The notes under the pieces were generated by a model. It saw nothing but the letters and a program-made list of their open reading frames with translations, was not told where the DNA came from and searched no databases. This document shows, one piece after another, positions 1-64,000 of a DNA stretch of 64,000 bases. The position numbers and the translations under genes were made by a program. Every line of letters starts with the position of its first letter. Position 1 is the stretch's first letter. Source of the stretch: Elsinoe ampelina (taxonomy: Eukaryota). The stretch spans positions 1,102,483-1,166,482 of the forward strand of contig ML992508.1 in the NCBI GenBank assembly GCA_010093995.1. Reading direction: 5' to 3'.

Positions 1-320
1 CTTAAGGGTTAATCTCTAAGTATTATAGTTACTCTCTCTCTTAAGAATCTAAGTCTTAAGTATTTTTACTAATCTAGACATAATAATAGTAATTAGCTAA
101 AGGCCTATTAATTTAATTAATGTAATTAGCTTATTTAAGCTGTTTAAGCTGTTTAATTAAAGAGTTAATACAGGCTACTACAAGTGTTTGTCTTAATATA
201 GCTAGTCTAGAATTTAGTGTAGGCGGCTTAGTAATCCTTTTAATAATAACACGCTTAATTTGCTATAGCTTTAAGTACTTTTATAGAAGCGCTAGGCTTA
301 TAACCTATTATAGCTAGCAA
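1..320. repeat. AT-rich, RIP-mutated repeat/transposon relic (continues beyond the window's left edge)
   Basis: Very AT-rich compared with the rest of the window. It is full of TpA (ttaa, taag, ctag, tata), has few CpA/TpG and no ORF, which is the typical repeat-induced point mutation signature. The element family cannot be identified. Confidence 0.75.
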
Positions 321-1057
321 ATCGGATCGAGAGATGTGTATTTTATTCAGAGAATTACAATAACCGATTTATCTACTATGCGTGCGCTGACTCATCAGTA
401 CCAGTTCTTCAGTACTAGAGAAGCTGTACCAGCCTTCCATTACAACAGATGCTACTTTTATTAATTTGCTGGAGAGGGAGGAGGTGCGGGGTTTGCCCTA
501 GAAGGTAATCCTCGAGTCCATTGGTGTTCTTGTGGATGGAAGGATGGAAGAAAAGACAATGGCCTCGTGGCCATCACATACTCAGCTAAACAACGGAGAC
601 CCATAATTTTAGGCCTTTTTGACCGCGTCGGAGCCATGTGAAAATCATCATGTTTGGTCCGTGATCCCCACGAGCTCCACACAAAACCGTCGGAAGCTAC
701 CTAGCAACTTAGGCCAAGGTTCAATCAAGACAGCCCTGAGGTTTCTCTCCGTCCTTCACATCACATCGCTGGCATGCTTGCGTTTCATCGAGCAGTAGAG
801 AAGGCCTTGCACGTGCCGTCTTCCTCAGCCTCCGAGCCTCTACGTATCCGTCATCGCATCCTGCACACCTGCATGCGCCTATTATCAGCCTGACCACCTC
901 AGGATCAACAATGACCAAAATGTACACACGTCAGGCCACTTTCATATGCTCCGTTTGTATTCTGCTCGATACTTAAATAACCAGCAGGTCTGCTTCTCAT
1001 CCCAAAGACTTTTCCTTGCCCATCAAAATTCTTGATTTCCATCATCTCGCTGACATC

Positions 1058-2363
1058 ATGACAAACGGACCAAGATACGCTGTGTCTTCGAAAAGCAAGC
1101 TGTTCAAGGCAGATGCAGGGACTGTCATCGGTCCAGATGAACGTTTCAACATCCTTGGTCTTCATCACTCTGCTGCGACCACTCCACTACCAACTGCACA
1201 GTCAACATACATCGCGCAGGATACCAAGTGGGTGCTCTTGTGATTGATAAGGCTCACACTATTGACAATCGCCTAGAACAAATGAATTTGTGACACTCAC
1301 CATCCTGAACGATGAGGAGACAGTCTCCTACCAGGAGACGTCACAGGATAGGATCGAGAATACACTGCGCAAGGACAGCAGAGCTGTCGATCACGTCATA
1401 CTTGCGGCTGACTCCCTCATACTCGAGACACCCAGTGCCAATAGATGTCTCGTTCACGAACTCACCGGGCCGAATCTCTACATGGTGCTTGAGCTTAATG
1501 ACACTTTCCTCCCTGCGGATTGGATCTGGAAAGCGTTCAAGGATGCGCTATCTTCACTGGCCATTCTGCATGCTCGGAAAATGGTTCATGGCGGTGAGTC
1601 CGACCATGAAGCTCTCACAAACACTAGCTGACAGTTTAGACATCCGCGCCTGGTCGCTGGTCATCACATATTCAAAAGTGGACGCTGCGAATGCAGACCA
1701 GGTGCGCAATACATACGGACCCCTCTCAGAGTCAAACGGGGCTTTTGAATTCAACGCCACTGGCACAGGGAACGAGCAGATGAGGCCAAATTTGGACTTT
1801 CAGCTCAAGCTGCACAGGCTCGACCAAGGTATGTCTGGGCAAGCTGATACAGACCCGCGACTGACCAGTCTAGCATTCATTGTCGGCGACAACATCCCGG
1901 ACACAGCTCAATACCAGCTTCCAGGTCCTTCGCCACCAGAGATCCAGTCCACCGGGCCAACCCCAGCGACAGACATCTGGTATCTTGCCAGTATCGTACG
2001 TATCCTTGATACCTTCTCACCTCCACCATCTAACGTCTACAGTTCCTTAATCTCGCAACCGGCACACCTTCGGAGTCCCACTTCCTCGACGCTAACGGCT
2101 CCGCACTCTCTTCCTCCATTTCCTCTACTCAAGAAGCACTCTACGCAGCTGCCTACAAACAACGCACCTACATGCGCCCCGAATCCGAGCTCATCGAAGA
2201 ATCAGGCTCGGGCGACTTCTCTGTCGACGAGCTTCGCGTCCTGAGCGATCTGCTAGCCCATCTCCTTGTCACAGATCCCGAACAGAGGTTCACAGCGGAG
2301 CAGGCATTGCAGCACGAGTTCTTCGCCGTGCAAAGGCCTGTAAGCGCAGCAGCGGAGGAGTGA
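1058..2363 (+). CDS. SRPK-like protein kinase-fold protein, probably a pseudokinase (4 exons)
   Basis: Introns at ~1228-1276, 1594-1639 and 1996-2042 (GT..AG with branch sites) join the ORF fragments. The spliced product reads STYIAQDT, FVTLTIL, CLVHELTGPNL, LAILHARKMVHGDIRAWSL, PPEI, TDIWYLASIFLNLATG, LLVTDPEQRFTAEQALQHEFF, which are the kinase subdomains in order. Confidence 0.75.
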
Positions 2364-3593
2364 CCGCCCATTGTGCGGGCCAAGATCAGCAGCGACAACT
2401 AGATTTCGTAAACAGCTTCATAAAGCGGCTCGGCTACATAGAGGACGCGCCAGCTACATGATCGAGCGTAAATGATTGTACTCTTTGTGGACACTACTTG
2501 CAAGATATGGCACTAATGTTGTGTGCCCTCCACTCATCTCGCAACAAACGGACGAGCCGGCACCTATCTCTACCGCTACTCCAACGTGACGGCGTCAACG
2601 TGGACCAACCACGCAGAACGCGGGTGATCTGGTAGGACTAGGCATGGAGTGGTGGTCCGGGTGAGGCCAAATCGAACAGCATCTACCGCCCGCATGGCAG
2701 TTGTAGCAAACAGCCCATGCCTCGACAGGTCGAAGACCGTCTCCATCACTTCCTGTCCAAGCTATTCCCGTCCACCCGCTCCCCAGCCCTCCTGCATCTC
2801 AAGTTTCACCCAACCCCCCTGCATGTACAGCTTTCCCGCCTTCCTCTGCCTTCCACTTACCTCCCCCTCCTCCCTGTCCTCTTCCACCTGAGATAAAGAC
2901 TCCACGACTCCCATTGGCCGCCTGGACGGCTCAACGGGGACACTCGATTCCCTCTCGTACAGTCACGCCCAGGGCCGTCTCGTGAATGTCCCGTAACCGT
3001 GTAAGGCTGAATCGCTAATCAGGCCACCCGTGCAACCCCTGAGGTGGATCGCGCAAGGTGATCGCCGGTCCGTGATGCCTCATGTTCAGGCCCCTTGTTC
3101 AGAGGAAGGAACTGGAAAGCTTAGCTTCAGCCTTGCGGGACTTCATCCCGTGCTTTTGTTTGTTCTGGTTCGCTCTCGGGGTGACCATGTCAAGAGCTCG
3201 ATTGAGAGGATGTGTTCATTGTTAAGAGGTGATGGTTCACGGTTGGATGGTCAGTGGTTGGACATGCGACTGTTGGGAATTTGCGCGTGGTTGCGTGTGG
3301 TATCCGGATCGGGAACAAACATTGGAGTGGCGGGCATTGGGGAAGGGGACAACATCAAGGAGGACTTGGGGGGGAAGAAGTATGAGAAACACCCGACCTG
3401 TCTATTGAACGCCAGTCCTGTATATCTAGCGCCTGTATCCTGTATATCTAGCGCTGGCCAAAAAGGGCATGCAAATCCCACCCAGAGAAATCAGACCCAG
3501 AAATCAGACCCGAAATATCAGATGCAGAACACCCTCCCATGTAGTAACCCAGCAAATCCCACAATGAAAGCCCCTAGACTCTCGTCCCCAAGC

Positions 3594-4174
3594 TCAACGG
3601 AATTGGGAACCCTGCTTCTTGTACGGCTTCGGCACCTGGGACCCGCCCGCGTTCGGGTTCTGATACGGCTGGTTCTTACCGGTGATGACGGGCGGTCCAC
3701 CGGGACCCCCCAAGCTCTCGACCTCGATATGGTTCGTGGTGACGGGTTGCTTGGGACCGTCGCCGGCGGGCTTGGCGTTGGCGGCCGTGACGGCGTTGAA
3801 GGGTACCGTACCTGTAGTGTGCTCGACTTTGCTGCGCGTGTGTGTCAGTGACTTGTGCTTGGGGGCGGGTGCTCTTAGTTGAGCGTTGGGGGCTCAGCGA
3901 CTCACCGGAGGTCGACATTGTCGTCTTTGGGGATCATGCCTGCGTCTTTGGCTTGGCCTACGGCGCTCTCGGCGCGTGCGAGGTCTTCCGCGGCGTTCGG
4001 GTTGTTCTTGTATTCCCACTGCTCACCGGACTTTGAATGGTACTGGCCATCGTAGCCGGGCATGCCCGGCAGGTTATCGGGAGGGGCACGCTTGTCGATG
4101 GCAAGTGCTGCGGCATTCTGGACGCTGAGGAGGGCAATTGCCAGAGCGGCGAGGGTTTGCTTTGAGAAGAGCAT
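3594..4174 (-). CDS. Small secreted protein (168 aa, Cys-free) with signal peptide and Kex2 site; effector candidate
   Basis: Begins MLFSKQTLAALAIALLSVQNAAA (hydrophobic signal), then LAIDKR. Intron 3905..3832 (GTGAGT...CTGAC...CAG) joins in frame to KVEHTTGTVPF...KKQGSQFR*. Confidence 0.8.
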
Positions 4175-6062
4175 GTTGAAGAGTGGTAGGACTGGTAGTG
4201 GATGTGCTGGAACTGTGACTGTCGATTGTTGAATCTCTGGCTGGCTCAGAGATACTGCTTGGAGGTTTGCTGTAGTCAATAGACTGGAATACTTTGCTGT
4301 TTACTGATGATGCTTAGTTGAAGATGATGGACACTCATCTTTAATACTTGCGGTCGATCGCTAGACTCTTTACACTTGTCGCAACGGTTGACAGCAATCT
4401 CGTGGCTTCCACGTATGGTGTCATTCCTGATCTGAGCACAGTAGGTTGGTTTCGATGGTAAAGGACATGCTGGAAGCATTGCATTGTAGACGTTGCATGA
4501 GCACCGACATGGTGCTTTGAAGGCCAGCAGTAAGGTCGCCATGTTGGACGACAGAAGATGGTTGGAGAGCTTCCGCCAACGGCCCATCCATGTGCCTGAG
4601 AGACGTGTCCTGGGCCGTACAGTCCTCTAGGGGGTCCTTCATTCGGAGGATGTCTTGACCAACAGATGTCCCCTGGGTCCTTGGCCAAAGGACAAGCGAT
4701 AAGTTCTCAATGGTCGGCCATGGGGACACATCGTCCGACGGCTCTATGGTAAAGTTGCGATGCCGTTCAATGCTGGGTAAATCCGTCCTTTGGTAGCCTT
4801 TCGACCGAGACGAGTGGTAGAGATGTTTCAAAACGGTTCAGGCCATACTGCAGTGGAAAGTGGCAAGTAGCAAGGTCGCTATTTCAGTCGACAGGGACAG
4901 ACGGACCGAGCGAGGATTCAACACTGGGAGAAGGGCCGCTCAGACGTTCCATTGCGTCCAAGCCCAGGTGTCCTGCGTGCCCTGCAGGGCTAGCCAGTGC
5001 CGGGATGCCGGGTCTGTCTGCTGTCGATGGGCGCCACTTTTGGTCGAGCTTACCAGATGAAGGAAGAGGCGATCTCCACGATAGATGAAGCCTGCTCTTG
5101 TAGATGACTATGTCTGTCTTGCCTGATTTTCGGATTGTCTATTTTAGACCTTGATCGTGAATTGACATACAGTACACCATGAAGAGGAGGTGACTGGAGC
5201 TAAACAAGCAATGGAACAATACGTTACCCGACTCTGTTTGCATAGTTCGATACATTTCGCATCACAACAAGAGACATGTCCAGCACCGACGAGATTCTTC
5301 ATATATTGTCATGATGGTCTGCTGCTCACTGAGGAGACTCTAGAGGTCGGAATTTCTCCCGGGCTGTTTTTTGATTCGCCAAGCCTTGTCGGAATGACCC
5401 TCTGACGGGAAAGCTGACTTGTCAGGCCTCCAGGGGTTTCCCTCTTGCATTCCTCCCCAGAGTCTTTGTAAAAAAGGCTTGATCCTCTAGAAATCTCCCG
5501 TCAGACCAGCTATTTTCAACCAGGAGAGGGCCTCGGAGATGATTGATGGTCGAATCATTTGACATGTGCTGGTATTGACAGGCAGGTGGCCTTGGAACCT
5601 TGCCACGGGGTCAAGGTAGATATGCGTTCTGCGGTCGTTCATGCAATGTCTACGTTGACCAACATCTTTGCCGTGCGGTTCGTGAACTGCCTCGGGGGAG
5701 GGATGCAAGGATAGTTGATGACGATCGTTCGATACTGGCTTGCTTCATGAAACGAGCTGAGGTTCTGGTGCTGTACTTCACCCCTGTCAGACCAGCCGTT
5801 CTTGGAAAAGATCCCGTGTCTTGGGTGTCTATACGACTTGTCCATTCGATGATGCTGAATTGTGGTATCTAGCTGGTTGTTGAAACTTTTTTCGACCTTT
5901 CCGGTCCATATGCCTTCTATGTGGCATGACCCGTCCCATGCTTGCCGCCCTGAGCCCCAGTTGATGCGTAGACTCTGCCAGCAGCGCCTGTGCTGGCTCA
6001 TATCTCCATTCATGTCATGATTCCATGATGCCGCTCCACCCGCGATTCTGCACGATAGCTTT

Positions 6063-7186
6063 TTATGCGCTGTACGTCTGCTTGGGTTGAGGGTAACTAC
6101 CGCAGTCAGTGGTCGGGTTCAAAACTTGTCAGCAAGGTACTCACGCAGGTCCTAACTGAGTCAAGCTCAATTTCGCGAGCCACTGGCCCTTGTCGACTGC
6201 GGTCTCGAGGCTCTCACCTTCCACGACCGAGGCCAAAAAGCCACCCGCGAAAGCGTCGCCAGCGCCGTTCGTGTCAACAATGTCGGCCTTGTTGATCTCC
6301 TTGACTGGATACGTCCTGGCCTTGCTCTCACCCTGCACGGCGAGGATGGTCGGCTCGGTGCCTTGAGTGATGATGACTGTCCTCTTCTTCTTCTCGTTCT
6401 TCTTTGGCAGATTGGCAATCTTCTCGGCAATTGAGGCAATGTCCTTGGTCTCGATTCCGTGGCTTTCGGCGTAGCTCAGAGCCTCCGTCTCGTTGCCAAT
6501 GAGGAAGTCAGCATATGGAAGAACCTGGTCGAGCTGCTCCTTGAAGAACTGTGGGATGAATGGCGCAGACAGAGAGAAGAAGAAGGTCTTGTTCTCCTTG
6601 GCTGCCTCCTCTGCGAGTAGTAGGATAGCAGGTACACAAACAGTGAGATGGTAGCCGCCGACAAAGTATACCGAGGCTTCCTTGGCCAAGTTCCAGTGCT
6701 CCTTCAAGTGCTCGATCTTGTAGCAATTGGCAGCTGCGAGATCAGTGACCATCGACCTGTCGTGGCCAGTAATGACAACACCGCAGCGGCCAGTGGGCTC
6801 CTTCTCGTCGAATCGGTACTCGGTGTGGAGGCCCGCTTCCTTGTTGGCCTTGAGCAGAAGCTCAGAGTACTTGTCCTTTCCTACGCAGCCAAGGTAGACG
6901 ACGCTGTCTGGGGCGAGGATGTACTGTGCTCCACGAGCAGTGTTCTGAGCTGCACCACCTGGGATAGTCTTGGCCTCATACTTGCTGCTGAGAAGCTCGT
7001 CGTAAATTGGCTTATGCTCGTCCGAAGCAAGGATGGCGTCGTTGCTCTTCAGGCTGTACTTGTCGAGGAGTGCTTGGTCGCTGTGACATGTCAGCTCATT
7101 GATCGAGGACTCGGGGCGGTTTGCACCTACCCTTTCACCTGAATGTCGAGGAGAGGGTTCTCCAGGCAGAGAAGTTTGTAGCCCAT
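6063..7186 (-). CDS. ADO1: Adenosine kinase (PfkB/ribokinase family)
   Basis: Spliced N-terminus MGYKLLCLENPLLDIQVKGDQALLDKY, the PGGAAQNTARGAQY motif and the PfkB signature DTNGAGDAFAGGFL. Introns near both ends; ends GPAYPQPKQTYSA*. Confidence 0.95.
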
Positions 7187-7510
7187 CTTTGCGGTGTAGT
7201 TGGACTGGTCTTGGGTAGCAGAACGCGTTCTTCGCGAGCTGAGAGTCTCTGGGGATCGATTGAGATGTCGCTGTGTGTTTGTTTCAAGGTAGTATGATTC
7301 AATTGCAGGAAACAGAGTCTACAAGTCGAGAAACACAAAGAATCGTCCGGTCACCGAGAGGAGCTCACAAACGAGAGCCCTTGCCGAAATCGACCCCGCC
7401 AAAATTCTCCGACGTGGAGCATCATCAAGTGGGGTCCCGATCAAAGCCTACAAAGCCCACCAGCTCGGTGAGATCTCGAACGGCACTCGAAGATCTACTT
7501 CTTGTACCTG

Positions 7511-9363
7511 TCACTTCGTAATAAATACCACATCGCCCGCCGCACTCATCCTCCGCATCGCGTCCCTCTCCACGCAACTCAACTCCGTACACAAAGCATC
7601 AAAAGACGTCGACCCATTGGCGTGCTTCAAAATCTCCCTATCCTGCTTCCTCTTCTTCGTTGAAGTAGTAGCACTGACCCCATCCTCGTCCCCCAATCCA
7701 TCTGGGACGTGCCTCTCGTGCTCCCTTCTCTGCCATTCTCTCTCATCCGCATCGGGGGGGCTCTCTGCTTCTTCCATTCGACTGACCTTCCTGCCGCCTA
7801 TGCCGAGCGCCATGTCCCTGCTCTGCCCATCTGGGAGGCGCCACCCGCTGCTCAGCGCAGCGATACGCCAGGCGACTTCGTGGTCTTCTTGTGCTTGTGC
7901 AAGGTCGTCACCTTCCGTGTCGTCACCGCCTTTTCGTGCTTTGCGCCTGCTTTGAGCAGCTGTCGGAAACCCATGCTCGACTAGGGACTCTGGTAAAGTG
8001 ACGGGAATGCCGGTGCCAGCAACCAGAGCTTTAGACGGTTTGCCGTCGGGGTTTGTCGATTGCTTGGAGAAGGGTGAAGCCGATGTCAGGACGGCATACC
8101 GATGGACACGGTATATGATACCTTTGATGATGCCGAATGTGATGAAGCGGCGGATGTCGATATTGTTGAGTTGCATAGAACGGGAGAGACAGAAGTCTCG
8201 AAGCGGTAGAGACTGGCGGAGGGATGTGTATAGATTGATGACATGCATTCGTGATGGGAGTGCAGTGTCAGGTAGTGGGCTATTGTCGTCTTGTAGTCCA
8301 CGACTCTGTCCCGTTACGGCCGCCGAAAGTGCTTGGATCTCATTGCTTGCCTTGCCGAAAAGTGACTTGCGACAGTAAATATAGTGCCTGCATTCGTCCT
8401 GCATCTCTTCTGAAGCCACGAAGGTCGAGATGGACGGGGTTGGTGCGTAAATGGCAGCAAATGTGAATATGTCCAATAAAAGTAAGCAGTCGTAGTATAC
8501 GAGATGCTGAACTGCTCGTCTTGTGAGAGAGATGTCTGTGTCTGCTAGTTGAGCGATTCGAGCGACGGAGTGTATTCCATTGATGTGTGGAATGACTTGT
8601 TGTATCGTCAGATCCCATGCCGATGTCTGGAGGGAGCCGAAGCGAGCCACAGAGAGAGGCACATGGTGATTCTGTATTGAGGGCGGAGGCTTCCTCGTCG
8701 GGAACAGGCACAGATTGAGCGTATTAGATTCGTCTCAGACCTGTCAGATTGGCCCATTCTCGTGAAATTATGACTTGACGTACCAATTGGAATCATGGCC
8801 TCTCCTACTGCTCTGAGATCTTCAAAGACCATCTCCACGACAGCGAAGACTTTGCTACCCTTCTCGCCGCCATATCCTTCAGAGCCAGCGACGAGTACCG
8901 CACCGTCCTGTTCATCCTTGCTGAGAAAGCTATCTTGCTCCTCGAGGTTGCCAAAAGTTCTGGCGAGCTTGCTTATGAGCGTCTTGAGCGGTGTGTAATC
9001 GGCCTTCTCGTCAACGACAACACAGAAGTTGAAGATAAAGTCATTGCGTTCATACTTGGTTGAGTCCGAAATGCATACCGGATGACCTAGTATACGGTAG
9101 CCGTTTGAGCAAACGCTCAGTGGTCGATTGCAAAACTCGCGATTTGGTATGATGTAGGTAGATATGGACTGGAAATCAAAGAATGGGACCTTGATCGATG
9201 TGGGAGACGGCGAAGGTATCACCGATCCTTCGGGCACTTGATGGAAGACTCTAGGACCTGGGCAAGTATCAGACCTCTTCAAAATCACAATTTGAGCTGA
9301 CTTACCGTGTTCATCGTGGAAGCGAGCATAGAAGATGGACTCTATCTTCGCATCTGTGGCCAT
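7511..9363 (-). CDS. NPR2: Nitrogen permease regulator 2 (SEACIT/GATOR1 subunit)
   Basis: Motifs IESIFYARFH..GPRVFHQVPEGS, YIIPNREFCNR, KYERNDFIFNF, LEEQDSFLS, WDLTIQQVIPHINGI..IAQLADTD, HLVYYDCL and IDIRRFITFGIIKG. Two introns (~9305-9260 and ~8781-8740). Confidence 0.93.
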
Positions 9364-9921
9364 GCCGGCGCATTCGTGGCCGATTATACGGGCATGGGCC
9401 ACGGTATGCTGGTGATGCTATTCCATATGTCGATATGTGGCTTGAGCAGATTCCTATTCAATAGTTTGACGCGCATCTGGTGTCGACGTTGTGTAAATCG
9501 CAGTTCAGTGGGATAGAAGATGGCGATGTGCTCCGCTGTTTGGAGCAACGCGGCCACCAGCCCGATGCGCACCTCACCGTCGAGTGACCTTCTAACGGAG
9601 ATCTGACAAGTGAACAACGTCACACAAGATGAACGGCGAGTACACGAAATACACGATATGCAATGCTTTACACGAGGGGATGTCTGAGGTAAAGTATTGG
9701 TGAGAACTGAAACTTCATTCAGGAAGAGCCGCGCAGCGGGATACCTATTAGTTTCTATACTGCAAAAGACCGTGCCGACCACCTCGTCCGCCGCCGGTCT
9801 CTATCTACTGTGATCAAGATGAGAGTCACTGTTAACCTCTCCGCTAGAGTGGTGTAATACAAATACTGGTTCGTAATTCGTCATTGGTCGTAGGAAAACT
9901 TTCTCGTAGGCGCTTTTCTGT

Positions 9922-11728
9922 CTAGGAAGCCGCAGTGGCCCACTCGACTGTCTCGAGGGCCAGCATGACCAGGAAGAGTGTACTCGGAAGAATCCTGTTT
10001 GTTATTAGATATAACCATGGGCACGAGAAGAATGAATACATACCAAATAACGTAGCTTTGGAAAAGGAGTCTGCTCATGACACCCATGAAGACGTTGTGC
10101 AACTGGCAGATCTGGGCGAGTTGAAGCGCGCTGGGTGCACCGGTGAGAAGGAAGCAGACGATGATGAAAATAGGGTCGTCCAGAATCGACACGGGGACGT
10201 ATTTGGCGAATAATGCCAGGAATGGTGCCAAGATCAGGGTGGGCAACAGCATCCGCGACAGGAGACAAGCGATCAGCATCTTCTTCTCGTCCTTCTTGTC
10301 TTCGGGAGAGACGGCGAGCTCATTCTGTGGAAGAGTGTTGCGGGCCAGATTGGCACCCAGAACGACCAAGATGAGCGGAACCGCCACACCACCAGATTGA
10401 GCAATGGCGTGAGTGACGGAGTTGTTGATGAACGTACCCTTGTCGAAGAAGAGATGCTGCAGTGTTGGGACGGAGGCGACCACGACGGCAACCAACATAG
10501 CCCAAAGAGGTGGATTCATCGACTGGTAGATGGCATTGACAAACCGGAATGTCCACGATCCTGTGAGACGTATTGGCTTTTGGACACCGTTTGGAAGTGC
10601 TCGAAATTGGTTCCTGAAGAAGGTGCCGACAGTAGAAACCGTCTTATGCCAGGCTCGAGAAGTGGCTTCCTTGGAAGACTGCAGAACGTTCTTCTTGTCT
10701 GACGAGTTGTCCTCAGAAGCATCGTTGTTCAGGGTGCGGTAGCTGGGGAATCGGGTGATATGGTTGGCTGAAGGGTATCTTGCAACATTTCCAGGGGAAG
10801 GCTGCTGAGAGTCGCCAGAGTCGTGGCCGGCCAGATTACCAGTGCCGCGATGAACGATGTTGCCATTGGCTGGTGTCACGAGTGGCTCAGACTCTTGTGG
10901 ATCATTCCGCAAGCTGGTGCTTGATCCAACTGTCGAGATCGTTTGCGGCGAATGTGCGCCTGATCCGTAATCTGACGTGCTCTTGGGTTTGACATTGTCG
11001 TGCTCTTCCTCCTCTACGTCGTCTCTGTAGCGACCCTCTTCAATGAGCGACTCCTCCTCGGTGGGCGGCTTCAGCAGAACGTTGTAGCCCCACGACCACC
11101 TCAAAAGCTGACCGAGTTGTTGGAAGATCAAGAGATATAGGATACCTCGAGCGGCAACTTCGTTATCATTGTCGCCAGGTATCTGATCCCAGTGCAGGCC
11201 GCGGAGAGTCTTAGATAGAGAAATGACCAAGGAGATCGGCAGAGAGTTTGAATTGCCGAAGACGCCCATGGCAATGACAAAATTACGCTTCCTCTTGTCG
11301 AATCCGCATACTTTCGAAACGGTGGTAGCGCATAACCAGGAGACCAGTGTCTGAACGACAAAGATGATTGGAATAACAATCAGGTCGGCAAGCTTTCCGG
11401 CATTGAGCTGGGAAGCAAGCTTCGTGAAGACCAGGCATGGCGTGAAGAGCTGTACATTGAGGTTTGCGACGAATTTCTGTGCATCCGCATCGAACATGCC
11501 CTGGCGAGCTACGATGTATCCAGGTAGACTGACACAAACGACTTCAAGCACAGCCTCGAAGACGAGTAATACCAGGTGACCAAAGTCCGGATGTGATGTG
11601 TGATTGTTCGCGAGGGCGCCTATCATTGTGTCGGCCATCATGATCTGAGTATCCCCAGCTCTTCTCTGTACAATCCCCGATATCGACTCTCTAAGTCGAA
11701 ACGAGGTCGGGCTTGTAAAGAATGGCAT
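9922..11728 (-). CDS. Auxin efflux carrier (AEC/PILS-like) membrane transporter
   Basis: Two blocks of about 5 TM helices around a hydrophilic loop. Motifs LFTPCLVFTKL, FGNSNSLPISL, ARGILYL..LRWSWG and NPPLWAM. A last intron after YVIW gives the end ILPSTLFLVMLALETVEWATAAS*. Confidence 0.9.
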
Positions 11729-13308
11729 TTCGAACGCGGGTTTCGTTGTTCCGCGTGTAGCTTTTCTTTGTCGAGTTCTTTATCCGGCGGCGGAAAGCGT
11801 TGAGAGGTGGATTTGGTGGTAGGATTAACGTTCCCGTCGCGATCGAGGTCTATCGGCCGGTCGATGGGCTTGTACGAGGAAGGTAGAGAGGAATCATGGG
11901 TGTTATTGCTTGTTCATGTGTATAGATAAGAATTGACGTGCCGTGTCAAATCAGGGAAGCAATCGTTGGGACCCTTGAGACGTCTTGAATGATTTCTCCA
12001 CGGGCGCAAGAGCACGGAAGCCTGGAACGAATGAGCAAAGGCGCCGACAGCACGCCATCAACCAAGACTGACGCATGGATCGCCAGGGAAAAAGAGCTCC
12101 AGCCACAATTGAGACAGCAACACAGCCACAAGAATGGCGGGGCGGCTATCGATCGGCGACGGCTTCGTCATCGATGATGAGCCGCGGAACAAGAGAAAAG
12201 AGGACCAAAGAACGCGTCCTGGACACGTCTCGGTCATCATCGGTGTGACAGCTTTTGCATTGCGGTCAGGGCTGATGATGGACATACCATTGGGAAAGAG
12301 GACATGCTCGTTGTCGCCCTCGATTATTGTGTCCTCGTTTCAACTACCAAGGTCGCGGAGTGATCTCCATGCCTTTTCCAGGTATGGCGTGTCAATCACC
12401 TGCATTGATGCCCTGTCTGATCTTCGAAACGATGCGACAATCGAGTGATCAAACCGACATAGGATGCGCAAGCAGCAACGTCTGGCAGCGAATTGCTGAA
12501 GCTCTGCCTGGCCTAAATGAGTGGCATTGCTCGATAGCCACAGTACTTGGATATATCGGGTTAATGCCACGCTTCTTTTGCTCGAAAGACACTATCGACG
12601 ACTTGACTCGCTGACCAATAGTGACCATCCCTGTCTGTAAGCATCCTCACAGGATGTGCAACACAAATTTTGTCTGCCCATGCCGGCTCCGGCGCTGCTT
12701 GTATGGCTGCCCTGCCCCTCCAACGCCTTCTCGAAGCGACCAGTTCTGCGATTATCCTGATGCCTGAAGGATATCGACTGACTCAAGACACTGAATGGTA
12801 ATCTACCCACGCTCCAATGATCCAGGCCTATTTCCGTGGATACTCCAAATTGCCCGCGTCAGTGCCAGCGCCAGTCGCCGTGTAAAAAAAATCCATTCCC
12901 TGGTTTGAAGCAGATGAATGTCCCGCCTTCTTGGCAGAAACGGCAATGGCAATCGATCATTCATGGCGATCGAAAGCTCTCCAGCTCCTTCTCCAACCGT
13001 GAAACCTCTCCGTTCGCTGTATACCTGTCCCCCACCATGTAGATTCGTCTTCCGTAAACGTCGCTCTAGAAATATCCTTCATTGACCACACCGACCCGCT
13101 ACGTCGGCTTCTCGGGCCACAATTGCTAATCCGCTTCGACCATCACAATCCATGTTCTCATTCTCTTAGCGTCTTTCCATACTTTCCTCCTCCATCGGCC
13201 TTTCCCGGTCGAAAGCTGGTACTTCCGACGCCTCGGACGGTCAACGTCGCTTGCGAACTTGCTCGCTTCACGATTCTCATCTGACCGTTACTGTACATTT
13301 TGCGCACA

Positions 13309-15300
13309 ATGGAAGACGACAAGGACACCCCCCCTCTCGAGTCGCCTCGGACTCCATCCCCCCCAGAGTCACCTGCAGAGACCTCTTCGCCCTCGCAACT
13401 CCCACCAAAGCTACCGCCGGGACAGAACATGGCTGGTTCAGCGACCAACGCCGGTATGACAGCCTCATCCACCCCTCTCGGCTCGCTGAATGCCGCCCGA
13501 CGGCCACCTCAAAGCACAATGAACAGAGCAGGAGGTGGATTGAATGCGGATCTGGCCGCGAGGATGAAGGCATTCCACCTCGGAAGAACAGGAGCACCAC
13601 CCGCGAACAGGACCCCGTCGAGTCCCGGCCCTAATGGCACCCAAGGACCCTCACAAGCACCAGCGGCAGCACCGGGAGGTATACCAAGTAACTTCAAACT
13701 ACCTCCGGGCATGCAAAGACCGAATCCGCCCTCATTCCAGTCTGCTCCGGTCGTGCCTGGACGAGGCCCACCAGGCCGGGGGCCTTCGCTGGCGGAGAAA
13801 CGTGGGCTGAAGTTACCTGGCGGGCTTCCCGGCGGACCCAGCGGAGCACCAGCTGGACGTCAAAAGCCAAAAATGTCCCTGGCTGATATTCATGGCAAAA
13901 GTGATGGTGTTGCTGCGCCTGCAGACGAAAGCAAGAAGGCGGCTTCGGGGCTGGACAAGTACAGCGACTTCATTGATAAAGAGACAGGATCATTACAGTT
14001 CAAAGGAAAGGCGATTCTCAATAGCAAGGGAGTGCAGTTTGCTTCTGGACAATCCTTTTCGATTTCTTTGGATGAGGTGGACACCCTCGATGAATTAGGT
14101 AAAGGAAATTACGGCACTGTCTACAAGGTTCGACATGCCCGGCCACAGATCCGACGGCCTGGCCAAGGTCTTGCTGGCAACAAAGCATTGCCGGGAAATG
14201 CACCACCAGGATCACCAAAATCGTCATCGGGTACAGGCGCTGTCATGGCAATGAAGGAGATCCGCCTCGAACTCGACGATGCCAAGTTCGCCGCCATCAT
14301 CATGGAATTGGACATTCTGCATCGATGCATCAGTCCCTTTATCGTCGACTTCTACGGTGCTTTCTTCCAAGAAGGCGCGGTCTATATCTGCATGGAGTTC
14401 ATGAATGGTGGATCCATCGACAAAATTTATGGCGACGGCGTTCCCGAAAATGTCCTCCGAAAGATCACACTCGCAACGACCAAAGGTCTGAAATCTCTCA
14501 AGGACGAACACAATATCATTCACCGAGATGTTAAGCCCACTAACATCCTCTGCAACAGCAATGGAGCTGTCAAGATCTGCGACTTTGGCGTCTCCGGTAA
14601 TCTTGTAGCAAGCATTGCAAAGACCAACATTGGCTGCCAAAGCTACATGGCCCCGGAACGGATCAGCTCTGGCGGTGTAGCCCAAGCGGGCGCCAACCCG
14701 GGTGGTGGCACTTATAGCGTCCAGTCGGACATTTGGAGTTTGGGTCTTACCATCATCGAATGTGCTTTGGGCCAATACCCTTACCCACCAGAGACCTACG
14801 ACAACATCTTCAGCCAGCTTTCCGTAAGTCTAACCACATATCATTTCAAGACTCGGTCACTAATTGGTTTCTAGGCTATTGTGGATGGAACCCCTCCCGA
14901 CCTTCCAGCCGACACATTCTCCGAAGCCGCTCGTAACTTCGTAGCAGGCTGTCTCAACAAGATTCCCAAACTCCGCCCGACGTACGCCATGCTGCTACAA
15001 CACGCCTGGCTCGCTCCGCTGGAGAGTATGAACGTGATCCAAGAAGAAGACGAAGCCGCGGCAGAAGCGGGAGAGCCAGTGACACAGCATGAAACGGCGG
15101 CAAAGAAGGAGGAGGAAGAGCTAGTAGACGAGGAGGGCAATCAATGGGTCGACAGGGAGGTGGGACTATGGGTGAGGGAGCAGTTGAGGAAGCGAAAGGA
15201 GGGGCTGCTAGGGAAGAGAAGACAGCCTGCTCTTCACGCGGCGCCCTTGGACGCAGTGCCGAGCCCGGTGAAGGTGACCGAGGGGGCAGTGGCTGTGTGA
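13309..15300 (+). CDS. PBS2: MAP kinase kinase of the HOG pathway
   Basis: Pro-rich N-terminus, then ELGKGNYGTV, MAMKEIRLELD, HRDVKPTN, and the PBS2-type activation loop DFGVSGNLVASIAKTNIGCQSYMAPERI. One intron at ~14824-14874. Confidence 0.96.
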
Positions 15301-15962
15301 AGAGCGGACATACACTCCGCAGGGTGATGATCAGGAAACATCAGGGGTGCGAACAATTATAGTGCGAGCCAGAGCAGCAGAGGGCGTCAAGCAGGCATAC
15401 GCGAATGAGAACAGGTCATGGAGGACATTGGGGTTTGCAGGAGATGGGAAAAGCGCGTAGAGCCATCAGCGCTCGTTTGTGCCCGGGCGGAGAAACGGGC
15501 AGGGAATGGCATAGAGGCACAGGCAACACAGCATACGGGGCAGCATCACTGAGCAGGGAGAAGGTCTCGCAGTTCGAGGCCGAGGGGATAGATAGAGGAC
15601 CCTGACGACATAGAGTAGGGAGGGGCATACGGGAAGATGCGGAGGAGGGAGTAGCGAAATGAGAAGGATCCCACTCCAACTTCTTCTTCTTCTCTTCACT
15701 CATGTGGGTCAATTCTTGAGGATTAAGTTGGTGAGATGTATGCCGTACATTGCTGCCAACTATACACACAGCCTATTCGCTTGTTTGATTCACCTCTGTT
15801 CTAGACAGGTAATGGTGCGCAACCGATTGCCCTCCCTCCCAATTCCCTTGACATGCAGTATTCCCAAGACATCCAGTCTGATATATGAGTGATGGTACAA
15901 AAAACGCCTGATCCCCATTCCGTGCTATGCAGTGATATCCAAACGACCCAAACGCACTCTGC

Positions 15963-16938
15963 TCAGACAGGCAAAACATGACTGCTCATCCTACTCCTCG
16001 CCATTGCCTTTGCCAAATCCTCATTGGTGAATATACTGTGATCCCCGGACCCCAAGCCTAGGTTAGATATGATGTGCTGACCGGCCGGACCGGAGTCTGC
16101 CTTGGACGCGGTAGACGACGGGTATTCCTGTCCAGGCCGGACGTGTTGATCTTGAGTTGGGAAATATCCATCGGAGGAAGAGGCGTTTGAGAGGTGAGAC
16201 ATGCGGGCGCGGTCGAGGTGGGTGCGGTTGTGGTCGTCGGTGGTGGCTGCTGGGCTTCGGGCCGGGGTGGGCTGGTCAACATGGATTTGCGGTGGTTTTT
16301 CGTTCGAGTTGACGCGTGATATACCAACTGGAGGGAGAGGATTAGTGAGGGGTTCGCAGGAGGTTTGGAAAGGAAATTGTGCAAAGGGTGTCGATGGTGG
16401 GGGAACGCACTTGAGCGGTCCTGGATGGGACAAAAACGGCAACAGTGGTCAACATACCATTCGCCACATCATCGTCTCCACTATGTTCTGGTTCGGGTTG
16501 GAGCTTCATTTGCTGTGCTATGCGGGCACTGTGTCGGAAACGCCGTTCTTGTCCACCAATGCTGCCATTCCGGGTTGGCGACACCACTGACTTTCGCCGA
16601 GCTTCCATGCTGTCCCTTCCGGCGCCTGCGCCTGATGGTCCGCTAACAGATTTGCGGCTCACCCTCGAGTTTCGTCGTGAAGGCAGTCGGGAACCCATAG
16701 GGCTATATAATGATACATGACTCCGCCTCTTCCATGATGAGCCAAAGTTGAATGATTCGAGCTTCTCCTTGTGTTCCTTCTTGACAGGTGCCCGGTATTT
16801 GGGTCGTGGCATAGGCTCGTCTGGTCGATACACGTTTGATGGCCATCGTTGCTCTTGAGCAATTGTTGGAGACGAGTGTTTTGAGGACGAGGGTGAACTC
16901 GATTTGAAAGCCTTCTTCAGCTTTTCTCTGAAGGGCAT
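15963..16938 (-). CDS. Conserved fungal hypothetical Ser/Arg-rich protein (2 exons)
   Basis: ORF MPFREKLKKAFK...YRPDEPMPRPKYRAPVKKEHKEKLESFNF...YSPMGSRLPSRRNS. Intron 16457..16328 (GTATGT...CTAAT...CAG) continues in frame to VGISRVNS...FTNEDLAKAM. Confidence 0.8.
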
Positions 16939-18583
16939 CTTTGCTACTACTGCGGAAGCCAGCTTGGCGGTGTGGTAGGAAGTTCGTGAGTGGTTTCCTG
17001 GTGAGGTCGAGGAAGTTCAGAAATGGTCGTGGGTGGAGATCTGTGGATTTGAGGATTGGAAGATAGGGTGTCAAGACGAACAGGCAGTGGCTGGAAAGTA
17101 ATTGGGAAGCGGGGTTTCAGAATCGATATAATGGCACCCAGATATTAATCGAGAACAGATGTTTCAACGCTGAACACTGGATAGAAAACGCCCGTTAGAC
17201 CGTTTGTTGAGACCGGCAAAGGTAGAGAGCAATGTCTCGCCGAGGGCGGGATTTCGAAGGACGATCAACAAGGAAGTACTGGCCGAGTTTTCCCCATGGC
17301 GAGGAAAGAGGAGGGAATGTCAATAGCCTGTATCAAGAGGGCCCATATAGGGTCGACGTGAGATGAGGTTGAGATGCGGGCAGATGAAATGTCACCCTCG
17401 GTCCAATGACGAATGAGCCCGAAAGTGGGCTGGGGAAGCCGCGCTTCCGCTGGAAAAACGTGGGGTTTGACAAAGCTTGAGTTGAACTTTTTCACAAAAC
17501 GAGCCACGCTACACTGTGCAGTGGTGAGCACACTTCTGCGACACCCGTCCCTCTCGTACTTCTTCTCTAGGTCGCATCTGAGGATGCTTCTAAAAAACAG
17601 CAGAAGAGACGCATCATTTACAGGCCTCGTGCGAGACCAACGGGCAACCTTCGCCAGACCGTGGCCGTCTTCGCTGGTTGTATCGTTCCATGATTCCTGG
17701 ACGAATCATGCTACTGGTCAAGCGAGACAATGAGCGTGAACCGTTGGACTCGATACGGTAGGTCCGTCAGTTCCTGCCTACTCCTTGCCATTGGCTTGGG
17801 AGAGCACACGCAAGACAACCAAAGCTTCACAAAAGTGTACACGGTCGGTAGCATCGACGTTGTAACGGCGACTTGTCTGACGCCTTCTTCGCTTGTCCAA
17901 GTTGTAGAATCAATGCTACACCGCCAATCGCAAGCAACAGCTGTAACCGGCCACCGGCACTCTTTTGAGACATTTCTGAGTCTAGCCCCAACGGGGCTGT
18001 CAACGAATCACGCTATGGCTCACACTATGGGAGGCTCTTCCTTCGTCACCAGCCACGGCTGAGACGCAGAGGCCACGAGGGAACCACAAGCAGATCTGCA
18101 GCACCGTCGTGGGAGATCCCGGAGATCGATTGATGAGCGACGGCCTTGACGATCCCGGCGCACATCATGGACTTTGCTTTTACCATGTCTGGACACCACA
18201 ACACCACCTCCCGCGCCAGTCCATTGCTATTTTGACGTAAGCGGAAACTTCATTTCTCCTTCTGTGGTGACAGCCGTGCGCCATTGTGGACCAAGGACAA
18301 GGCCAGTCCAGTTCTGGGAGAGTTTCATGGGCTACGAGTCTGATCAACCAGATCACCGGCGCCCGCGACACGGTTGGAGGACATGATGTCATGCCATTGA
18401 GCTCCCCGCGTCGTCTCAAAACTGCAACCCCCCTCGTCTCATCCCTGCACCCAATTTTTGATCCTGCTCCTGGGCTATTTACACTCCCTCGTCGTGCTGA
18501 CGACCTGATTTGACAAGTTTGTTCATCCAGCGGTCATTGTGATTTTTTCGATTTATTAGACAGATACCCGCATCTCCAGCAAG

Positions 18584-21500
18584 ATGCAGAAATTGAAGAA
18601 GATCCTGTATGTCGTCTGCGTCCATGACTCGTCGAATCGATGTACTGACTTGCACAGCAACCCCGGGTCTTTCAAGGATGATGAGATCATGTATGGAGAT
18701 GCAAATACTGGCAAATTGGCCGGTGAGGGATCCCACTTTGGTGGAAAGGAAAAGCCTTCTAGAGGATTCTCGAGGAGAAGCAAATCCAGCAAGTCACAGT
18801 CGCCCTCGCCAGCGCCACCAGTACCAGCCACGGATACGACTACTCCTAGCACTGAGCCGACAGAGCTGAGCTCGAAGAGTGCCGCCACGTCTACTGCTAC
18901 TCCGAATACTGCTCCAACAGCGTCATCTGCTTCACAGTCAAAACCTTTCGTCACTGACGGCGTGACTACCCAGCCTATTGAATCTAAGAGCGTACCCAAA
19001 CAGGATACCCTCCCGACTACGACTGCGAACACCGGTGGTCCAGGTAGCTCCTTGGCCGCAGATAACGCACGAACTGATAGGACCAAGAGTGACGTGTCTG
19101 GCAGTGTCTACTCCCAAGATGCGTCCGTGCCACCCAATGCCGGGACAGTAGATCACGGCAGTCATGACAACACCACTCGCAACACTTTGCTAGGCGCTGG
19201 GGCTGGGACTAGTGCCATTGGAGCAGCAGGTCTGGCCTCTGGCGCTTCTCGCGATCACGGAACTGAGCCGTCGACCTCCACAGCTCCTATCACCGCTACC
19301 GAAGAAGGCCCACCAAGGAACCTGTCAAGAGAGGAGAGGGAGATCCAAGACGCTACATACACATACAGAAGTTATCAGCTGAGCCCTACCAAGCCGCAAC
19401 GACAGGACTCGATGCCTGCTGTTCCTGGTAGATTTCCGTCGAACGATGGTACTGAGCCTCAAACGCAGTCAGCACTTCCTACTACTTCAGTACTGGGTGC
19501 CACAGCTCCAGGACCGGCGTCAACTACCATTCCTGAGGAGCCTTCGACGCCCACCAAGGCCAAGTCGCAAACTCCAAAGAAGGACGAAAGCCATTTGGGT
19601 AGGAACGCAGCCGCAGCTGGCGGACTCGGCGCGGCTGTCGCGGCCGCTTATACTGTCTCAGAGCACGACAAGGATGAGAAGAATGCCGTGCCGTCGCCCT
19701 CCACATCCTCCGTGCAGCCAGCTTCTGTGGATCCAGCTAGAACCGGACAGTCGTCCTCGACCGGTCCCGCACCGTCTCGAGCGGCAGCCGTGACAGCAGA
19801 CCCCGTCACTCCGCCCAAGCAAACATCTCCACCCGCATCCACTTCACAGCAGGCTACTAGCGCTCAACCGCCCACATATGTCTCGCCAGTTGAGCGATCC
19901 GAGCCCATCGCTTCTACCGCCCAGCAGTCCTCTACAGTCCCGGCTGCTGCCTTGGCTTCCACGGCGGCCCCTACTTCCGCAAGCCCTGCTGGACAGACTC
20001 AGTCTACAATTACGACAGAGACAACAAAAAACAATGCTCAAGACGATCATCACTACGGTCGAGACGCTGCCGCGGTCGGTGGTCTAGGTGCTGCTGCCGC
20101 TGGTGCCTATGCCCTTGCGAAGGATCATGATAAGGCGGAGCCAGTACAGTCTACTAGCTCCGCGTCTCCTGATACTGCTACACCAGCCCAGCAAGGTATT
20201 CCTCAACATACTTCCTCCAAGCGAGGAGGCTTCTTCGCCGGTCCCCAAGGTACTGCGGTAGGACCGTCCTCATCCAGTTCAGCCACCGCGTACAGCGAGC
20301 AACGTGCTACTCCGGTCGCGCCTCACAAGCCGGGCATGCAGGATGCCGCGGCTGCAGGTGCTGGTGGCAATTTGGGCACTGGTTCTTTCGATCCGCCTAA
20401 AGGCCAACCGAAAGCAGTGCACTCCTCCAGCCAGCAGCCATCTTCCGTCGCTCAACCTGAAAAGGACGAGTCTCACACAGGCCGCAACACTACCCTCGCT
20501 GGTGGTGCCCTTGCCGCTACCGGAGCTGGTGCATACGCTCTTCACAATCGTGGCAAAGATGATGATGTTCCTCCAGGAACCGCAATCTCTACACCTCCAG
20601 CGTCAGGGGCTACCCAGAGTACCCCTACTGCTTCACTCGCCCAGCCGAATCAACCTTCACAGTCCGCGACCTCTGCCCCGATCGCCACTCACGCCACACC
20701 GCATAAGTCAGCGCCACTCGCACCTGCCACGACTGGTGGCCCCATTACTCACGACAAATCGAGCACACCCAGCGACTCTACCAGGCCAGTCGAGGCTACT
20801 AAGGCCAAGGAGGACGAGTCTCATTTCGGCCGCAATGCTGCCATTGCCGGAGGCGCCGCTGTCGCAGGTGGTGCCGCTGCTCATGAATTGAGCAAGAAAG
20901 ATGAAGACAAGCTTGCCAAGGAACAGGCTAAAGAGGCAGAGCGTGCTGAGAAGGAGCATCAGAAAGAGCTTGCCCGTCAAGAGAAAGAAGCACAGCACAA
21001 AGCCGATCAGGACGCCAAAGCAGCTAAGAAGCAGGCTGAAAAGGATGAAAAAGCAGCAAAGAAACAAGCCGAGAAGGATGAGAAGGCAGCTAAGAAGCAG
21101 CATGAGAAGGATGAGAAAGCTGCCAAGAAGCAACATGAGAAGGAAGAGAAGGAAGCCAAGCACAAGGCAGAGAAGGAGGCTGCTGCTGCTGCGGCTGCTG
21201 CGGAGGTTGAGAAGAAGCGGCTCGAGAAGGAAAGGGAAAAAGAAGAAGAGAAGAAACGCAAGGAGGCTGAGAAGGAAGAGGAGCGCAAACGAAAGGAAGC
21301 CGAGAAGGAGGAAGAACACCAACGTAAGCTTGCCGCCAAGGAAGAGAAGCGGAGGAGCAAGGAGGTCGAGCGCGAAGAGAGCAAGGCCGAGAAGAAGAGG
21401 AAGCACCAGGAAGAAGCTGCTGCTCTTGCTGCCGCTGAAGCTGAACGGAAACACCACGAGGAAGAGACAAGAAAAGCCAACGAGGAGCGTGACAACAAGC

Positions 21501-22747
21501 TTCGTCAAGAAAAGGACGAGCGCGAACGTCAAGAGAAGCTGCAGAAGGAACGAGAGCACGAGGCTGACAAGGAAGAGAAGAGCAAGAAGCGACGCAGTGT
21601 TTTCGGTTTCTTGCACCGTGACAAGGACAGCAAGGATCGATCTCCTTCGAGCGAGCGTAAGCAGGAAGAAGATAATAAGCACAAGTCACACAACAAGGAG
21701 GTCGCCGCTGGCACCGCTGGAGTTGCTGGCGCTGGTGCTGCTGCTTATGCTCTTCATGAAAGGAACGAGGACAAGGCGAATGCAGCCACGACGAGTGGCC
21801 CCACTGGCAGCGCGATCAACGACCCAGCCGCTAGTCAGACAGCCGGTCCTTCCACTGCCCAAGACCCTCTACCCGGAACAGCTCAAACGACCTCGGGCAC
21901 TGCCGCTCCTAGTTCGACCGCTGCCAAAGATGCATCTGCGCCTAGCACGTTGACTGGTGCGGCTCCTGCTGCGGTCACCTCAAAGCAGGCGGTACCGGAA
22001 AGCTCTGCAACTGCGGGTCACAGCACTGGCGACAGTGCGACTGGTACAGGTCTTGGATCTCGGACAGAAGAGACCGAGAAAGACACCCATAGCAAGGCGC
22101 CTCTTGCTGCTGGTGCTGGTGCTGCCGCGCTTGGCGGCGGCGCTGCGTACGCTGCGACTCGTGGTCGTGATGACAAGTCACGTGATGTAGCTGAGCATGA
22201 TTCTGCCGCCCAGGCAACGACTGCACAGGCTGCAGACCCTGCAACCACCAAAGCTGACAAACATCACCATCACGACAAGCATGAGAAGCATGATGAGGAC
22301 GAGAAGGATGAGAAATCCAAGAAACGCCGCTCGTTCCTTGGGTTCCTCCACCGCGACAAGTCCAAAGATCGCGATGAGCGCAAGTCCAGCGACCGCGAGC
22401 GATCCAAGTCTCGTCACCGAGACCCAGCTGTCGCACCTGTTCCAGAGGAAAAGACCGACAAGCACGACAAGGTTGCTACTGCGGACCACGCTCCAGCTCA
22501 GACCACGCGCCCCAGGACACCCGAACAGAAAGAGACCCAACCGGAGAGTGCCACTGGAACACCCAAGCATGGTGGGAACTCTGATGGCGTTGGGCGACAC
22601 CACAGCAAGCTTCACAAGGACCCGCCGAAGAAAATTCAGCAAGAATTGGAGAAGAAAGCAGAGGAGATCAAGAGGAGGAGCTACGAAGAGAATGGAGCTA
22701 GGCACATGGGTACAGATGGCGAGGTTGGTGGACACCATCAATCTTGA
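18584..22747 (+). CDS. Large repetitive hydrophilic protein (Thr/Ser/Ala/Pro-rich, K/E coiled coil, repeated HxGRxAA..GA..AY motifs)
   Basis: 1387-codon ORF with codon-biased repeats. Probable in-frame intron at 18607-18657 (GTATGT...CTGAC...CAG) gives MQKLKKILNPGSFKDDEIMYG. No signal peptide or TM segment is visible. Confidence 0.85.
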   Translation: MQKLKKILYVVCVHDSSNRCTDLHSNPGSFKDDEIMYGDANTGKLAGEGSHFGGKEKPSRGFSRRSKSSKSQSPSPAPPVPATDTTTPSTEPTELSSKSAATSTATPNTAPTASSASQSKPFVTDGVTTQPIESKSVPKQDTLPTTTANTGGPGSSLAADNARTDRTKSDVSGSVYSQDASVPPNAGTVDHGSHDNTTRNTLLGAGAGTSAIGAAGLASGASRDHGTEPSTSTAPITATEEGPPRNLSREEREIQDATYTYRSYQLSPTKPQRQDSMPAVPGRFPSNDGTEPQTQSALPTTSVLGATAPGPASTTIPEEPSTPTKAKSQTPKKDESHLGRNAAAAGGLGAAVAAAYTVSEHDKDEKNAVPSPSTSSVQPASVDPARTGQSSSTGPAPSRAAAVTADPVTPPKQTSPPASTSQQATSAQPPTYVSPVERSEPIASTAQQSSTVPAAALASTAAPTSASPAGQTQSTITTETTKNNAQDDHHYGRDAAAVGGLGAAAAGAYALAKDHDKAEPVQSTSSASPDTATPAQQGIPQHTSSKRGGFFAGPQGTAVGPSSSSSATAYSEQRATPVAPHKPGMQDAAAAGAGGNLGTGSFDPPKGQPKAVHSSSQQPSSVAQPEKDESHTGRNTTLAGGALAATGAGAYALHNRGKDDDVPPGTAISTPPASGATQSTPTASLAQPNQPSQSATSAPIATHATPHKSAPLAPATTGGPITHDKSSTPSDSTRPVEATKAKEDESHFGRNAAIAGGAAVAGGAAAHELSKKDEDKLAKEQAKEAERAEKEHQKELARQEKEAQHKADQDAKAAKKQAEKDEKAAKKQAEKDEKAAKKQHEKDEKAAKKQHEKEEKEAKHKAEKEAAAAAAAAEVEKKRLEKEREKEEEKKRKEAEKEEERKRKEAEKEEEHQRKLAAKEEKRRSKEVEREESKAEKKRKHQEEAAALAAAEAERKHHEEETRKANEERDNKLRQEKDERERQEKLQKEREHEADKEEKSKKRRSVFGFLHRDKDSKDRSPSSERKQEEDNKHKSHNKEVAAGTAGVAGAGAAAYALHERNEDKANAATTSGPTGSAINDPAASQTAGPSTAQDPLPGTAQTTSGTAAPSSTAAKDASAPSTLTGAAPAAVTSKQAVPESSATAGHSTGDSATGTGLGSRTEETEKDTHSKAPLAAGAGAAALGGGAAYAATRGRDDKSRDVAEHDSAAQATTAQAADPATTKADKHHHHDKHEKHDEDEKDEKSKKRRSFLGFLHRDKSKDRDERKSSDRERSKSRHRDPAVAPVPEEKTDKHDKVATADHAPAQTTRPRTPEQKETQPESATGTPKHGGNSDGVGRHHSKLHKDPPKKIQQELEKKAEEIKRRSYEENGARHMGTDGEVGGHHQS
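21016..21150 (+). repeat. Coding tandem repeat, 33-bp unit (KAAKKQ[A/H]EKDE) x ~4
   Basis: AAKKQAEKDEK-AAKKQAEKDEK-AAKKQHEKDEK-AAKKQHEKEEK, with synonymous divergence between units. Confidence 0.9.
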
Positions 22748-23197
22748 TCAGATGATGACGTACAGGATGAGATATACCAATTTGCTTGTCGCGTTGCACT
22801 GTAGTAGTGAATTGCCTTGAGTTTTGGCAATAGCTTGCCATTAATATAATGATTGCTGCTTTGACCAGGATCCGAGGTGAAAAGGCGCCGTCAAAATCAC
22901 CGTCAACCAAGGGCATCGGACTTCCCCCCTTGGCGTACAAATAGCCGATCTCCCTCTCCCTCTCGCTTCTCCAAATCCTCCCGGCGTCATCTTACCGTAG
23001 CTGCGTAGATCTAGGGTTCTCTATTGGGCCCTCCTATGAAACGACCGGGCTTATTCAATGCTTCCTCAGCACTTTGACGATGGCCCTTGGGCGCCGATCG
23101 CCACCTCCAGCAGGAATGAGTACCCTAACCTTTCATACCAGCCATCTTTCACAATGTTACCTACTTCCCTCCTTGCCATTAACATTTGTCTCGCACA

Positions 23198-24907
23198 ATG
23201 TCGTCTCCTTCCAGCGAGGAGAAGGGAAATGGCTTCGTGCCCCGCCATGAGATATACAACAAAGCCGAGGGCTATATAGCCGATGTTGACGAATCACATC
23301 GAGGCAGCCTCAAAACCACCAAAGATGGACACACGGTGCTGATACCACAGCCGTCTGATGATCCCAACGATACTCTGAACTGGAGTGTCACCAAGAAACA
23401 CGTCGTCCTGTTCATTATCAGTTTTGCCGCTTTCTTGCCAGACTATGGCAGCGCTACAGGAGCAGTCACCCTGCTACCTCAAGCAGCGTAGGCCTTTCAC
23501 CAGAAGACATTGAGAACTTCAGCTGACAGCAACAGGCAATGGGGCATCACCGAAGATGAAGTCAACGCCTCCCAAGTCGGCAACGTCTTCATGCTCGGCG
23601 CCGGCGGCGTCTTTGTCGTCGCCCTCTCAGCCTGGATTGGCCGTCTCCCAGTTCTGTTCTACTTCCTCGTCATCGCGGCGGCAACAGCTGCGTGGAACGC
23701 CGGCGCTACGACCTTTGACTCATTCATGGCGTCGCGCATTCTGAACGGCTTTTTCAGCACGGTTGCTCAAGGTGGCGGACTGATGTTTATCTATGACATG
23801 TTCTTCTTTCACGAGAGGCCGAGGAAGATCAATATCTGGTCTGCTTTCATCATCTTGTCGCCGTACATGGGCCCGCTTTTGGCGGCATTCATCATCACCA
23901 CACAGGACTGGCCGATTGCGTTTTGGGTGTACTTTGTCGAAGTAAGCATGTTTCCGCAATGCGCTACTGACACGGCTGACACACAGTCCATAGACATGCC
24001 TGGCACTTATTCTCACTGCTCTGTTCGTTCAAGAGACGTACTACGATCGCCGTATCCCTGCAGCGGAGCAGCCAGACAGAGGCACTCGAATCCAATCACT
24101 GTTGGGCATTGCACAATATCGATCACGACACCACCGCAACACCTTCGCGCAGGCTATGCTACGACCCATCCGGGTTATTCTCAAGCCCGTCGTATTCCTG
24201 TCAACGGTCTACTACATCCTCACCTTTGCGTGGGTTGTCGGCATCAACACAACCCTCGCCATCTTTCTTACACCGCTCTACAACTTCGGACCAAAGCAGA
24301 TCGGCTTCTTTTACTTTACGCCCATCGTAGCAGCTATCCTCGGCGAAGTAGTAGGACACTGGCTCCATGACGGCATCGCGAAGCAATATACTAGGGCACA
24401 TGGCGGTCACTTCGAGCCCGAGGTTAGGCTCAGAGCCATGTATTTTAGCACGCCGTTCATGATTGCTGGACTGGTCGGACTTGGGTTTGCGCTGGAAGAT
24501 GCGTATCACTTCATGCTTACGTCGCTGTTCTGGGGATTGTACGTCTTTGGCATCATGATCACGACTGTGGCGTTGAATGCGTACTGTCTGGACAGCTATC
24601 CGGAAGCTTCAGGAGAGGTGGCCGCTTGGATCAATTTTGGTAGAAGTAAGTTTCTTCGCAACCTTCCACCATACTCATTCGTGGAAATTCGGCATTCGTA
24701 AACAGGAGACTGACTTGCATCACAGCGACCGGCGGTTTCATCATCAGCTACTTCCAGGTGCGCTGGGCAAACTCTTCGGGAACCAAGGTCAGCTTCGGTA
24801 CTCAAGCGGCCATCCTTGTTGCGGCTTTCTTGATCATCCTATTCTTGCAGTTCTTCGGCAAGAAGTTGAGGGTCAAGAGTGGGCCATTGAACTTCCCAAC
24901 GGACTAA
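23198..24907 (+). CDS. MFS transporter (DHA1-like, 4 exons)
   Basis: Motifs LIPQPSDDPNDTLNWS..KK, WIGRLPV, SRILNGFF, IYDMFFFHERPRKINIW, SPYMGP, QETYYDR, FEPEVRL, YCLDSYPE and FGKKLR. Introns at ~23488-23535, 23942-23993 and 24646-24725. Confidence 0.92.
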
Positions 24908-25303
24908 GCGTATTCATATAGTCTACAGTGAGGAAACGAATGCTACCTTCGTCGAGAGCCGGGGTCCGAGGGGGTGATGAGATCAGTACAGCAAAGGAAT
25001 GTAATGCAATCCCTGTAAAGACCTAATACTACTGATGATTCGTGATCAAGTACATGACGTGAGCAAACAAATAGTAATCTTTGCCATAGTCTTTCACATG
25101 CAGAAACACGAATACACGAGGTCCGAAAAGGTCTTCTCCCATTGGCCAGACCCTCGGCCATTCAACCTCGGCTCTGACACAACCGCGCTCAAGCATCATC
25201 ATCCATCACCAGGGACAATTCTCAAAAACCAACATGTAACATCACCGTCCCCTTTCCCAACCTCAACTCCTCAATCCCTCCCCACCACACCACCTCCCTC
25301 ACA

Positions 25304-26420
25304 ATGTCAACCCTCATCAAACCCCCACCCGCCCGCTCAGGCCAATCCCCCATCGAATCCGTCCTCGAACTCACCCACCTCCGCGACATCGACCCCAACC
25401 TCTTCACCAACACCCGCCAACTCTGGCACCCCCCCGGAGCCCGCGGCATCTACGGCGGGGCCGTCATCGCCCAATGCTTAGCCGCCGCCCAACGCACCGT
25501 CCCCGAGACCTTCACCGTACACAGCATGCACTGCTACTTTGTCCTCGCCGGCAACGCCGACATCCCGGTGATCTACCACGTGGAACGGGTCCGCACAGGG
25601 AAGAGCTACGCCACTCGCACGGTGCAAGCGCGCCAACGCGGGGCCGTCATCTTCACCGTCACGATGAGTTTCGTGCGGGAGAACAGCGGGGGGGACAAGC
25701 GGGTGGAGCACGCGGTGCCGATGCCGGATGTGCCTGGCCCGTACGAAGGGGTGGACAAAGAGTCGGCGCTGGTCACGGGGGGAGGGAGTCCGTTTGAGAG
25801 TCAGCGGATCGATATTTTGAACAACGACAGTGAGAAGGCGGAGGAGAAGAGGACGAGGCAGTGGATACGTGCGAGGGGGAAGATTAGTGACGAGGGGGGG
25901 TTTCAGGCGCATTTGTCTGCGTTGGCGTATATGAGTGATAGTTATTTCATCGGGACGGTGGCGAGGGTGCATAAGTTGTGGCGGTACAGTGGGGGGAAAG
26001 GGGGCAAGAAGTGGATTGATGATGCGGTGGTGAAGAAGTTGCAGGAGATGGATGGGGAGACGTTGAGGAGGATGCAGGGCATGGATGAGGATGTGATTGC
26101 TGCGTTGAAGAATGGGGGGGTCAGTGAGGGGAGTAGACCCGAGGTGGGCATGATGGTTAGTTTGGATCATACGATTTATTTCCATGAGCCGAGGGCGTTT
26201 AGGGCGGATGAGTGGATGTTTACGGAGATGGAGAGTCCGTGGGCTGGTGATGGGAGGGGAGTGGTGTTTCAGAGGATATATACCAGGGAGGGCAAGTTGG
26301 TTGCGACTTGTGTACAGGAGGTGAGTCTCATGCGGCACGCTGGCTCTGAATGTGGACTGACCTGATCTACAGGGCGTTGTGCGATTACGGCAGGACGAGG
26401 GCGAGAAGGCGAAGCTGTAA
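25304..26420 (+). CDS. TES1: Acyl-CoA thioesterase II (TesB/TES1 family), peroxisomal
   Basis: Motifs GIYGGAVIAQ, VHSMHCYF, RTGKSYATRTVQARQ, ALAYMSD, MVSLDHTIYFH and ATCVQE|GVVR. After intron ~26321-26371 the protein ends EKAKL*, a PTS1 signal. Confidence 0.92.
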
Positions 26421-27017
26421 AGTAAAGGAAGAACAAATCATTATGAAGGAGAGGGGAATGCCCAGTGAAGAGTAGAAGAATGCCCGGCCGCATCCAAAGT
26501 ATGCGGCAAAGCAGACAGCGCGGCGTTTGGATATGTCTTTTGATATGGAGCCTTTACCACTCGAGATTGGAAAAGGTGGTGGTCAATCTCACAGGTAATA
26601 GATTTCCTTTATTGATACATATGGATCATGAAAGTCTAACAAGTATTGAGCCAACCATTGCCGCTCTGCAGAAGTGAGGCCGCGCCCTACGGGGAGTTTC
26701 ACGTGCTCTTGATTCGTTCATTCTCGTTGCCGATCCCGCGGGCGTGTCCCTGAAGCGGCTTGAGCTTGGATGGAGATCAGTGACGGAAGCGGGGAAAATT
26801 CGAGACCTGCGACATCGCTGCAAGTTTTCCCATACAGTCATCCTCCTCCAACTTTGACATATACGTGATTCAGTGGTTCTGAGTAGCGTTTGGATATACT
26901 CGAACATTCTTTAGGACTTCTCTCTCCACTAAAAGCCCTCATCTTTCAAGTTTCCCCCTCTCACTTTGATTTTCCAACTACCCCTCCACCAAGTTCATTT
27001 GCTGGGACCGAGACACC

Positions 27018-29011
27018 ATGCCGATGTACGAACACTTCCGACTGAATCCATACTAAAAAAGAAGGACTAACATGGTATAGGCTCAAAGATCCCTCCATCA
27101 AATACAAAAAGTTCAAGCCCTTGGACCTTCCGAATAGACAATGGCCCTCCAAGACCCTCGACAAACCCCCACGATGGCTGTCCACGGACCTGCGAGACGG
27201 CAACCAGAGTCTGGTAGATCCCATGGACGGTGAGCAGAAGTGGAAGTACTTTCAAATGCTCACCAAGCTCGGCTACAAAGAGATCGAAGTCTCCTTCCCT
27301 TCCGCATCAGACACCGAATTCGGCTTCACGCGGCGTTTAGTCGAGACTCCTGGAGTTGTCCCTGACGACGTTTGGTTACAGGTGCTATCACCTTGCCGGA
27401 AAGAGCTGATAAGGAGGACCGTCGATTCTCTGAAGGGCGCGAACAAGGCATTACTACATCTGTACCTGGCCACCTCACCATGCTTCCAGCAAATCGTCTT
27501 CCAGATGGACAATGCACAGAGCAAGGCGCTGGCGGTGGAATGCACAAAGTATGCTCGGAGCATTACAAAAGACGATCCAACACAGAAGGGTACGGAGTGG
27601 GCATTCGAGTTCTCCCCAGAGACCTTCTCAGACTCGGATCCAGACTTCGTGGTGGAAGTTTGCGAGGCAGTCAAGGCTGCATGGGAGCCCTCGGAAAGCA
27701 ACCCAATCATCTTCAATCTGCCAGCCACAGTCGAGATGTCAACCCCGAATGTATATGCTGATCAGATTGAGTACTTCTGCAGGAACATCACAGAACGGGA
27801 AAAGGTCTGTGTCTCTCTACATCCACACAATGATAGAGGATGTGCTGTTGCAGCAGCGGAACTGGCACAAATGGCTGGAGCGGATAGAGTTGAGGGTACT
27901 CTATTTGGTAACGGCGAGCGAACGGGTAATGTAGACTTGGTGACTCTTGCCCTGAACCTTTACACACAAGGAGTACATCCCAAGGTCGATTTTAGCGACA
28001 TCAACAGTGTCATCGACATCGTTGAGAAGAGCAACAAGATTCCTGTACATCCGAGAGCACCATATGGTGGTCAGCTGGTAGTATGTGCTTTCTCAGGAAG
28101 TCACCAGGATGCGATCAAGAAGGGTTTCCAGGTACGGAAACAAAATAGTGCGTCAGACACGGATCCTTGGGTCATGCCGTACCTGCCTCTGGATCCGCAG
28201 GACATTGGTCGGACATACGAAGCCATCATTCGTGTCAACAGCCAATCTGGCAAGGGCGGTGTTGCTTGGATCATCCAGCGGACTCTGGAACTCGACCTAC
28301 CTCGTGGTCTACAAGTCGCTTTCAGCAAAATCGTGCAAAAGCGAACAGACAGCCTGGGTCGCGAGCTGCAACCTGGCGAGATCAAGGATTTGTTCGTTAA
28401 TGCTTACCATCTGGAGGGCAATCCTCGTTTCAGTCTGGTAGACTACGATATCACTACTGACAGATCTCAATCACCCGCTCCGCCTGGACCAGGCAAGACT
28501 GTATCAACAAAGAACCTCAAGCGACGTTTCGCAGGTGTCATTGAGATTGACGGTCAGGAGCACCAGATCAAAGGTGTGGGTAATGGTGCTCTCTCAGCTA
28601 TGGCACATGCTTTGCACACTGTGGGTGTGGACTTGGATGTGGCGGACTACAAGGAGCACGCTATTGGACGAGGAAGGGATGTCAAGGCCGCTACATACAT
28701 CGAGTGCACATCGTCTACGACGACACAAAAGGTCTGGGGTGTAGGTGTTCATCATGATGTGGTTCAGGCGTCTCTAATCGCGTTGCTGTCGGCGGCCAGC
28801 TCAGTGAGTTTCGGTAGTCTCCTTGCAGAGAGCTCAGCTAACGGCTCGGCAGTTTCTTGACAGCAGACCAGGCACACCAATGCCATTCCGACCAAAGAAG
28901 GGTATGTCCGAGTCGATAGAGGATTTGAAGGCCGATGTTTCTCCGGCAAATGGGCAAGATGCAAATGGTCATGTAGTGGCTGTTCCAGAGATCAAGAGGA
29001 ACGGGTCGTAG
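27018..29011 (+). CDS. LEU4: 2-isopropylmalate synthase
   Basis: Micro-exon ATGCCGAT plus intron gives MPMLKDPSIKY. Motifs STDLRDGNQSL, EFSPETFS, NLPATVE, SLHPHNDRG and FGNGERTGNVD, followed by the C-terminal regulatory domain. Last intron at ~28804-28852. Confidence 0.97.
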
Positions 29012-29341
29012 AGCTTCATGATATAAGGCGTCAGGCAAACATGGCCAAAAGTTGTCATCATATACCACCATTCAGAATAATGATGTCTGCCATCTTACAG
29101 CCTCTACATGCGCACCACGTTGATTGATAAAGTGATCTGAGGAACCGACCGTGGAAGCCTGGAACCATTATTCTGCCGCCCCACCCGCCAGACCGCCTTG
29201 GCAGAAAATACACCAGTCACCGGCAACCTCACTCCTCTCACGTCCTTTCCTTTCAAACCATTGCAAACCATTCAAATTGACAGCACGCACTTCGTACAGT
29301 CAAATCTAACATAAGTACACGTTCTCCAAATTTTTGCGACC

Positions 29342-31114
29342 ATGGAGGGCGTTACAATGGACGAGATCGAGCAGCTACTCGAGCAGGGCAAGCAAGATGC
29401 TAAGCGCATCGAAGACCAGCAAAAGTCGCACGGCTCACCTCACTCCAAATCCAACTACAACCCCTGGCGCGATGAAGAAGGACTTTCCCGTCGCGGCAGT
29501 GATACTAGCCGTATGAGCAGGAATGATGACAAGCGCAGCCCACAGCACGATAGCGACCGCTCTGCCCGCAGGAACACCGATCGCTACTCAGGCGGCCGCC
29601 GCAGGTCCCGCTCACCCCGTTCACCCCGCCACGGCCGCGACTCATATGATCGCTACGATGGACGCTCACGTTACGAAGGCAGAAGTGACAGGTACAGAGA
29701 CAGGAGCCCACACGATGACAGACACAGGTCTAGCCCTCGCGACCGCGATGACAGGCGTGGAGGACGCGATTCACGTGATGGAGGACGTGAACGCCGCAGG
29801 GACAGCCCTCGTCGTCCTCGTCGCCCAGCGACACCAGAACCTACTGACGACGAGCGTGATAGGCGCACCGTGTTCGTCCAGCAGCTCGCCAACCGTCTTC
29901 GCACCAGAGAACTCGAGGCCTTCTTCGAAAAGATCGGTCCCGTCAAGGAAGCACAGATCGTCAGGGATAGGGTCACCAACCGCTCCAAAGGTGTCGGATA
30001 TGTCGAATTCAAAGATGAGGAGTCTGTCGCAAAGGCTCTCGACGTCACTGGACAGAAGCTTCTCGGTATCCCCATTATCGTTCAGTTGACTGAAGCTGAG
30101 AAGAATCGTCAGGCTCGTCAGACAGAGGGGCAGGCCACTCTCAGCAACGGCGCTCCCTTCCACAGGCTTTACGTCGGCAATGTCCACTTTAGTGTCGGCG
30201 AAAGTGATCTCCAGACTTTGTTCGGAACCTATGGTGAGGTCGAGGTGGTTCAGTTGCAAAAGGATGACTCTGGAAGGAGCCGTGGTTATGGGTTTGTTCT
30301 GTATGTCATCCACTGACTTGATATGAACGTCACTGACCTTTCCAGATACGCCAACTCTGATGACGCCAAGCAGGCACTAGCTGAGCTCAACGGATTCTTG
30401 CTCGCCGATCGTCCTCTGCGTGTTGGTCTCGGCAACGACAAGATGAATGCCGAAGCCACCACCGGTATGATGCAGCGCAACGCCACTGCCGGTTCTGAAT
30501 TCCAAGCTTCTTCCTTCTCCGGCGCAGGTGGCCGTGGCACCCATGCTGGTGGCTCCACCAACTTCGAGCGTTCCAACCGTGAGGAAAAGGCTGCCGCCAA
30601 CTCAAGCGCTCTCGACGACTCTGACGTCGGCGGTGTCAACTACAGCAACTTCAGCCGTGCTTCTCTCATGCAGAAGCTGGCTCGCACTGAGGACCCCGCT
30701 CCCGATAAAAGCAAGACCAAGACTTCCACCACCAAGAAGCCCGCACCTCCCACCATGGGCAAGAGTCGTTGCATCATCGTCAAGAACTGTTATGACGAGT
30801 CTGAGTAAGTAACTTCCCTCCCTTGCAATTTTTCCAGACGCTGACCTTTTAGCTTCGATGATCCCAACTTCCAGACTGAGCTCGAGGAGGACTTCAAGGA
30901 GGAATGCTCCGAGAAGTATGGTCCTGTCGTCCACATTGGTATTCCCAGCGAACACAGCGAGGGAGCCGTCTACGTCAAGTTCAAAGACCTCACTGGCGGC
31001 GACAATGCTCTCAAGGGTCTCAACGGTCGCTTTTTCGCTGGCAAAGTCCTCACCGCCGGTCCTGTGGTTGACGCCATCTACAACACCAACTTTCCCAAGG
31101 CCGCAAGGTTGTGA
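29342..31114 (+). CDS. RBM39/CAPER-like splicing factor (RS region, 2 RRM, UHM; PAD-1/Rsd1 type)
   Basis: RS/RD-rich N-terminus, ERDRRTVFVQQL, RSKGVGYVEF, HRLYVGNVHF, GRSRGYGFV, SALDDSDVGG..SRASLMQKLAR and a C-terminal UHM ending ALKGLNGRFFAG. Introns at ~30301-30345 and ~30805-30852. Confidence 0.93.
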
Positions 31115-31387
31115 TCAAGAACAGACACCCACACAGCCACAACGACATATGTAACGATTACGTTTTCCAGCTTACGACGCTTTTCGGGCGTCTTCACGAG
31201 TCACAGATACATCTCGCGTCATCAGAGCGCGAATATGAAGCTTTTCACTTTTGGTCGAAGGAATGCTGCTTTCGGTTCTCTATACTTCTGGTAAAACACA
31301 GCCGAAGTCATCGAGACAGCACAGCACTCACTCGACCTCAATAACCGTAAGGCTTTTCAAGGTTGTACAACAAGCTTTTCACAGAAG

Positions 31388-31665
31388 TCGCTTCTCAGAC
31401 TCGAAGCTGCTCCATAAGCAGCCATGCTTCACAGCGATTTTCAGAAGTGCATGCCACGCACGGCACTTCTCGACATGAAGCTTTTCGTCCTCGAATCCGC
31501 TCCGCTGAGCACATATGCTTTATATCGACATCAAAAGTTGCACTTCACACACGGCACTTTCTGATCATGGAGCTTTTCATACTCGAAACTGCTCCACCGA
31601 GCATCTATGCTTCACATCGACATCAGAAGTTGCATGCCACACACAGCACTTCTCGATCACGAAGC
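31388..31665. repeat. Degenerate tandem repeat, 3 units of ~90-92 bp, downstream of the RBM39-like gene
   Basis: The anchor GCTT(C/T)TC recurs at 31390, 31480 and 31572. Each unit reads ...CTCGAA..GCTCC...GCA...ATGCTT...CA(G/A)AAGT(T)GCA...CAC.CAC(G/A)GCACTT.. . Confidence 0.85.
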
Positions 31666-32464
31666 ATCGTAATAATTCACAGATTCCACAACGCCGACGA
31701 CACTCGAAGATACCAATTTGCTTTGATCGAGTGGACAATTGTACAAAAGAGAGAGGGACACTCGGCAAGAACCTCTCTAGCTGATCATGTCCATCACCTC
31801 ACGCGACTACAGATGCCTTTTCCTGTCAAGGGAGCTTTCATGGTATGCAACTGGCTGGTCATGGACGGAATGGGTCATGGAGGGTTCTGGCGGGTAAGAT
31901 TTGCGTTGCTCTTCACACAAAAGTTTTTGTTTTCGGCATCACATCAGCTCTCAACAGCATGATACTTAGCCACTCGTTTTGCTTTTCAGAAAAAGATTGC
32001 TGCGGAGGATACATCTCGCGAGCTAGGTATGAGCGAGGACGTCTGCCTTTCGTCCGGCTCGAAATACGTAGTCATCGTGAATCAAATTACATAAAATCCA
32101 TATGTTGAAGCTGCTCGTGATGTTCCGTCATATTAATGTACCACACAACGAGTTCAAAATCTGGGACGCCTGTCTACTGCAAGTGTGGTTGTTCGTGATG
32201 TTTGAAGTTGTCCGTGTGCACCTGCAGGTGGTGAGCATCCCGATCAGGAACCATTGCTTGGCACATTTGCGGCGACCCAAAGAACTCGGTTTCATCCTCA
32301 GGCTTGTGCGAGCAATCATTTCTTTTGACAAAGACTCGAACTCACACAATACACCATTCTGGACCTTCTCATTCCTGCTTCGACTGCTTGAACCCACCAA
32401 CTACTTGTACTGACGGTACCTCCAACGTCCCAGCTTCACTCGAAGCTCCGATAAGCCTCTCACC

Positions 32465-33484
32465 ATGACACGCTCCACCTCCCTCCTCCTCACCCTCCTC
32501 CCCTTCGCCCACGCCGTGACCTTCGACTGCGACCACGTCCGCGTCGACAAAGTATCCTTCGACCTCTCCAAGCTCTCGGGGCCACACACGGTCTCGCACA
32601 TCACCGACACGCCCCCCAGCATCCACAACACAACCTTCACCATCGACCTCTGCAAACCGCTCACGGGGGAAGACCTCGGCCGCGGCCTCAAGCCCAAAGA
32701 GCGCTGCCCGACCGGCACCCGAGTCTGCGCCGTCGACGTATCGCACAACACCGTGGAAGATACGACGCAGGTGAACTCTGTGATTGCCATCGCGGGCGAG
32801 TTGACGGCTAGCCATGGACGGGCGTTGGACCCGAAGGTGACGCGCATGAAGGGGAGCGCGAGTAATGCGGACAACGAGAAGGAGGGGTTGAGGGTGGAGT
32901 TTAACGGGGGGAAGTACGCGGGGAAGAGCCAGAAGGCGGTGGTGGAGTTGGTTTGTGATAAGGAGAGGACGGGGAATGAGGAGGTTGGGACGGTGGTGCT
33001 GAGAGGGGTGGGGAGGAGGGAGGAGGAGGGGGATGAGGATAAGGGGAAGGAGGGCGAGGGGAAGGAGGATGGGGATGAGGAGAAGGAGAGGAGTTTGAGG
33101 TTTGTGGGCTACCCAGGGTCGGCGGACGATGTGGATGTGTTGAGGTTGGATTGGAGGACGAAGTATGCTTGTGAGGGGTTTGAGGACGATGAGGAGAAGG
33201 CGGGTGGCGGGTGGGGCTTCTTTTCTTGGTTGTTCTTGATGTGAGTATCTTGGTTATGTGGGAGGAGGGCATAGACTGACAAGCGTAGCATCTTTTTGGG
33301 GGCAGCGGCATATATCATCTTTGGATCATGGTTGAACTACTCGAGATACGGCGCGAGAGGATGGGATCTGGTACCTCATGGAGACAGCATAAGGGATTTA
33401 CCGTATATCCTGAAGGACTGGGCGAGGAATGTGATTGATACCATTCAAGGTAGAGGATATCGGGGAGGATACAGCGCGGTGTAG
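32465..33484 (+). CDS. ATG27: Autophagy-related protein 27
   Basis: Signal peptide, Cys-containing MRH-like lumenal domain (FDLSKLSGPH, LRLDWRTKYAC), TM segment GWGFFSWLFL, and cytosolic tail NYSRYGARGWDLVPHGD...RGGYSAV*. One intron at ~33241-33288. Confidence 0.93.
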
Positions 33485-33977
33485 TCACTACGAGGAATTG
33501 AAATATATATCTGTACATATGGTGGACCTGGAAAGCAAGCTTGAGGAAGACTTCGTTCTCTTTCCTACTGTGTCTCGTTACTTTGAGTGGCCGTTTGCAG
33601 GGCTGTCAGGCTCATAGAAACAACACAAGTGACCGTTCGTTTTGGGTCCGACTGACACCAGAACAGGTCAAGGACATTCGGACCTTTGCATGTTTCCGAA
33701 GGCTGAAGACGCGTTGCTGGCATCGCGTCGCTTCCACAATTGACGGGACATGATTGGTCAGCGCACACATTCCAGAAAGCTTCGCAGCGAAAATGGTCTG
33801 ATCCATTGTCAAGCAATTAATTGTATTTCGCTTACACAGGTACTTCGCACGACAACTTAATCTGGTGGAGGACCTCATATAGAGCATATCGATTATAACA
33901 CCCTTTTCAAAAAGAACATCAGATCTGTAGCCCGTTTATCGATAATTCAGGACACAATCACTCTCCACCACGTCAAC

Positions 33978-34715
33978 ATGGCCGGCATCCCTGAGATGGT
34001 GTCCAACTTCACCAAGACTGCAACCGAACCAGGAACTGGCGTCCCTCATCCTTACTACCCCATTGGAGTCCAAGTGACAGGCTACATCGCCAACACCTTC
34101 TCAGTCCCCTACATCCTCGGTGTATTCTCCGCAGGATGCGCCGTCATCTTCTCCGCGACCTACGTAGCCACCAAGAAACTCCGACCTAGCATCCCTTCTG
34201 GTGAAATGTTCACAGTGCTATGGTTCGTCCTCAGCGGCAGCATCCACTTCTGGTTCGAAGGATACTACGCCATCAATCAACACCGCATGGGTAGCCTGCA
34301 AACTCTGTTCGGGCAAATGTGGAAGGAGTATGCCCTGGCCGACTCGAGGTATCTCACGCAGAACGCATTTGTGCTTTGTATGGAGAGTATCACGGCTATC
34401 TGCTGGGGACCGCTTTGCTATATCTGTGCTTGGACTATCATGACGGATTCGACGCTTAGGTATCCTTTGCAGTCGATTGTGTCTCTGGGTCAGCTTTATG
34501 GGGATGTTCTGTACTACGCCACGAGTCTATTTGATCACTACATGCTCGATGTGGCGTACTCGAGGCCGGAGGCGTTTTACTTCTGGGGTTACTACGTGTT
34601 TTTGAATGCTTTCTGGATCGTCATCCCGGGCTACCTGGTCTACCAGAGCGTGGTCAAGTCCTCGGATGCATTCAAAGTCGCAAACAGGATACAAGCTGGG
34701 AAGAAGAAGAACTGA
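33978..34715 (+). CDS. Emopamil-binding protein family (sterol delta8-delta7 isomerase-like, EXPERA)
   Basis: Motifs HPYYP, LWFVLSGSIHFWFEGY, QMWKEYALADSRY, CMESIT, GQLYGDVLYY and FWGYYVFLNAFWIVIP, with a Lys-rich C-terminus. Confidence 0.92.
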   Translation: MAGIPEMVSNFTKTATEPGTGVPHPYYPIGVQVTGYIANTFSVPYILGVFSAGCAVIFSATYVATKKLRPSIPSGEMFTVLWFVLSGSIHFWFEGYYAINQHRMGSLQTLFGQMWKEYALADSRYLTQNAFVLCMESITAICWGPLCYICAWTIMTDSTLRYPLQSIVSLGQLYGDVLYYATSLFDHYMLDVAYSRPEAFYFWGYYVFLNAFWIVIPGYLVYQSVVKSSDAFKVANRIQAGKKKN

Positions 34716-35492
34716 ATGAGGTTTCTGGAACCATCAAATTGCTCTTCACACGCATCCTTAGACAGCATCAAATTCAAAAACCTGCAACAGATGACAATCG
34801 TGCATAATCGGTGTCTAGCTAAGCCTGTTCGAGGCACTGCCGGCAAACATCCCTGCAGGCGGGCCACACAATCTTGATCCACATCCATTGTTCGCTGCCA
34901 GGTTTCGCGGCTCCACAAGGTGCGAGGAGCTCAACGAAAGCTCTGCGGAAGATAAGTTACAATGACGAATACCTCTGCGTCTGCGCATTGCGCATCTCTA
35001 ACAATGAATCCGGTTCACCTGTATGCTCTCAATGTCCATTCCTAACAAGTGTGAGCTCCGACCATCGCCAAATTCAACGAGAAGTCGACATTCCTTCCAA
35101 ATCCGGACGTTGCTCTTGACGACGCTCCCGTAAACACGACTCGCTCAACCACACGCAGCGGAAGACTGCACCTCACGATCGTAATCGATACCGATTATTG
35201 ACGAACAACTGATCAGTGCTTGGCTCAATTTGCCGTTTGCGAAAAAGAGGCTTTTCGACTTCCTAGCCGCAAATCTCAACTTCAAGAACGTCCGACACTG
35301 GACAAAATCTCTGGCCGAAACGCATTTCGACACGGGCGACTTCACATTTACTTGGCCCCCGACAGTACAGAGATGACCTCATGACAGACGACTCATGATT
35401 GTGAAGCTCTCCGAAGAGTAGAGCAGATTGATGGTGAGGTACGACAGCGCTCGTAGATAAGGAGACCGCAGGTTGCTGCACGACCAGTGACA

Positions 35493-38400
35493 ATGCCCTT
35501 CACGCCAATGGCCACCCGCAGGCCATCCGCGCCGGAGAAGCACCTGGACCTCACCGCCCAGGACGCCGCATATCGCCCTGCCACAGTCAAGCAAAAGGTC
35601 AAGCAATGGCAAGGAGATGGTGGAGGAGTACTGGAAACGCCTACACCTCCAAAGGCCAAGGGCTGGAGTTTACCCAAGAGCCCGATCAAAAGCCCGGCCA
35701 GTCCGGTCAAAGAGAAGCCAGCGTTGTTACACAAAGAGCCTCAAGGACCTCTACTACCAGAAGGCTACCAAGCCAAGCCATTGGACATCATCCGAGATAC
35801 CAAGACTGGCGCGCATGCTCTTGTCAAGTCACGCTCGCCTCCGAAACCCGCCACGACATCGAACAAGCCCGGTCCGGCCACATGGGATCCTAATCGGAAG
35901 GTCTTCGTAAGAAAGCGGGAGAACAAACTTCAAGCATATGAGGAGGATGAGATGAAGATGGCCACTTCGCCAAAGAAGAGGGTCATTAGCGACGGACACT
36001 GGAGGAAGGACAAATCACCGATCAAGCCCTCAGGCAATCCTCGATATGTGCCTGTTGCAGAGCCAAAACAGCGAATTATCACACAGAAAAGTACACCCGA
36101 TTTCCGGAGCAGACCTGCAAAGCCTGCTGCAACAGCTGCCTTCGCCGTGCGGAAAGCGCAAGAGAGGCCGAAATGGATGGCCATGGATCCGACGAGAGAT
36201 CCTGACTTGGTGGCCAGCATGACAAGGAAGCGATCAAGATCGAGATCAAGAGAACGGAGAGGTGATTCGTCCTCTGTAAATGTTGAAAGAGCTGTACCAA
36301 GGCCGGGAAGGACTCCAAATACGCCGCAGAAGACGCCCAGAAAAGTGTCCGACCGACATAGCTCTGACAGCGATTCTACAGAGAGGGTAGTTGGGACACA
36401 AAGACCTCAGACTGCGAGGCGCACCAGCCATCGAAACCCGCCCAGCAGCCCCATGACTTCGGATGTTGGCACAGAAGACCCCTTCTCTCTGGCTAGCCCA
36501 TGTCCAGACGACAGTATCAGCCGTGTTGGAATGCCAAAGTCTGCACCTCAGCGATTACCGAGTAGGAAGGAACAGCCGCGGAAAGTGTCAGTACCAGCGC
36601 CAGTGTATCAGGAACCAATACCTGCGAAACAGAAGTCTCCCCCAGGACCGCCACCGGTATTTGGCAATCGTATCGAGGCATGGCTTGGTAGGCAGTCGGA
36701 TCCGTTCTGGGACGAGACTACCACAGCCATGGATGAAGCGCGCTCGTCGATACCTTCACCTGTTCCCGAGCCTCTCCGGCCTCGGAAGAAGGAAGACAAA
36801 CACGCCAGTCCGGATCTTCGTCAGCCGCTGAAGCAAGGCGGTCAGGGTCGAAAGTTCAGCTATGAGCAGGACGAGTACGTGATGTCAGGAGGTTTGAAGA
36901 CATCGCCGAGCAACAAGGAGAATGGCTCTGATGCCCGCAAAGCTTCGTACGAGCTTGGAGACGAGCAGAATTTTAACAAAAGAAAGTCGAGCGCCGGTCA
37001 AGCTGGAATCGGCTTAGGTATCGGCCTAGGGATCAATATGCTTCGCCGAGAGGCGCCCACGACTGGAAAGGCGCTCTCGACTATAGCGTCCGAGGTTACC
37101 CAAGAACCATACCAGGCACGCAGACCACCACCTTCGATAGCAGAGGAGTCATATGCGGCGAGCTCCATCTCTCTCACGACTATTGGCGGCAAACCCACGA
37201 AAGCATCTTCCAAGAAGTCGCCCAGTCTCAAGCGCAGGCTAACAAAGCACGACGACCTTATGACTGTGCTGTCGATTCCGACAACCGCTCACAGTCTTGC
37301 ATCAGCCCGTAGCTTTCGCAAAGAGCGGCTCCGAGCAGACAAGCAAAGCAAAGAAGAAGTCTTGAAGGAGCTTGCGACGGAAGAAGAAAAATACAGACGC
37401 GAACTTCTGACTTTGGTCGACGGCATCATTCCGGTACTCTTGTCAAGCGTTCTCGCAAAGTCTGGTTCTTGCTCACCTTCGAGCACTCTCAGCAAGGATG
37501 GAACGAAGCAGAATGCCACCCAACCTATTGTTGATATGGGCGTCGCTCTGGAGCGATTGAAGACGCAGCATAGACGCATGCCACAGACCAATCCTGGTGC
37601 ATTACTGGTGTGGGCTCAGAATGCGGCGAGAATCTACGAAGACTACATCAAGGCATGGAAGATGGGCTTTGACGATGTAGTGATCAACCTACCAAAGGGT
37701 GATAAGGCCGCTTGGGCCGAAGGTTTGTCACAAAACGCTGCTGGGGATCTGGTCAATGGCAAGGGGGAGCGAGTGGATGTTGCTTTTCTTTTGAAGCGGC
37801 CGCTGGTCCGAGTCAAAAACTTGACCAAAACGTTTAGGGTGAGGATATCCTGTGCGCCTGATGGTGTTTGCTGATTATGGTTCAGGCGATCTATCACCTC
37901 ATACCTTCACCTGATGCAGTCGCCATGTCTGAAAGGTATCATGCTCTTATGGTAGCTGCACGCAAGAAGTCTAATGATGAGCTTGCTCGGATTGAAGACG
38001 AAGCAGCAGCTTCCATCGACCCAACGAGGGCACGAGATCCTCGAAGTCTGGCGCCCCTGGCCGGCGTGCGCATTGATGCGTCGAGAAGCGTACGGGCTCG
38101 TGACTACTTCGAAATGACTCTCAGGCATACTACTGGTCAGCAAGTCGACTGTGCGATCGAGATCATAATCCGCGATAATGAAGCAGACCCAGACAAGGGT
38201 GGAGATGTGCTCTTCTGCGAGGTCTCGGATACTGGGAGGTGGCTCTTGTTCCCGCCCGTGATCCAAGACATGGTATCTGCACGTCGTGGCAAGACGGACT
38301 CGGAATTGATCATGATGATCAGGGGTGTGGCTTCGGATGGTAATGACTGGTCTGAACTGCTTACTCTACATTCGTCCAGCGAGGAAGCTGTCGATGAGTG

Positions 38401-41024
38401 GTCGAATATGCTCAGCGACGGACCTGTACCGCCCTCACCTACGGCAACAGAGTTTACGCTACCTATGCCTACGCCCCTCACGCCTGATGTAGACCTCATA
38501 CCACCGCCGCTATCGCCTACTCCACCCTCTCCTGGTAGGACTGGAAGACCTAATGTCACATTCAAAAGCCGTACTCCTTCGCCAAAGGAAGTAGAGATCC
38601 CTATTGGAGAGCAAGCCCGCAAAACTTCAAAGCGATGGTCGTTTAGTATTGGCGGGACTGCTGCTGATCTTCTTGATCAAGCTACTCCCAGAGTGTTCAA
38701 GAAGGTGTCTGGCTCGCATCCGCCTGGATCGATGGACAACAGGAGGACGAGCCGTAATATGTCAAGTCCGTCTGGGCAGAGATCAAGCAGAGTTGACAGG
38801 ACTGGCGATCCCTACGCCTACACTGATAGCTCTGTTTCCAGAGACCTACCTCATGGTAGATCTGACTTGAGTCGAGCCAGATCAATACGATCACGAGGAA
38901 CACCCACAAAATCAGCTCCTGCTTCTCCCCGATCGGATTACAGCGAGTCGACCATCAAAGACAGGAGTCCGACTAGGTCCCCTCAGCCCAGAAGACCTAG
39001 TATGACACGCTCGAGACCCACTGGTGACTCATTTGGTACGGACAGATCTTCTGAGCTGAGTTATAGCGTGTGGATGCCATCTACGTTGTCAGGCAGTCAT
39101 CCGGATGACGACGATATCAGTAGTGACGAGGAGTATGATCAACGGCCTAGTGCCAATTCTCAGGGATCACGAGCACAGACAGAGCCTCTCTCACCGAGAC
39201 CAGCTCTGCACACAAGAACGTCTTCGACGCCGTCTGGCAGTATGCCGACCATTCCAAGAATAAGGCCTTCAGCACCTTCGACACCAGCTTCGGAGAGACC
39301 GATGTCTAAGGGATCCTATATGTCCTCGGATATCAGTCATGGACCGCAGACTCCAACCAGACCTGCCATGACCCGTTCCGAGGGCTCACGACTATCCTCT
39401 GACGTTAGCAGGGATGCGCCATCTTCCGCACCTGGCAAGTTGCAAAAGTTTGTTGCCGGCCTGAAGTCAGACAAGTCTCCCGAGCCAAAGTTGACGTCGC
39501 AGACATCAAACAGGCCAAAGAGCGGATTCTTCTCTGCTTCAAATTTCCTCAAGAATCGTCGGCCATCCTCTCCACTCAAGCGTGAGTACGATCCTGCAGC
39601 CGAAGAGGCGATCTCGGACACGGACAGCGAGGACTCCTACGATGATATCGACTCGCTCAGTACTCATTCTTCTGACCTCGAGGATGAGGCTTACGATCAT
39701 TTCTCTCAAGCGTCTCCTCACGTTCCAGCTCAGCAGTTCCCGAAGGCAACTCCACCTCAGTCACTTGCTTCCATGTCTGGACCCAGCTTGGAGCCGTCTA
39801 ATTCTGCCTCTCAAGGTCCGAACCGTGCAGTGCCACCGTCTGCGCCTCTTGCGGCAATCAAAGGCGTCGCCATGATCTTCTCCTGGTCTGATCGTGGCGC
39901 GTGGGACCCACTTCACCCGGTCGAAGTATCTGTTGTGGTATCGGCAGGCCTGATCGAAGCATTCTCCATGCCGGACTCACACAGTGTACCTTCGATGGAG
40001 AACGGCCAAGAAGTCTCGCCAAGTCATTTCAATGTTGCTCCTCTAGTCGCACTAGAGCTCACTCCGCTGGTCCCTCTTCGCAGAGGAACAGCTCTTGACA
40101 TCTCCATCCGCTCTCCACCTACAGACAACAGTCAGATCCGCAGCAGTAACAATGTCATGTTCCGCTCTCGCAGCCCCGAAGAATGCGAACGTCTCTACAG
40201 CCTGATCAACCAAGCACGCATCAACAACGCCACCTATATCGCACTGCAGAACGCCCGCCCGCATGAAAACCAAGGCACCTGGGCCGCACAAATGGACAAG
40301 CGCAACGCCATGCGCTCCTCCTCAGGATCCTTCTTCGGTCTCGGCAGCCGCAGAGGCAGCACCTACCGCAGCAACTCGATCCGCAAGCGCAGCAGCGCTA
40401 TGAGCGAGAGTTCCGTCGGGACCATGAACACCGCCTTCTCCGCCCTCCGTCGACTGAGCGGAACCTGGCGCAGAGGCGAAAACTCCACCAACTCGGACAG
40501 TCTGGAAAGCGGGTACAGCACCCCTGTACGCAACAGCATGATGTCCTCCGGTCTCGGCCCGGACCTCGCCCTCGGCATCAAGGAGATGAAAGTCCGCATC
40601 TACCACCGCGAGAACGCGAGCAAGTGGCGGGACATGGGCAGCGCGAGGCTCACAATCATGTTGCCCGAGCGGCCCGGCAGCGCAGGCAGTCCGGCGGGGA
40701 GGGTCGATGCAAAGAGGATCCTGGTCAAGGGCACGACGAAGGGGGAGACGTTGCTGGATGAGACGTTGGCGGAGGGCGCGTTTGAACGGGTGGCGAGGAC
40801 GGGCATCGCGGTGAGTGTGTGGCGCGACAATGCTGGGAGCACGGAGGGGGTGGGGAGGGCGGTGGACAAGGGAGGGGTGGGGGCGAATCGGATGGATGTT
40901 TATATGGTGCAGATGAAGAGTGTGAGTAATTGCCTTTCTGGGGATGTGGGGGGTGGAAACTGACTGTTGATAGGAACGTGATGCGGCGTATACTTTTGGG
41001 TTGGTGGGGAAGTTGAGGTATTGA
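35493..41024 (+). CDS. Large conserved fungal protein: disordered Ser/Pro regions, DH-like helical region and PH-like domains (3 exons)
   Basis: Two long ORFs are joined by intron ~37839-37885; a last intron ~40922-40972 gives ERDAAYTFGLVGKLRY*. Globular blocks include EEKYRRELLTLVDGIIP, FLLKRPLVRVK, FSWSDRGAW, MFRSRSPEECERLY and KWRDMGSARLTI. Domain names are inferred from the sequence pattern. Confidence 0.85.
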
Positions 41025-41028
41025 GATT

Positions 41029-41112
41029 GTGGTCAAGGTGGTGGTCAAGGTGGTGGTCAAGGTGGTGGTCAAGGTGGTGGTCAAGGTGGTGGTCAAGGTG
41101 GTGGTCAAGGTG
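41029..41112 (+). repeat. Perfect minisatellite (GTGGTCAAGGTG) x7
   Basis: Seven identical 12-bp units beginning 5 nt after the preceding stop codon. Confidence 0.97.
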
Positions 41113-41437
41113 GTGAGCGTGTCAGTGGTACATTTGGAGCAGGTTCTCTGGATGATGGGATGGGATTTCCTTGTTGTCTCATAATGCATAAAAAGCGGTG
41201 GCGTTTTGTACATACTAGACTTGTTTTTCGCACATACCCATGGCGTACAAAGATTTTCTACTCTTCTGCCTTAGTATCTGTGCAGTTCTCTGTGGTCGAA
41301 GAGGGGAGACATCCATTTCACCCAAACAGGCAAAGTCAAAACACGCCGGCGAATGACGTAATCAAAGCCGACGACCTCACACCTTCACATGCCGCATCTC
41401 GAGATCGCAGTGTTGCACAGAAGCCCTCTTGAACAAT

Positions 41438-42894
41438 ATGGGCTTACGAGATGGCCTCAGAGATAAGCTCCCGTCGCGGCCGACTATCGATCGGAACAAC
41501 GTCACAAAGCCGGTAAGTAGACATTGCCTTGCTTTGCGATCAATCACTCCTGATGCGCCCGCCAGAAGGAATGGATGAACAAAAAGGACAATTCATATTC
41601 AAAAGCGCAGTCGCATCAATCAGCTCCCTTGTCTTCCTTACGCGACCCGTCCGAGTTTGCGCCACCTCCAAAGCATGTCAATTACTACGGCGCCGAAGCC
41701 GCGAGAGCGTCTTCTTCCAACCCCGCATCGCCCGCCGTGAGCACTCCGAGTAGTGCTTCGAACGCTCTGGTACCGACCGGTAATACGACAGCGATTGACA
41801 CGAGGCAGTATGATACGGATAGGGGAGGATGGGGAGGTGCTATCAGCCAGGACAATCTAAGCTCGTGGCAGCAGAGGAAGCAGCTGGAGAAGGAAGAGGC
41901 AGAGAAGCCGAAAGTACCGACCGGACCGTACAGAAAGGATACGACTGGTCTGCGGACAGACCATCTTCCACCGCCTCCTGTACGGCGAGGAACCGGAGTT
42001 GCCAGTCCACCTATCACGCCAGTGACTAGGACGCCGACAGCGGGCAGCAATAGACCTCCTCTTCCTCCTCCCAGCGCAAATTCCTCTCCAGCAAAGCCAA
42101 AGCCCCCTGGTCTCCCTCCTCGACTTCCACCACGTCAAAGTGCGGAGCCAAACGAATATACTCCGCCACCGCCGCCAAGCTACACCGAAGCGACATCACA
42201 ACCACAAACACCCGCCGAAGTGCAAGGACGGCCGTCATTTCCCGCCCCATCATCAAATCTGTCCACCAATACTTCATCGTTGAATAGGTTGGCAGGCGCA
42301 GGAATATCTGTTCCAGCCTTAGGCGTGTCTCGAACAACCACATCTCCGCCTCCGCAACCCACCTCGCCACCATCCCGCTTCAACCAAGGCGGAGGCCTGT
42401 CTGAATTGCAATCTCGCTTCAAAGGTCTCAACACGAACAGCACAACCACTTCCTCGCCACCATCTCAACAAGCAAGCCAATCACAAGCTCCGATATCAGC
42501 CAACAGTGTCGGCAACGCTTACAGCACATTTGCCAAAGCAAGGCAAGATCCAAGCAAGGTCTCGTTATCAGAAGCGAAGCAAGCAGCCACGACGGCAAAT
42601 GCTGTCAATCAGCGATATGGTACCCAGATCGGACAAGGACTTAGCGCAGCCAACAGATTCGCTGCGAATAATGCTTCGAACGGACAGAGCAGTGCAGCAG
42701 GTGCCAGTACTACCAGCGCTGGTGGAAGCGCAAGTGGCTTCGGCGGTGTTGCAGCCCTGGCGAATGTGGCGCAGAAAAAGGCACCGCCTCCACCGCCGCC
42801 GAGTCGGAATAGCGCGAGTGCAGGTCAAGGAGTGGCAGGCGGATCAGGGGTGGCGCCGCCGCCTGTGCCGATGGGGAGTAAACCTAGGTTCTGA
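41438..42894 (+). CDS. Proline-rich AIM3-like actin-patch protein (2 exons)
   Basis: Upstream exon MGLRDGLRDKL...VTKP, then intron 41512-41565 (GTAAGT...CAG) in frame with KEWMNKK. Contains the APLSSLRDPSEFAPPPKH motif I associate with Aim3, many PxxP motifs, and ends PPPVPMGSKPRF. Confidence 0.75.
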
Positions 42895-43207
42895 GGTGGG
42901 CTGGACGGGAAGCAAACTTGGTCATGTGATACGACGTCAGGATAAGTGGGTCGGACAAAGAGATACCAATCAAGTTTCTGCATTCTTATTCCGCACGACT
43001 TCACTTCGGCCACATATTTGCCCCCGTTTGCCGCTGCATTCTTTCTGAACACAAATGTTCGAAGTCCCACATCAGCTGTAACCCTGCCTCATCGATGTCT
43101 CGATCTCTGTGAGACTTCTCAATTCCCTTCATCAATTCGGCTGAACCGACAGGCTCACTCTCACCACCCTCCTCCTCACCACCCTCCTCCCCGCCGGCAC
43201 ACTCACC

Positions 43208-43897
43208 ATGTCCACCTCCGACCCCAACTCCTACCACAACGACGAATACAAACCCCTCCCCTCCCCCTCCCGCAACATCTACAATTCCCTCATCGAATCT
43301 TCTCACGACAAATGGGGCTGGCTCATCTACCGCACGACCTACGCCGACGACGCAGCATGGGACCGCTTCAAAGCCTTCGTCGCGCAATCCACCCGCGACA
43401 GGATCTTGGACTGCGACACACACGAACTCATCGACATGATGGAGTGGACCTTCACCTAGGACAAGGAGAAGTTCGACGGCGCTACGAGGGAGGGCCTGCG
43501 GGCTCATTTCGCGGAGAGGGCTGAGGGGGCGTATGGGAGGGAGCAGCCCCGCGCGACCGACACTTGGAAATTGACCTCGGCTGCACGCTACAGGTACTTT
43601 CTCCAGGTCGACGAGGAGGCAGTGGTGGAGTTCATCGCTGAAGATCCGACATACCCTGATCTGAACCACGACGGGGGAAGTCACGTCAAGCTGATCAAAG
43701 TCGAGTGGGAGCCCGATGTCGAGGCCGATCCGGAGGAGATTGCGTACGAGGTCATTGATGGGCTTTCACAATACGACGTGGGATGGATGGAGATTGGGTC
43801 GCCGCAGATTGGGATTGATCTGTACGAACCGCTGTCGGGGCCAGAGGATGCGTGGAGTTTGGAGTACTTGAGGCCGCCTGGGATGTTCAGTGGTTGA
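43208..43897 (+). pseudogene. Fungal hypothetical protein (WGWxIYRxTY family) interrupted by an in-frame TAG
   Basis: ORFs 43208-43459 and 43571-43897 are in the same frame. Reading through TAG at 43457-43459 gives EWTFT*DKEKFDGATREGLRAHF...RYRYFLQVDEE...GWM, with no intron signals around the stop. Confidence 0.75.
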
Positions 43898-44656
43898 CTG
43901 ATATGGCGTTTGACAAGTACGAGAGCGTGATATCCGCGCTAGTGGTAGGTCTCGATGCGTGACATGCGTGCGCTTTTGGTCTCACGACTCTCTTCACGAC
44001 TCTCCTGAACTCACGACTCCTCCTGATGGGCGAAGGCGATGATTGGAACAACTGGCCGGTCCATGAGCCGAGTGCGCCGTGTTGAACAGCGTCGGTGTCT
44101 TCCACATGATGGACACCACCACCAACCTGCACATCACTCCTTGGCCACCTCTTGCATTTTCTACCCGCCCATTCACGGCCGAGACTGACGCGCTCAGCCG
44201 ATCAGATCTCGCTGGATCTGAAATCAAGGCGTACCATCAAGGCCTGGAACCACATTTCGCTCTCCATAGGGGCGAGTGTCGGCTCGTTTTGCACCGACGC
44301 TATGCTATATCCCATCATCCAGGTGACCTGTAAAAACGTGCATAAACACCTTCCGATCGCGTCTACCGCTTTGATTTCTAGCTTGCTCATAGTGACATTT
44401 GCAACATGACTTCCAAAGATTACGCTGACGCCAAGAACACAGCCCACGTGGCTCGTATCGAGAACTAGCCAAACACGAGTTCAGAGCGCTTATTGAAGTC
44501 CGATCTTGACTCAATGGGAACATGAGCGACTCTGGTCAAGTTCGAAAAGGTCCGACTTCGAGGGTCATCTATACCGTATCCAGTACTCATGGTGACGTCT
44601 AGGCTGTCCTCATATGCAACCTTACCTGCATCACTGCAGCAGCTGATAGAGGTCCC

Positions 44657-47600
44657 TCAGACGTCCACAAATTCAGCATCCGTATCTATGGCTTCCGAAT
44701 CATATGCTGGCTCCTCGTCGTTATCGGAATTCGACGCAAAATCAGATTCACCAGTCCTCACCCTCACCTTCCTGCCACGGACCAGTCTCGACTGTGCATC
44801 TTTTCGCAGCCGCACCTTACGTTCAGCTAGATGCTTTAGTGTCGTGCCATTGATAGCTCGTTAGCAATTTACCTACCGCGAATCTCCGTAGTCAGCTCCG
44901 CAAGCTTATCAAGTTCCTCTTCCGTGACAGCGCGAAGTATGATTACATGATCCTTGCGCTCTTCGTAGCGTTCTCCTGCACGATATAGTGCTTCTGGGTT
45001 GATGAGACCACGTCTGACTTTGGTCCAACGCGCATCCTCAGGGGTTTGATCCGGGGTTTGAACCTACCAGAGTCAGTATGAGCGGGATAATGATATGGTG
45101 TAACGGACATCTTTGCTTCGAAGGACGGCAGCGCTAGCCACGGAAGGAGTTCCTGTCGTCATTTCTCCTCCATCTTCCAACCTGTGCGCTTGCTTGTTCA
45201 TGGAGAGGTGATCATCTTCGACAGCTTGTTCATCGGACGAGGTGGTCTCCTGATCCATCCGGGCAATCCCTTGTTCCTCGGCAGCGAATTTGTCGGGTTG
45301 TATGTCGTCCTTGCGCTGATCTGGACCGCCTTGTAAATCGTTCGAGATATCCTTGTGCTTGATTCTTATATTCGACTCGGGTTGAGGAACGACCGCCGGA
45401 TCATCCTTGGACGATCCATGGTGCAGCAGCAAATCCACAATTTCCGGCAGGTCCTTCGATCTTGCAGCGGCTAGCGTAGATCCATATTCCCAGTTACCTT
45501 GATCGACGTCTGCACCAGCCCGCAGAAGCAACCTGATCATTGGAAGATTATCTTGGCAATCTTCATCACATATCGCAGCCATCAACGCGGTGCCATACTT
45601 GCCGCCTTGCTGATTGACATTGGCGCCAGCTTTCAAAATCATCTCTACTGCTTCGATATGGTCATCCTCTTCGTGGAATCGACCACATATTGCCGCTTGT
45701 AACGCATTTCCGTACTCCGAGCCTTCCACATTTGGGTCCGCTCCAGCATCCAACAAATATTTCAAGGCTCGTAGCTCCCCTGAATCCGCTGCAGCCTGCA
45801 GTGCCGTTCCATATCTACTGCCGACGTCGTCGATATCCGCGCCAGCTCCGATGAGTAATCGTGCACTTTCTGTGCGACCTCCCTCAGCTGCAGATTGCAG
45901 TGGGGTCAGTACTTTCGCATTCGCATTGACGTCAGCTCCGGCACGCAGAAGCTGCTTCGCAAGGCCCAAGCTATGAAGCCGGCATGCGCAGCCTAGAGGA
46001 GAACCATAGTCACCGCCCGTGGCGTTTACGTTGGCCCCTGCATCAAGGAGTAGCTGCACGAGAGCTTCATCGTTGTTCGTAGCAGCTGCTTGCAAGACAC
46101 TGTGGAAATTACCACATTCTGTCGTAACGTCAGCACCATGATCCAGCAGTAGACGGACCAGCTCGATAGATCCTTTCCACGCAGCTGCATGCAGGGCCGT
46201 GCCGTACGTGCTGACTCGTGCGTTGACATCAGCCCCGTGATCTATCAGTAGCTTTACTGCATCCACGGACCTAGATCTTAAGGCAGCACGCAAAGGATTC
46301 CCGGACAGCCTCCCATCAAAATTAACGTCAGCACCGGCCTCCAGGCAGGCCCTCATAACATGCAGGTCTCCTTCTCCTGCAGCTACACGAAGTGCTGTCC
46401 TTTGATATGCATCGACTGCATCGATCTCGGCACCAGCTTCAAGAAGACGCCGGAATATCCTCTCATCTCCTTGCCATGATGCGGCGATGAGTGCAGTCCT
46501 ATGATCGCCGCCTTCTGCTCGAGCATCGGCCCCAGCAGCGAGCAGCATCTCGACACTCTCGAGACTTTGCCTATAGCTTGCGGCTTGCAAGGGGTTCCCG
46601 TACCTGCCGCCTTCTACATTCGGATCATGACCCAATGCCAGAAGCCGCTCTAGCACTTGATGAAGACCTTCCAGAGCTGCAAAATATAGCTGTCTCGCAC
46701 ATTCAGATGCGTCGAATGATTCCGGGCGGCCATGGATGTCTGGATCATAGAATGATCGTATGATATGATACCTCTCTGGTTGAACGAGCAGCTGCAGAGC
46801 AGCTTCGATGAGATATTCTGACGGTCGCTGCAGACGCCGCAAGCATGTCGCCCATTGTTGGGACGCAAAAGCTATGAGGGGGTACATGTGCTCCATGCTC
46901 TCAAGCGATACGCTTGTGTCTATCGAGAGTAGATAGCCTATGAGTACTCTCGTACACTCTTGCAAAGAAACTTGCTCGGCGAAAGAGCTGGCGCCGTGAT
47001 ATTCAGAAAGCAAGTATTCGCTGACCCAGTCCTCGGCAAAACTGAATCGCAGTGGTGGAGACTCAGTAGTAGCAGTGAGGAATGGACACATGTCCAGGAT
47101 TTGATTCAAAGAGAAGGTCGGGTAGGATAGGTCAAAAGCTGGCGTGGACTCAGGCTGCACTCGCAACGTTTCGAGCGCACTGTCGCAGGTGAAACGATCC
47201 AGATCTGAAGCGCCAGTAATGGACTCGTCGATGTGGATCATGAAGCGCAGCAATCCTATCGCAGCTGCCTTTGACGCTGGTGGGAGGTTGTTCAAAATCC
47301 TACCACATGCACCTCTCGAAAGGCGCTCTGACTCCCTGTCGCTCAGCGAATTCGGGGCTTCAAAGACATGACTTTGTCCGTTGGTTTCCAATGCAGCCAG
47401 ATAGTCCTTGAGCTGCTCAGCCGTCGGCAATCGAAGCGCTTCTTGCGTTCGGCGGTTTATCCAGTAAAGACTATAGCGCAGATCAGTACTAATAGCATAA
47501 CAAAGCAGAGCTGAATGCACACACTCTCGTTGGCACGTCTCAAAAATTGCCTTCTGTAATCGAAACCGTAAGCTTTCGTCCCTGAACCAATTTATATCGT

Positions 47601-50430
47601 CGTCGACCTTGGCTTGAGCGAGTCGATGCTTGACAATCAGATTGGCGTCGTCATCGATATTTCGATCAACTATCTTGATGATTGATATACCTTGAGCGCC
47701 CCAAGTCACATGATGCTCGAATTCCGGGGTACTGGTAAGAACCACGCTGTGTACCTTCTGGACATCCTGCAAGAAGTCCCAAAGATCTGACGCTATCTCC
47801 CTCGGAAGATGGTCGACGTCATCGAGAACGAGGTACATATGTGGTAGATTCATCATCAAATACATGACTGCGTCCAAAACGCTCTTGAAATCTGGCTGCT
47901 GCCTACCCTTCTCACAGCGTTCGAAGAGGTTCATAAGCGGCGACTGTGTGTCGGAGTCTATGAAACTCAGGTCAAGCAGTATTGAACGGAGACAAGACGC
48001 CAAGTGAAAATCCGGTGCATCGACAGAACCGAGTGAAGCGAAGGAGAAGTATATGACTGGATCTGATCGGTGCGACTTGTTGGCCTCGATGAGAAACTTC
48101 TTCTTGCCTTCACCTCGTTGTTCGTTCGTTTTATCATGCAGGACCTCGAACATAGCTTGGTCCAATTCGCGGTAGATGATGATGTAGTTAGGGTCCACCT
48201 AGGAGGGATTAGTCAGGGGAAAAAAGGGGCAGTGGAATGGCAAGGAAAAGAGAAGGGCAATTAGGGGACATGGGACTTACGGGGTCGTAGCGATAGGCGA
48301 TTCCGAATTCCTTAAGCACGTCGGTGGAAATCTCATGTCTGTGAGCGCGCGGGTAGACAGGTTCGCGTCCTGCACCAGCGACAATGATGTCCCCCGCCGG
48401 GTGGTGACCATGACCATGGTGGCGGCCAGTACCGTGTACGTCTTCTTTTAACAGCATGAGAAGTGTCGTTTTTCCAGAGTGGAGTGGCCCTTGGATCCAT
48501 AGCTGCGAGTCACGTTGATGCAACCAGTCTTGGTAGCGTGTATCCGATAGTAGCCATCGACCGACCCCCGGACAGTAAGCGTCGGCGATGTTGGAGAAGG
48601 GGTCTGTGATGTGCCCGGGATGAAGCCACTGCCGTAGCCTGCTTCGCTCTACATCGATCAACGCGTCGTCTTCGGATGAGAAAGCCGAACTGGTCTCATT
48701 GTCGCTTGACAGGGCTGCTGAAACGTTACTGTCCGTTTGGAAATAAGCAAAGTCGTTGGCGTAGACCAGCTCATCGCCAGGATCCTCCTCGGTACTTCCA
48801 CCAGTAGTTCCGTCTGGACCACGCAGCCACAAATTGGTGACAAGGTCGGCCGTCTCCTGGTAGGATACGACACCGTCAAAGCCAACGTCATCAACCCAGC
48901 TTCTGAGTCGCTCGTGGAAAGCGGTCGCACCATGGGAGGAGCCTGCGGAAAGTCGATCGTATGTCTCGGTCTTCGCCCATGGTAGGGATGCGAGAGCAAA
49001 TGCATGGATGTGCTCTGCAATGTGATCTGTGAGATCAGCGTCCTGGTAATCTTCGGTCTGCTCATCCGCCCAATTGCAGAGTGGACAGGAACTGATGAGT
49101 GGCGGGACCGATTCGCGGCCAGCTTCTGCAAACTCTTCGGCATCTGTTATTGAATCTGCATGGGTGATCACAAGGTGCTGAGTCAATGTCCTGCGGTCTT
49201 CAAAGGTCTGCCCATCCTCGCACAACAAGCAATTCCACGTTTCGGATCCAACATGTTCTTGCTCCATGTGCTTCGTCCAGTCATTACGTGTAGCAAATGT
49301 GGTCAACGGCTGAGGGCAACTTTCCAGGATACAGGTGTAGGGGCGAACATCCTGGGCAATATGGTTCCTGGTGGGTGTTAGTGATTCTCCGACAGGCGGC
49401 CCGCGGTCATCTCAAACCTCCATCTTGTCTTTGTTGTGCCCTCTGTAGGTTGTGGTAGGAAGCAGCAAGGACATCTGAAATTGTCCATTGTATTTTCAAT
49501 GGCCGGGAGGCGAGGATATGTCAATCGCGAAGCTGTCGTAGAGATCTCGGTCTTGGCTCGCTGGGAATGCGCCGGAGCCGTCGCTGCAGTCTGGATAGGT
49601 CGATCGGGACGAGAAGCTACTGTATCTGTGAAAGCGCCTGGTGATGCATGCGGGTGAAGTGCGCCTTCTTGCCGTCTGCTGTCGTTCTGCTTCCCTGGGA
49701 CGTCGGCAGTCGTGTCGGTCCGACCGAACTGCCCTGACTGGTTCTGGGTACTTAGTCCGTCATCTTGACTACGTACAGGTGGTGAAGTAAGCCTTTGAGC
49801 ATGCTTGTAGAAGTAGACGAAGCGATGCCGACGCCGTAAGTTGGCGGCTATCAGACGTTCTTGAATCTCGTCGAAAACAAAGCTGGTAGGATCCGCATGG
49901 CCATCGTGTAAGGCGCCCACAAGGCTTACGACTTCATCTTTGGTAGCAGTAGCTGTAAGTATCAAGAATCTGCAATGCGTCTTAAAGGCTTCGTAGTGGT
50001 CACGGTTAAAAGTGGCATCGGCCCTTGCAAGTCTCGATGTGGTGCCGGATCGTCTGATGGCGCGGGCCAGTGCAGAGAGCTGGGACAAGACATTCTCAAC
50101 ATCGTATGTAACTTCTCCACCTACTGCTGAAGATTGTGTGTCTCTGTACTGTTCGAGTGAGGCACCCAGCAGGTCCAACAAGCCCACTATCAAATTGTGT
50201 AGTCGAGTTTCTCCGGCCAGCAGCAAGCGGGAATCAAGGTTGGCTTTTGTTGAAGCCTGAGCCCCAACCGTCGAGATCCAAAAGCAAAATTCCGCAAGTT
50301 TGTTCTCGATCCATTGCTTCTGAGACTGACCCCCAATCTTCTTGCCACAGACTTCGAAAAGTTCGAGGCATGGTAGTACTTTGTCTGCGATTTGCGACGA
50401 CGGTCGTCCGGACAAGACTGTCAGAGACAT
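44657..50430 (-). CDS. NLR-like protein: helical N-domain, C2H2 zinc fingers, NACHT, ~13 ankyrin repeats, with two integrated small domains
   Basis: Introns ~49417-49369, 48280-48199, (47522-47472), ~45109-45064 and ~44876-44828 all splice in frame. Zinc-finger motifs FRCPCC, RPYTC..C..WTKHMEQEH, CLLC..HL..H and CPLC..HIAEH. NACHT lead-in PGVGRWLL..YQDW, Walker A GPLHSGKT, Walker B YLVLDDVD. Ankyrin repeats of the G[NT]ALQAA..G..V.LLL..GADVN type. Confidence 0.88.
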
Positions 50431-50669
50431 GCCCGGCGAGATACCCTTAATGGTTAATGGGATCTGGACTCGTGACTCAACGTCTTTATGTTAGGGTAGG
50501 GTGTCGTTGAGGATAAACACGCTGTCGTGGTGGCGCATCTTCAGCTTCAGCTGAGCTGAGGACTGTGGCCAATCAAAGGGCTCCTCTAGCCGCAGTGACA
50601 TTGTGGCGACTTGTGCGACAGCAACTGCAGCATTGTGCGAGTTTGCTCCTAACGTTCTCACCAGCGACA

Positions 50670-53655
50670 ATGGCCGACAGAATCAATTCCGAGTATGTTG
50701 GTCTAGTGCAAGAAGTGTTCAATGCAAGTCAGGTCATAGCCGTAACCGTGGCGCAGACCGAGCGGTCTCCATTCTTGGGAGGCATTGGGACTAAGCTACA
50801 CCTCGCCGCTGTCGACGAGACTCTGCAGAGGGCACTTCTGTTACCGTCTTACGGTGGCGTTGTTCAATCGGCAATCATCGAGTTGAGCCGTATGGCTAAG
50901 GTGAGCAGATCTTCAGGCTCGTCATTGACCTGGCTGACAGCTTCCGCGGGCGCCCATCAAAGCTGGCACAGATCAAGCGCTCCCTCTGGAGTCATTACGG
51001 CGACTCGCGACCTGGATGAATGGCCACAACAGGGGTAGCATTGAGTTTCGCCGCGCCCTCGAACAATTCAATCGAGTCATTCCTGCTAGTCTAAGGGTCC
51101 GTTTCGATACCCCTTCAACTGACCTGGAGAGGTACTTGAATGCCATCAACCGTGCTACTCCAACCACAGACGATGTCATCGAGTCACAGGAAGTCCCTGC
51201 TGATCTTGAGGACTACGCAAATGATCTGAATGATCACCTCTTCCACCTTCTGCACGATCCTGCAGCATGCATTTGCACGATCCCGATACGTCGGACCGCG
51301 CACATATAGGATGTTTGCGATTGAAGACGACTCCAATTATATGGAAGGATCGAGTGGCATTTGATGTGATCCTGTCCGGCAAGCCTGCAGAAGGGAGTAA
51401 GGGCATGAACTGGGGGCATCGCCAACAACTACGTCTCATGCTGCCGAAGTATGGTGTACTATGTCATGAGGTATGGGCTGTTGACTCTAGTACAGAAAGA
51501 AGAAATCGGTAAAGAAAACCACCCGCTTCGCTCATACGGAGCCTCCTCATGATAACGGTTTGGATTTGGAAATCCCCGAGCTATCTTACTCGGGTCGAGC
51601 GGAGCACTTCTGCAACATTCTGAATGACAACAAAGGTCCCATTCTCATCTGCATTGAGGTTCAAGACAATCAATTCTTCGTCCTGGACGACCATGAAGAT
51701 GGACAGCCGATTGACCACAACGACACGGTATCCTTAACACAAGTCCTGCGGCACTACAGATTGTCCGCTAAAATGAAGCTAATACTGGCTTATACCCTGG
51801 CCCTAGCAGTCTGGCGATACTACCAGTCCGCTTGGATGAACAGGGAATGGTCCGTGGAGACGATACATTTCTTGAAGGAAGAATCTGGTACTTCACCGGG
51901 TTCCTGTGGCATATTTGCAAGCAGTCCTTGCTTCCTCATGAGTTACAACGAGACTGAAGATTGTATCCAGGAAGAGATAGAGGACAAGGTAATAGCTCAC
52001 AGATATCCTCGCCTGTTGGCATTAGGCAATCTGTTACTTGATCTTGGTAGATCTCGCCCGTTACCTGAGCAATCTACCCAGAAGGGGATCTCGATGGAGT
52101 GCCGCATCAACAATGATTCGGCTAGGGGAAATATCCTGCTCAAACGAGACGAGACCTGGCCCTAATTGGACGATAGTATGACAGACCAATCAGTTCGAGA
52201 CACATACCGGGAGGTTACAAAGAGATGTCTTGACAAACACTTCTTTGCTTCGCATGCGAGAGGCGACCGGGCAGCAGTGGTGGGCAAGCGCAAGTCCAGC
52301 TTGCCAGCCGGTAAGAAGGTCGTACAGAAGGCAGATAATGTGACCACTATTGAAGAGCGGCGGGAGATGATTTACAAGCTCATCGTAGGTCCGTTAAAAG
52401 AGCTGCTGAGTCGTACGGGCTGGTTAGCGCAACTGGAAGGCCTTGAAGCCGTGCGAGAGCGCACTTTGACTTCACAGGACACACCAGTTGCCCAAGTCAG
52501 CGCCCTGGAAGGAAACCCCTCTCCCTCTGAGGAAGCTCAATCACGGCTTCTAGAAGGTGGAAACCTGACAAAGTACGCATAACAGACTGGTCGTTGAGAT
52601 TTATCTGATCCGTCTCTTTAGCCCGGCGAGATGGCTGGAAAGGACCAAATTGTCGTACGCAGCGATGGTGAAAGGCCACATGCGGGAGTTCACATCATCG
52701 AATCCAGGCCATACAAAGGTCAAGATTGCTATCCTCGATACAGGATATGACCCTTTCAGCCCCGAATTCGTCCTTCGAGATCGACGCAAGCGCTTCAGCA
52801 AAAACCACTGGAAAGACTTTGCCGGCGACTCGCCCACTCCGATCGACGAGAACGGTCACGGCACACGAGTACAGTGGCTCATGATGCAAGTCGCCCCCTT
52901 CGTCGACATCTACGTAGCCCGCATCGCCCGCCATTGCAAGGACCTGGAGAACTCTCACTCAGCCATCGAAAAGGTTCACCCCTCCTTCCTTCCCCAAACC
53001 CACCCGCTGATCCTCCCAGGCAATCAAATGGGCCACCGAAGACTGCCAGGTCGACATCATCAGCATGTTCTTCGGCTTCGACGACGAAAACTACAGCGCA
53101 ACCGGCAATCCCATCCGACAAGCCATCGACAACGCCCGCGGCTCCCGCCCTGCCGGCAACATCCTCTTCTACGCCGCAGCAGGCAACGAAGGCGGAAACC
53201 AAACCAAGGTCATGTTTCCAGCAAAGCACGATCTCGTGACGCCCATCTATGGCACCCGCTCCACGGGCGAGTTCATGGACGGTCTCAACCCGATCCCACC
53301 CAGCGACGGACACGCCATCTTCGGGACCTACGCAGATGAAATCCCCTGCGCAGGCCGCCAGGACGAAGACGAGGCCAGAATGACAGGAACTTCTTTCGCG
53401 ACGGCCATTGCGGCTGGACTGGCGGGTATGCTACTGGAGTACATCCGAGTCATGGAGAGGAAGCATCAACAGAACTACGAGACATCGATGCCGTGGAGCA
53501 CACGGCTGGGCACGAAAGCAGGGATGGAGGCGCTGTTCAAGACGTTCTCGAAGACGCAGTATCAGAGGAGGTATTACCTCTACCCGCCGGCGTTTTTCCG
53601 GAGGTCGGAAGAAGAGAACCTCGCGCATGTGAAGACGGTGTATCACGCTTTGTAA
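50670..53655 (+). pseudogene. Intracellular subtilisin-like (S8) protease with long N-terminal region including a kinase-like fold (DUF7580-like); disabled
   Basis: Catalytic triad motifs AILDTG, DENGHGT and GTSFAT, plus AAAGNEG; no signal peptide. Introns at 50901-50940, ~51449-51494, ~52573-52621 and ~52974-53019. Frameshift near 51278 and in-frame TAA at 52163-52165. Confidence 0.85.
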
Positions 53656-53836
53656 GCAAAGGCAGGAAGAGTGGGAGGTGATGATAATGAGTAATGTCTG
53701 TATGAAAATCATGAATCTAGCGCACCACCCCGGCCATTCATGATTCTGGAAAAAGGGGGTGGAAGAATATGCATTCCCGACCTCTCATGTATTATGTACA
53801 AGCTCTACCCAATCCTGTCCTCCTCCTCTTATCCTC

Positions 53837-56800
53837 TTATCCTCTTTTCTCCATCTCCCCCAACACACTCCTCCCCCAATCATCACTCTGCTCCCTCGCG
53901 TGCCTTCCTCCCAGCGCCCCACCCAGGCCTCCTTGCCCACCTCCTCCACCCATCCCGGCAAACCCAGGATGAAACTCCCCACCTCCCAAAGTCCCAATAT
54001 CCACCGGCACAGGACTACTCATCTCACCCCCGCTCCCCCTCCCACTTTGCCGCCTGGCCTCGTCACGCACGAAACCATCCCCATCCCCCGTTCCATAACC
54101 ATACCCGTGACCGCCTCCCCTGTCCATCTCCCCCACAAGCCCAGGCGCATACCCCTCCTCCCCACCCCCGCTCAAATCCCCCCCAAACTCCCCCGTGGAA
54201 CCATACCCGTACCCATCCTCCAAACTCCGCCTCACGGGACTATCAAACGCATTCCCCTCTACAGGAGAGTACTCCATACTCGCGGCATTAGGCCCACTGC
54301 CCACCGTACCGATCGATGCATTCGCCACATGCAACCCCCTGCTCCGCGAAGGGGGCATGCGCTCCTGCGTCGGCGTCGCTTCGTTCCTGTCCGGCACGCC
54401 GACGAAGCCGCCGTCGAAACCACCGTCGAGATCCAAGTTGTGCGGTCGTTGGGCCAGTGTCCATTCCGGGTTTGGCGGGAGGGGTTTGTCGTCCCGGGGA
54501 AAGGCGGGGCCGGAGGGGCCGTCGTACATCGGCGGTTGTGCAGGGGGGTACTGGCCCGAGGGAGCGCGGACCGGGGTGTCGAGTTGGCTGTCGTCTGTCG
54601 CGTTGGTGGCGGCGCTTTCGCGGCGGTCGGAGGATGGGTCGGGCGAGTAGGGCATGTCGCTCACGGACTCGACGTGGCGGAGGGAGCTGCGGGTTGTGTT
54701 GGACGCGCGGGTGACGGAGCCGGGGGAGTTGCGGATGCCGATGCCGATTGCGGCGGAGCTGGCGTGGCGGGCGGATTGACCGGAGCCGGAGCCGCGGCGG
54801 CCGAGGGCGTCTTCAGGGGTGGCCGTGTCGACGCTGCCTTCGCCTTCGGGGTCGCGGATGGAAAATTGCGCAATGGTCTGCATTTTGCGGGACACCCAGG
54901 AGGCGAGGATCTTGCCGCGTTGTTTTTCGCCGAGGCGGGAGCGAGGGAAGTCGCCTTTAGAGACGAAGGCGACGATGTCGAGGACGAGTTGGTGCTCGTT
55001 GAGCACGGTGTTCACGATCACTGGAACGATGGAGGCGAGGTAGGCGCGAGTACGAGATTCGGCGATTAGGACGAGTAGGTTGCCGGCTTGGAAAATGGCG
55101 CTGGAAATGTTAGCTTCAATCATCACACCACAGATATAGTCCTTACCATCCACCAGGGACCAGCGCACGGTGGCACCTTTCTACGCTAGCTTCAACGTCG
55201 ATCGGGAAGTGCTGAAGCCCACACACATCGAACGTCTCACCAACACTACCAAGAACAAAAAGTACTTGCATCTCTACCATGTTGTTCCCAGGACCGATCG
55301 GCCGGCTGACGTTGTGCAAGAATCCAATATCTGCTGTTCGCACATAGCGCACATTCGGATCACCATCGATAGTGTGACCGTTGAAGCGCTCGTTGTCGAA
55401 TGGATCCTTGCTTCCGTAGAAGTTGTGGGCGTTGGCCTCGCTTTGTACCCAGATCTCTCCGATTTCTCCAACCAAACAGAGTCGATTCGTCTCTGGGTTG
55501 ACGATGCTAATCTGAGTCGACACAGGGACCATGCCGCTATCCTGTATCTGCAAAGCAAATTGCTCCGTATCCGGGTCGACCGGAACGACAAGACCTCGTC
55601 GTAAAGCAGAAGGGTCAAGATAGAGCTCAATCGGCTCAATGCACATGTACGATCTTGATGCGATCATTGGATTCAAGACGTGAGAGTAGATGGTGTTAAT
55701 GGCGGTACGGTCGAGGTTAACCGGCTGAAAGTGCGAACGGACTCGAGGATACACATCAAGTCGTGGTCGCTGTTCAGTTGAGATCATCAGGTTCTTGAGC
55801 TCATGAAGAGAGCTATGCTTGCCTGCGCCGTGAGCCATGGCATGGTCCAGCATCTGGGTCGTCGCGTAGGTGTCCTTGATCTTGTATCGGGCGAGCGTCT
55901 GGAACAGCAGATTCGGATTTGCAGCAAAGTCCACGGGTGAGACGAGGTATGTTGGTGAGGCAAGGAAGATTCCCATCATGCAGGTGTGGAGGAATCCAAG
56001 ACCCATAGTGGATCGCACGCATCCAAGTATTGGTCGACTCGAGGTCATCTGACAAGTCTCTTTCTGCACTTTGCACAAAGCCATCAAAGTGTTGTGCCCA
56101 AGCTGAACAGCTACTCGTCGCTGATCCGGCGTCCAGTACGTCCAAATCACCACAGGATATCCAGGCTGAACCCAAGCGGGGCGCATCGTCAGCCCAAGCT
56201 CTCGGCATCCATGAGATTGTTTCGATGGCTTGGTAGTATTGTAGATATTCGGAAGATTGACTTTGAGAATCAACGCCGACTGTTTGAGATGCTGCGAGAC
56301 CGTCTTCTGCTTCAGCAACTCATTGACATCTGCATTGACAATGATAGCCTTGATCCGAAAATCCGCAATGACATGTAGCAATGCCGGTGCGTCCTCGTTC
56401 AGGCGATTCGAGTCGACCGGTGCCATCGGTACAGCCACTACTCCAAGACACATACATGCATGAACCGCATACACAAAATCCTCGGAATGCGTATACATCA
56501 GCAGCACGTGGTCGCCAGGCTGCACTTTGGCCTTGTTCTTCAAGTATATCGCCACAGCAGCAACCTTGAGATCGAACTTCTTCCAATTAATCGCCTTGCC
56601 CTCTCTGCCTCTAGCATCGATAGCGCAGATGGCTGTCTCGTCTGCCTGCCGTGAGACCCGCCACTGCATCAGGTCGTGAATATTCGAAAATTGTGTAAGC
56701 GGCGTCGATGTCCGGTCATCTATCACCACTTCCCGATGATCGACGCCAGAGTACTGCTTGTCGTGCATGAAGAGGATCTCCTGCCGGATCTGCGATGCTA

Positions 56801-59525
56801 AAGGTGACCATATTCCGCCGATCGTGTCATCTCCGACTGGCAAGTTCTGTACAGCTCTTTCGACACCAAACTTGACATGTACACAAGGTAAATGGCCATT
56901 GTCAAAGTCTCTTCGGCAGAGCATGTTTCCGATCATCCTTCTCCCGTTCTTGACCACTCTTGGCAAAGTGTTTGGTGCAGTCATCATGATACAATATATC
57001 CGCAAGTGATGTTCTTTGTACAGGACATCCTCAACCAGTTCACTCAGAGAGTCCAGAAAGGGCACGTCCAGCTGCCGTGGTGGACCTCCTGCTGTCGTCG
57101 GTGCTGTAGACGCAGCTTGCGACTCTAGTAGTACAAATGGCAAGTACTCCCCATTGACATATGCATCAAATGCCGTGCAATCGTAGATCTTGGGCACCGT
57201 CTTCATGATACTGGTGACCAGATGTTGAACGAAAAAGTAGCGATGTTCGGGCTCCTGCTCGCCATTTTCGGACCATTCTACGCGTTGTCGGATGCGATCC
57301 TCATACAGGCCAAGCACGAAGATCTTGCCTTCGATGATGCAGCCCAGCAGACCCGTGCGCAGGAATTCCGGTTCTACCAAGACTGGTGTTGGATTTCCCT
57401 CCATAAATCGATATGGTCGCGCATGGAAGATACTTTCTGTATGTTTCGGTAATGCCCAGAAACCTCCAGAAAGCGATGGCGAATCTACCCAGATCTCTCC
57501 CACTGTGTATGGTGCGCAGAGAAGGCCAGTCTCCGGATCCACCAATGCGAGCGTTGCATCAGGGATTGGATATCCAAAAGCGCCGACTCTGACTAGATTG
57601 GGATCGGGCGCTCTCTTCCTTGCGTCTTCTCCCATTGCAATAACCACGACTTCATTAGTCTTCAACGACTCCTTGTCTAGTAACACTTCGCTAAGATCTG
57701 ACCTTCGAGATTGGCTGCGTTCTTTCCTACCGCGCTCATTGCCTGTCGCTCCAATAAGTGAGGTGTATCCATTCGCCGAGGTCGTCGGATCTGGACTGTT
57801 CGGCTTCGATGACTCGTTGCTGGCGTACCCGTCGAGGGTTAGTGGACATCCCATGCGCTCTTCTCCGCCTAACCAGTCTCGCACTGATATTACCATGCCT
57901 CCGTGTTCCGGTAGACATAGCATGGGCGCTACAAGCTCTCTCGCTCGGGTATTTCGCATCGGTCGCAGCCATCGATCAGCCAGGATTTCATGGAATTCAG
58001 GATCCACGGTGATTGTGTCAATCAAGCAGATCTTGACGCTGGAGAAGTTTGGCTCCATATTCTTCTTGAAATTTCTCGTGGCCATCGGGTCTTGTTGGTA
58101 GTTATACGCTGTCCGCTTCAAGCCGGGGTAATCGGCTACCATTACTGTCGTCCGGTATTTCGAGATCAAATGTGCGTACATGCCGGGGGTGTCTACGGTC
58201 TTGCTCTCGAGCCAGACGACTGTATGGCCACCGTAGACGGCAAAGAGGACGCCCCAGATCAGTCCAGCGCCTTCTCGAGGATCCAGATACGAGAGAATGA
58301 TCTCGCTCTTGCCGCGGGCTGGAACCACGTAGTTGCCTGTGTCGCCTCGCAGGTTGAGGGCGAACGAGTCGTTGCTGTCGTTGCCGGGTAATGTCGAGAC
58401 CATTGCACTGACGCAAGCCATTTGATGCATAATTGTGCGATGTGAGAGGACTACCCCTCGCAGGTCGCCCGTTGGCGCGCGAGAGAACTCGATGTACGCC
58501 AAGTCAGGCACATTCGAGTTGGCGTGTTCGTCCTTTTTCTTAGGATGATAAGTGCCAAACTCGTTGGTCTTCCACCATTCGACTCCTGTCGGCCATTTGA
58601 GCTTCTGATTGCTGATATCTCGGTGGAAGGCTTTGAGGTTGTTATCCGTCGTAAGAGCCAAGTGCGCCTGTGTGGTCTGCAAGAGCAGACTGAGCTTCTG
58701 ATAGTCTTCCACATTGTTGATGGGTACCGCAACTACGCCTGCCATGAAGCAACCCATCAAAGCGACTGCAAATTCGATGACCTCGACGTCGCGATACACC
58801 AATGCCACACGATCGCCTTGGTATAGATTACTTTTGTCCCGAATTACTTGTGCCACCTTCTCTGCTCGACTTGCGAGTTTCTCCCATGTAATTGATGCTG
58901 TCTCTTTTCCTTTCGAGTCTAATACCCAGTACGCCGGCTGTCGTGCATTTTGCTTACCCCGATGTCTCAGAACTGCGCCGATATGCTCGAACTTTGACAT
59001 TTGAGTCGTCCTGCTGTGCGGATCATATACATCGAAAGGGATTTCTCGAGGCTCCAAAGGTAGCTGGTGATTTGGCGCAACCGCTGGCATCTCCGCCACG
59101 CCGAAGAAAGGCGGTGGTATAGCTGCAGTCGGCGAGAAGGCTTCGCCTTGCGAGTATCTCTGCGGCCCTCCGTACGCTTCCGGTTGCTGCTGTCCGGCGA
59201 AATCATCGAACATGCCCTGCTGTGCGCTGAGCATTGTGCCTTTCCGATCACTAGCGTCCGGGGACTCCCACTCGCCAGGCGCATATTGTGACTCGGGGTT
59301 GAATGCATATCCAGATCCAGATCCGACCATTGTCCCAGATCCAGAGTCATGGTAGCTCCCTGGCGTTACCGGTCGCTGGGGATGACCTTGAAGTGTGCCG
59401 TTCCTGCCATAGTGCTCTTCCTGAAATCGTGATACAGGGCCTTGCAGATAGTCCTGCTGTGCGTAGTGACCGTTCGTACCCATGGCTCCCCGCTCTTGCT
59501 CAAATGAAGGATCTCGCGGGTCCAT
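53837..59525 (-). CDS. CPS1: CPS1/DIP2/Cmr2-type protein with tandem AMP-binding (fatty-acyl-AMP ligase-like) domains
   Basis: Motifs ITWEKLASRAEKVAQVI, AYIEFSRAPTGDLRGVVLSHRTI, GEIWVDSP, FLRTGLLG, a second adenylation domain (WTYWTPDQR, GEIWVQSE) and DFPRSRLGEKQRGKIL. One intron at 55146-55101. Confidence 0.93.
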
Positions 59526-60489
59526 GGTGCGCCGTCAAGTTCAAGAAGTCGAGATTATCTATACGACAGGTCCAGCCATGCCGGTGTGCTTCACGTGGTC
59601 TGATGGAGAAGTCTGCCTTTCCGAGGTCAAGTTGAAAAGTGACAGCTCTGCCCTGTAGCAAATGCGGCGCGTCCAAGAATTGCTCTGCGGTGTGCGGCGG
59701 TGCTGCGAGGACGTCCAGCGGGGATTAGGTACAGTCTCGCAGATGGTGCTCTACGATTGAGTGTGACCTATTCAGTGAGGGCGATCCCGACCTTTGTAAA
59801 TTATGTCGGCGCGCCCTGTCTGGCAAGGACAAGGTTTTCGATGGAGTAGGTCGTCGTTGGTTGCGCGAAGGTGCGGCGATCGACAGTGAATTGAGCCGCC
59901 AAAAGGAGCGTGAGATGGTGGGGTTTGATCGAATCAGGCTCGTGTCGCTTGAGCTTTTGTTGGATTGTCTTGAGCTGTTTAGTAGAACATCAGAGTCACT
60001 GTCGGTTTCGCTAACTCGACAACATGGCATGGTACGAGTAGAACTCTCGAGTTTCAGGTCCGTATTCGCGCATTATCCATGCTTTGCTCCCGGTCGTTTT
60101 CCCCACAAGCAGCAGTTCAAGGTTCAAGTGTCGAGTGACCTCATTTTGGCCCGTCAGAAAGGGTCTGTGCGGGCAATCGAGGGCCAGGAACAAGGAACGC
60201 AGCAGGGAAAAGTCAGTTTAACCACAGTCCGCAGTCATGGCCTTAGCTATTTTATATCACATGTTCACAGGTAAGTCAATTTTATATCACGTCCATTGAC
60301 AAGCATGAGAAGATGGTGTACAGTCTGGTAGTTCTTGATTGAGACATTGAGAGTTATATCTTCCTCTTCTATATATACAAAGTCTATCGAATCGAAATCG
60401 TAGCCCGCTCATTGGCTACTTGATGCTCGGAATGCAACAGGTCATTATTCTGCCGTGAGTCGCTATGAGTCTGGTAGAAAAAGATTAAG

Positions 60490-62508
60490 CTAGTAGGTGA
60501 ATGCCTCCTCGATGAAGTCGACCGATCCCGCCTGGACCTTGTCTCGAGCGGCGGCGCGTACGCTGTCAGCGAAGGCACCTGGACCACACACGGTGACACC
60601 CATGGCACCTACGCGGTCGACCATCTCCTTCTCGATGATCGTGACTGGGTTGCATCGTCCTGGGAACATTTGGACGGTTCCGGTATTGCTCCGGATCTCG
60701 TTCTGGTGGCGAGGCTTCGTGATGAAGAGTTGAATCCGCAATATATCCTTGCGATTCGGCATTCTGAGCACTTGATCCATCCAGGGACGCACCCATTCGA
60801 GTGCTTCAGTGTTCGGGAGTGACCAGACAAGTAGGATACGTCTGGTGGAGCATGTACCCTCGGCGTACTTGGTCAAAAGGTCCTTCATATAGGATAGGCA
60901 GTGAGTGATACCCACACCGCCAGCGAAGAGAAGGACTGTCCCGTATGAGTCTAGGGGCTCGTGGCCGCCATATGGACCCTCGATGCCGCCCCTGATCACC
61001 ATCTGACCTCTCGGACAAGCAGCGGCACGGTCGTACAACTTCTTGGTCATGCCAGTACGAGCACGAATGACAAGGCTGACAGAGGTGCTGGCATCCTTCT
61101 TGGGTACTGAGTGAAGGTCGACTTCGGTCTTGACCATCGTGGGTTCGAGTGGGGCCTTGAAGGTAGAGTCGCGGTTCATGACAGGACTGGTGATGCTGTA
61201 CGGCGGGAGCTTCTCAATGTCGAGCTCCATGGCAGGCATCTTGGTCGTTGTCTCGGCCCATGCAACAGAAAAAGGATGTGAGCTCCAGCCACTGATAGAA
61301 GGAAAGTAGACGTGGACGTGAGCACCAGGGACGAACGACCATGGTCGAGCGAGGTCAAAGGTGACACGGCAGGCCTCGGATGGTAGAGCCTCAACCGTAA
61401 CCCTAGTCATGCCGTTGCGGAAGCTAAGGTTGTAGTAGACAATGCGGTAAAGTCGGCAAGCCCACTCGCCGGCCCACATGGCAAAGGCGGCGCGCACATA
61501 GGGCAGCTGAGGGAGCTTGGCCTTCTCAATGTGGATGTAGACACCGATCAAGGCGACCAGGGCCAAGGCACGGTGCATGTTGATGAAGAACTCATAGAAG
61601 GCATGTCTGAGAGGAGACAGGGCGAGAATGACCATGGCGACGAAGACAACAGTCGCAACCATACCCCATCTGTAGCTGGTGCTGGTCTGAAGCGCAGTTG
61701 CGAAGGCGTGTTCGCCACCAGCGTTGACGACGTTGACGGCGAATGCAATCGTGTGTACCAGTGACTGAACCATGACCATTCGTGCGCACCATCGGTGGAA
61801 GAGATTGAACGTGTCGTATGACACGCGAAGAAGTGGGATAAGCGGGTTGTTGCGAAGCGCAAAGACGATGCAGGGGATGATGTTCAACGTGGCGAGCTCT
61901 CCGCTGCGACCACGAAGTTCGGCCCAGACAGACGCGCTCTGATCATGGTCCCAGTCGAGAACCAAGCAGTAGGCAATGTTTGTTGCCAGGTAGATGAAAA
62001 GCAAGATCGAGTGGAAGCGGCTGGGTAAGGTACCGATAGAGATGGCCGATGACAGCTGAATCTCCCTGTTGTGACGCTGGCGAAAAAGCGGGGCGTAGAG
62101 GATGTGACGCTTGATGGCAGGCCACCATGATGTCTGATTCTGTGCCCAGTATCTTTGTTGACCTTTATCACTGATTGTGAACAGGAAGCGCATGTGTGCA
62201 TTACCCATGCGAAGCCATCGAAAGATCAAGGTCGCCACAACCAGCCCAAGTAGCGAAAATCCTAAGAGGATGGCGAACAGGTAGTTTGCATGTTGATTCA
62301 CACCAGTCAGGCCGTGTGTGAAAGTAGCAGCAGCACTTGTGAGATTGCCTAGCAGACCATAGTTGTGTGCATTGTCCAGTTGGACATCGGCCGGGATGAG
62401 TCCAGGGTCCGTCTCTGCGAGTCGCGGCATGAGAGGCGACGATGTGTGGACATGGGAAGGGGATGCAGCTGCGGCGTCAAAATAGTGGTGGACATGGCGG
62501 AAGGACAT
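60490..62508 (-). CDS. Ferric (metallo)reductase transmembrane component, FRE family
   Basis: Motifs RNNPLIPLLRVSYDTFNLFHRW, RHAFYEFFINMH, SHPFS (FAD binding), IEGPYG, LFAGGVGIT (NADPH binding), VCGPGAFADSVR and FIEEAFTY*. The start could instead be the ATG at 62430. Confidence 0.94.
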   Translation of the reverse strand: MSFRHVHHYFDAAAASPSHVHTSSPLMPRLAETDPGLIPADVQLDNAHNYGLLGNLTSAAATFTHGLTGVNQHANYLFAILLGFSLLGLVVATLIFRWLRMGNAHMRFLFTISDKGQQRYWAQNQTSWWPAIKRHILYAPLFRQRHNREIQLSSAISIGTLPSRFHSILLFIYLATNIAYCLVLDWDHDQSASVWAELRGRSGELATLNIIPCIVFALRNNPLIPLLRVSYDTFNLFHRWCARMVMVQSLVHTIAFAVNVVNAGGEHAFATALQTSTSYRWGMVATVVFVAMVILALSPLRHAFYEFFINMHRALALVALIGVYIHIEKAKLPQLPYVRAAFAMWAGEWACRLYRIVYYNLSFRNGMTRVTVEALPSEACRVTFDLARPWSFVPGAHVHVYFPSISGWSSHPFSVAWAETTTKMPAMELDIEKLPPYSITSPVMNRDSTFKAPLEPTMVKTEVDLHSVPKKDASTSVSLVIRARTGMTKKLYDRAAACPRGQMVIRGGIEGPYGGHEPLDSYGTVLLFAGGVGITHCLSYMKDLLTKYAEGTCSTRRILLVWSLPNTEALEWVRPWMDQVLRMPNRKDILRIQLFITKPRHQNEIRSNTGTVQMFPGRCNPVTIIEKEMVDRVGAMGVTVCGPGAFADSVRAAARDKVQAGSVDFIEEAFTY

Positions 62509-64000
62509 AGCGACCAGCGCGGGCGGGTGAGGCAAGGGTAAGACAAAGAATCGAACGAGCCGTTAGGTGACCGAGTCCGGAATTTCTTGTCGAGTTGGCG
62601 GAATGGACAAAGGGGGCTGCTCGGGGAGGATATATCCACTGGCCAAGGGGACTATTGGCTCTTGGTGTCGAAGACGGTATATGATGTGGGGCGAAATTCG
62701 AAGAAGAGAAAATTCACCAAAGAAGATGAAGCTGCTGCTGTACTTTTAATGCAAGAGAGGACGTGGATGCCTCTGATGTGTCGATCGACGACAACAAGGA
62801 CAGCAGCGAATGTCAGCCTAAGGAACAATGTCCATTCCAGGTGATGGAACAAAGGGATTATGAGACGCCCTTGTGAGAATCCTTTGTGGCGGTGATGTCG
62901 GACGTTGTTCTCTGCAGGGGTGACAATGGCGATGGTGATCCAGTCAACAATAGAAGGGCGAGCGGCTTTGTGATCTACAAGGCACGATGATCCAGTCCGA
63001 TCGTGCTTTGGTGTGGAAAAATACCAATCCAGCGGCGAAGGTCTCAGAGGGGCGAGACAGAATGAACGTGTGAGCGAGACAAAGTGTATTTCAACGAGTG
63101 ACGGAAACGATAACGACAGACGCGTGGGCCGAGCGGTGATGCAGCGACACACAGAGAATGGAACGGAAGAAGAGAAGCGTTATGGAAACGACAGGCTATA
63201 GCTCACCTTGAGGTGCTAAAGGGATATAGGCTCATTATGTGTGCGCCTAGGCGAGAAAAGCACATCGAATCAGTCCAGCCACCCCTGAGAATCTCCTGAC
63301 AGGCGTTCCAACGGGCGCCAGCGTCCATGCGCCGCCGGAGTCGAGCCATGTGCCATACGTTATTGGTACATACCACACCTGCGGGCACATGCGTCGATGG
63401 AAGAGTGGAGGTGAAACCTTCCACGGCCTTCTGGCTGCAATCTCGCTGACTGAAGAGGGACAAGCCCAACCAATCATCCAAGATTTGCGGACCCGCTTGG
63501 CGCCCTTCGGTTCAAAGATGGGATTTTTGCAGGCGGATTGGTCGTTTCAGACCCAGAGCTTGTCTGGATTCTCGGTGCAAACCGCGCCAATCACGATTCG
63601 CCTGTGGCGGTTACGGGAAACGAGACGGGTCCACTTTGCTTTTCGTCATACTAAACATTTGCAAAGGACGTTACATCCACATCCCGTTTCTATCGATATC
63701 GATACGGATACGGTATGCTCAATAGAGTCTCCTCACGCATGATCGAGGCTGGGTACGAGTGACGAAGCCAATACAAAGACTCTTGCATTTCCTTGGACTG
63801 CCGGAGTTGAAACAACTTCAGTCCGTGTTCCGCATGCGGATAAAAACCTGCACGGCATCAAAAACGGAGCATGTCGTGGCAGTCTTTTTCAGCTTCATCT
63901 CAACAAATCTCGGTGTGCGATAAAGAACATTCGACGAAATTGGACGATGGTCTAGCATTTCGAGCCGCTAGGTAGTCGCTGGAAATGTACACGAGGTTGT

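Follow-up and report, generated by a model that had tools for sequence, protein, structure and literature searches.

Two genes lie head-to-head in the window, as we call the whole 64-kb stretch of Elsinoe ampelina DNA that was analysed: an NLR-type sensor gene on the minus strand (44657-50430) and a gene of a subtilisin-type (S8) protease family on the plus strand (50670-53655). Their start codons, ATG 50430 (-) and ATG 50670 (+), are separated by 239 bp (positions 50431-50669), in agreement with the original prediction, which had placed the two starts about 240 bp apart. Intron positions were taken from spliced RNA contigs (4 runs from 3 studies), and both genes are covered by such contigs in the same four runs. 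One contig carries the spliced minus gene through to 50619, inside the divergent intergenic region, and a contig of the plus gene spans no fewer than 255 bases on one side of its joint at 50899. The 5′ ends of the two genes are therefore close or overlapping, the contigs giving neither starts nor strand. Housekeeping genes make up the rest of the neighbours in the window.

The minus gene is intact and transcribed. Its six exons (50430-49418, 49367-48281, 48198-47525, 47470-45109, 45063-44877 and 44826-44657), joined at five CT..AC junctions seen in the RNA contigs, encode 1830 aa in a spliced frame that runs uninterrupted between ATG 50430 and TGA 44657-44659, and this end coincides with the coordinate 44657 given earlier. 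The domain order is a helical N-terminal domain, C2H2-like fingers, a NACHT domain and ankyrin repeats. The all-helical domain (aa 9-222; 49765-50406, minus strand), conserved also among the partner genes of the relatives described below, had no match in a Pfam scan. It was modelled with pLDDT above 90 across aa 9-222 (AF2, 46-row alignment), the first ~125 residues forming a four-helix bundle. Structural comparison by VIA gave Z values of 8.4-10.9 for Sw-5b SD, NRG1.1, MLA13, MLKL and AtMLKL3, intermixed with designed bundles and with GCP4 (Z 11.4), and a Foldseek search returned no match at E<=1e-3. A predicted disordered linker follows (aa 226-302; 49525-49755, minus strand), with pLDDT below 50 over residues 226-241 and 248-302. 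Next come about four C2H2-like zinc fingers (aa 305-470; 48971-49518, minus strand), which form a module split by the intron 49368-49417; it is weak in Pfam (zf-C2H2_4, E 0.005) and clear with a module profile built from the relative loci (E 2e-60).

The NACHT-type NTPase core (Pfam NPHP3_N; 47752-48568, minus strand) was matched in two pieces, interrupted after the Walker A helix. Profile positions 1-50 fall on 48425-48568 with 30.6-32.2 bits (cut-off 24.8), and positions 42-152 on 47752-48093 with 21.1 bits, which taken alone is below the cut-off; Walker A GKT and LVLDD motifs were both found in the translation. The ankyrin repeat region spans 45409-46692 on the minus strand (Pfam Ank_2, E 2.6e-55; Ank, E 1.4e-53). 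Judged from its sequence, the minus gene encodes what defines a fungal NLR, namely a NACHT-type P-loop NTPase and C-terminal superstructure-forming repeats.

The interruption of the NACHT domain corresponds to an inserted segment of about 92 aa (48076-48422, minus strand; intron 48199-48280 included). It is 85-93% (about 90%) identical to aa 240-325 of P0151, and the RNA contig of this donor gene aligns at the insertion, shows 24 differences and shares the position of the joint. Twelve of the 17 listed differences from the donor are synonymous. By sequence comparison, the segment is a recent fragment copied from the highly expressed gene P0151. The clusters nearest to P0151 in the atlas carry DUF8035 (PF26118) in 17-42% of their members; a Pfam scan of P0151 and of the insertion pieces gave no DUF8035 match. 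Plant NLRs with integrated domains likewise contain part of a second host protein within an immune-type receptor, but the insertion differs from these in its position: the putative insert lies inside the NTPase, where it separates the Walker A helix from the strand that follows, and not at a terminus. The fragment, from an abundant host protein, may have been captured by the possibly orphaned NLR as a bait.

The plus gene is a transcribed pseudogene of a family composed of a helical N-terminal domain, DUF7580 and an S8 protease domain. Its five exons (50670-50900, 50950-51448, 51496-52572, 52622-52973 and 53020-53655) agree with RNA joints at about 50899/50949, 51448/51496, 52572/52622 and 52971/53018. 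The original prediction had spoken of a protease in need of repair, and the reading frame is in fact disrupted twice over 2.8 kb. At the first lesion, a frame change located within 51255-51309, the ATG frame stops at TAG 51307-51309, and in a tblastn of P0010 the match resumes in another frame from 51282. Likewise, a profile built from 22 full-length relatives aligned in the ATG frame over its positions 6-188 (E 1.4e-7) and in another frame over 181-874 (E 4.5e-180). The RNA contig X3 (51039-51448) crosses this stretch with 0 differences. The second lesion is an in-frame TAA (52163-52165) within the DUF7580 region, across which relatives and the family profile align straight, and it is unchanged in the RNA contigs of X1 and X2.

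The protease gene scores 45.8 bits with Pfam DUF7580 (PF24476; cut-off 27, E 8.3e-12), and the family profile spans the whole DUF7580 region. Comparison of the DUF7580 profile with PDB sequences gave 0 matches at E<=10; the phrase 'predicted kinase-like domains' in PMC12881547 offers a candidate fold. The S8 catalytic domain (52710-53640, plus strand) was delimited by Pfam Peptidase_S8, tblastn of six relatives and residue positions, and its catalytic codons are all kept (Asp 52737, His 52857, Asn 53185, Ser 53392). As to membership in the HET-Q2-like proteins, the window gene thus has the S8 domain with catalytic Asp, His and Ser, and it lacks both the open frame of an active enzyme, each lesion being present in the RNA contigs too, and a gasdermin gene within 10 kb. 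A gasdermin profile search of the whole 64-kb window with all filters off detected none (best E 1.9), as the original prediction had seen from the sequence.

We then turned to the relatives of the protease, whose family comprises 493 representatives matching at E<=1e-3; among the long members scanned, 30 of 39 have the DUF7580-S8 arrangement. Neighbourhoods were sampled in 80 metagenomic fungal loci, corresponding to 72 distinct clusters; these are anonymous metagenomic contigs, for which independence and spread are approximated by 90% nucleotide clustering. The N-domain or finger module of the window NLR was found beside the protease in 34/80 loci, or 30/72 clusters (N-domain profile, 33/80 loci; finger module, 23 loci by tblastn and 24 by profile), and at more than 5 kb from the protease neither was found in 737 kb. 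Among DUF7580-type clusters evaluable by having at least 3 kb on both flanks, the partner was present in 17/17, a gasdermin gene in 16/17 and both in 16/17, with a partner profile derived from matches in the same loci (the window sequence alone had first given 26 loci). In contrast, at S8 loci in which DUF7580 was not detected, with the same flanks, the partner was present in 0/6 and a gasdermin in 4/6. The partner was not found in L075, a cluster with flanks of 2.3 and 3.6 kb around a full protease gene, nor on the sole evaluable side of L006, L035 and L053. The adjacency of the two gene families exceeds chance on these sequence counts, and the partner is tied specifically to the DUF7580-type protease, gasdermins occurring with both S8 kinds.

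The original prediction had proposed a search for C2H2-NACHT-ANK genes beside S8 genes. The pairing itself recurs as expected, but NACHT-ANK turned out to be one of many C-terminal halves, which vary by locus (NACHT-ANK, NB-ARC, TPR, WD40, HET, PNP_UDP) and share one ORF with the fingers. In many partners there is no NTPase, and WD40, TPR, ANK, HET or PNP_UDP follows the fingers directly; one locus, L067, has the layout of the window gene (N-domain, fingers, NPHP3_N, ANK). Across the loci, the conserved part of the sensor is its N-terminal helical domain with the zinc-finger module, and not NACHT-ANK. HET-domain genes and further NLR genes are likewise encountered repeatedly around the relative loci.

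The third gene of the relatives is a fungal gasdermin by sequence and predicted fold. Its profile (A2) matched RCD-1 (8jyz, E 1e-25) and the HET-Q1 pore (9uv9, E 6.8e-19) in the PDB, and a model of pLDDT 78.7 matched the RCD-1 pore 8jyz in Foldseek (E 1.5e-10); a Pfam scan of its ORFs matched 0/10. Over all DUF7580-type clusters, a gasdermin gene lies within 10 kb in 30/41. Because a gasdermin gene adjoins the protease in most relatives, the protease family counts as HET-Q2-like. Cleavage of HET-Q1 by HET-Q2 is described by Clave et al. 2022 (PMC8851545), where 63% of 1,884 fungal gasdermins are reported to cluster with S8 genes.

The physical relation of sensor and protease was evaluated by complex modelling, as the original prediction had suggested, on the pair of the relative L019 in place of the window's own (protease aa 9-600 with sensor N-domain aa 11-300, no alignments). 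This pair scored 0.65, which is a model confidence and not a measure of binding, against 0.00 for the best of 3 controls; the mark of 0.65 is attained by 51/78 solved complexes and by 2/108 mismatched pairs. At least 29% of the contacts agreed between runs, the partner pLDDT was at least 61, and the predicted contacts fall on helices and not on the linker. The model supports a contact of the sensor N-domain with the N-terminal/DUF7580 region of the protease. Furthermore, distances of the finger module and of the S8 domain co-vary across 20 loci (Spearman 0.32, reached by 5/2000 permutations), a modest correlation confounded by species relatedness. Profile comparison of the N-terminal parts of sensor and protease revealed no sequence likeness (probability <1%).

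Taken together, these data point to a largely undescribed three-gene cell-death module of sensor, protease and gasdermin, of which the window locus is probably a decayed copy. In the intact cassette, the sensor gene stands head-to-head with the cytoplasmic protease gene or just past the gasdermin, and encodes the helical N-domain, the C2H2-like fingers and a swappable C-terminal half; the protease consists of helical N-domain, DUF7580 and S8, with the gasdermin gene immediately adjacent. For its action, we infer the direction of signalling, activation via docking and gasdermin cleavage by the DUF7580-S8 family: the variable half of the sensor would detect a cue, the conserved N-domain/finger module would dock on the N-terminal/DUF7580 region of the protease and switch it on, and the S8 domain would cleave the adjoining gasdermin, leading to pores. 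The sensor/protease cell-death cassette of the original prediction thus holds for the family, with its pairing and gasdermin counts, and fails for the window copy. Here the sensor, in its NLR version, is the intact and transcribed component beside a transcribed protease pseudogene, the gasdermin being lost; with a frame change and a premature TAA in the protease mRNA and no gasdermin in the 64 kb, the cassette cannot fire as written. The window NLR would be either orphaned or partnered with products encoded elsewhere, such as an intact paralogous protease or gasdermin outside the window.

Other explanations were weighed against this decayed cassette. That an NLR gene and a dead protease gene adjoin by accident, with no shared history, is most improbable: divergent gene pairs with short spacers are frequent in compact fungal genomes, and the window's other neighbours are housekeeping genes, but the same two families adjoin in 30/72 distinct loci and in 17/17 with sufficient flank, which already contradicts it. 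It is highly unlikely that the genes are co-regulated neighbours of one defence island making no contact, an all-in-one NLR next to a self-sensing protease and its gasdermin. The protease itself is regarded as the sensor of two-gene gasdermin clusters in PMC10197012 and PMC8851545, and the recurrent HET-domain and further NLR genes around the relative loci fit such an island; against it stand the restriction of the partner to DUF7580-type proteases, the conservation of the N-domain/finger module alone while the remainder is swapped, and the score of the complex model relative to its controls.

Two further readings concern the protease. One supposes that the window cassette still works through a shortened, unregulated protease, translated from an internal start or from ATG 52178, in frame and just downstream of the TAA, and acting on a gasdermin encoded elsewhere. 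The intact catalytic codons, the small number of lesions and the continued transcription and correct splicing of the gene favour this, as does the analogy with the origin proposed for het-Q2 in a review (PMC10197012), a rearrangement leaving a constitutively active sensor. However, long upstream reading frames precede 52178 in the mRNA, an internal start has no contig support (contigs cannot reveal starts), the 64 kb are without gasdermin, and the product would be deprived of the regions predicted to contact the sensor, making this reading quite unlikely. The other, the most credible of the alternatives and still unlikely, is that the protease cuts its partner, perhaps within the disordered linker (aa 226-302), and releases the helical bundle to act as another membrane effector of MLKL-like type; the original prediction had named the NLR's own helical N-terminus as a possible substrate. 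The N-domain matches the NRG1.1 CC-R (Z 10.1), MLA13 (9.5), MLKL (9.5, 8.8) and AtMLKL3 (8.4), a long low-confidence linker follows it, and conserved adjacency with a predicted contact would equally fit an enzyme-substrate pair. Yet helical bundles can reach such Z values by chance, according to the note of the tool, Foldseek gave nothing at its threshold, 16/17 cassettes already contain a gasdermin, which is what proteases of this kind are known to cut, and the linker takes no part in the predicted contacts.

In the mammalian inflammasome, an NLR acts, through an adaptor in some cases, on caspase-1 and this on gasdermin D. The fungal cassette is alike in dividing sensing, proteolysis and pore formation among three proteins, in that the sensor can be a NACHT NLR and in that the sensor's N-terminal domain is predicted to touch the N-terminal region of the protease; it is unlike in using S8 instead of a caspase and a helical bundle with fingers and a DUF7580 region instead of CARD/PYD, in the clustering of its genes and in the many sensors without NTPase. 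NWD2/HET-S and related pairs, which signal through a short shared amyloid motif, likewise encode an NLR beside the executor pathway under its control, whereas here the N-terminal parts of sensor and protease are dissimilar and the predicted contact involves folded helical domains. With het-Q1/het-Q2 of Podospora anserina and the het-Q2-like two-gene clusters described in PMC8851545, the cassette shares a cytoplasmic S8 gene adjoining a fungal gasdermin gene; the window copy differs in being broken and without gasdermin. The S8 domain of HET-Q2 is N-terminal (D35, H105, S266), whereas the DUF7580 family has about 640 residues, helical domain and DUF7580, before S8; HET-Q2-like proteins mostly have long N-termini, the majority of these unannotated in PMC8851545. 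In the two-gene units as presented there the protease protein is the sensor, whereas the relatives here keep a third, separate sensor gene beside it. Fungal NLRs with N-terminal S8 or CHAT beside gasdermins (S8/NACHT/WD40; PMC8851545, PMC9815663) also link NLR, protease and gasdermin genomically, but as described there the protease lies within the NLR polypeptide, and here it is a separate gene with a regulatory-looking N-terminal half.

It is possible, and we propose it tentatively, that fungi have a three-component pyroptosis-like pathway with a separate sensor, in which mix-and-match sensors, some of them true NLRs, dock by a helical-bundle and zinc-finger head on the DUF7580 'handle' of a subtilisin that opens the neighbouring gasdermin. 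If true, this pathway would be the nearest equivalent in fungi of NLR-caspase-gasdermin signalling, and it would reveal the sensors of the largest, hitherto unannotated, class of HET-Q2-like proteases. Which sensors and cues activate gasdermin-protease clusters is called a major open question in PMC12881547. In fungi, in contrast to mammals, the protease is described as belonging to the receptor (PMC8851545, PMC10197012); this picture would be altered by a conserved sensor gene that is encoded separately and has a swappable detector half, because this gene is tied specifically to DUF7580-type proteases and its product is predicted to bind them. The three-gene unit would be directly testable. 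The window itself would exemplify cassette decay, with the sensor retained, the protease broken and the gasdermin lost, consistent with the scenarios of birth-and-death and pseudogenisation that have been proposed for these families.

RNA contigs from four public runs of three studies, guessed to be RNA and not recorded as such, were aligned over 44000-55200. In this region the contigs skip ten stretches of 45 to 82 bases with ends GT..AG or CT..AC, which identifies them as spliced RNA, and the skipped stretches give both gene models. The contig joints divide the minus-strand gene, which encodes the NLR-type sensor, into six exons (50430-49418, 49367-48281, 48198-47525, 47470-45109, 45063-44877 and 44826-44657). 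Its frame is open over 1830 aa and ends with the TGA at 44657-44659, exactly at the left coordinate, 44657, of the original prediction. The plus-strand protease gene has five exons, again from contig joints, at 50670-50900, 50950-51448, 51496-52572, 52622-52973 and 53020-53655. The first stretch skipped in its mRNA (50901-50949, plus strand, 49 bases) keeps the frame and reads GT..GG in three runs; the bounds of this intron are uncertain by a few bases, and a shorter GT..AG version ending at 50940 is possible. The two close, divergent start codons that had been claimed, ATG 50430 (−) and ATG 50670 (+), are both present with 239 bp between them. One contig of the spliced minus gene extends to 50619 and the plus-gene contigs reach well left of 50899, so the 5′ ends of both genes lie close together or overlap. 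All four runs show transcription of both genes, the contigs being blind to starts, strand and level. At the other end of the NLR, the RNA contig over the 3′ exons runs 661 bases past 44000 (43339-44000), where a plus-strand ORF lies at 43208-43459; convergent transcripts may overlap there, or the NLR 3′ UTR may be long.

In the NLR, AlphaFold2 modeling of exon 1 with a 46-row alignment gave a confident all-helical domain at aa 9-222, followed by two segments with pLDDT below 50 (226-241 and 248-302). The fingers come next, about four of them, C2H2-like, being recognized at aa 305-470 by profile (E only 0.005 in Pfam). The first ~125 residues of the N-domain are predicted to form a four-helix bundle. 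This bundle aligns with plant CC/CC-R domains and MLKL at Z values of 8.4-10.9, but also with designed bundles and GCP4 (Z 11.4), scores that by the tool's own caution helical bundles can reach by chance. The N-domain model gave no Foldseek match at E≤1e-3, and the domain has no Pfam family. Further on, Pfam detects Ank_2 ankyrin repeats (E 2.6e-55) and a NACHT-type NPHP3_N match that is split, with profile positions 1-50 in exon 2 and 42-152 in exon 3.

A segment of ~92 aa with its own intron (48076-48422, minus strand) is inserted between the Walker A helix and the next NACHT strand. No comparable interruption was seen in the other three NPHP3_N domains of the loci described below. Over its two exons the insert is 93% and 85% identical to aa 240-325 of P0151, a 358-aa charged protein named hypothetical protein of Elsinoe batatas at NCBI. 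In sequencing run X1, a contig ~50-fold deeper than that of the NLR matches precisely the insert segment, with 24 differences and the joint at the same place, and diverges from the window past both ends; it is the transcript of the donor gene. Twelve of the 17 listed differences between insert and donor are synonymous, and the RNA contigs show that insert-containing NLR transcripts are spliced correctly. The intron position common to the insert and the donor gene points to a recent capture at the DNA level. Relatives of the donor appear to carry DUF8035 (17-42% of members in Atlas). The penultimate, tail exon of the NLR (44877-45063) was considered as a second DUF8035-type unit and rejected, the matches not being significant (E 0.018 and 0.2).

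Exon 3 of the protease gene, with its in-frame TAA read as X, served as query for an exhaustive search, which retrieved 493 representatives at E≤1e-3, the best being 38-43% identical. Pfam assigned DUF7580 with Peptidase_S8 to 30 of 39 long representatives, DUF7580 with PNP_UDP_1 to two and DUF7580 alone to seven. In P0086 and P0117, DUF7580 is joined to PNP_UDP_1 instead of S8, and in a further representative, P0007 (497 aa), DUF7580 comes after a BIR domain. By tblastn, six full-length relatives are colinear with the window in three frames matching the introns, and the alignment continues through the TAA at 52163-52165. Compared with a profile of 22 full-length relatives, the spliced mRNA matches positions 6-188 in the ATG frame (E 1.4e-7) and positions 181-874 in a different frame (E 4.5e-180). 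The plus-strand gene therefore carries two lesions, a frame change and the premature in-frame TAA. The frame change can be placed no finer than 51255-51309, and the ATG frame ends with the TAG at 51307-51309. Because RNA contigs carry both unchanged, neither is an assembly error: the contig of run X3 covers 51039-51448 with zero differences, and those of X1 and X2 span the TAA. The protease gene is a pseudogene that is still transcribed; its retention of all four catalytic-site codons suggests that decay was recent. A 23-bp tandem duplication was considered as the origin of the frame change and rejected: just 10 bases repeat, Tandem Repeats Finder reports none in 51150-51400, and a conserved Cys-x-Cys lies in the ATG frame past the supposed copy.

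Metagenomic fungal contigs were then scanned with the protease family alignment, yielding 80 loci over 737 kb (72 clusters at 90% nucleotide identity). When the remaining ORFs of these loci were clustered, one family of ~300 aa dominated; 46 distinct loci carry it, typically 30-470 bp away from the protease stop codon, and by profile it is in 52 of the 80. None of ten members scanned matched Pfam. Against the PDB, however, its profile retrieved Neurospora RCD-1 (E 1e-25), the Podospora HET-Q1 pore (E 6.8e-19) and bacterial gasdermins, and its structural model (pLDDT 78.7) matched the RCD-1 pore in Foldseek (E 1.5e-10). This third gene is a gasdermin, which places the DUF7580-S8 proteins among the HET-Q2-like proteases as Clave et al. 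2022 (PMC8851545) define them. That study reports S8 genes clustered with 63% of 1,884 fungal gasdermins and long N-termini in 1,374 of 1,601 HET-Q2-like proteins; annotation was possible for just a third of 1,499 long N- and C-termini. A search of the window itself, in all frames and with every filter off, revealed no gasdermin (best E 1.9), in keeping with the original prediction, and the neighboring DIP2-like AMP-binding gene follows only ~180 bp after the protease stop.

The presence of the sensor at these loci was evaluated with pieces of the window NLR. By tblastn, the N-domain was found in 13 of the 80 loci, the finger region in 23 and the ankyrin repeats in four, while the NACHT, tail and insert pieces were found in none; N-domain and finger matches together mark 26 loci. 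One profile round raised these numbers to 33 loci for the N-domain and 24 for the fingers. The partner, that is the gene with the helical N-domain and finger module, is thus marked in 34 loci, and the head module of the NLR adjoins the protease in 30 of the 72 clusters. Wherever found, the partner is a neighbor of the protease gene, at a distance of at most 5 kb. In 29 loci it is divergent from the protease gene, upstream and on the other strand, which is the arrangement of the window; in five it follows the gasdermin downstream, on the strand of the protease. Where the protease start was detected (L002, L004, L007, L064 and L049), the divergent gaps measure 346-627 bp between profile ends.

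The pairing follows the protease type. With flanks of at least 3 kb on both sides, all 17 DUF7580-type clusters have the partner, 16 the gasdermin and 16 both; without a flank filter the corresponding values are 29, 30 and 24 of 41. For S8 clusters in which DUF7580 was not detected, partner, gasdermin and both were found in 0, 4 and 0 of the 6 with such flanks, and in 1, 18 and 1 of 31 without the filter. L075, a full protease gene with flanks of 2.3 and 3.6 kb, is without a partner, and in L006, L035 and L053 the partner is absent on the sole evaluable side; L001 and L010 could not be judged. Some S8 loci without detected DUF7580 have HSP70-like ORFs upstream, ankyrin downstream or NACHT genes nearby (L036:5763-7682, L034:10990-11655, L038:454-3426, L048:4208-6982). 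L036, L038 and L048 keep the gasdermin neighbor, and none of the four has a finger-module partner. Over 20 distinct loci, distances between finger modules co-vary with those between S8 domains (Spearman 0.32, reached by 5 of 2000 permutations), which fits joint inheritance and is confounded by relatedness.

Behind the head, the partner genes differ. Pfam detects, in the same ORF as the fingers, ankyrin repeats (L069, L072), PNP_UDP_1 (L027, L011, L023), NB-ARC with DUF7779 (L029), TPR (L032), WD40 (L009, L042), HET (L068), PAH (L062) or a ubiquitin-like domain (L002). L007 and L031 have DUF7779/TPR after the head, and in L067 NPHP3_N and then ankyrin ORFs follow it, matching the window layout. 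One partner gene, L004:1599-3542 (−), carries a tandem pair of finger modules. What is conserved is thus the head, helical domain plus fingers. The proposed pairing of a C2H2-NACHT-ANK gene with S8 holds for this head, but NACHT-ANK is one option among many.

How sensor and protease might communicate was addressed by comparing their domains. Contact through homotypic N-domains is unlikely, since hhalign of the sensor N-domain and fingers against the protease N-domain and DUF7580 gave probabilities of at most 0.5%. The DUF7580 profile had 0 matches among PDB sequences. A complex was modeled, with no alignments used, for one intact pair of relatives, L019 (protease aa 9-600 with sensor N-domain aa 11-300). 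It scored 0.65 (0.61-0.66 in three runs) versus 0.00 for the best of three controls; the mark used is reached by 51 of 78 solved complexes, 2 of 108 mismatched pairs and 7 of 44 blind neighboring genes. Contact agreement among runs was at least 29% and partner pLDDT at least 61. The predicted contacts involve N-domain helices 40-73 and DUF7580-region residues 447-535 of the protease, and sensor helices around 86-100, 143-154 and 181-219. The predicted association of the pair was thus obtained as model confidence only, and for relatives rather than the window's own pair; it supports, and does not show, sensor-protease binding.

Six distinct loci share another ORF family, located 2.7-7 kb from the protease (L023:16095-17018, L029:1030-2907, L043:4770-7226, L048:904-2892, L058:5942-7582 and L068:2088-3521); Pfam identifies the four members scanned as HET-domain proteins. 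Their recurrence suggests that the cassettes sit in incompatibility- or defence-rich regions. In the window, a 1395-aa open frame at 18560-22744 (+) has no Pfam match, and the neighbors are otherwise housekeeping genes (PfkB kinase, NPR2, isopropylmalate synthase, ATG27, a DH-PH exchange factor, DIP2-like and ferric reductase).

The available portions of PMC8851545 and of reviews including PMC10197012 describe two-gene protease-gasdermin units in which the protease protein is itself the sensor; according to them, fungal NLRs carry the protease themselves. Fusions of protease domains to "predicted kinase-like domains" are mentioned in one review, as are, in general terms, "two- or three-gene clusters". 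No description of a helical-domain/finger partner gene was found in the literature searched, in which the term DUF7580 is absent; Datasets S1 and S2 of Clave et al., outside this search, may list such neighbors. A Coccidioides preprint was set aside, its gene, in the part available, being CHAT-type het-q2-like and without bearing on the DUF7580-S8 pair. The sensor-protease cassette originally proposed is retained in that the pairing is conserved in relatives; the copy in the window, however, has a protease pseudogene and no detectable gasdermin. The best reading is that sensor, protease and gasdermin form a three-gene death cassette, of which the window holds a relic.

Follow-up and report, generated by a model that had tools for sequence, protein, structure and literature searches.

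A putative integrated domain, probably copied from a non-NLR gene, lies inside the nucleotide-binding domain of an NLR-like gene of Elsinoe ampelina

Among plant NLRs, integrated domains are exemplified by the HMA domains of Pik-1 and RGA5 and the WRKY domain of RRS1. Such domains matter because they point to host proteins that are under pathogen attack. The plant NLR integrated-domain concept is cited in PMC12258605. In fungi, proposals of this kind are just beginning and so far concern protein ends only. Specifically, passages of PMC12258605 propose a C-terminal PKinase of Sordariales NLRs, derived from CHK2/PRD-4, as a fungal integrated decoy, and report non-canonical domains of fungal NLRs at N- or C-terminal regions. 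The passages of 10.1101/339424 that use the words 'within the NB-ARC' deal with motifs and introns, not with integrated domains. Our literature search for an integrated domain together with insertion within a NACHT found no paper combining both, and a search on Elsinoe and NACHT returned taxonomic monographs only.

We identified an NLR-like gene with a domain in this position in a 64,000-nucleotide stretch of E. ampelina DNA (the window; positions are counted from its first letter). Six exons join into a single open frame that starts at the first in-frame ATG, taken as the start codon, and runs to the stop at 44657-44659 (Table 1). The predicted product has a NACHT and ankyrin core that carries an additional non-canonical domain. 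For its N-terminal module, Atlas neighbours were found at 0.97-0.98, several with PF26082 (zf-C2H2_AcuF), and blastp matched the protein P0092 (E 8e-21); C2H2 matches in the local Pfam are weak. Paired helper NLRs are commonly found nearby in plants, without being obligatory. Unlike plant NLR pairs, this gene has no adjoining paired helper: the divergent neighbour carries a DUF7580 match, the ORF beyond it has none in Pfam at 1e-5, and no second NACHT was detected in the 12 large ORFs scanned (of 54 ORFs of at least 180 aa).

Table 1. Features of the NLR-like gene, in window positions
Feature	Position	Strand	Details
Whole NLR-like gene	44657..50430	minus	~1830 codons
Exons of NLR-like gene	50430-49418, 49367-48281, 48198-47525, 47470-45109, 45063-44877, 44826-44657	minus	
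N-terminal module: helical domain and AcuF-type C2H2 zinc fingers (predicted)	48520..50430	minus	
NACHT (NPHP3_N-type) nucleotide-binding domain, split by insert	47755..48568	minus	PF24883 split match and alignment
Walker A / P-loop GPLHSGKT	48467..48490	minus	read from sequence; within the match to NPHP3_N profile positions 1-49
Insert	48076..48439	minus	53 codons (48281-48439), 82-nt intron (48199-48280), 41 codons (48076-48198)
Walker B LVLDDVD	~47812-47832	minus	
Ankyrin repeat array, limits approximate	45400..46700	minus	Pfam Ank_2 E 2.9e-55, Ank E 1.8e-53
DUF8035 C-terminal exon, spliced onto ankyrin exon	44877..45063	minus	

The NPHP3_N profile (PF24883) matches the gene in two pieces. 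Profile positions 1-49 match the exon upstream of the intron (E 4.9e-07, 30.5 bits, above the cut-off of 24.8), and positions 42-151 match the exon downstream (E 0.004, 17.8 bits, alone below that cut-off). Jointly they span 151 of the 164 profile positions, and the residues between them are unmatched. We aligned the domain with 17 NACHT hits using MAFFT; nine of these have a P-loop and are hence comparable. GPLHSGKT and LVLDDVD line up with the Walker A and B motifs of the nine relatives, all of which are gapped opposite the insert. The relatives have 18-23 residues between GK[ST] and the aromatic strand, versus 111 here (a hand count), or 17 if the insert is subtracted. The insert starts nine residues past GKT, between the Walker A helix (helix 1) and strand 2, and in the alignment helix 1 is shorter than in the relatives owing to the insertion. 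These results bear out a preliminary description of the locus, which placed a foreign piece within the NACHT after Walker A, in a loop that is normally short in fungal NACHTs. It was right that extra residues are present and wrong about their borders (48115-48490); the exact extent, 94 codons plus 82 nt, is that of Table 1. It also put forward direct action of a ligand on the P-loop. In P-loop and STAND folds the loop from helix 1 to strand 2 is found at the sheet end away from the nucleotide, so this suggestion is unsupported by the textbook fold, which places the loop far from the nucleotide site.

The NACHT is strongly divergent, its best relatives being 23-36% identical. No close NLR relative was found among 1.84 billion representatives (best NACHT match E 1.9e-5), where the gene occurs in one species only. 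A word-index search with residues 1-330, covering the NACHT, among proteins of similar length returned no match at E <= 0.001.

The chimeric gene is transcribed, its introns are removed, and the insert is kept in frame. Contigs of run X3, which was recognised as spliced RNA by its joints, show each of the five introns as a CT..AC joint (GT..AG when read on the minus strand). Record 10 of this run covers 48828-48279 and then continues for 116 nt beyond the intron of the insert, confirming that intron as first described; record 9 covers 48109-47525. Neither has a differing letter. Record 7 joins 44826 to 44877 and 45061 to 45107, and runs X4 and X6 contain only short pieces of the NLR that stop short of the insert junctions. 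No joint removing the whole insert occurs in the contigs, which drop rare isoforms, so a minor insert-skipping form is possible. We considered a larger intron that would excise the insert (a possible GTACTG donor site near 48431 and CAG acceptor sites near 48058-48064, picked out by eye) and set it aside, as no contig has the joint.

The insert consists of a His/Gly-rich linker followed by a small alpha/beta domain. Among 18 query matches it is covered by one protein alone (P0121, Elsinoe batatas KAG8626090.1; E 8.3e-12, 83% identity). This protein and its E. ampelina counterpart (P0139, KAF2223144.1) are each 358 aa long; their source records call both 'uncharacterized protein' and not 'DUF8035 domain-containing'. 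They comprise a long coiled coil, a His-rich linker, a small alpha/beta domain and an RS-rich tail and, unlike the chimeric gene, have no NLR domains. The insert is identical to residues 232-325 of P0121 at 84 of 94 positions and to P0139 at 83 of 94; the two proteins differ from each other at one of these positions. With tblastn, P0121 matches the two exon parts of the insert at 93.5% and 87.8% identity. The homology to both proteins upholds the earlier proposal that the insert stems from a non-NLR protein, namely from its C-terminal region.

We searched for a same-genome paralogue in contigs of public runs. Record 5 of run X1, a separate 37.9-kb contig with a depth of 147, has 12 differences from the window over 48081-48200 and 14 over 48276-48422, which amounts to 26 differences in 267 aligned exon letters (~10%). 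P0121 and P0139 are orthologues of this copy. Comparison of the intron with the donor family, as proposed in the preliminary description, finds it in this paralogue at the same position and the same codon boundary as in the insert, with 89 unlike letters there versus 75 in the window. The loose ends of the donor contig lie at 48076 and 48422 and translate into flanking residues of the donor itself, and homology followed by eye reaches 48439. A free-standing paralogue of the insert, its putative target, is present in the same genome. Contig depth, a poor measure of expression, is 826 for the donor versus 9-17 for the NLR-like gene. It is very probable that the insert arose by DNA-level copying of 364 bp, with the intron, out of the 3' portion of a conserved non-NLR gene, and that it was retained in frame. 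RIP was rejected as the main source of the divergence from the donor, because only 2 of the 11 positions with A/T in the window and G/C in the donor are in TpA context.

The preliminary description likened the insert to DUF8035 (PF26118), a widespread, uncharacterised fungal domain family. The likeness proved weak for the insert, and a true member was found at the C-terminus of the same gene. The C-terminal exon is 76% and 72% identical to the PF26118-annotated proteins P0001 and P0002 over 91% of its 64 aa, and scores 83.3 bits against a full-domain HMM that we built from 120 DUF8035 proteins. Its AlphaFold2 model (pLDDT 83.6) has the order beta-alpha-beta-beta-alpha. By these matches, the exon encodes a genuine DUF8035 domain. 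Fold searches with the model gave nothing informative, either by Foldseek against the PDB (best E 0.35) or by VIA-align against 48,161 chains (best Z 4.7), and a literature search on DUF8035 found no papers. Against the same HMM the insert scores 10.4 bits, which none of 2000 shuffles reach (maximum 7.2); an earlier partial HMM that ended at the C-terminal helix gave 0.9 bits. Alignment of the insert to DUF8035 by hhalign gave E 0.0036 and a probability of 9% over just 30 columns. Its nearest Atlas clusters, which carry PF26118, are at 0.86 and 0.83, under the 0.9 line, and a one-sequence blastp search aligned 26 of its residues with the C-terminal exon (E 0.006). DUF8035 and the donor domain share the order of predicted secondary-structure elements; the donor model is usable for element order only, because pLDDT is 27-50 in its C-terminal region. 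Membership of the insert in DUF8035 is weakly supported. The C-terminal DUF8035-kind domain is older in the gene than the insert.

We tentatively propose, by analogy, that the insert is a putative integrated bait or sensor. Blending the well-supported origin with this role, the explanation as a whole has about even chances of being correct; the bait role by itself is less likely than not. The insert would hang by flexible Gly/His-rich tethers off the NACHT face opposite the nucleotide. A factor that binds or modifies the C-terminal domain of the donor would also engage the copy in the receptor, and engagement could disturb the packing that holds the NACHT closed. The released NACHT would then oligomerise and signal via the N-terminal module. 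A further suggestion, possible though rather doubtful, is that the bait inside the ATPase switch and the C-terminal DUF8035 domain together form a two-point trap for a factor targeting DUF8035-type proteins; engagement of the bait would open the NACHT directly and bypass the repeats. The trapped factor might be a mycovirus, an effector from a mycoparasite or a partner in allorecognition.

Alternatively, the insert could be a tolerated passenger: in-frame filler DNA from break repair, accommodated in a surface loop without harm, benefit or sensing. The event is unique: the representative search returned no further NLR with the insert, and the Gly/His-rich linkers on its N-terminal side would render the loop excursion harmless. 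Against this, the differences between insert and donor are mostly synonymous. Those itemised against the same-genome donor comprise 12 synonymous and 6 nonsynonymous changes (8 of the 26 were not itemised, of which 3 were recovered via junction letters), giving pN/pS of 0.14-0.17 and a binomial P of 6e-5 to 9e-5. The test mixes two lineages, and assigning half of the synonymous changes to the insert lineage raises P to a marginal 0.03-0.06. At all five changed codons, the donor residue is that of the E. batatas orthologue. The frame, intron and splice sites of the donor are all preserved and in use, and a second domain of related kind in the same gene would be an odd coincidence under random capture. 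On balance we consider a passive insert unlikely. Even if the insert is neutral, the locus documents a templated insertion that brought an intron into a coding loop.

A second alternative is that DUF8035-type domains are homotypic docking modules. They would link the receptor to the cell's own DUF8035 proteins, or bind one another and so lock it intramolecularly, and the receptor would guard by association rather than by mimicry. Consistent with this, DUF8035 recurs as a C-terminal add-on across varied architectures among the 120 listed proteins (Pkinase in P0032, DHHC in P0067, 2OG oxygenase in P0029 and zf-C2H2_AcuF in P0092), and P0092 shares both the N-terminal module and the C-terminal DUF8035 domain while having neither NACHT nor ankyrin repeats. 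Against it, evidence of binding among DUF8035 domains is lacking, the listed fusions may in some cases be annotation merges of adjoining genes, and the kinship of the insert with DUF8035 is weak. We consider docking improbable. Least likely of all is that the insertion broke the NACHT fold and left a transcribed relic, or a scaffold without ATPase switching: the insertion so close to GKT with its shortened helix 1, the low contig depth and the very divergent NACHT would fit, but the Walker A and B motifs are intact, and a frame of ~1830 codons with five well-spliced introns has persisted while the synonymous difference between insert and donor reached ~0.2.

NLR integrated domains are already known; what is new in the candidate described here is the placement inside the nucleotide-binding domain, a very unusual position. 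It probes how much a STAND ATPase tolerates and, if the insert is functional, suggests a route to a sensor built into the switch. Donor and copy occur as a pair in one genome and the intron is preserved, which makes the course of the event readable. The presence of two DUF8035-type pieces in one receptor would nominate this family as worth guarding.

Like plant NLRs with integrated domains, the gene adds to an NLR core a non-canonical domain whose paralogue stands alone in the same genome, and the conserved donor diverges more slowly than the copy. In plants the domain stands before, between or after the canonical domains, whereas here it interrupts the nucleotide-binding domain itself. P0092, from Fusarium decemcellulare, carries PF26082 and PF26118 and has the homologous N-terminal module noted above and a C-terminal DUF8035 domain (E 2e-11). 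It lacks the NACHT, the ankyrin repeats and the internal insert, and could represent either a distinct architecture or merged annotations. With the Sordariales PKinase NLRs, as presented in the published passages on them, the gene shares a fungal NACHT NLR and a domain resembling that of a conserved single-copy non-NLR gene; in those passages, as here, the decoy role is drawn from similarity alone. The Sordariales integration is older and common to nine NLRs (PMC12258605), whereas the present one affects one gene, in which the intra-NACHT insert is ~90% identical to its donor at the DNA level and is accompanied by a C-terminal DUF8035 domain.

The NACHT of the NLR-like gene carries 94 extra codons and an 82-nt intron (48076-48439) between the Walker A helix (helix 1) and strand 2. 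The match to the NPHP3_N model is split: its first part, profile positions 1-49, ends just past GPLHSGKTTLLMLL, and its second, positions 42-151, begins at PVIYFSF. A HMMER search of 1.84 billion representatives with the downstream 393 residues returned 18 matches, 17 of which are NACHT relatives with weak scores (E no better than 1.9e-5, 23-36% identity). All nine of these that contain a P-loop show a gap opposite the extra residues in a MAFFT alignment, and their distance from GK[ST] to the aromatic strand is 18-23 residues, versus 111 (hand count) in the NLR-like gene, or 17 without the insert. Thus, the preliminary description was correct in placing extra residues inside the NACHT after Walker A, but not in their limits.

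The best of the 18 matches is not an NLR. P0121 (Elsinoe batatas KAG8626090.1; 358 aa, E 8.3e-12) aligns with the query in the insert region alone, and clusters with P0139 (E. ampelina KAF2223144.1); their sources label both as 'uncharacterized'. The entire insert, from the His-rich linker through the small domain to the Lys-rich stretch, aligns without gaps to residues 232-325 in both, with identities of 84/94 (P0121) and 83/94 (P0139), which bears out the suggestion that the extra residues come from a non-NLR fungal protein. Between P0121 and P0139 there is 1 difference in these 94 positions and 9 across all 358. In the predicted donor protein, a long coiled coil leads into a C-terminal region of poor model quality and an RS-rich tail. 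The genome of the window likewise carries the donor gene, on a separate 37.9-kb contig of normal depth in public DNA run X1. This contig matches 48081-48200 with 12 differences and 48276-48422 with 14; between these pieces are 89 unlike letters versus 75 in the window, so an intron of other length and sequence interrupts the donor at the codon boundary where the insert's intron lies, and the copy was therefore made from DNA, not from mRNA. Past 48076 and 48422, the loose ends of the contig encode the flanking residues of the donor itself. By eye, homology runs six further codons, to 48439, making the insertion exactly in frame.

Three long minus-strand open frames (49378-50490, 48209-49411, and 45073-48198) make up a single gene. 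Five stretches, all GT..AG on the gene's own strand, are absent from contigs of public run X3, and none of the resulting joints was found in the contig comparison with X1, which identifies X3 as spliced RNA, however it is labelled. With exons joined, a single open frame runs to a stop at 44657-44659, about 1830 codons counted from the first in-frame ATG at 50430, the presumed start. The third intron (54 nt), in frame and stop-free inside a 1041-codon open frame, was revealed only by an RNA contig, so an ORF-based reading gains 18 false residues. The N-terminal ~600 residues had no family match in a local Pfam search, and resemble clusters with PF26082 zf-C2H2_AcuF (Atlas 0.97-0.98). Downstream are the NPHP3_N-type NACHT and then ankyrin repeats (Pfam Ank_2, E 2.9e-55). 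Within the array, 35 nt (46220-46254) also match another contig with 5 differences in runs X1, X3, and X4; that contig probably represents a related ankyrin repeat at another genomic site. The surroundings are ordinary housekeeping genes and do not look like a repeat-rich island. The divergent neighbour, which matches DUF7580 and is followed by ORFs with subtilase-like Asp/His motifs (no Pfam match at 1e-5), may be another death-domain-like or protease gene, head-to-head with the NLR.

Introns of the NLR-like gene and neighbouring features
Feature	Position	Strand	Basis
Intron 1	49368-49417	-	skipped in X3 contigs; CT..AC plus-strand ends
Intron within insert	48199-48280 (82 nt)	-	skipped in X3 contigs; CT..AC plus-strand ends
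Third intron	47471-47524	-	skipped in X3 contigs; CT..AC plus-strand ends
Fourth intron	45064-45108	-	skipped in X3 contigs; CT..AC plus-strand ends
Fifth intron	44827-44876	-	skipped in X3 contigs; CT..AC plus-strand ends
Divergent neighbour	50517-55069	+	DUF7580 match (PF24476, E 8.4e-12, 51494-52165)
Large Rho-GEF-like gene	35460-40963	+	DH_2, PH_23, PH_24 domains
Isopropylmalate synthase	27049-28860		
Ferric reductase	60493-62562		

Two X3 contigs, with zero differing letters, connect the insert with the NLR sequence on either side. The first starts at 48828, passes Walker A, enters the insert, and extends 116 nt past the skipped intron; the second covers 48109, within the insert, through strand 2 to 47525, and then crosses the following intron. 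Their overlap is a 31-mer common to NLR and donor, which is why all assemblies break there. No contig skips the insert, with the proviso that rare isoforms can escape contigs. Contig depth was 826 for donor transcripts versus 9-17 for the NLR, depth being a poor measure of expression.

Among 18 itemised nucleotide differences between the insert and the same-genome donor, 12 are synonymous and the other six alter five codons. At all five the donor matches the E. batatas protein, which places the amino-acid changes on the lineage of the insert. The pN/pS is 0.14 (Nei-Gojobori site counts), or 0.17 with three junction differences added. The binomial P is 6e-5 to 9e-5 with both lineages mixed, and 0.03-0.06 when just half of the synonymous changes are assigned to the insert. 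In 11 of the 12 synonymous differences the third position is A or T in the insert and G or C in the donor, as would fit a weakly expressed gene in which codon bias has relaxed; RIP-type context occurs at only 2 of these 11 sites. The 10-11 residues differing from P0121/P0139 include one Thr to Glu change and three from Lys to Asn/Glu, the latter within the C-terminal helix and the Lys-rich tail, making the insert more acidic than the highly conserved donor.

At the other end of the protein, exon 44877-45063 is spliced onto the ankyrin exon (X3 record 7). Its product is 76% identical to a PF26118 (DUF8035) protein of Sphaceloma murrayae and 72% to one of Elsinoe fawcettii, and this C-terminal domain scores 83.3 bits against an HMM that we built from 120 DUF8035 proteins. 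A confident AlphaFold2 model, with the DUF8035 family as alignment, has pLDDT 83.6 and the order beta-alpha-beta-beta-alpha; no informative PDB fold match to it was found. No second X1 contig covers the exon at 80% likeness, which makes the exon older than the insert. P0092 (776 aa, Fusarium decemcellulare, PF26082 + PF26118) shares the N-terminal helical/zinc-finger module (E 8e-21) and C-terminal DUF8035 (E 2e-11) but lacks NACHT and ankyrin repeats. This suggests that the two ends are an older pairing, in which DUF8035 may be an old partner of the N-terminal module rather than a late addition, or that P0092 is an annotation merge.

The insert had also been tentatively assigned to DUF8035. 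It scores 10.4 bits against the same HMM, a value reached by 0 of 2000 shuffles (maximum 7.2), and across the whole protein (~1810 residues modelled) the HMM matches nothing else but the true domain at the C-terminus. In hhalign the E value is 0.0036 over 30 columns only (probability 9%), Atlas neighbours carry PF26118 at 0.86 and 0.83, under the 0.9 line, and the predicted order of elements is the same in a low-confidence model. These surrogate tests all point the same way, none decisively, and weakly suggest that the insert may belong to DUF8035; we call it DUF8035-like.

As to role, which we infer, whereas origin, retention in mRNA, and coding constraint are observed, an integrated bait ranks first, ahead of a tolerated passenger, a homotypic adaptor, and an inactivating insertion. 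In P-loop NTPases the loop after helix 1 sits at the sheet end opposite the nucleotide, so the proposed direct action of a ligand on the P-loop is unlikely. Plausibly, the insert would protrude on Gly/His-rich tethers from that face of the NACHT, and its state could be sensed via packing of the closed NACHT. Origin and bait taken together have about an even chance of being right; the bait role alone is possible but falls short of that. That the insert is merely tolerated is rather unlikely, and that it serves as a homotypic adaptor is improbable. Least probable of all is inactivation, as the synonymous difference of ~0.2 and the intact ~1830-codon frame argue that the chimeric gene is maintained rather than decaying.

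That plant NLRs carry integrated domains is well known. Such domains were recently proposed in Sordariales NLRs, with non-canonical domains reported at N- or C-terminal regions (PMC12258605), whereas the Elsinoe insert is inside the nucleotide-binding domain. In the open-access literature we found no description of an integrated domain inside a NACHT and no paper on DUF8035. NLR integrated domains are known; new here are a clear donor-copy pair, with the copy inside the nucleotide-binding domain, and a receptor that, besides this insert, ends in an apparently related small domain.
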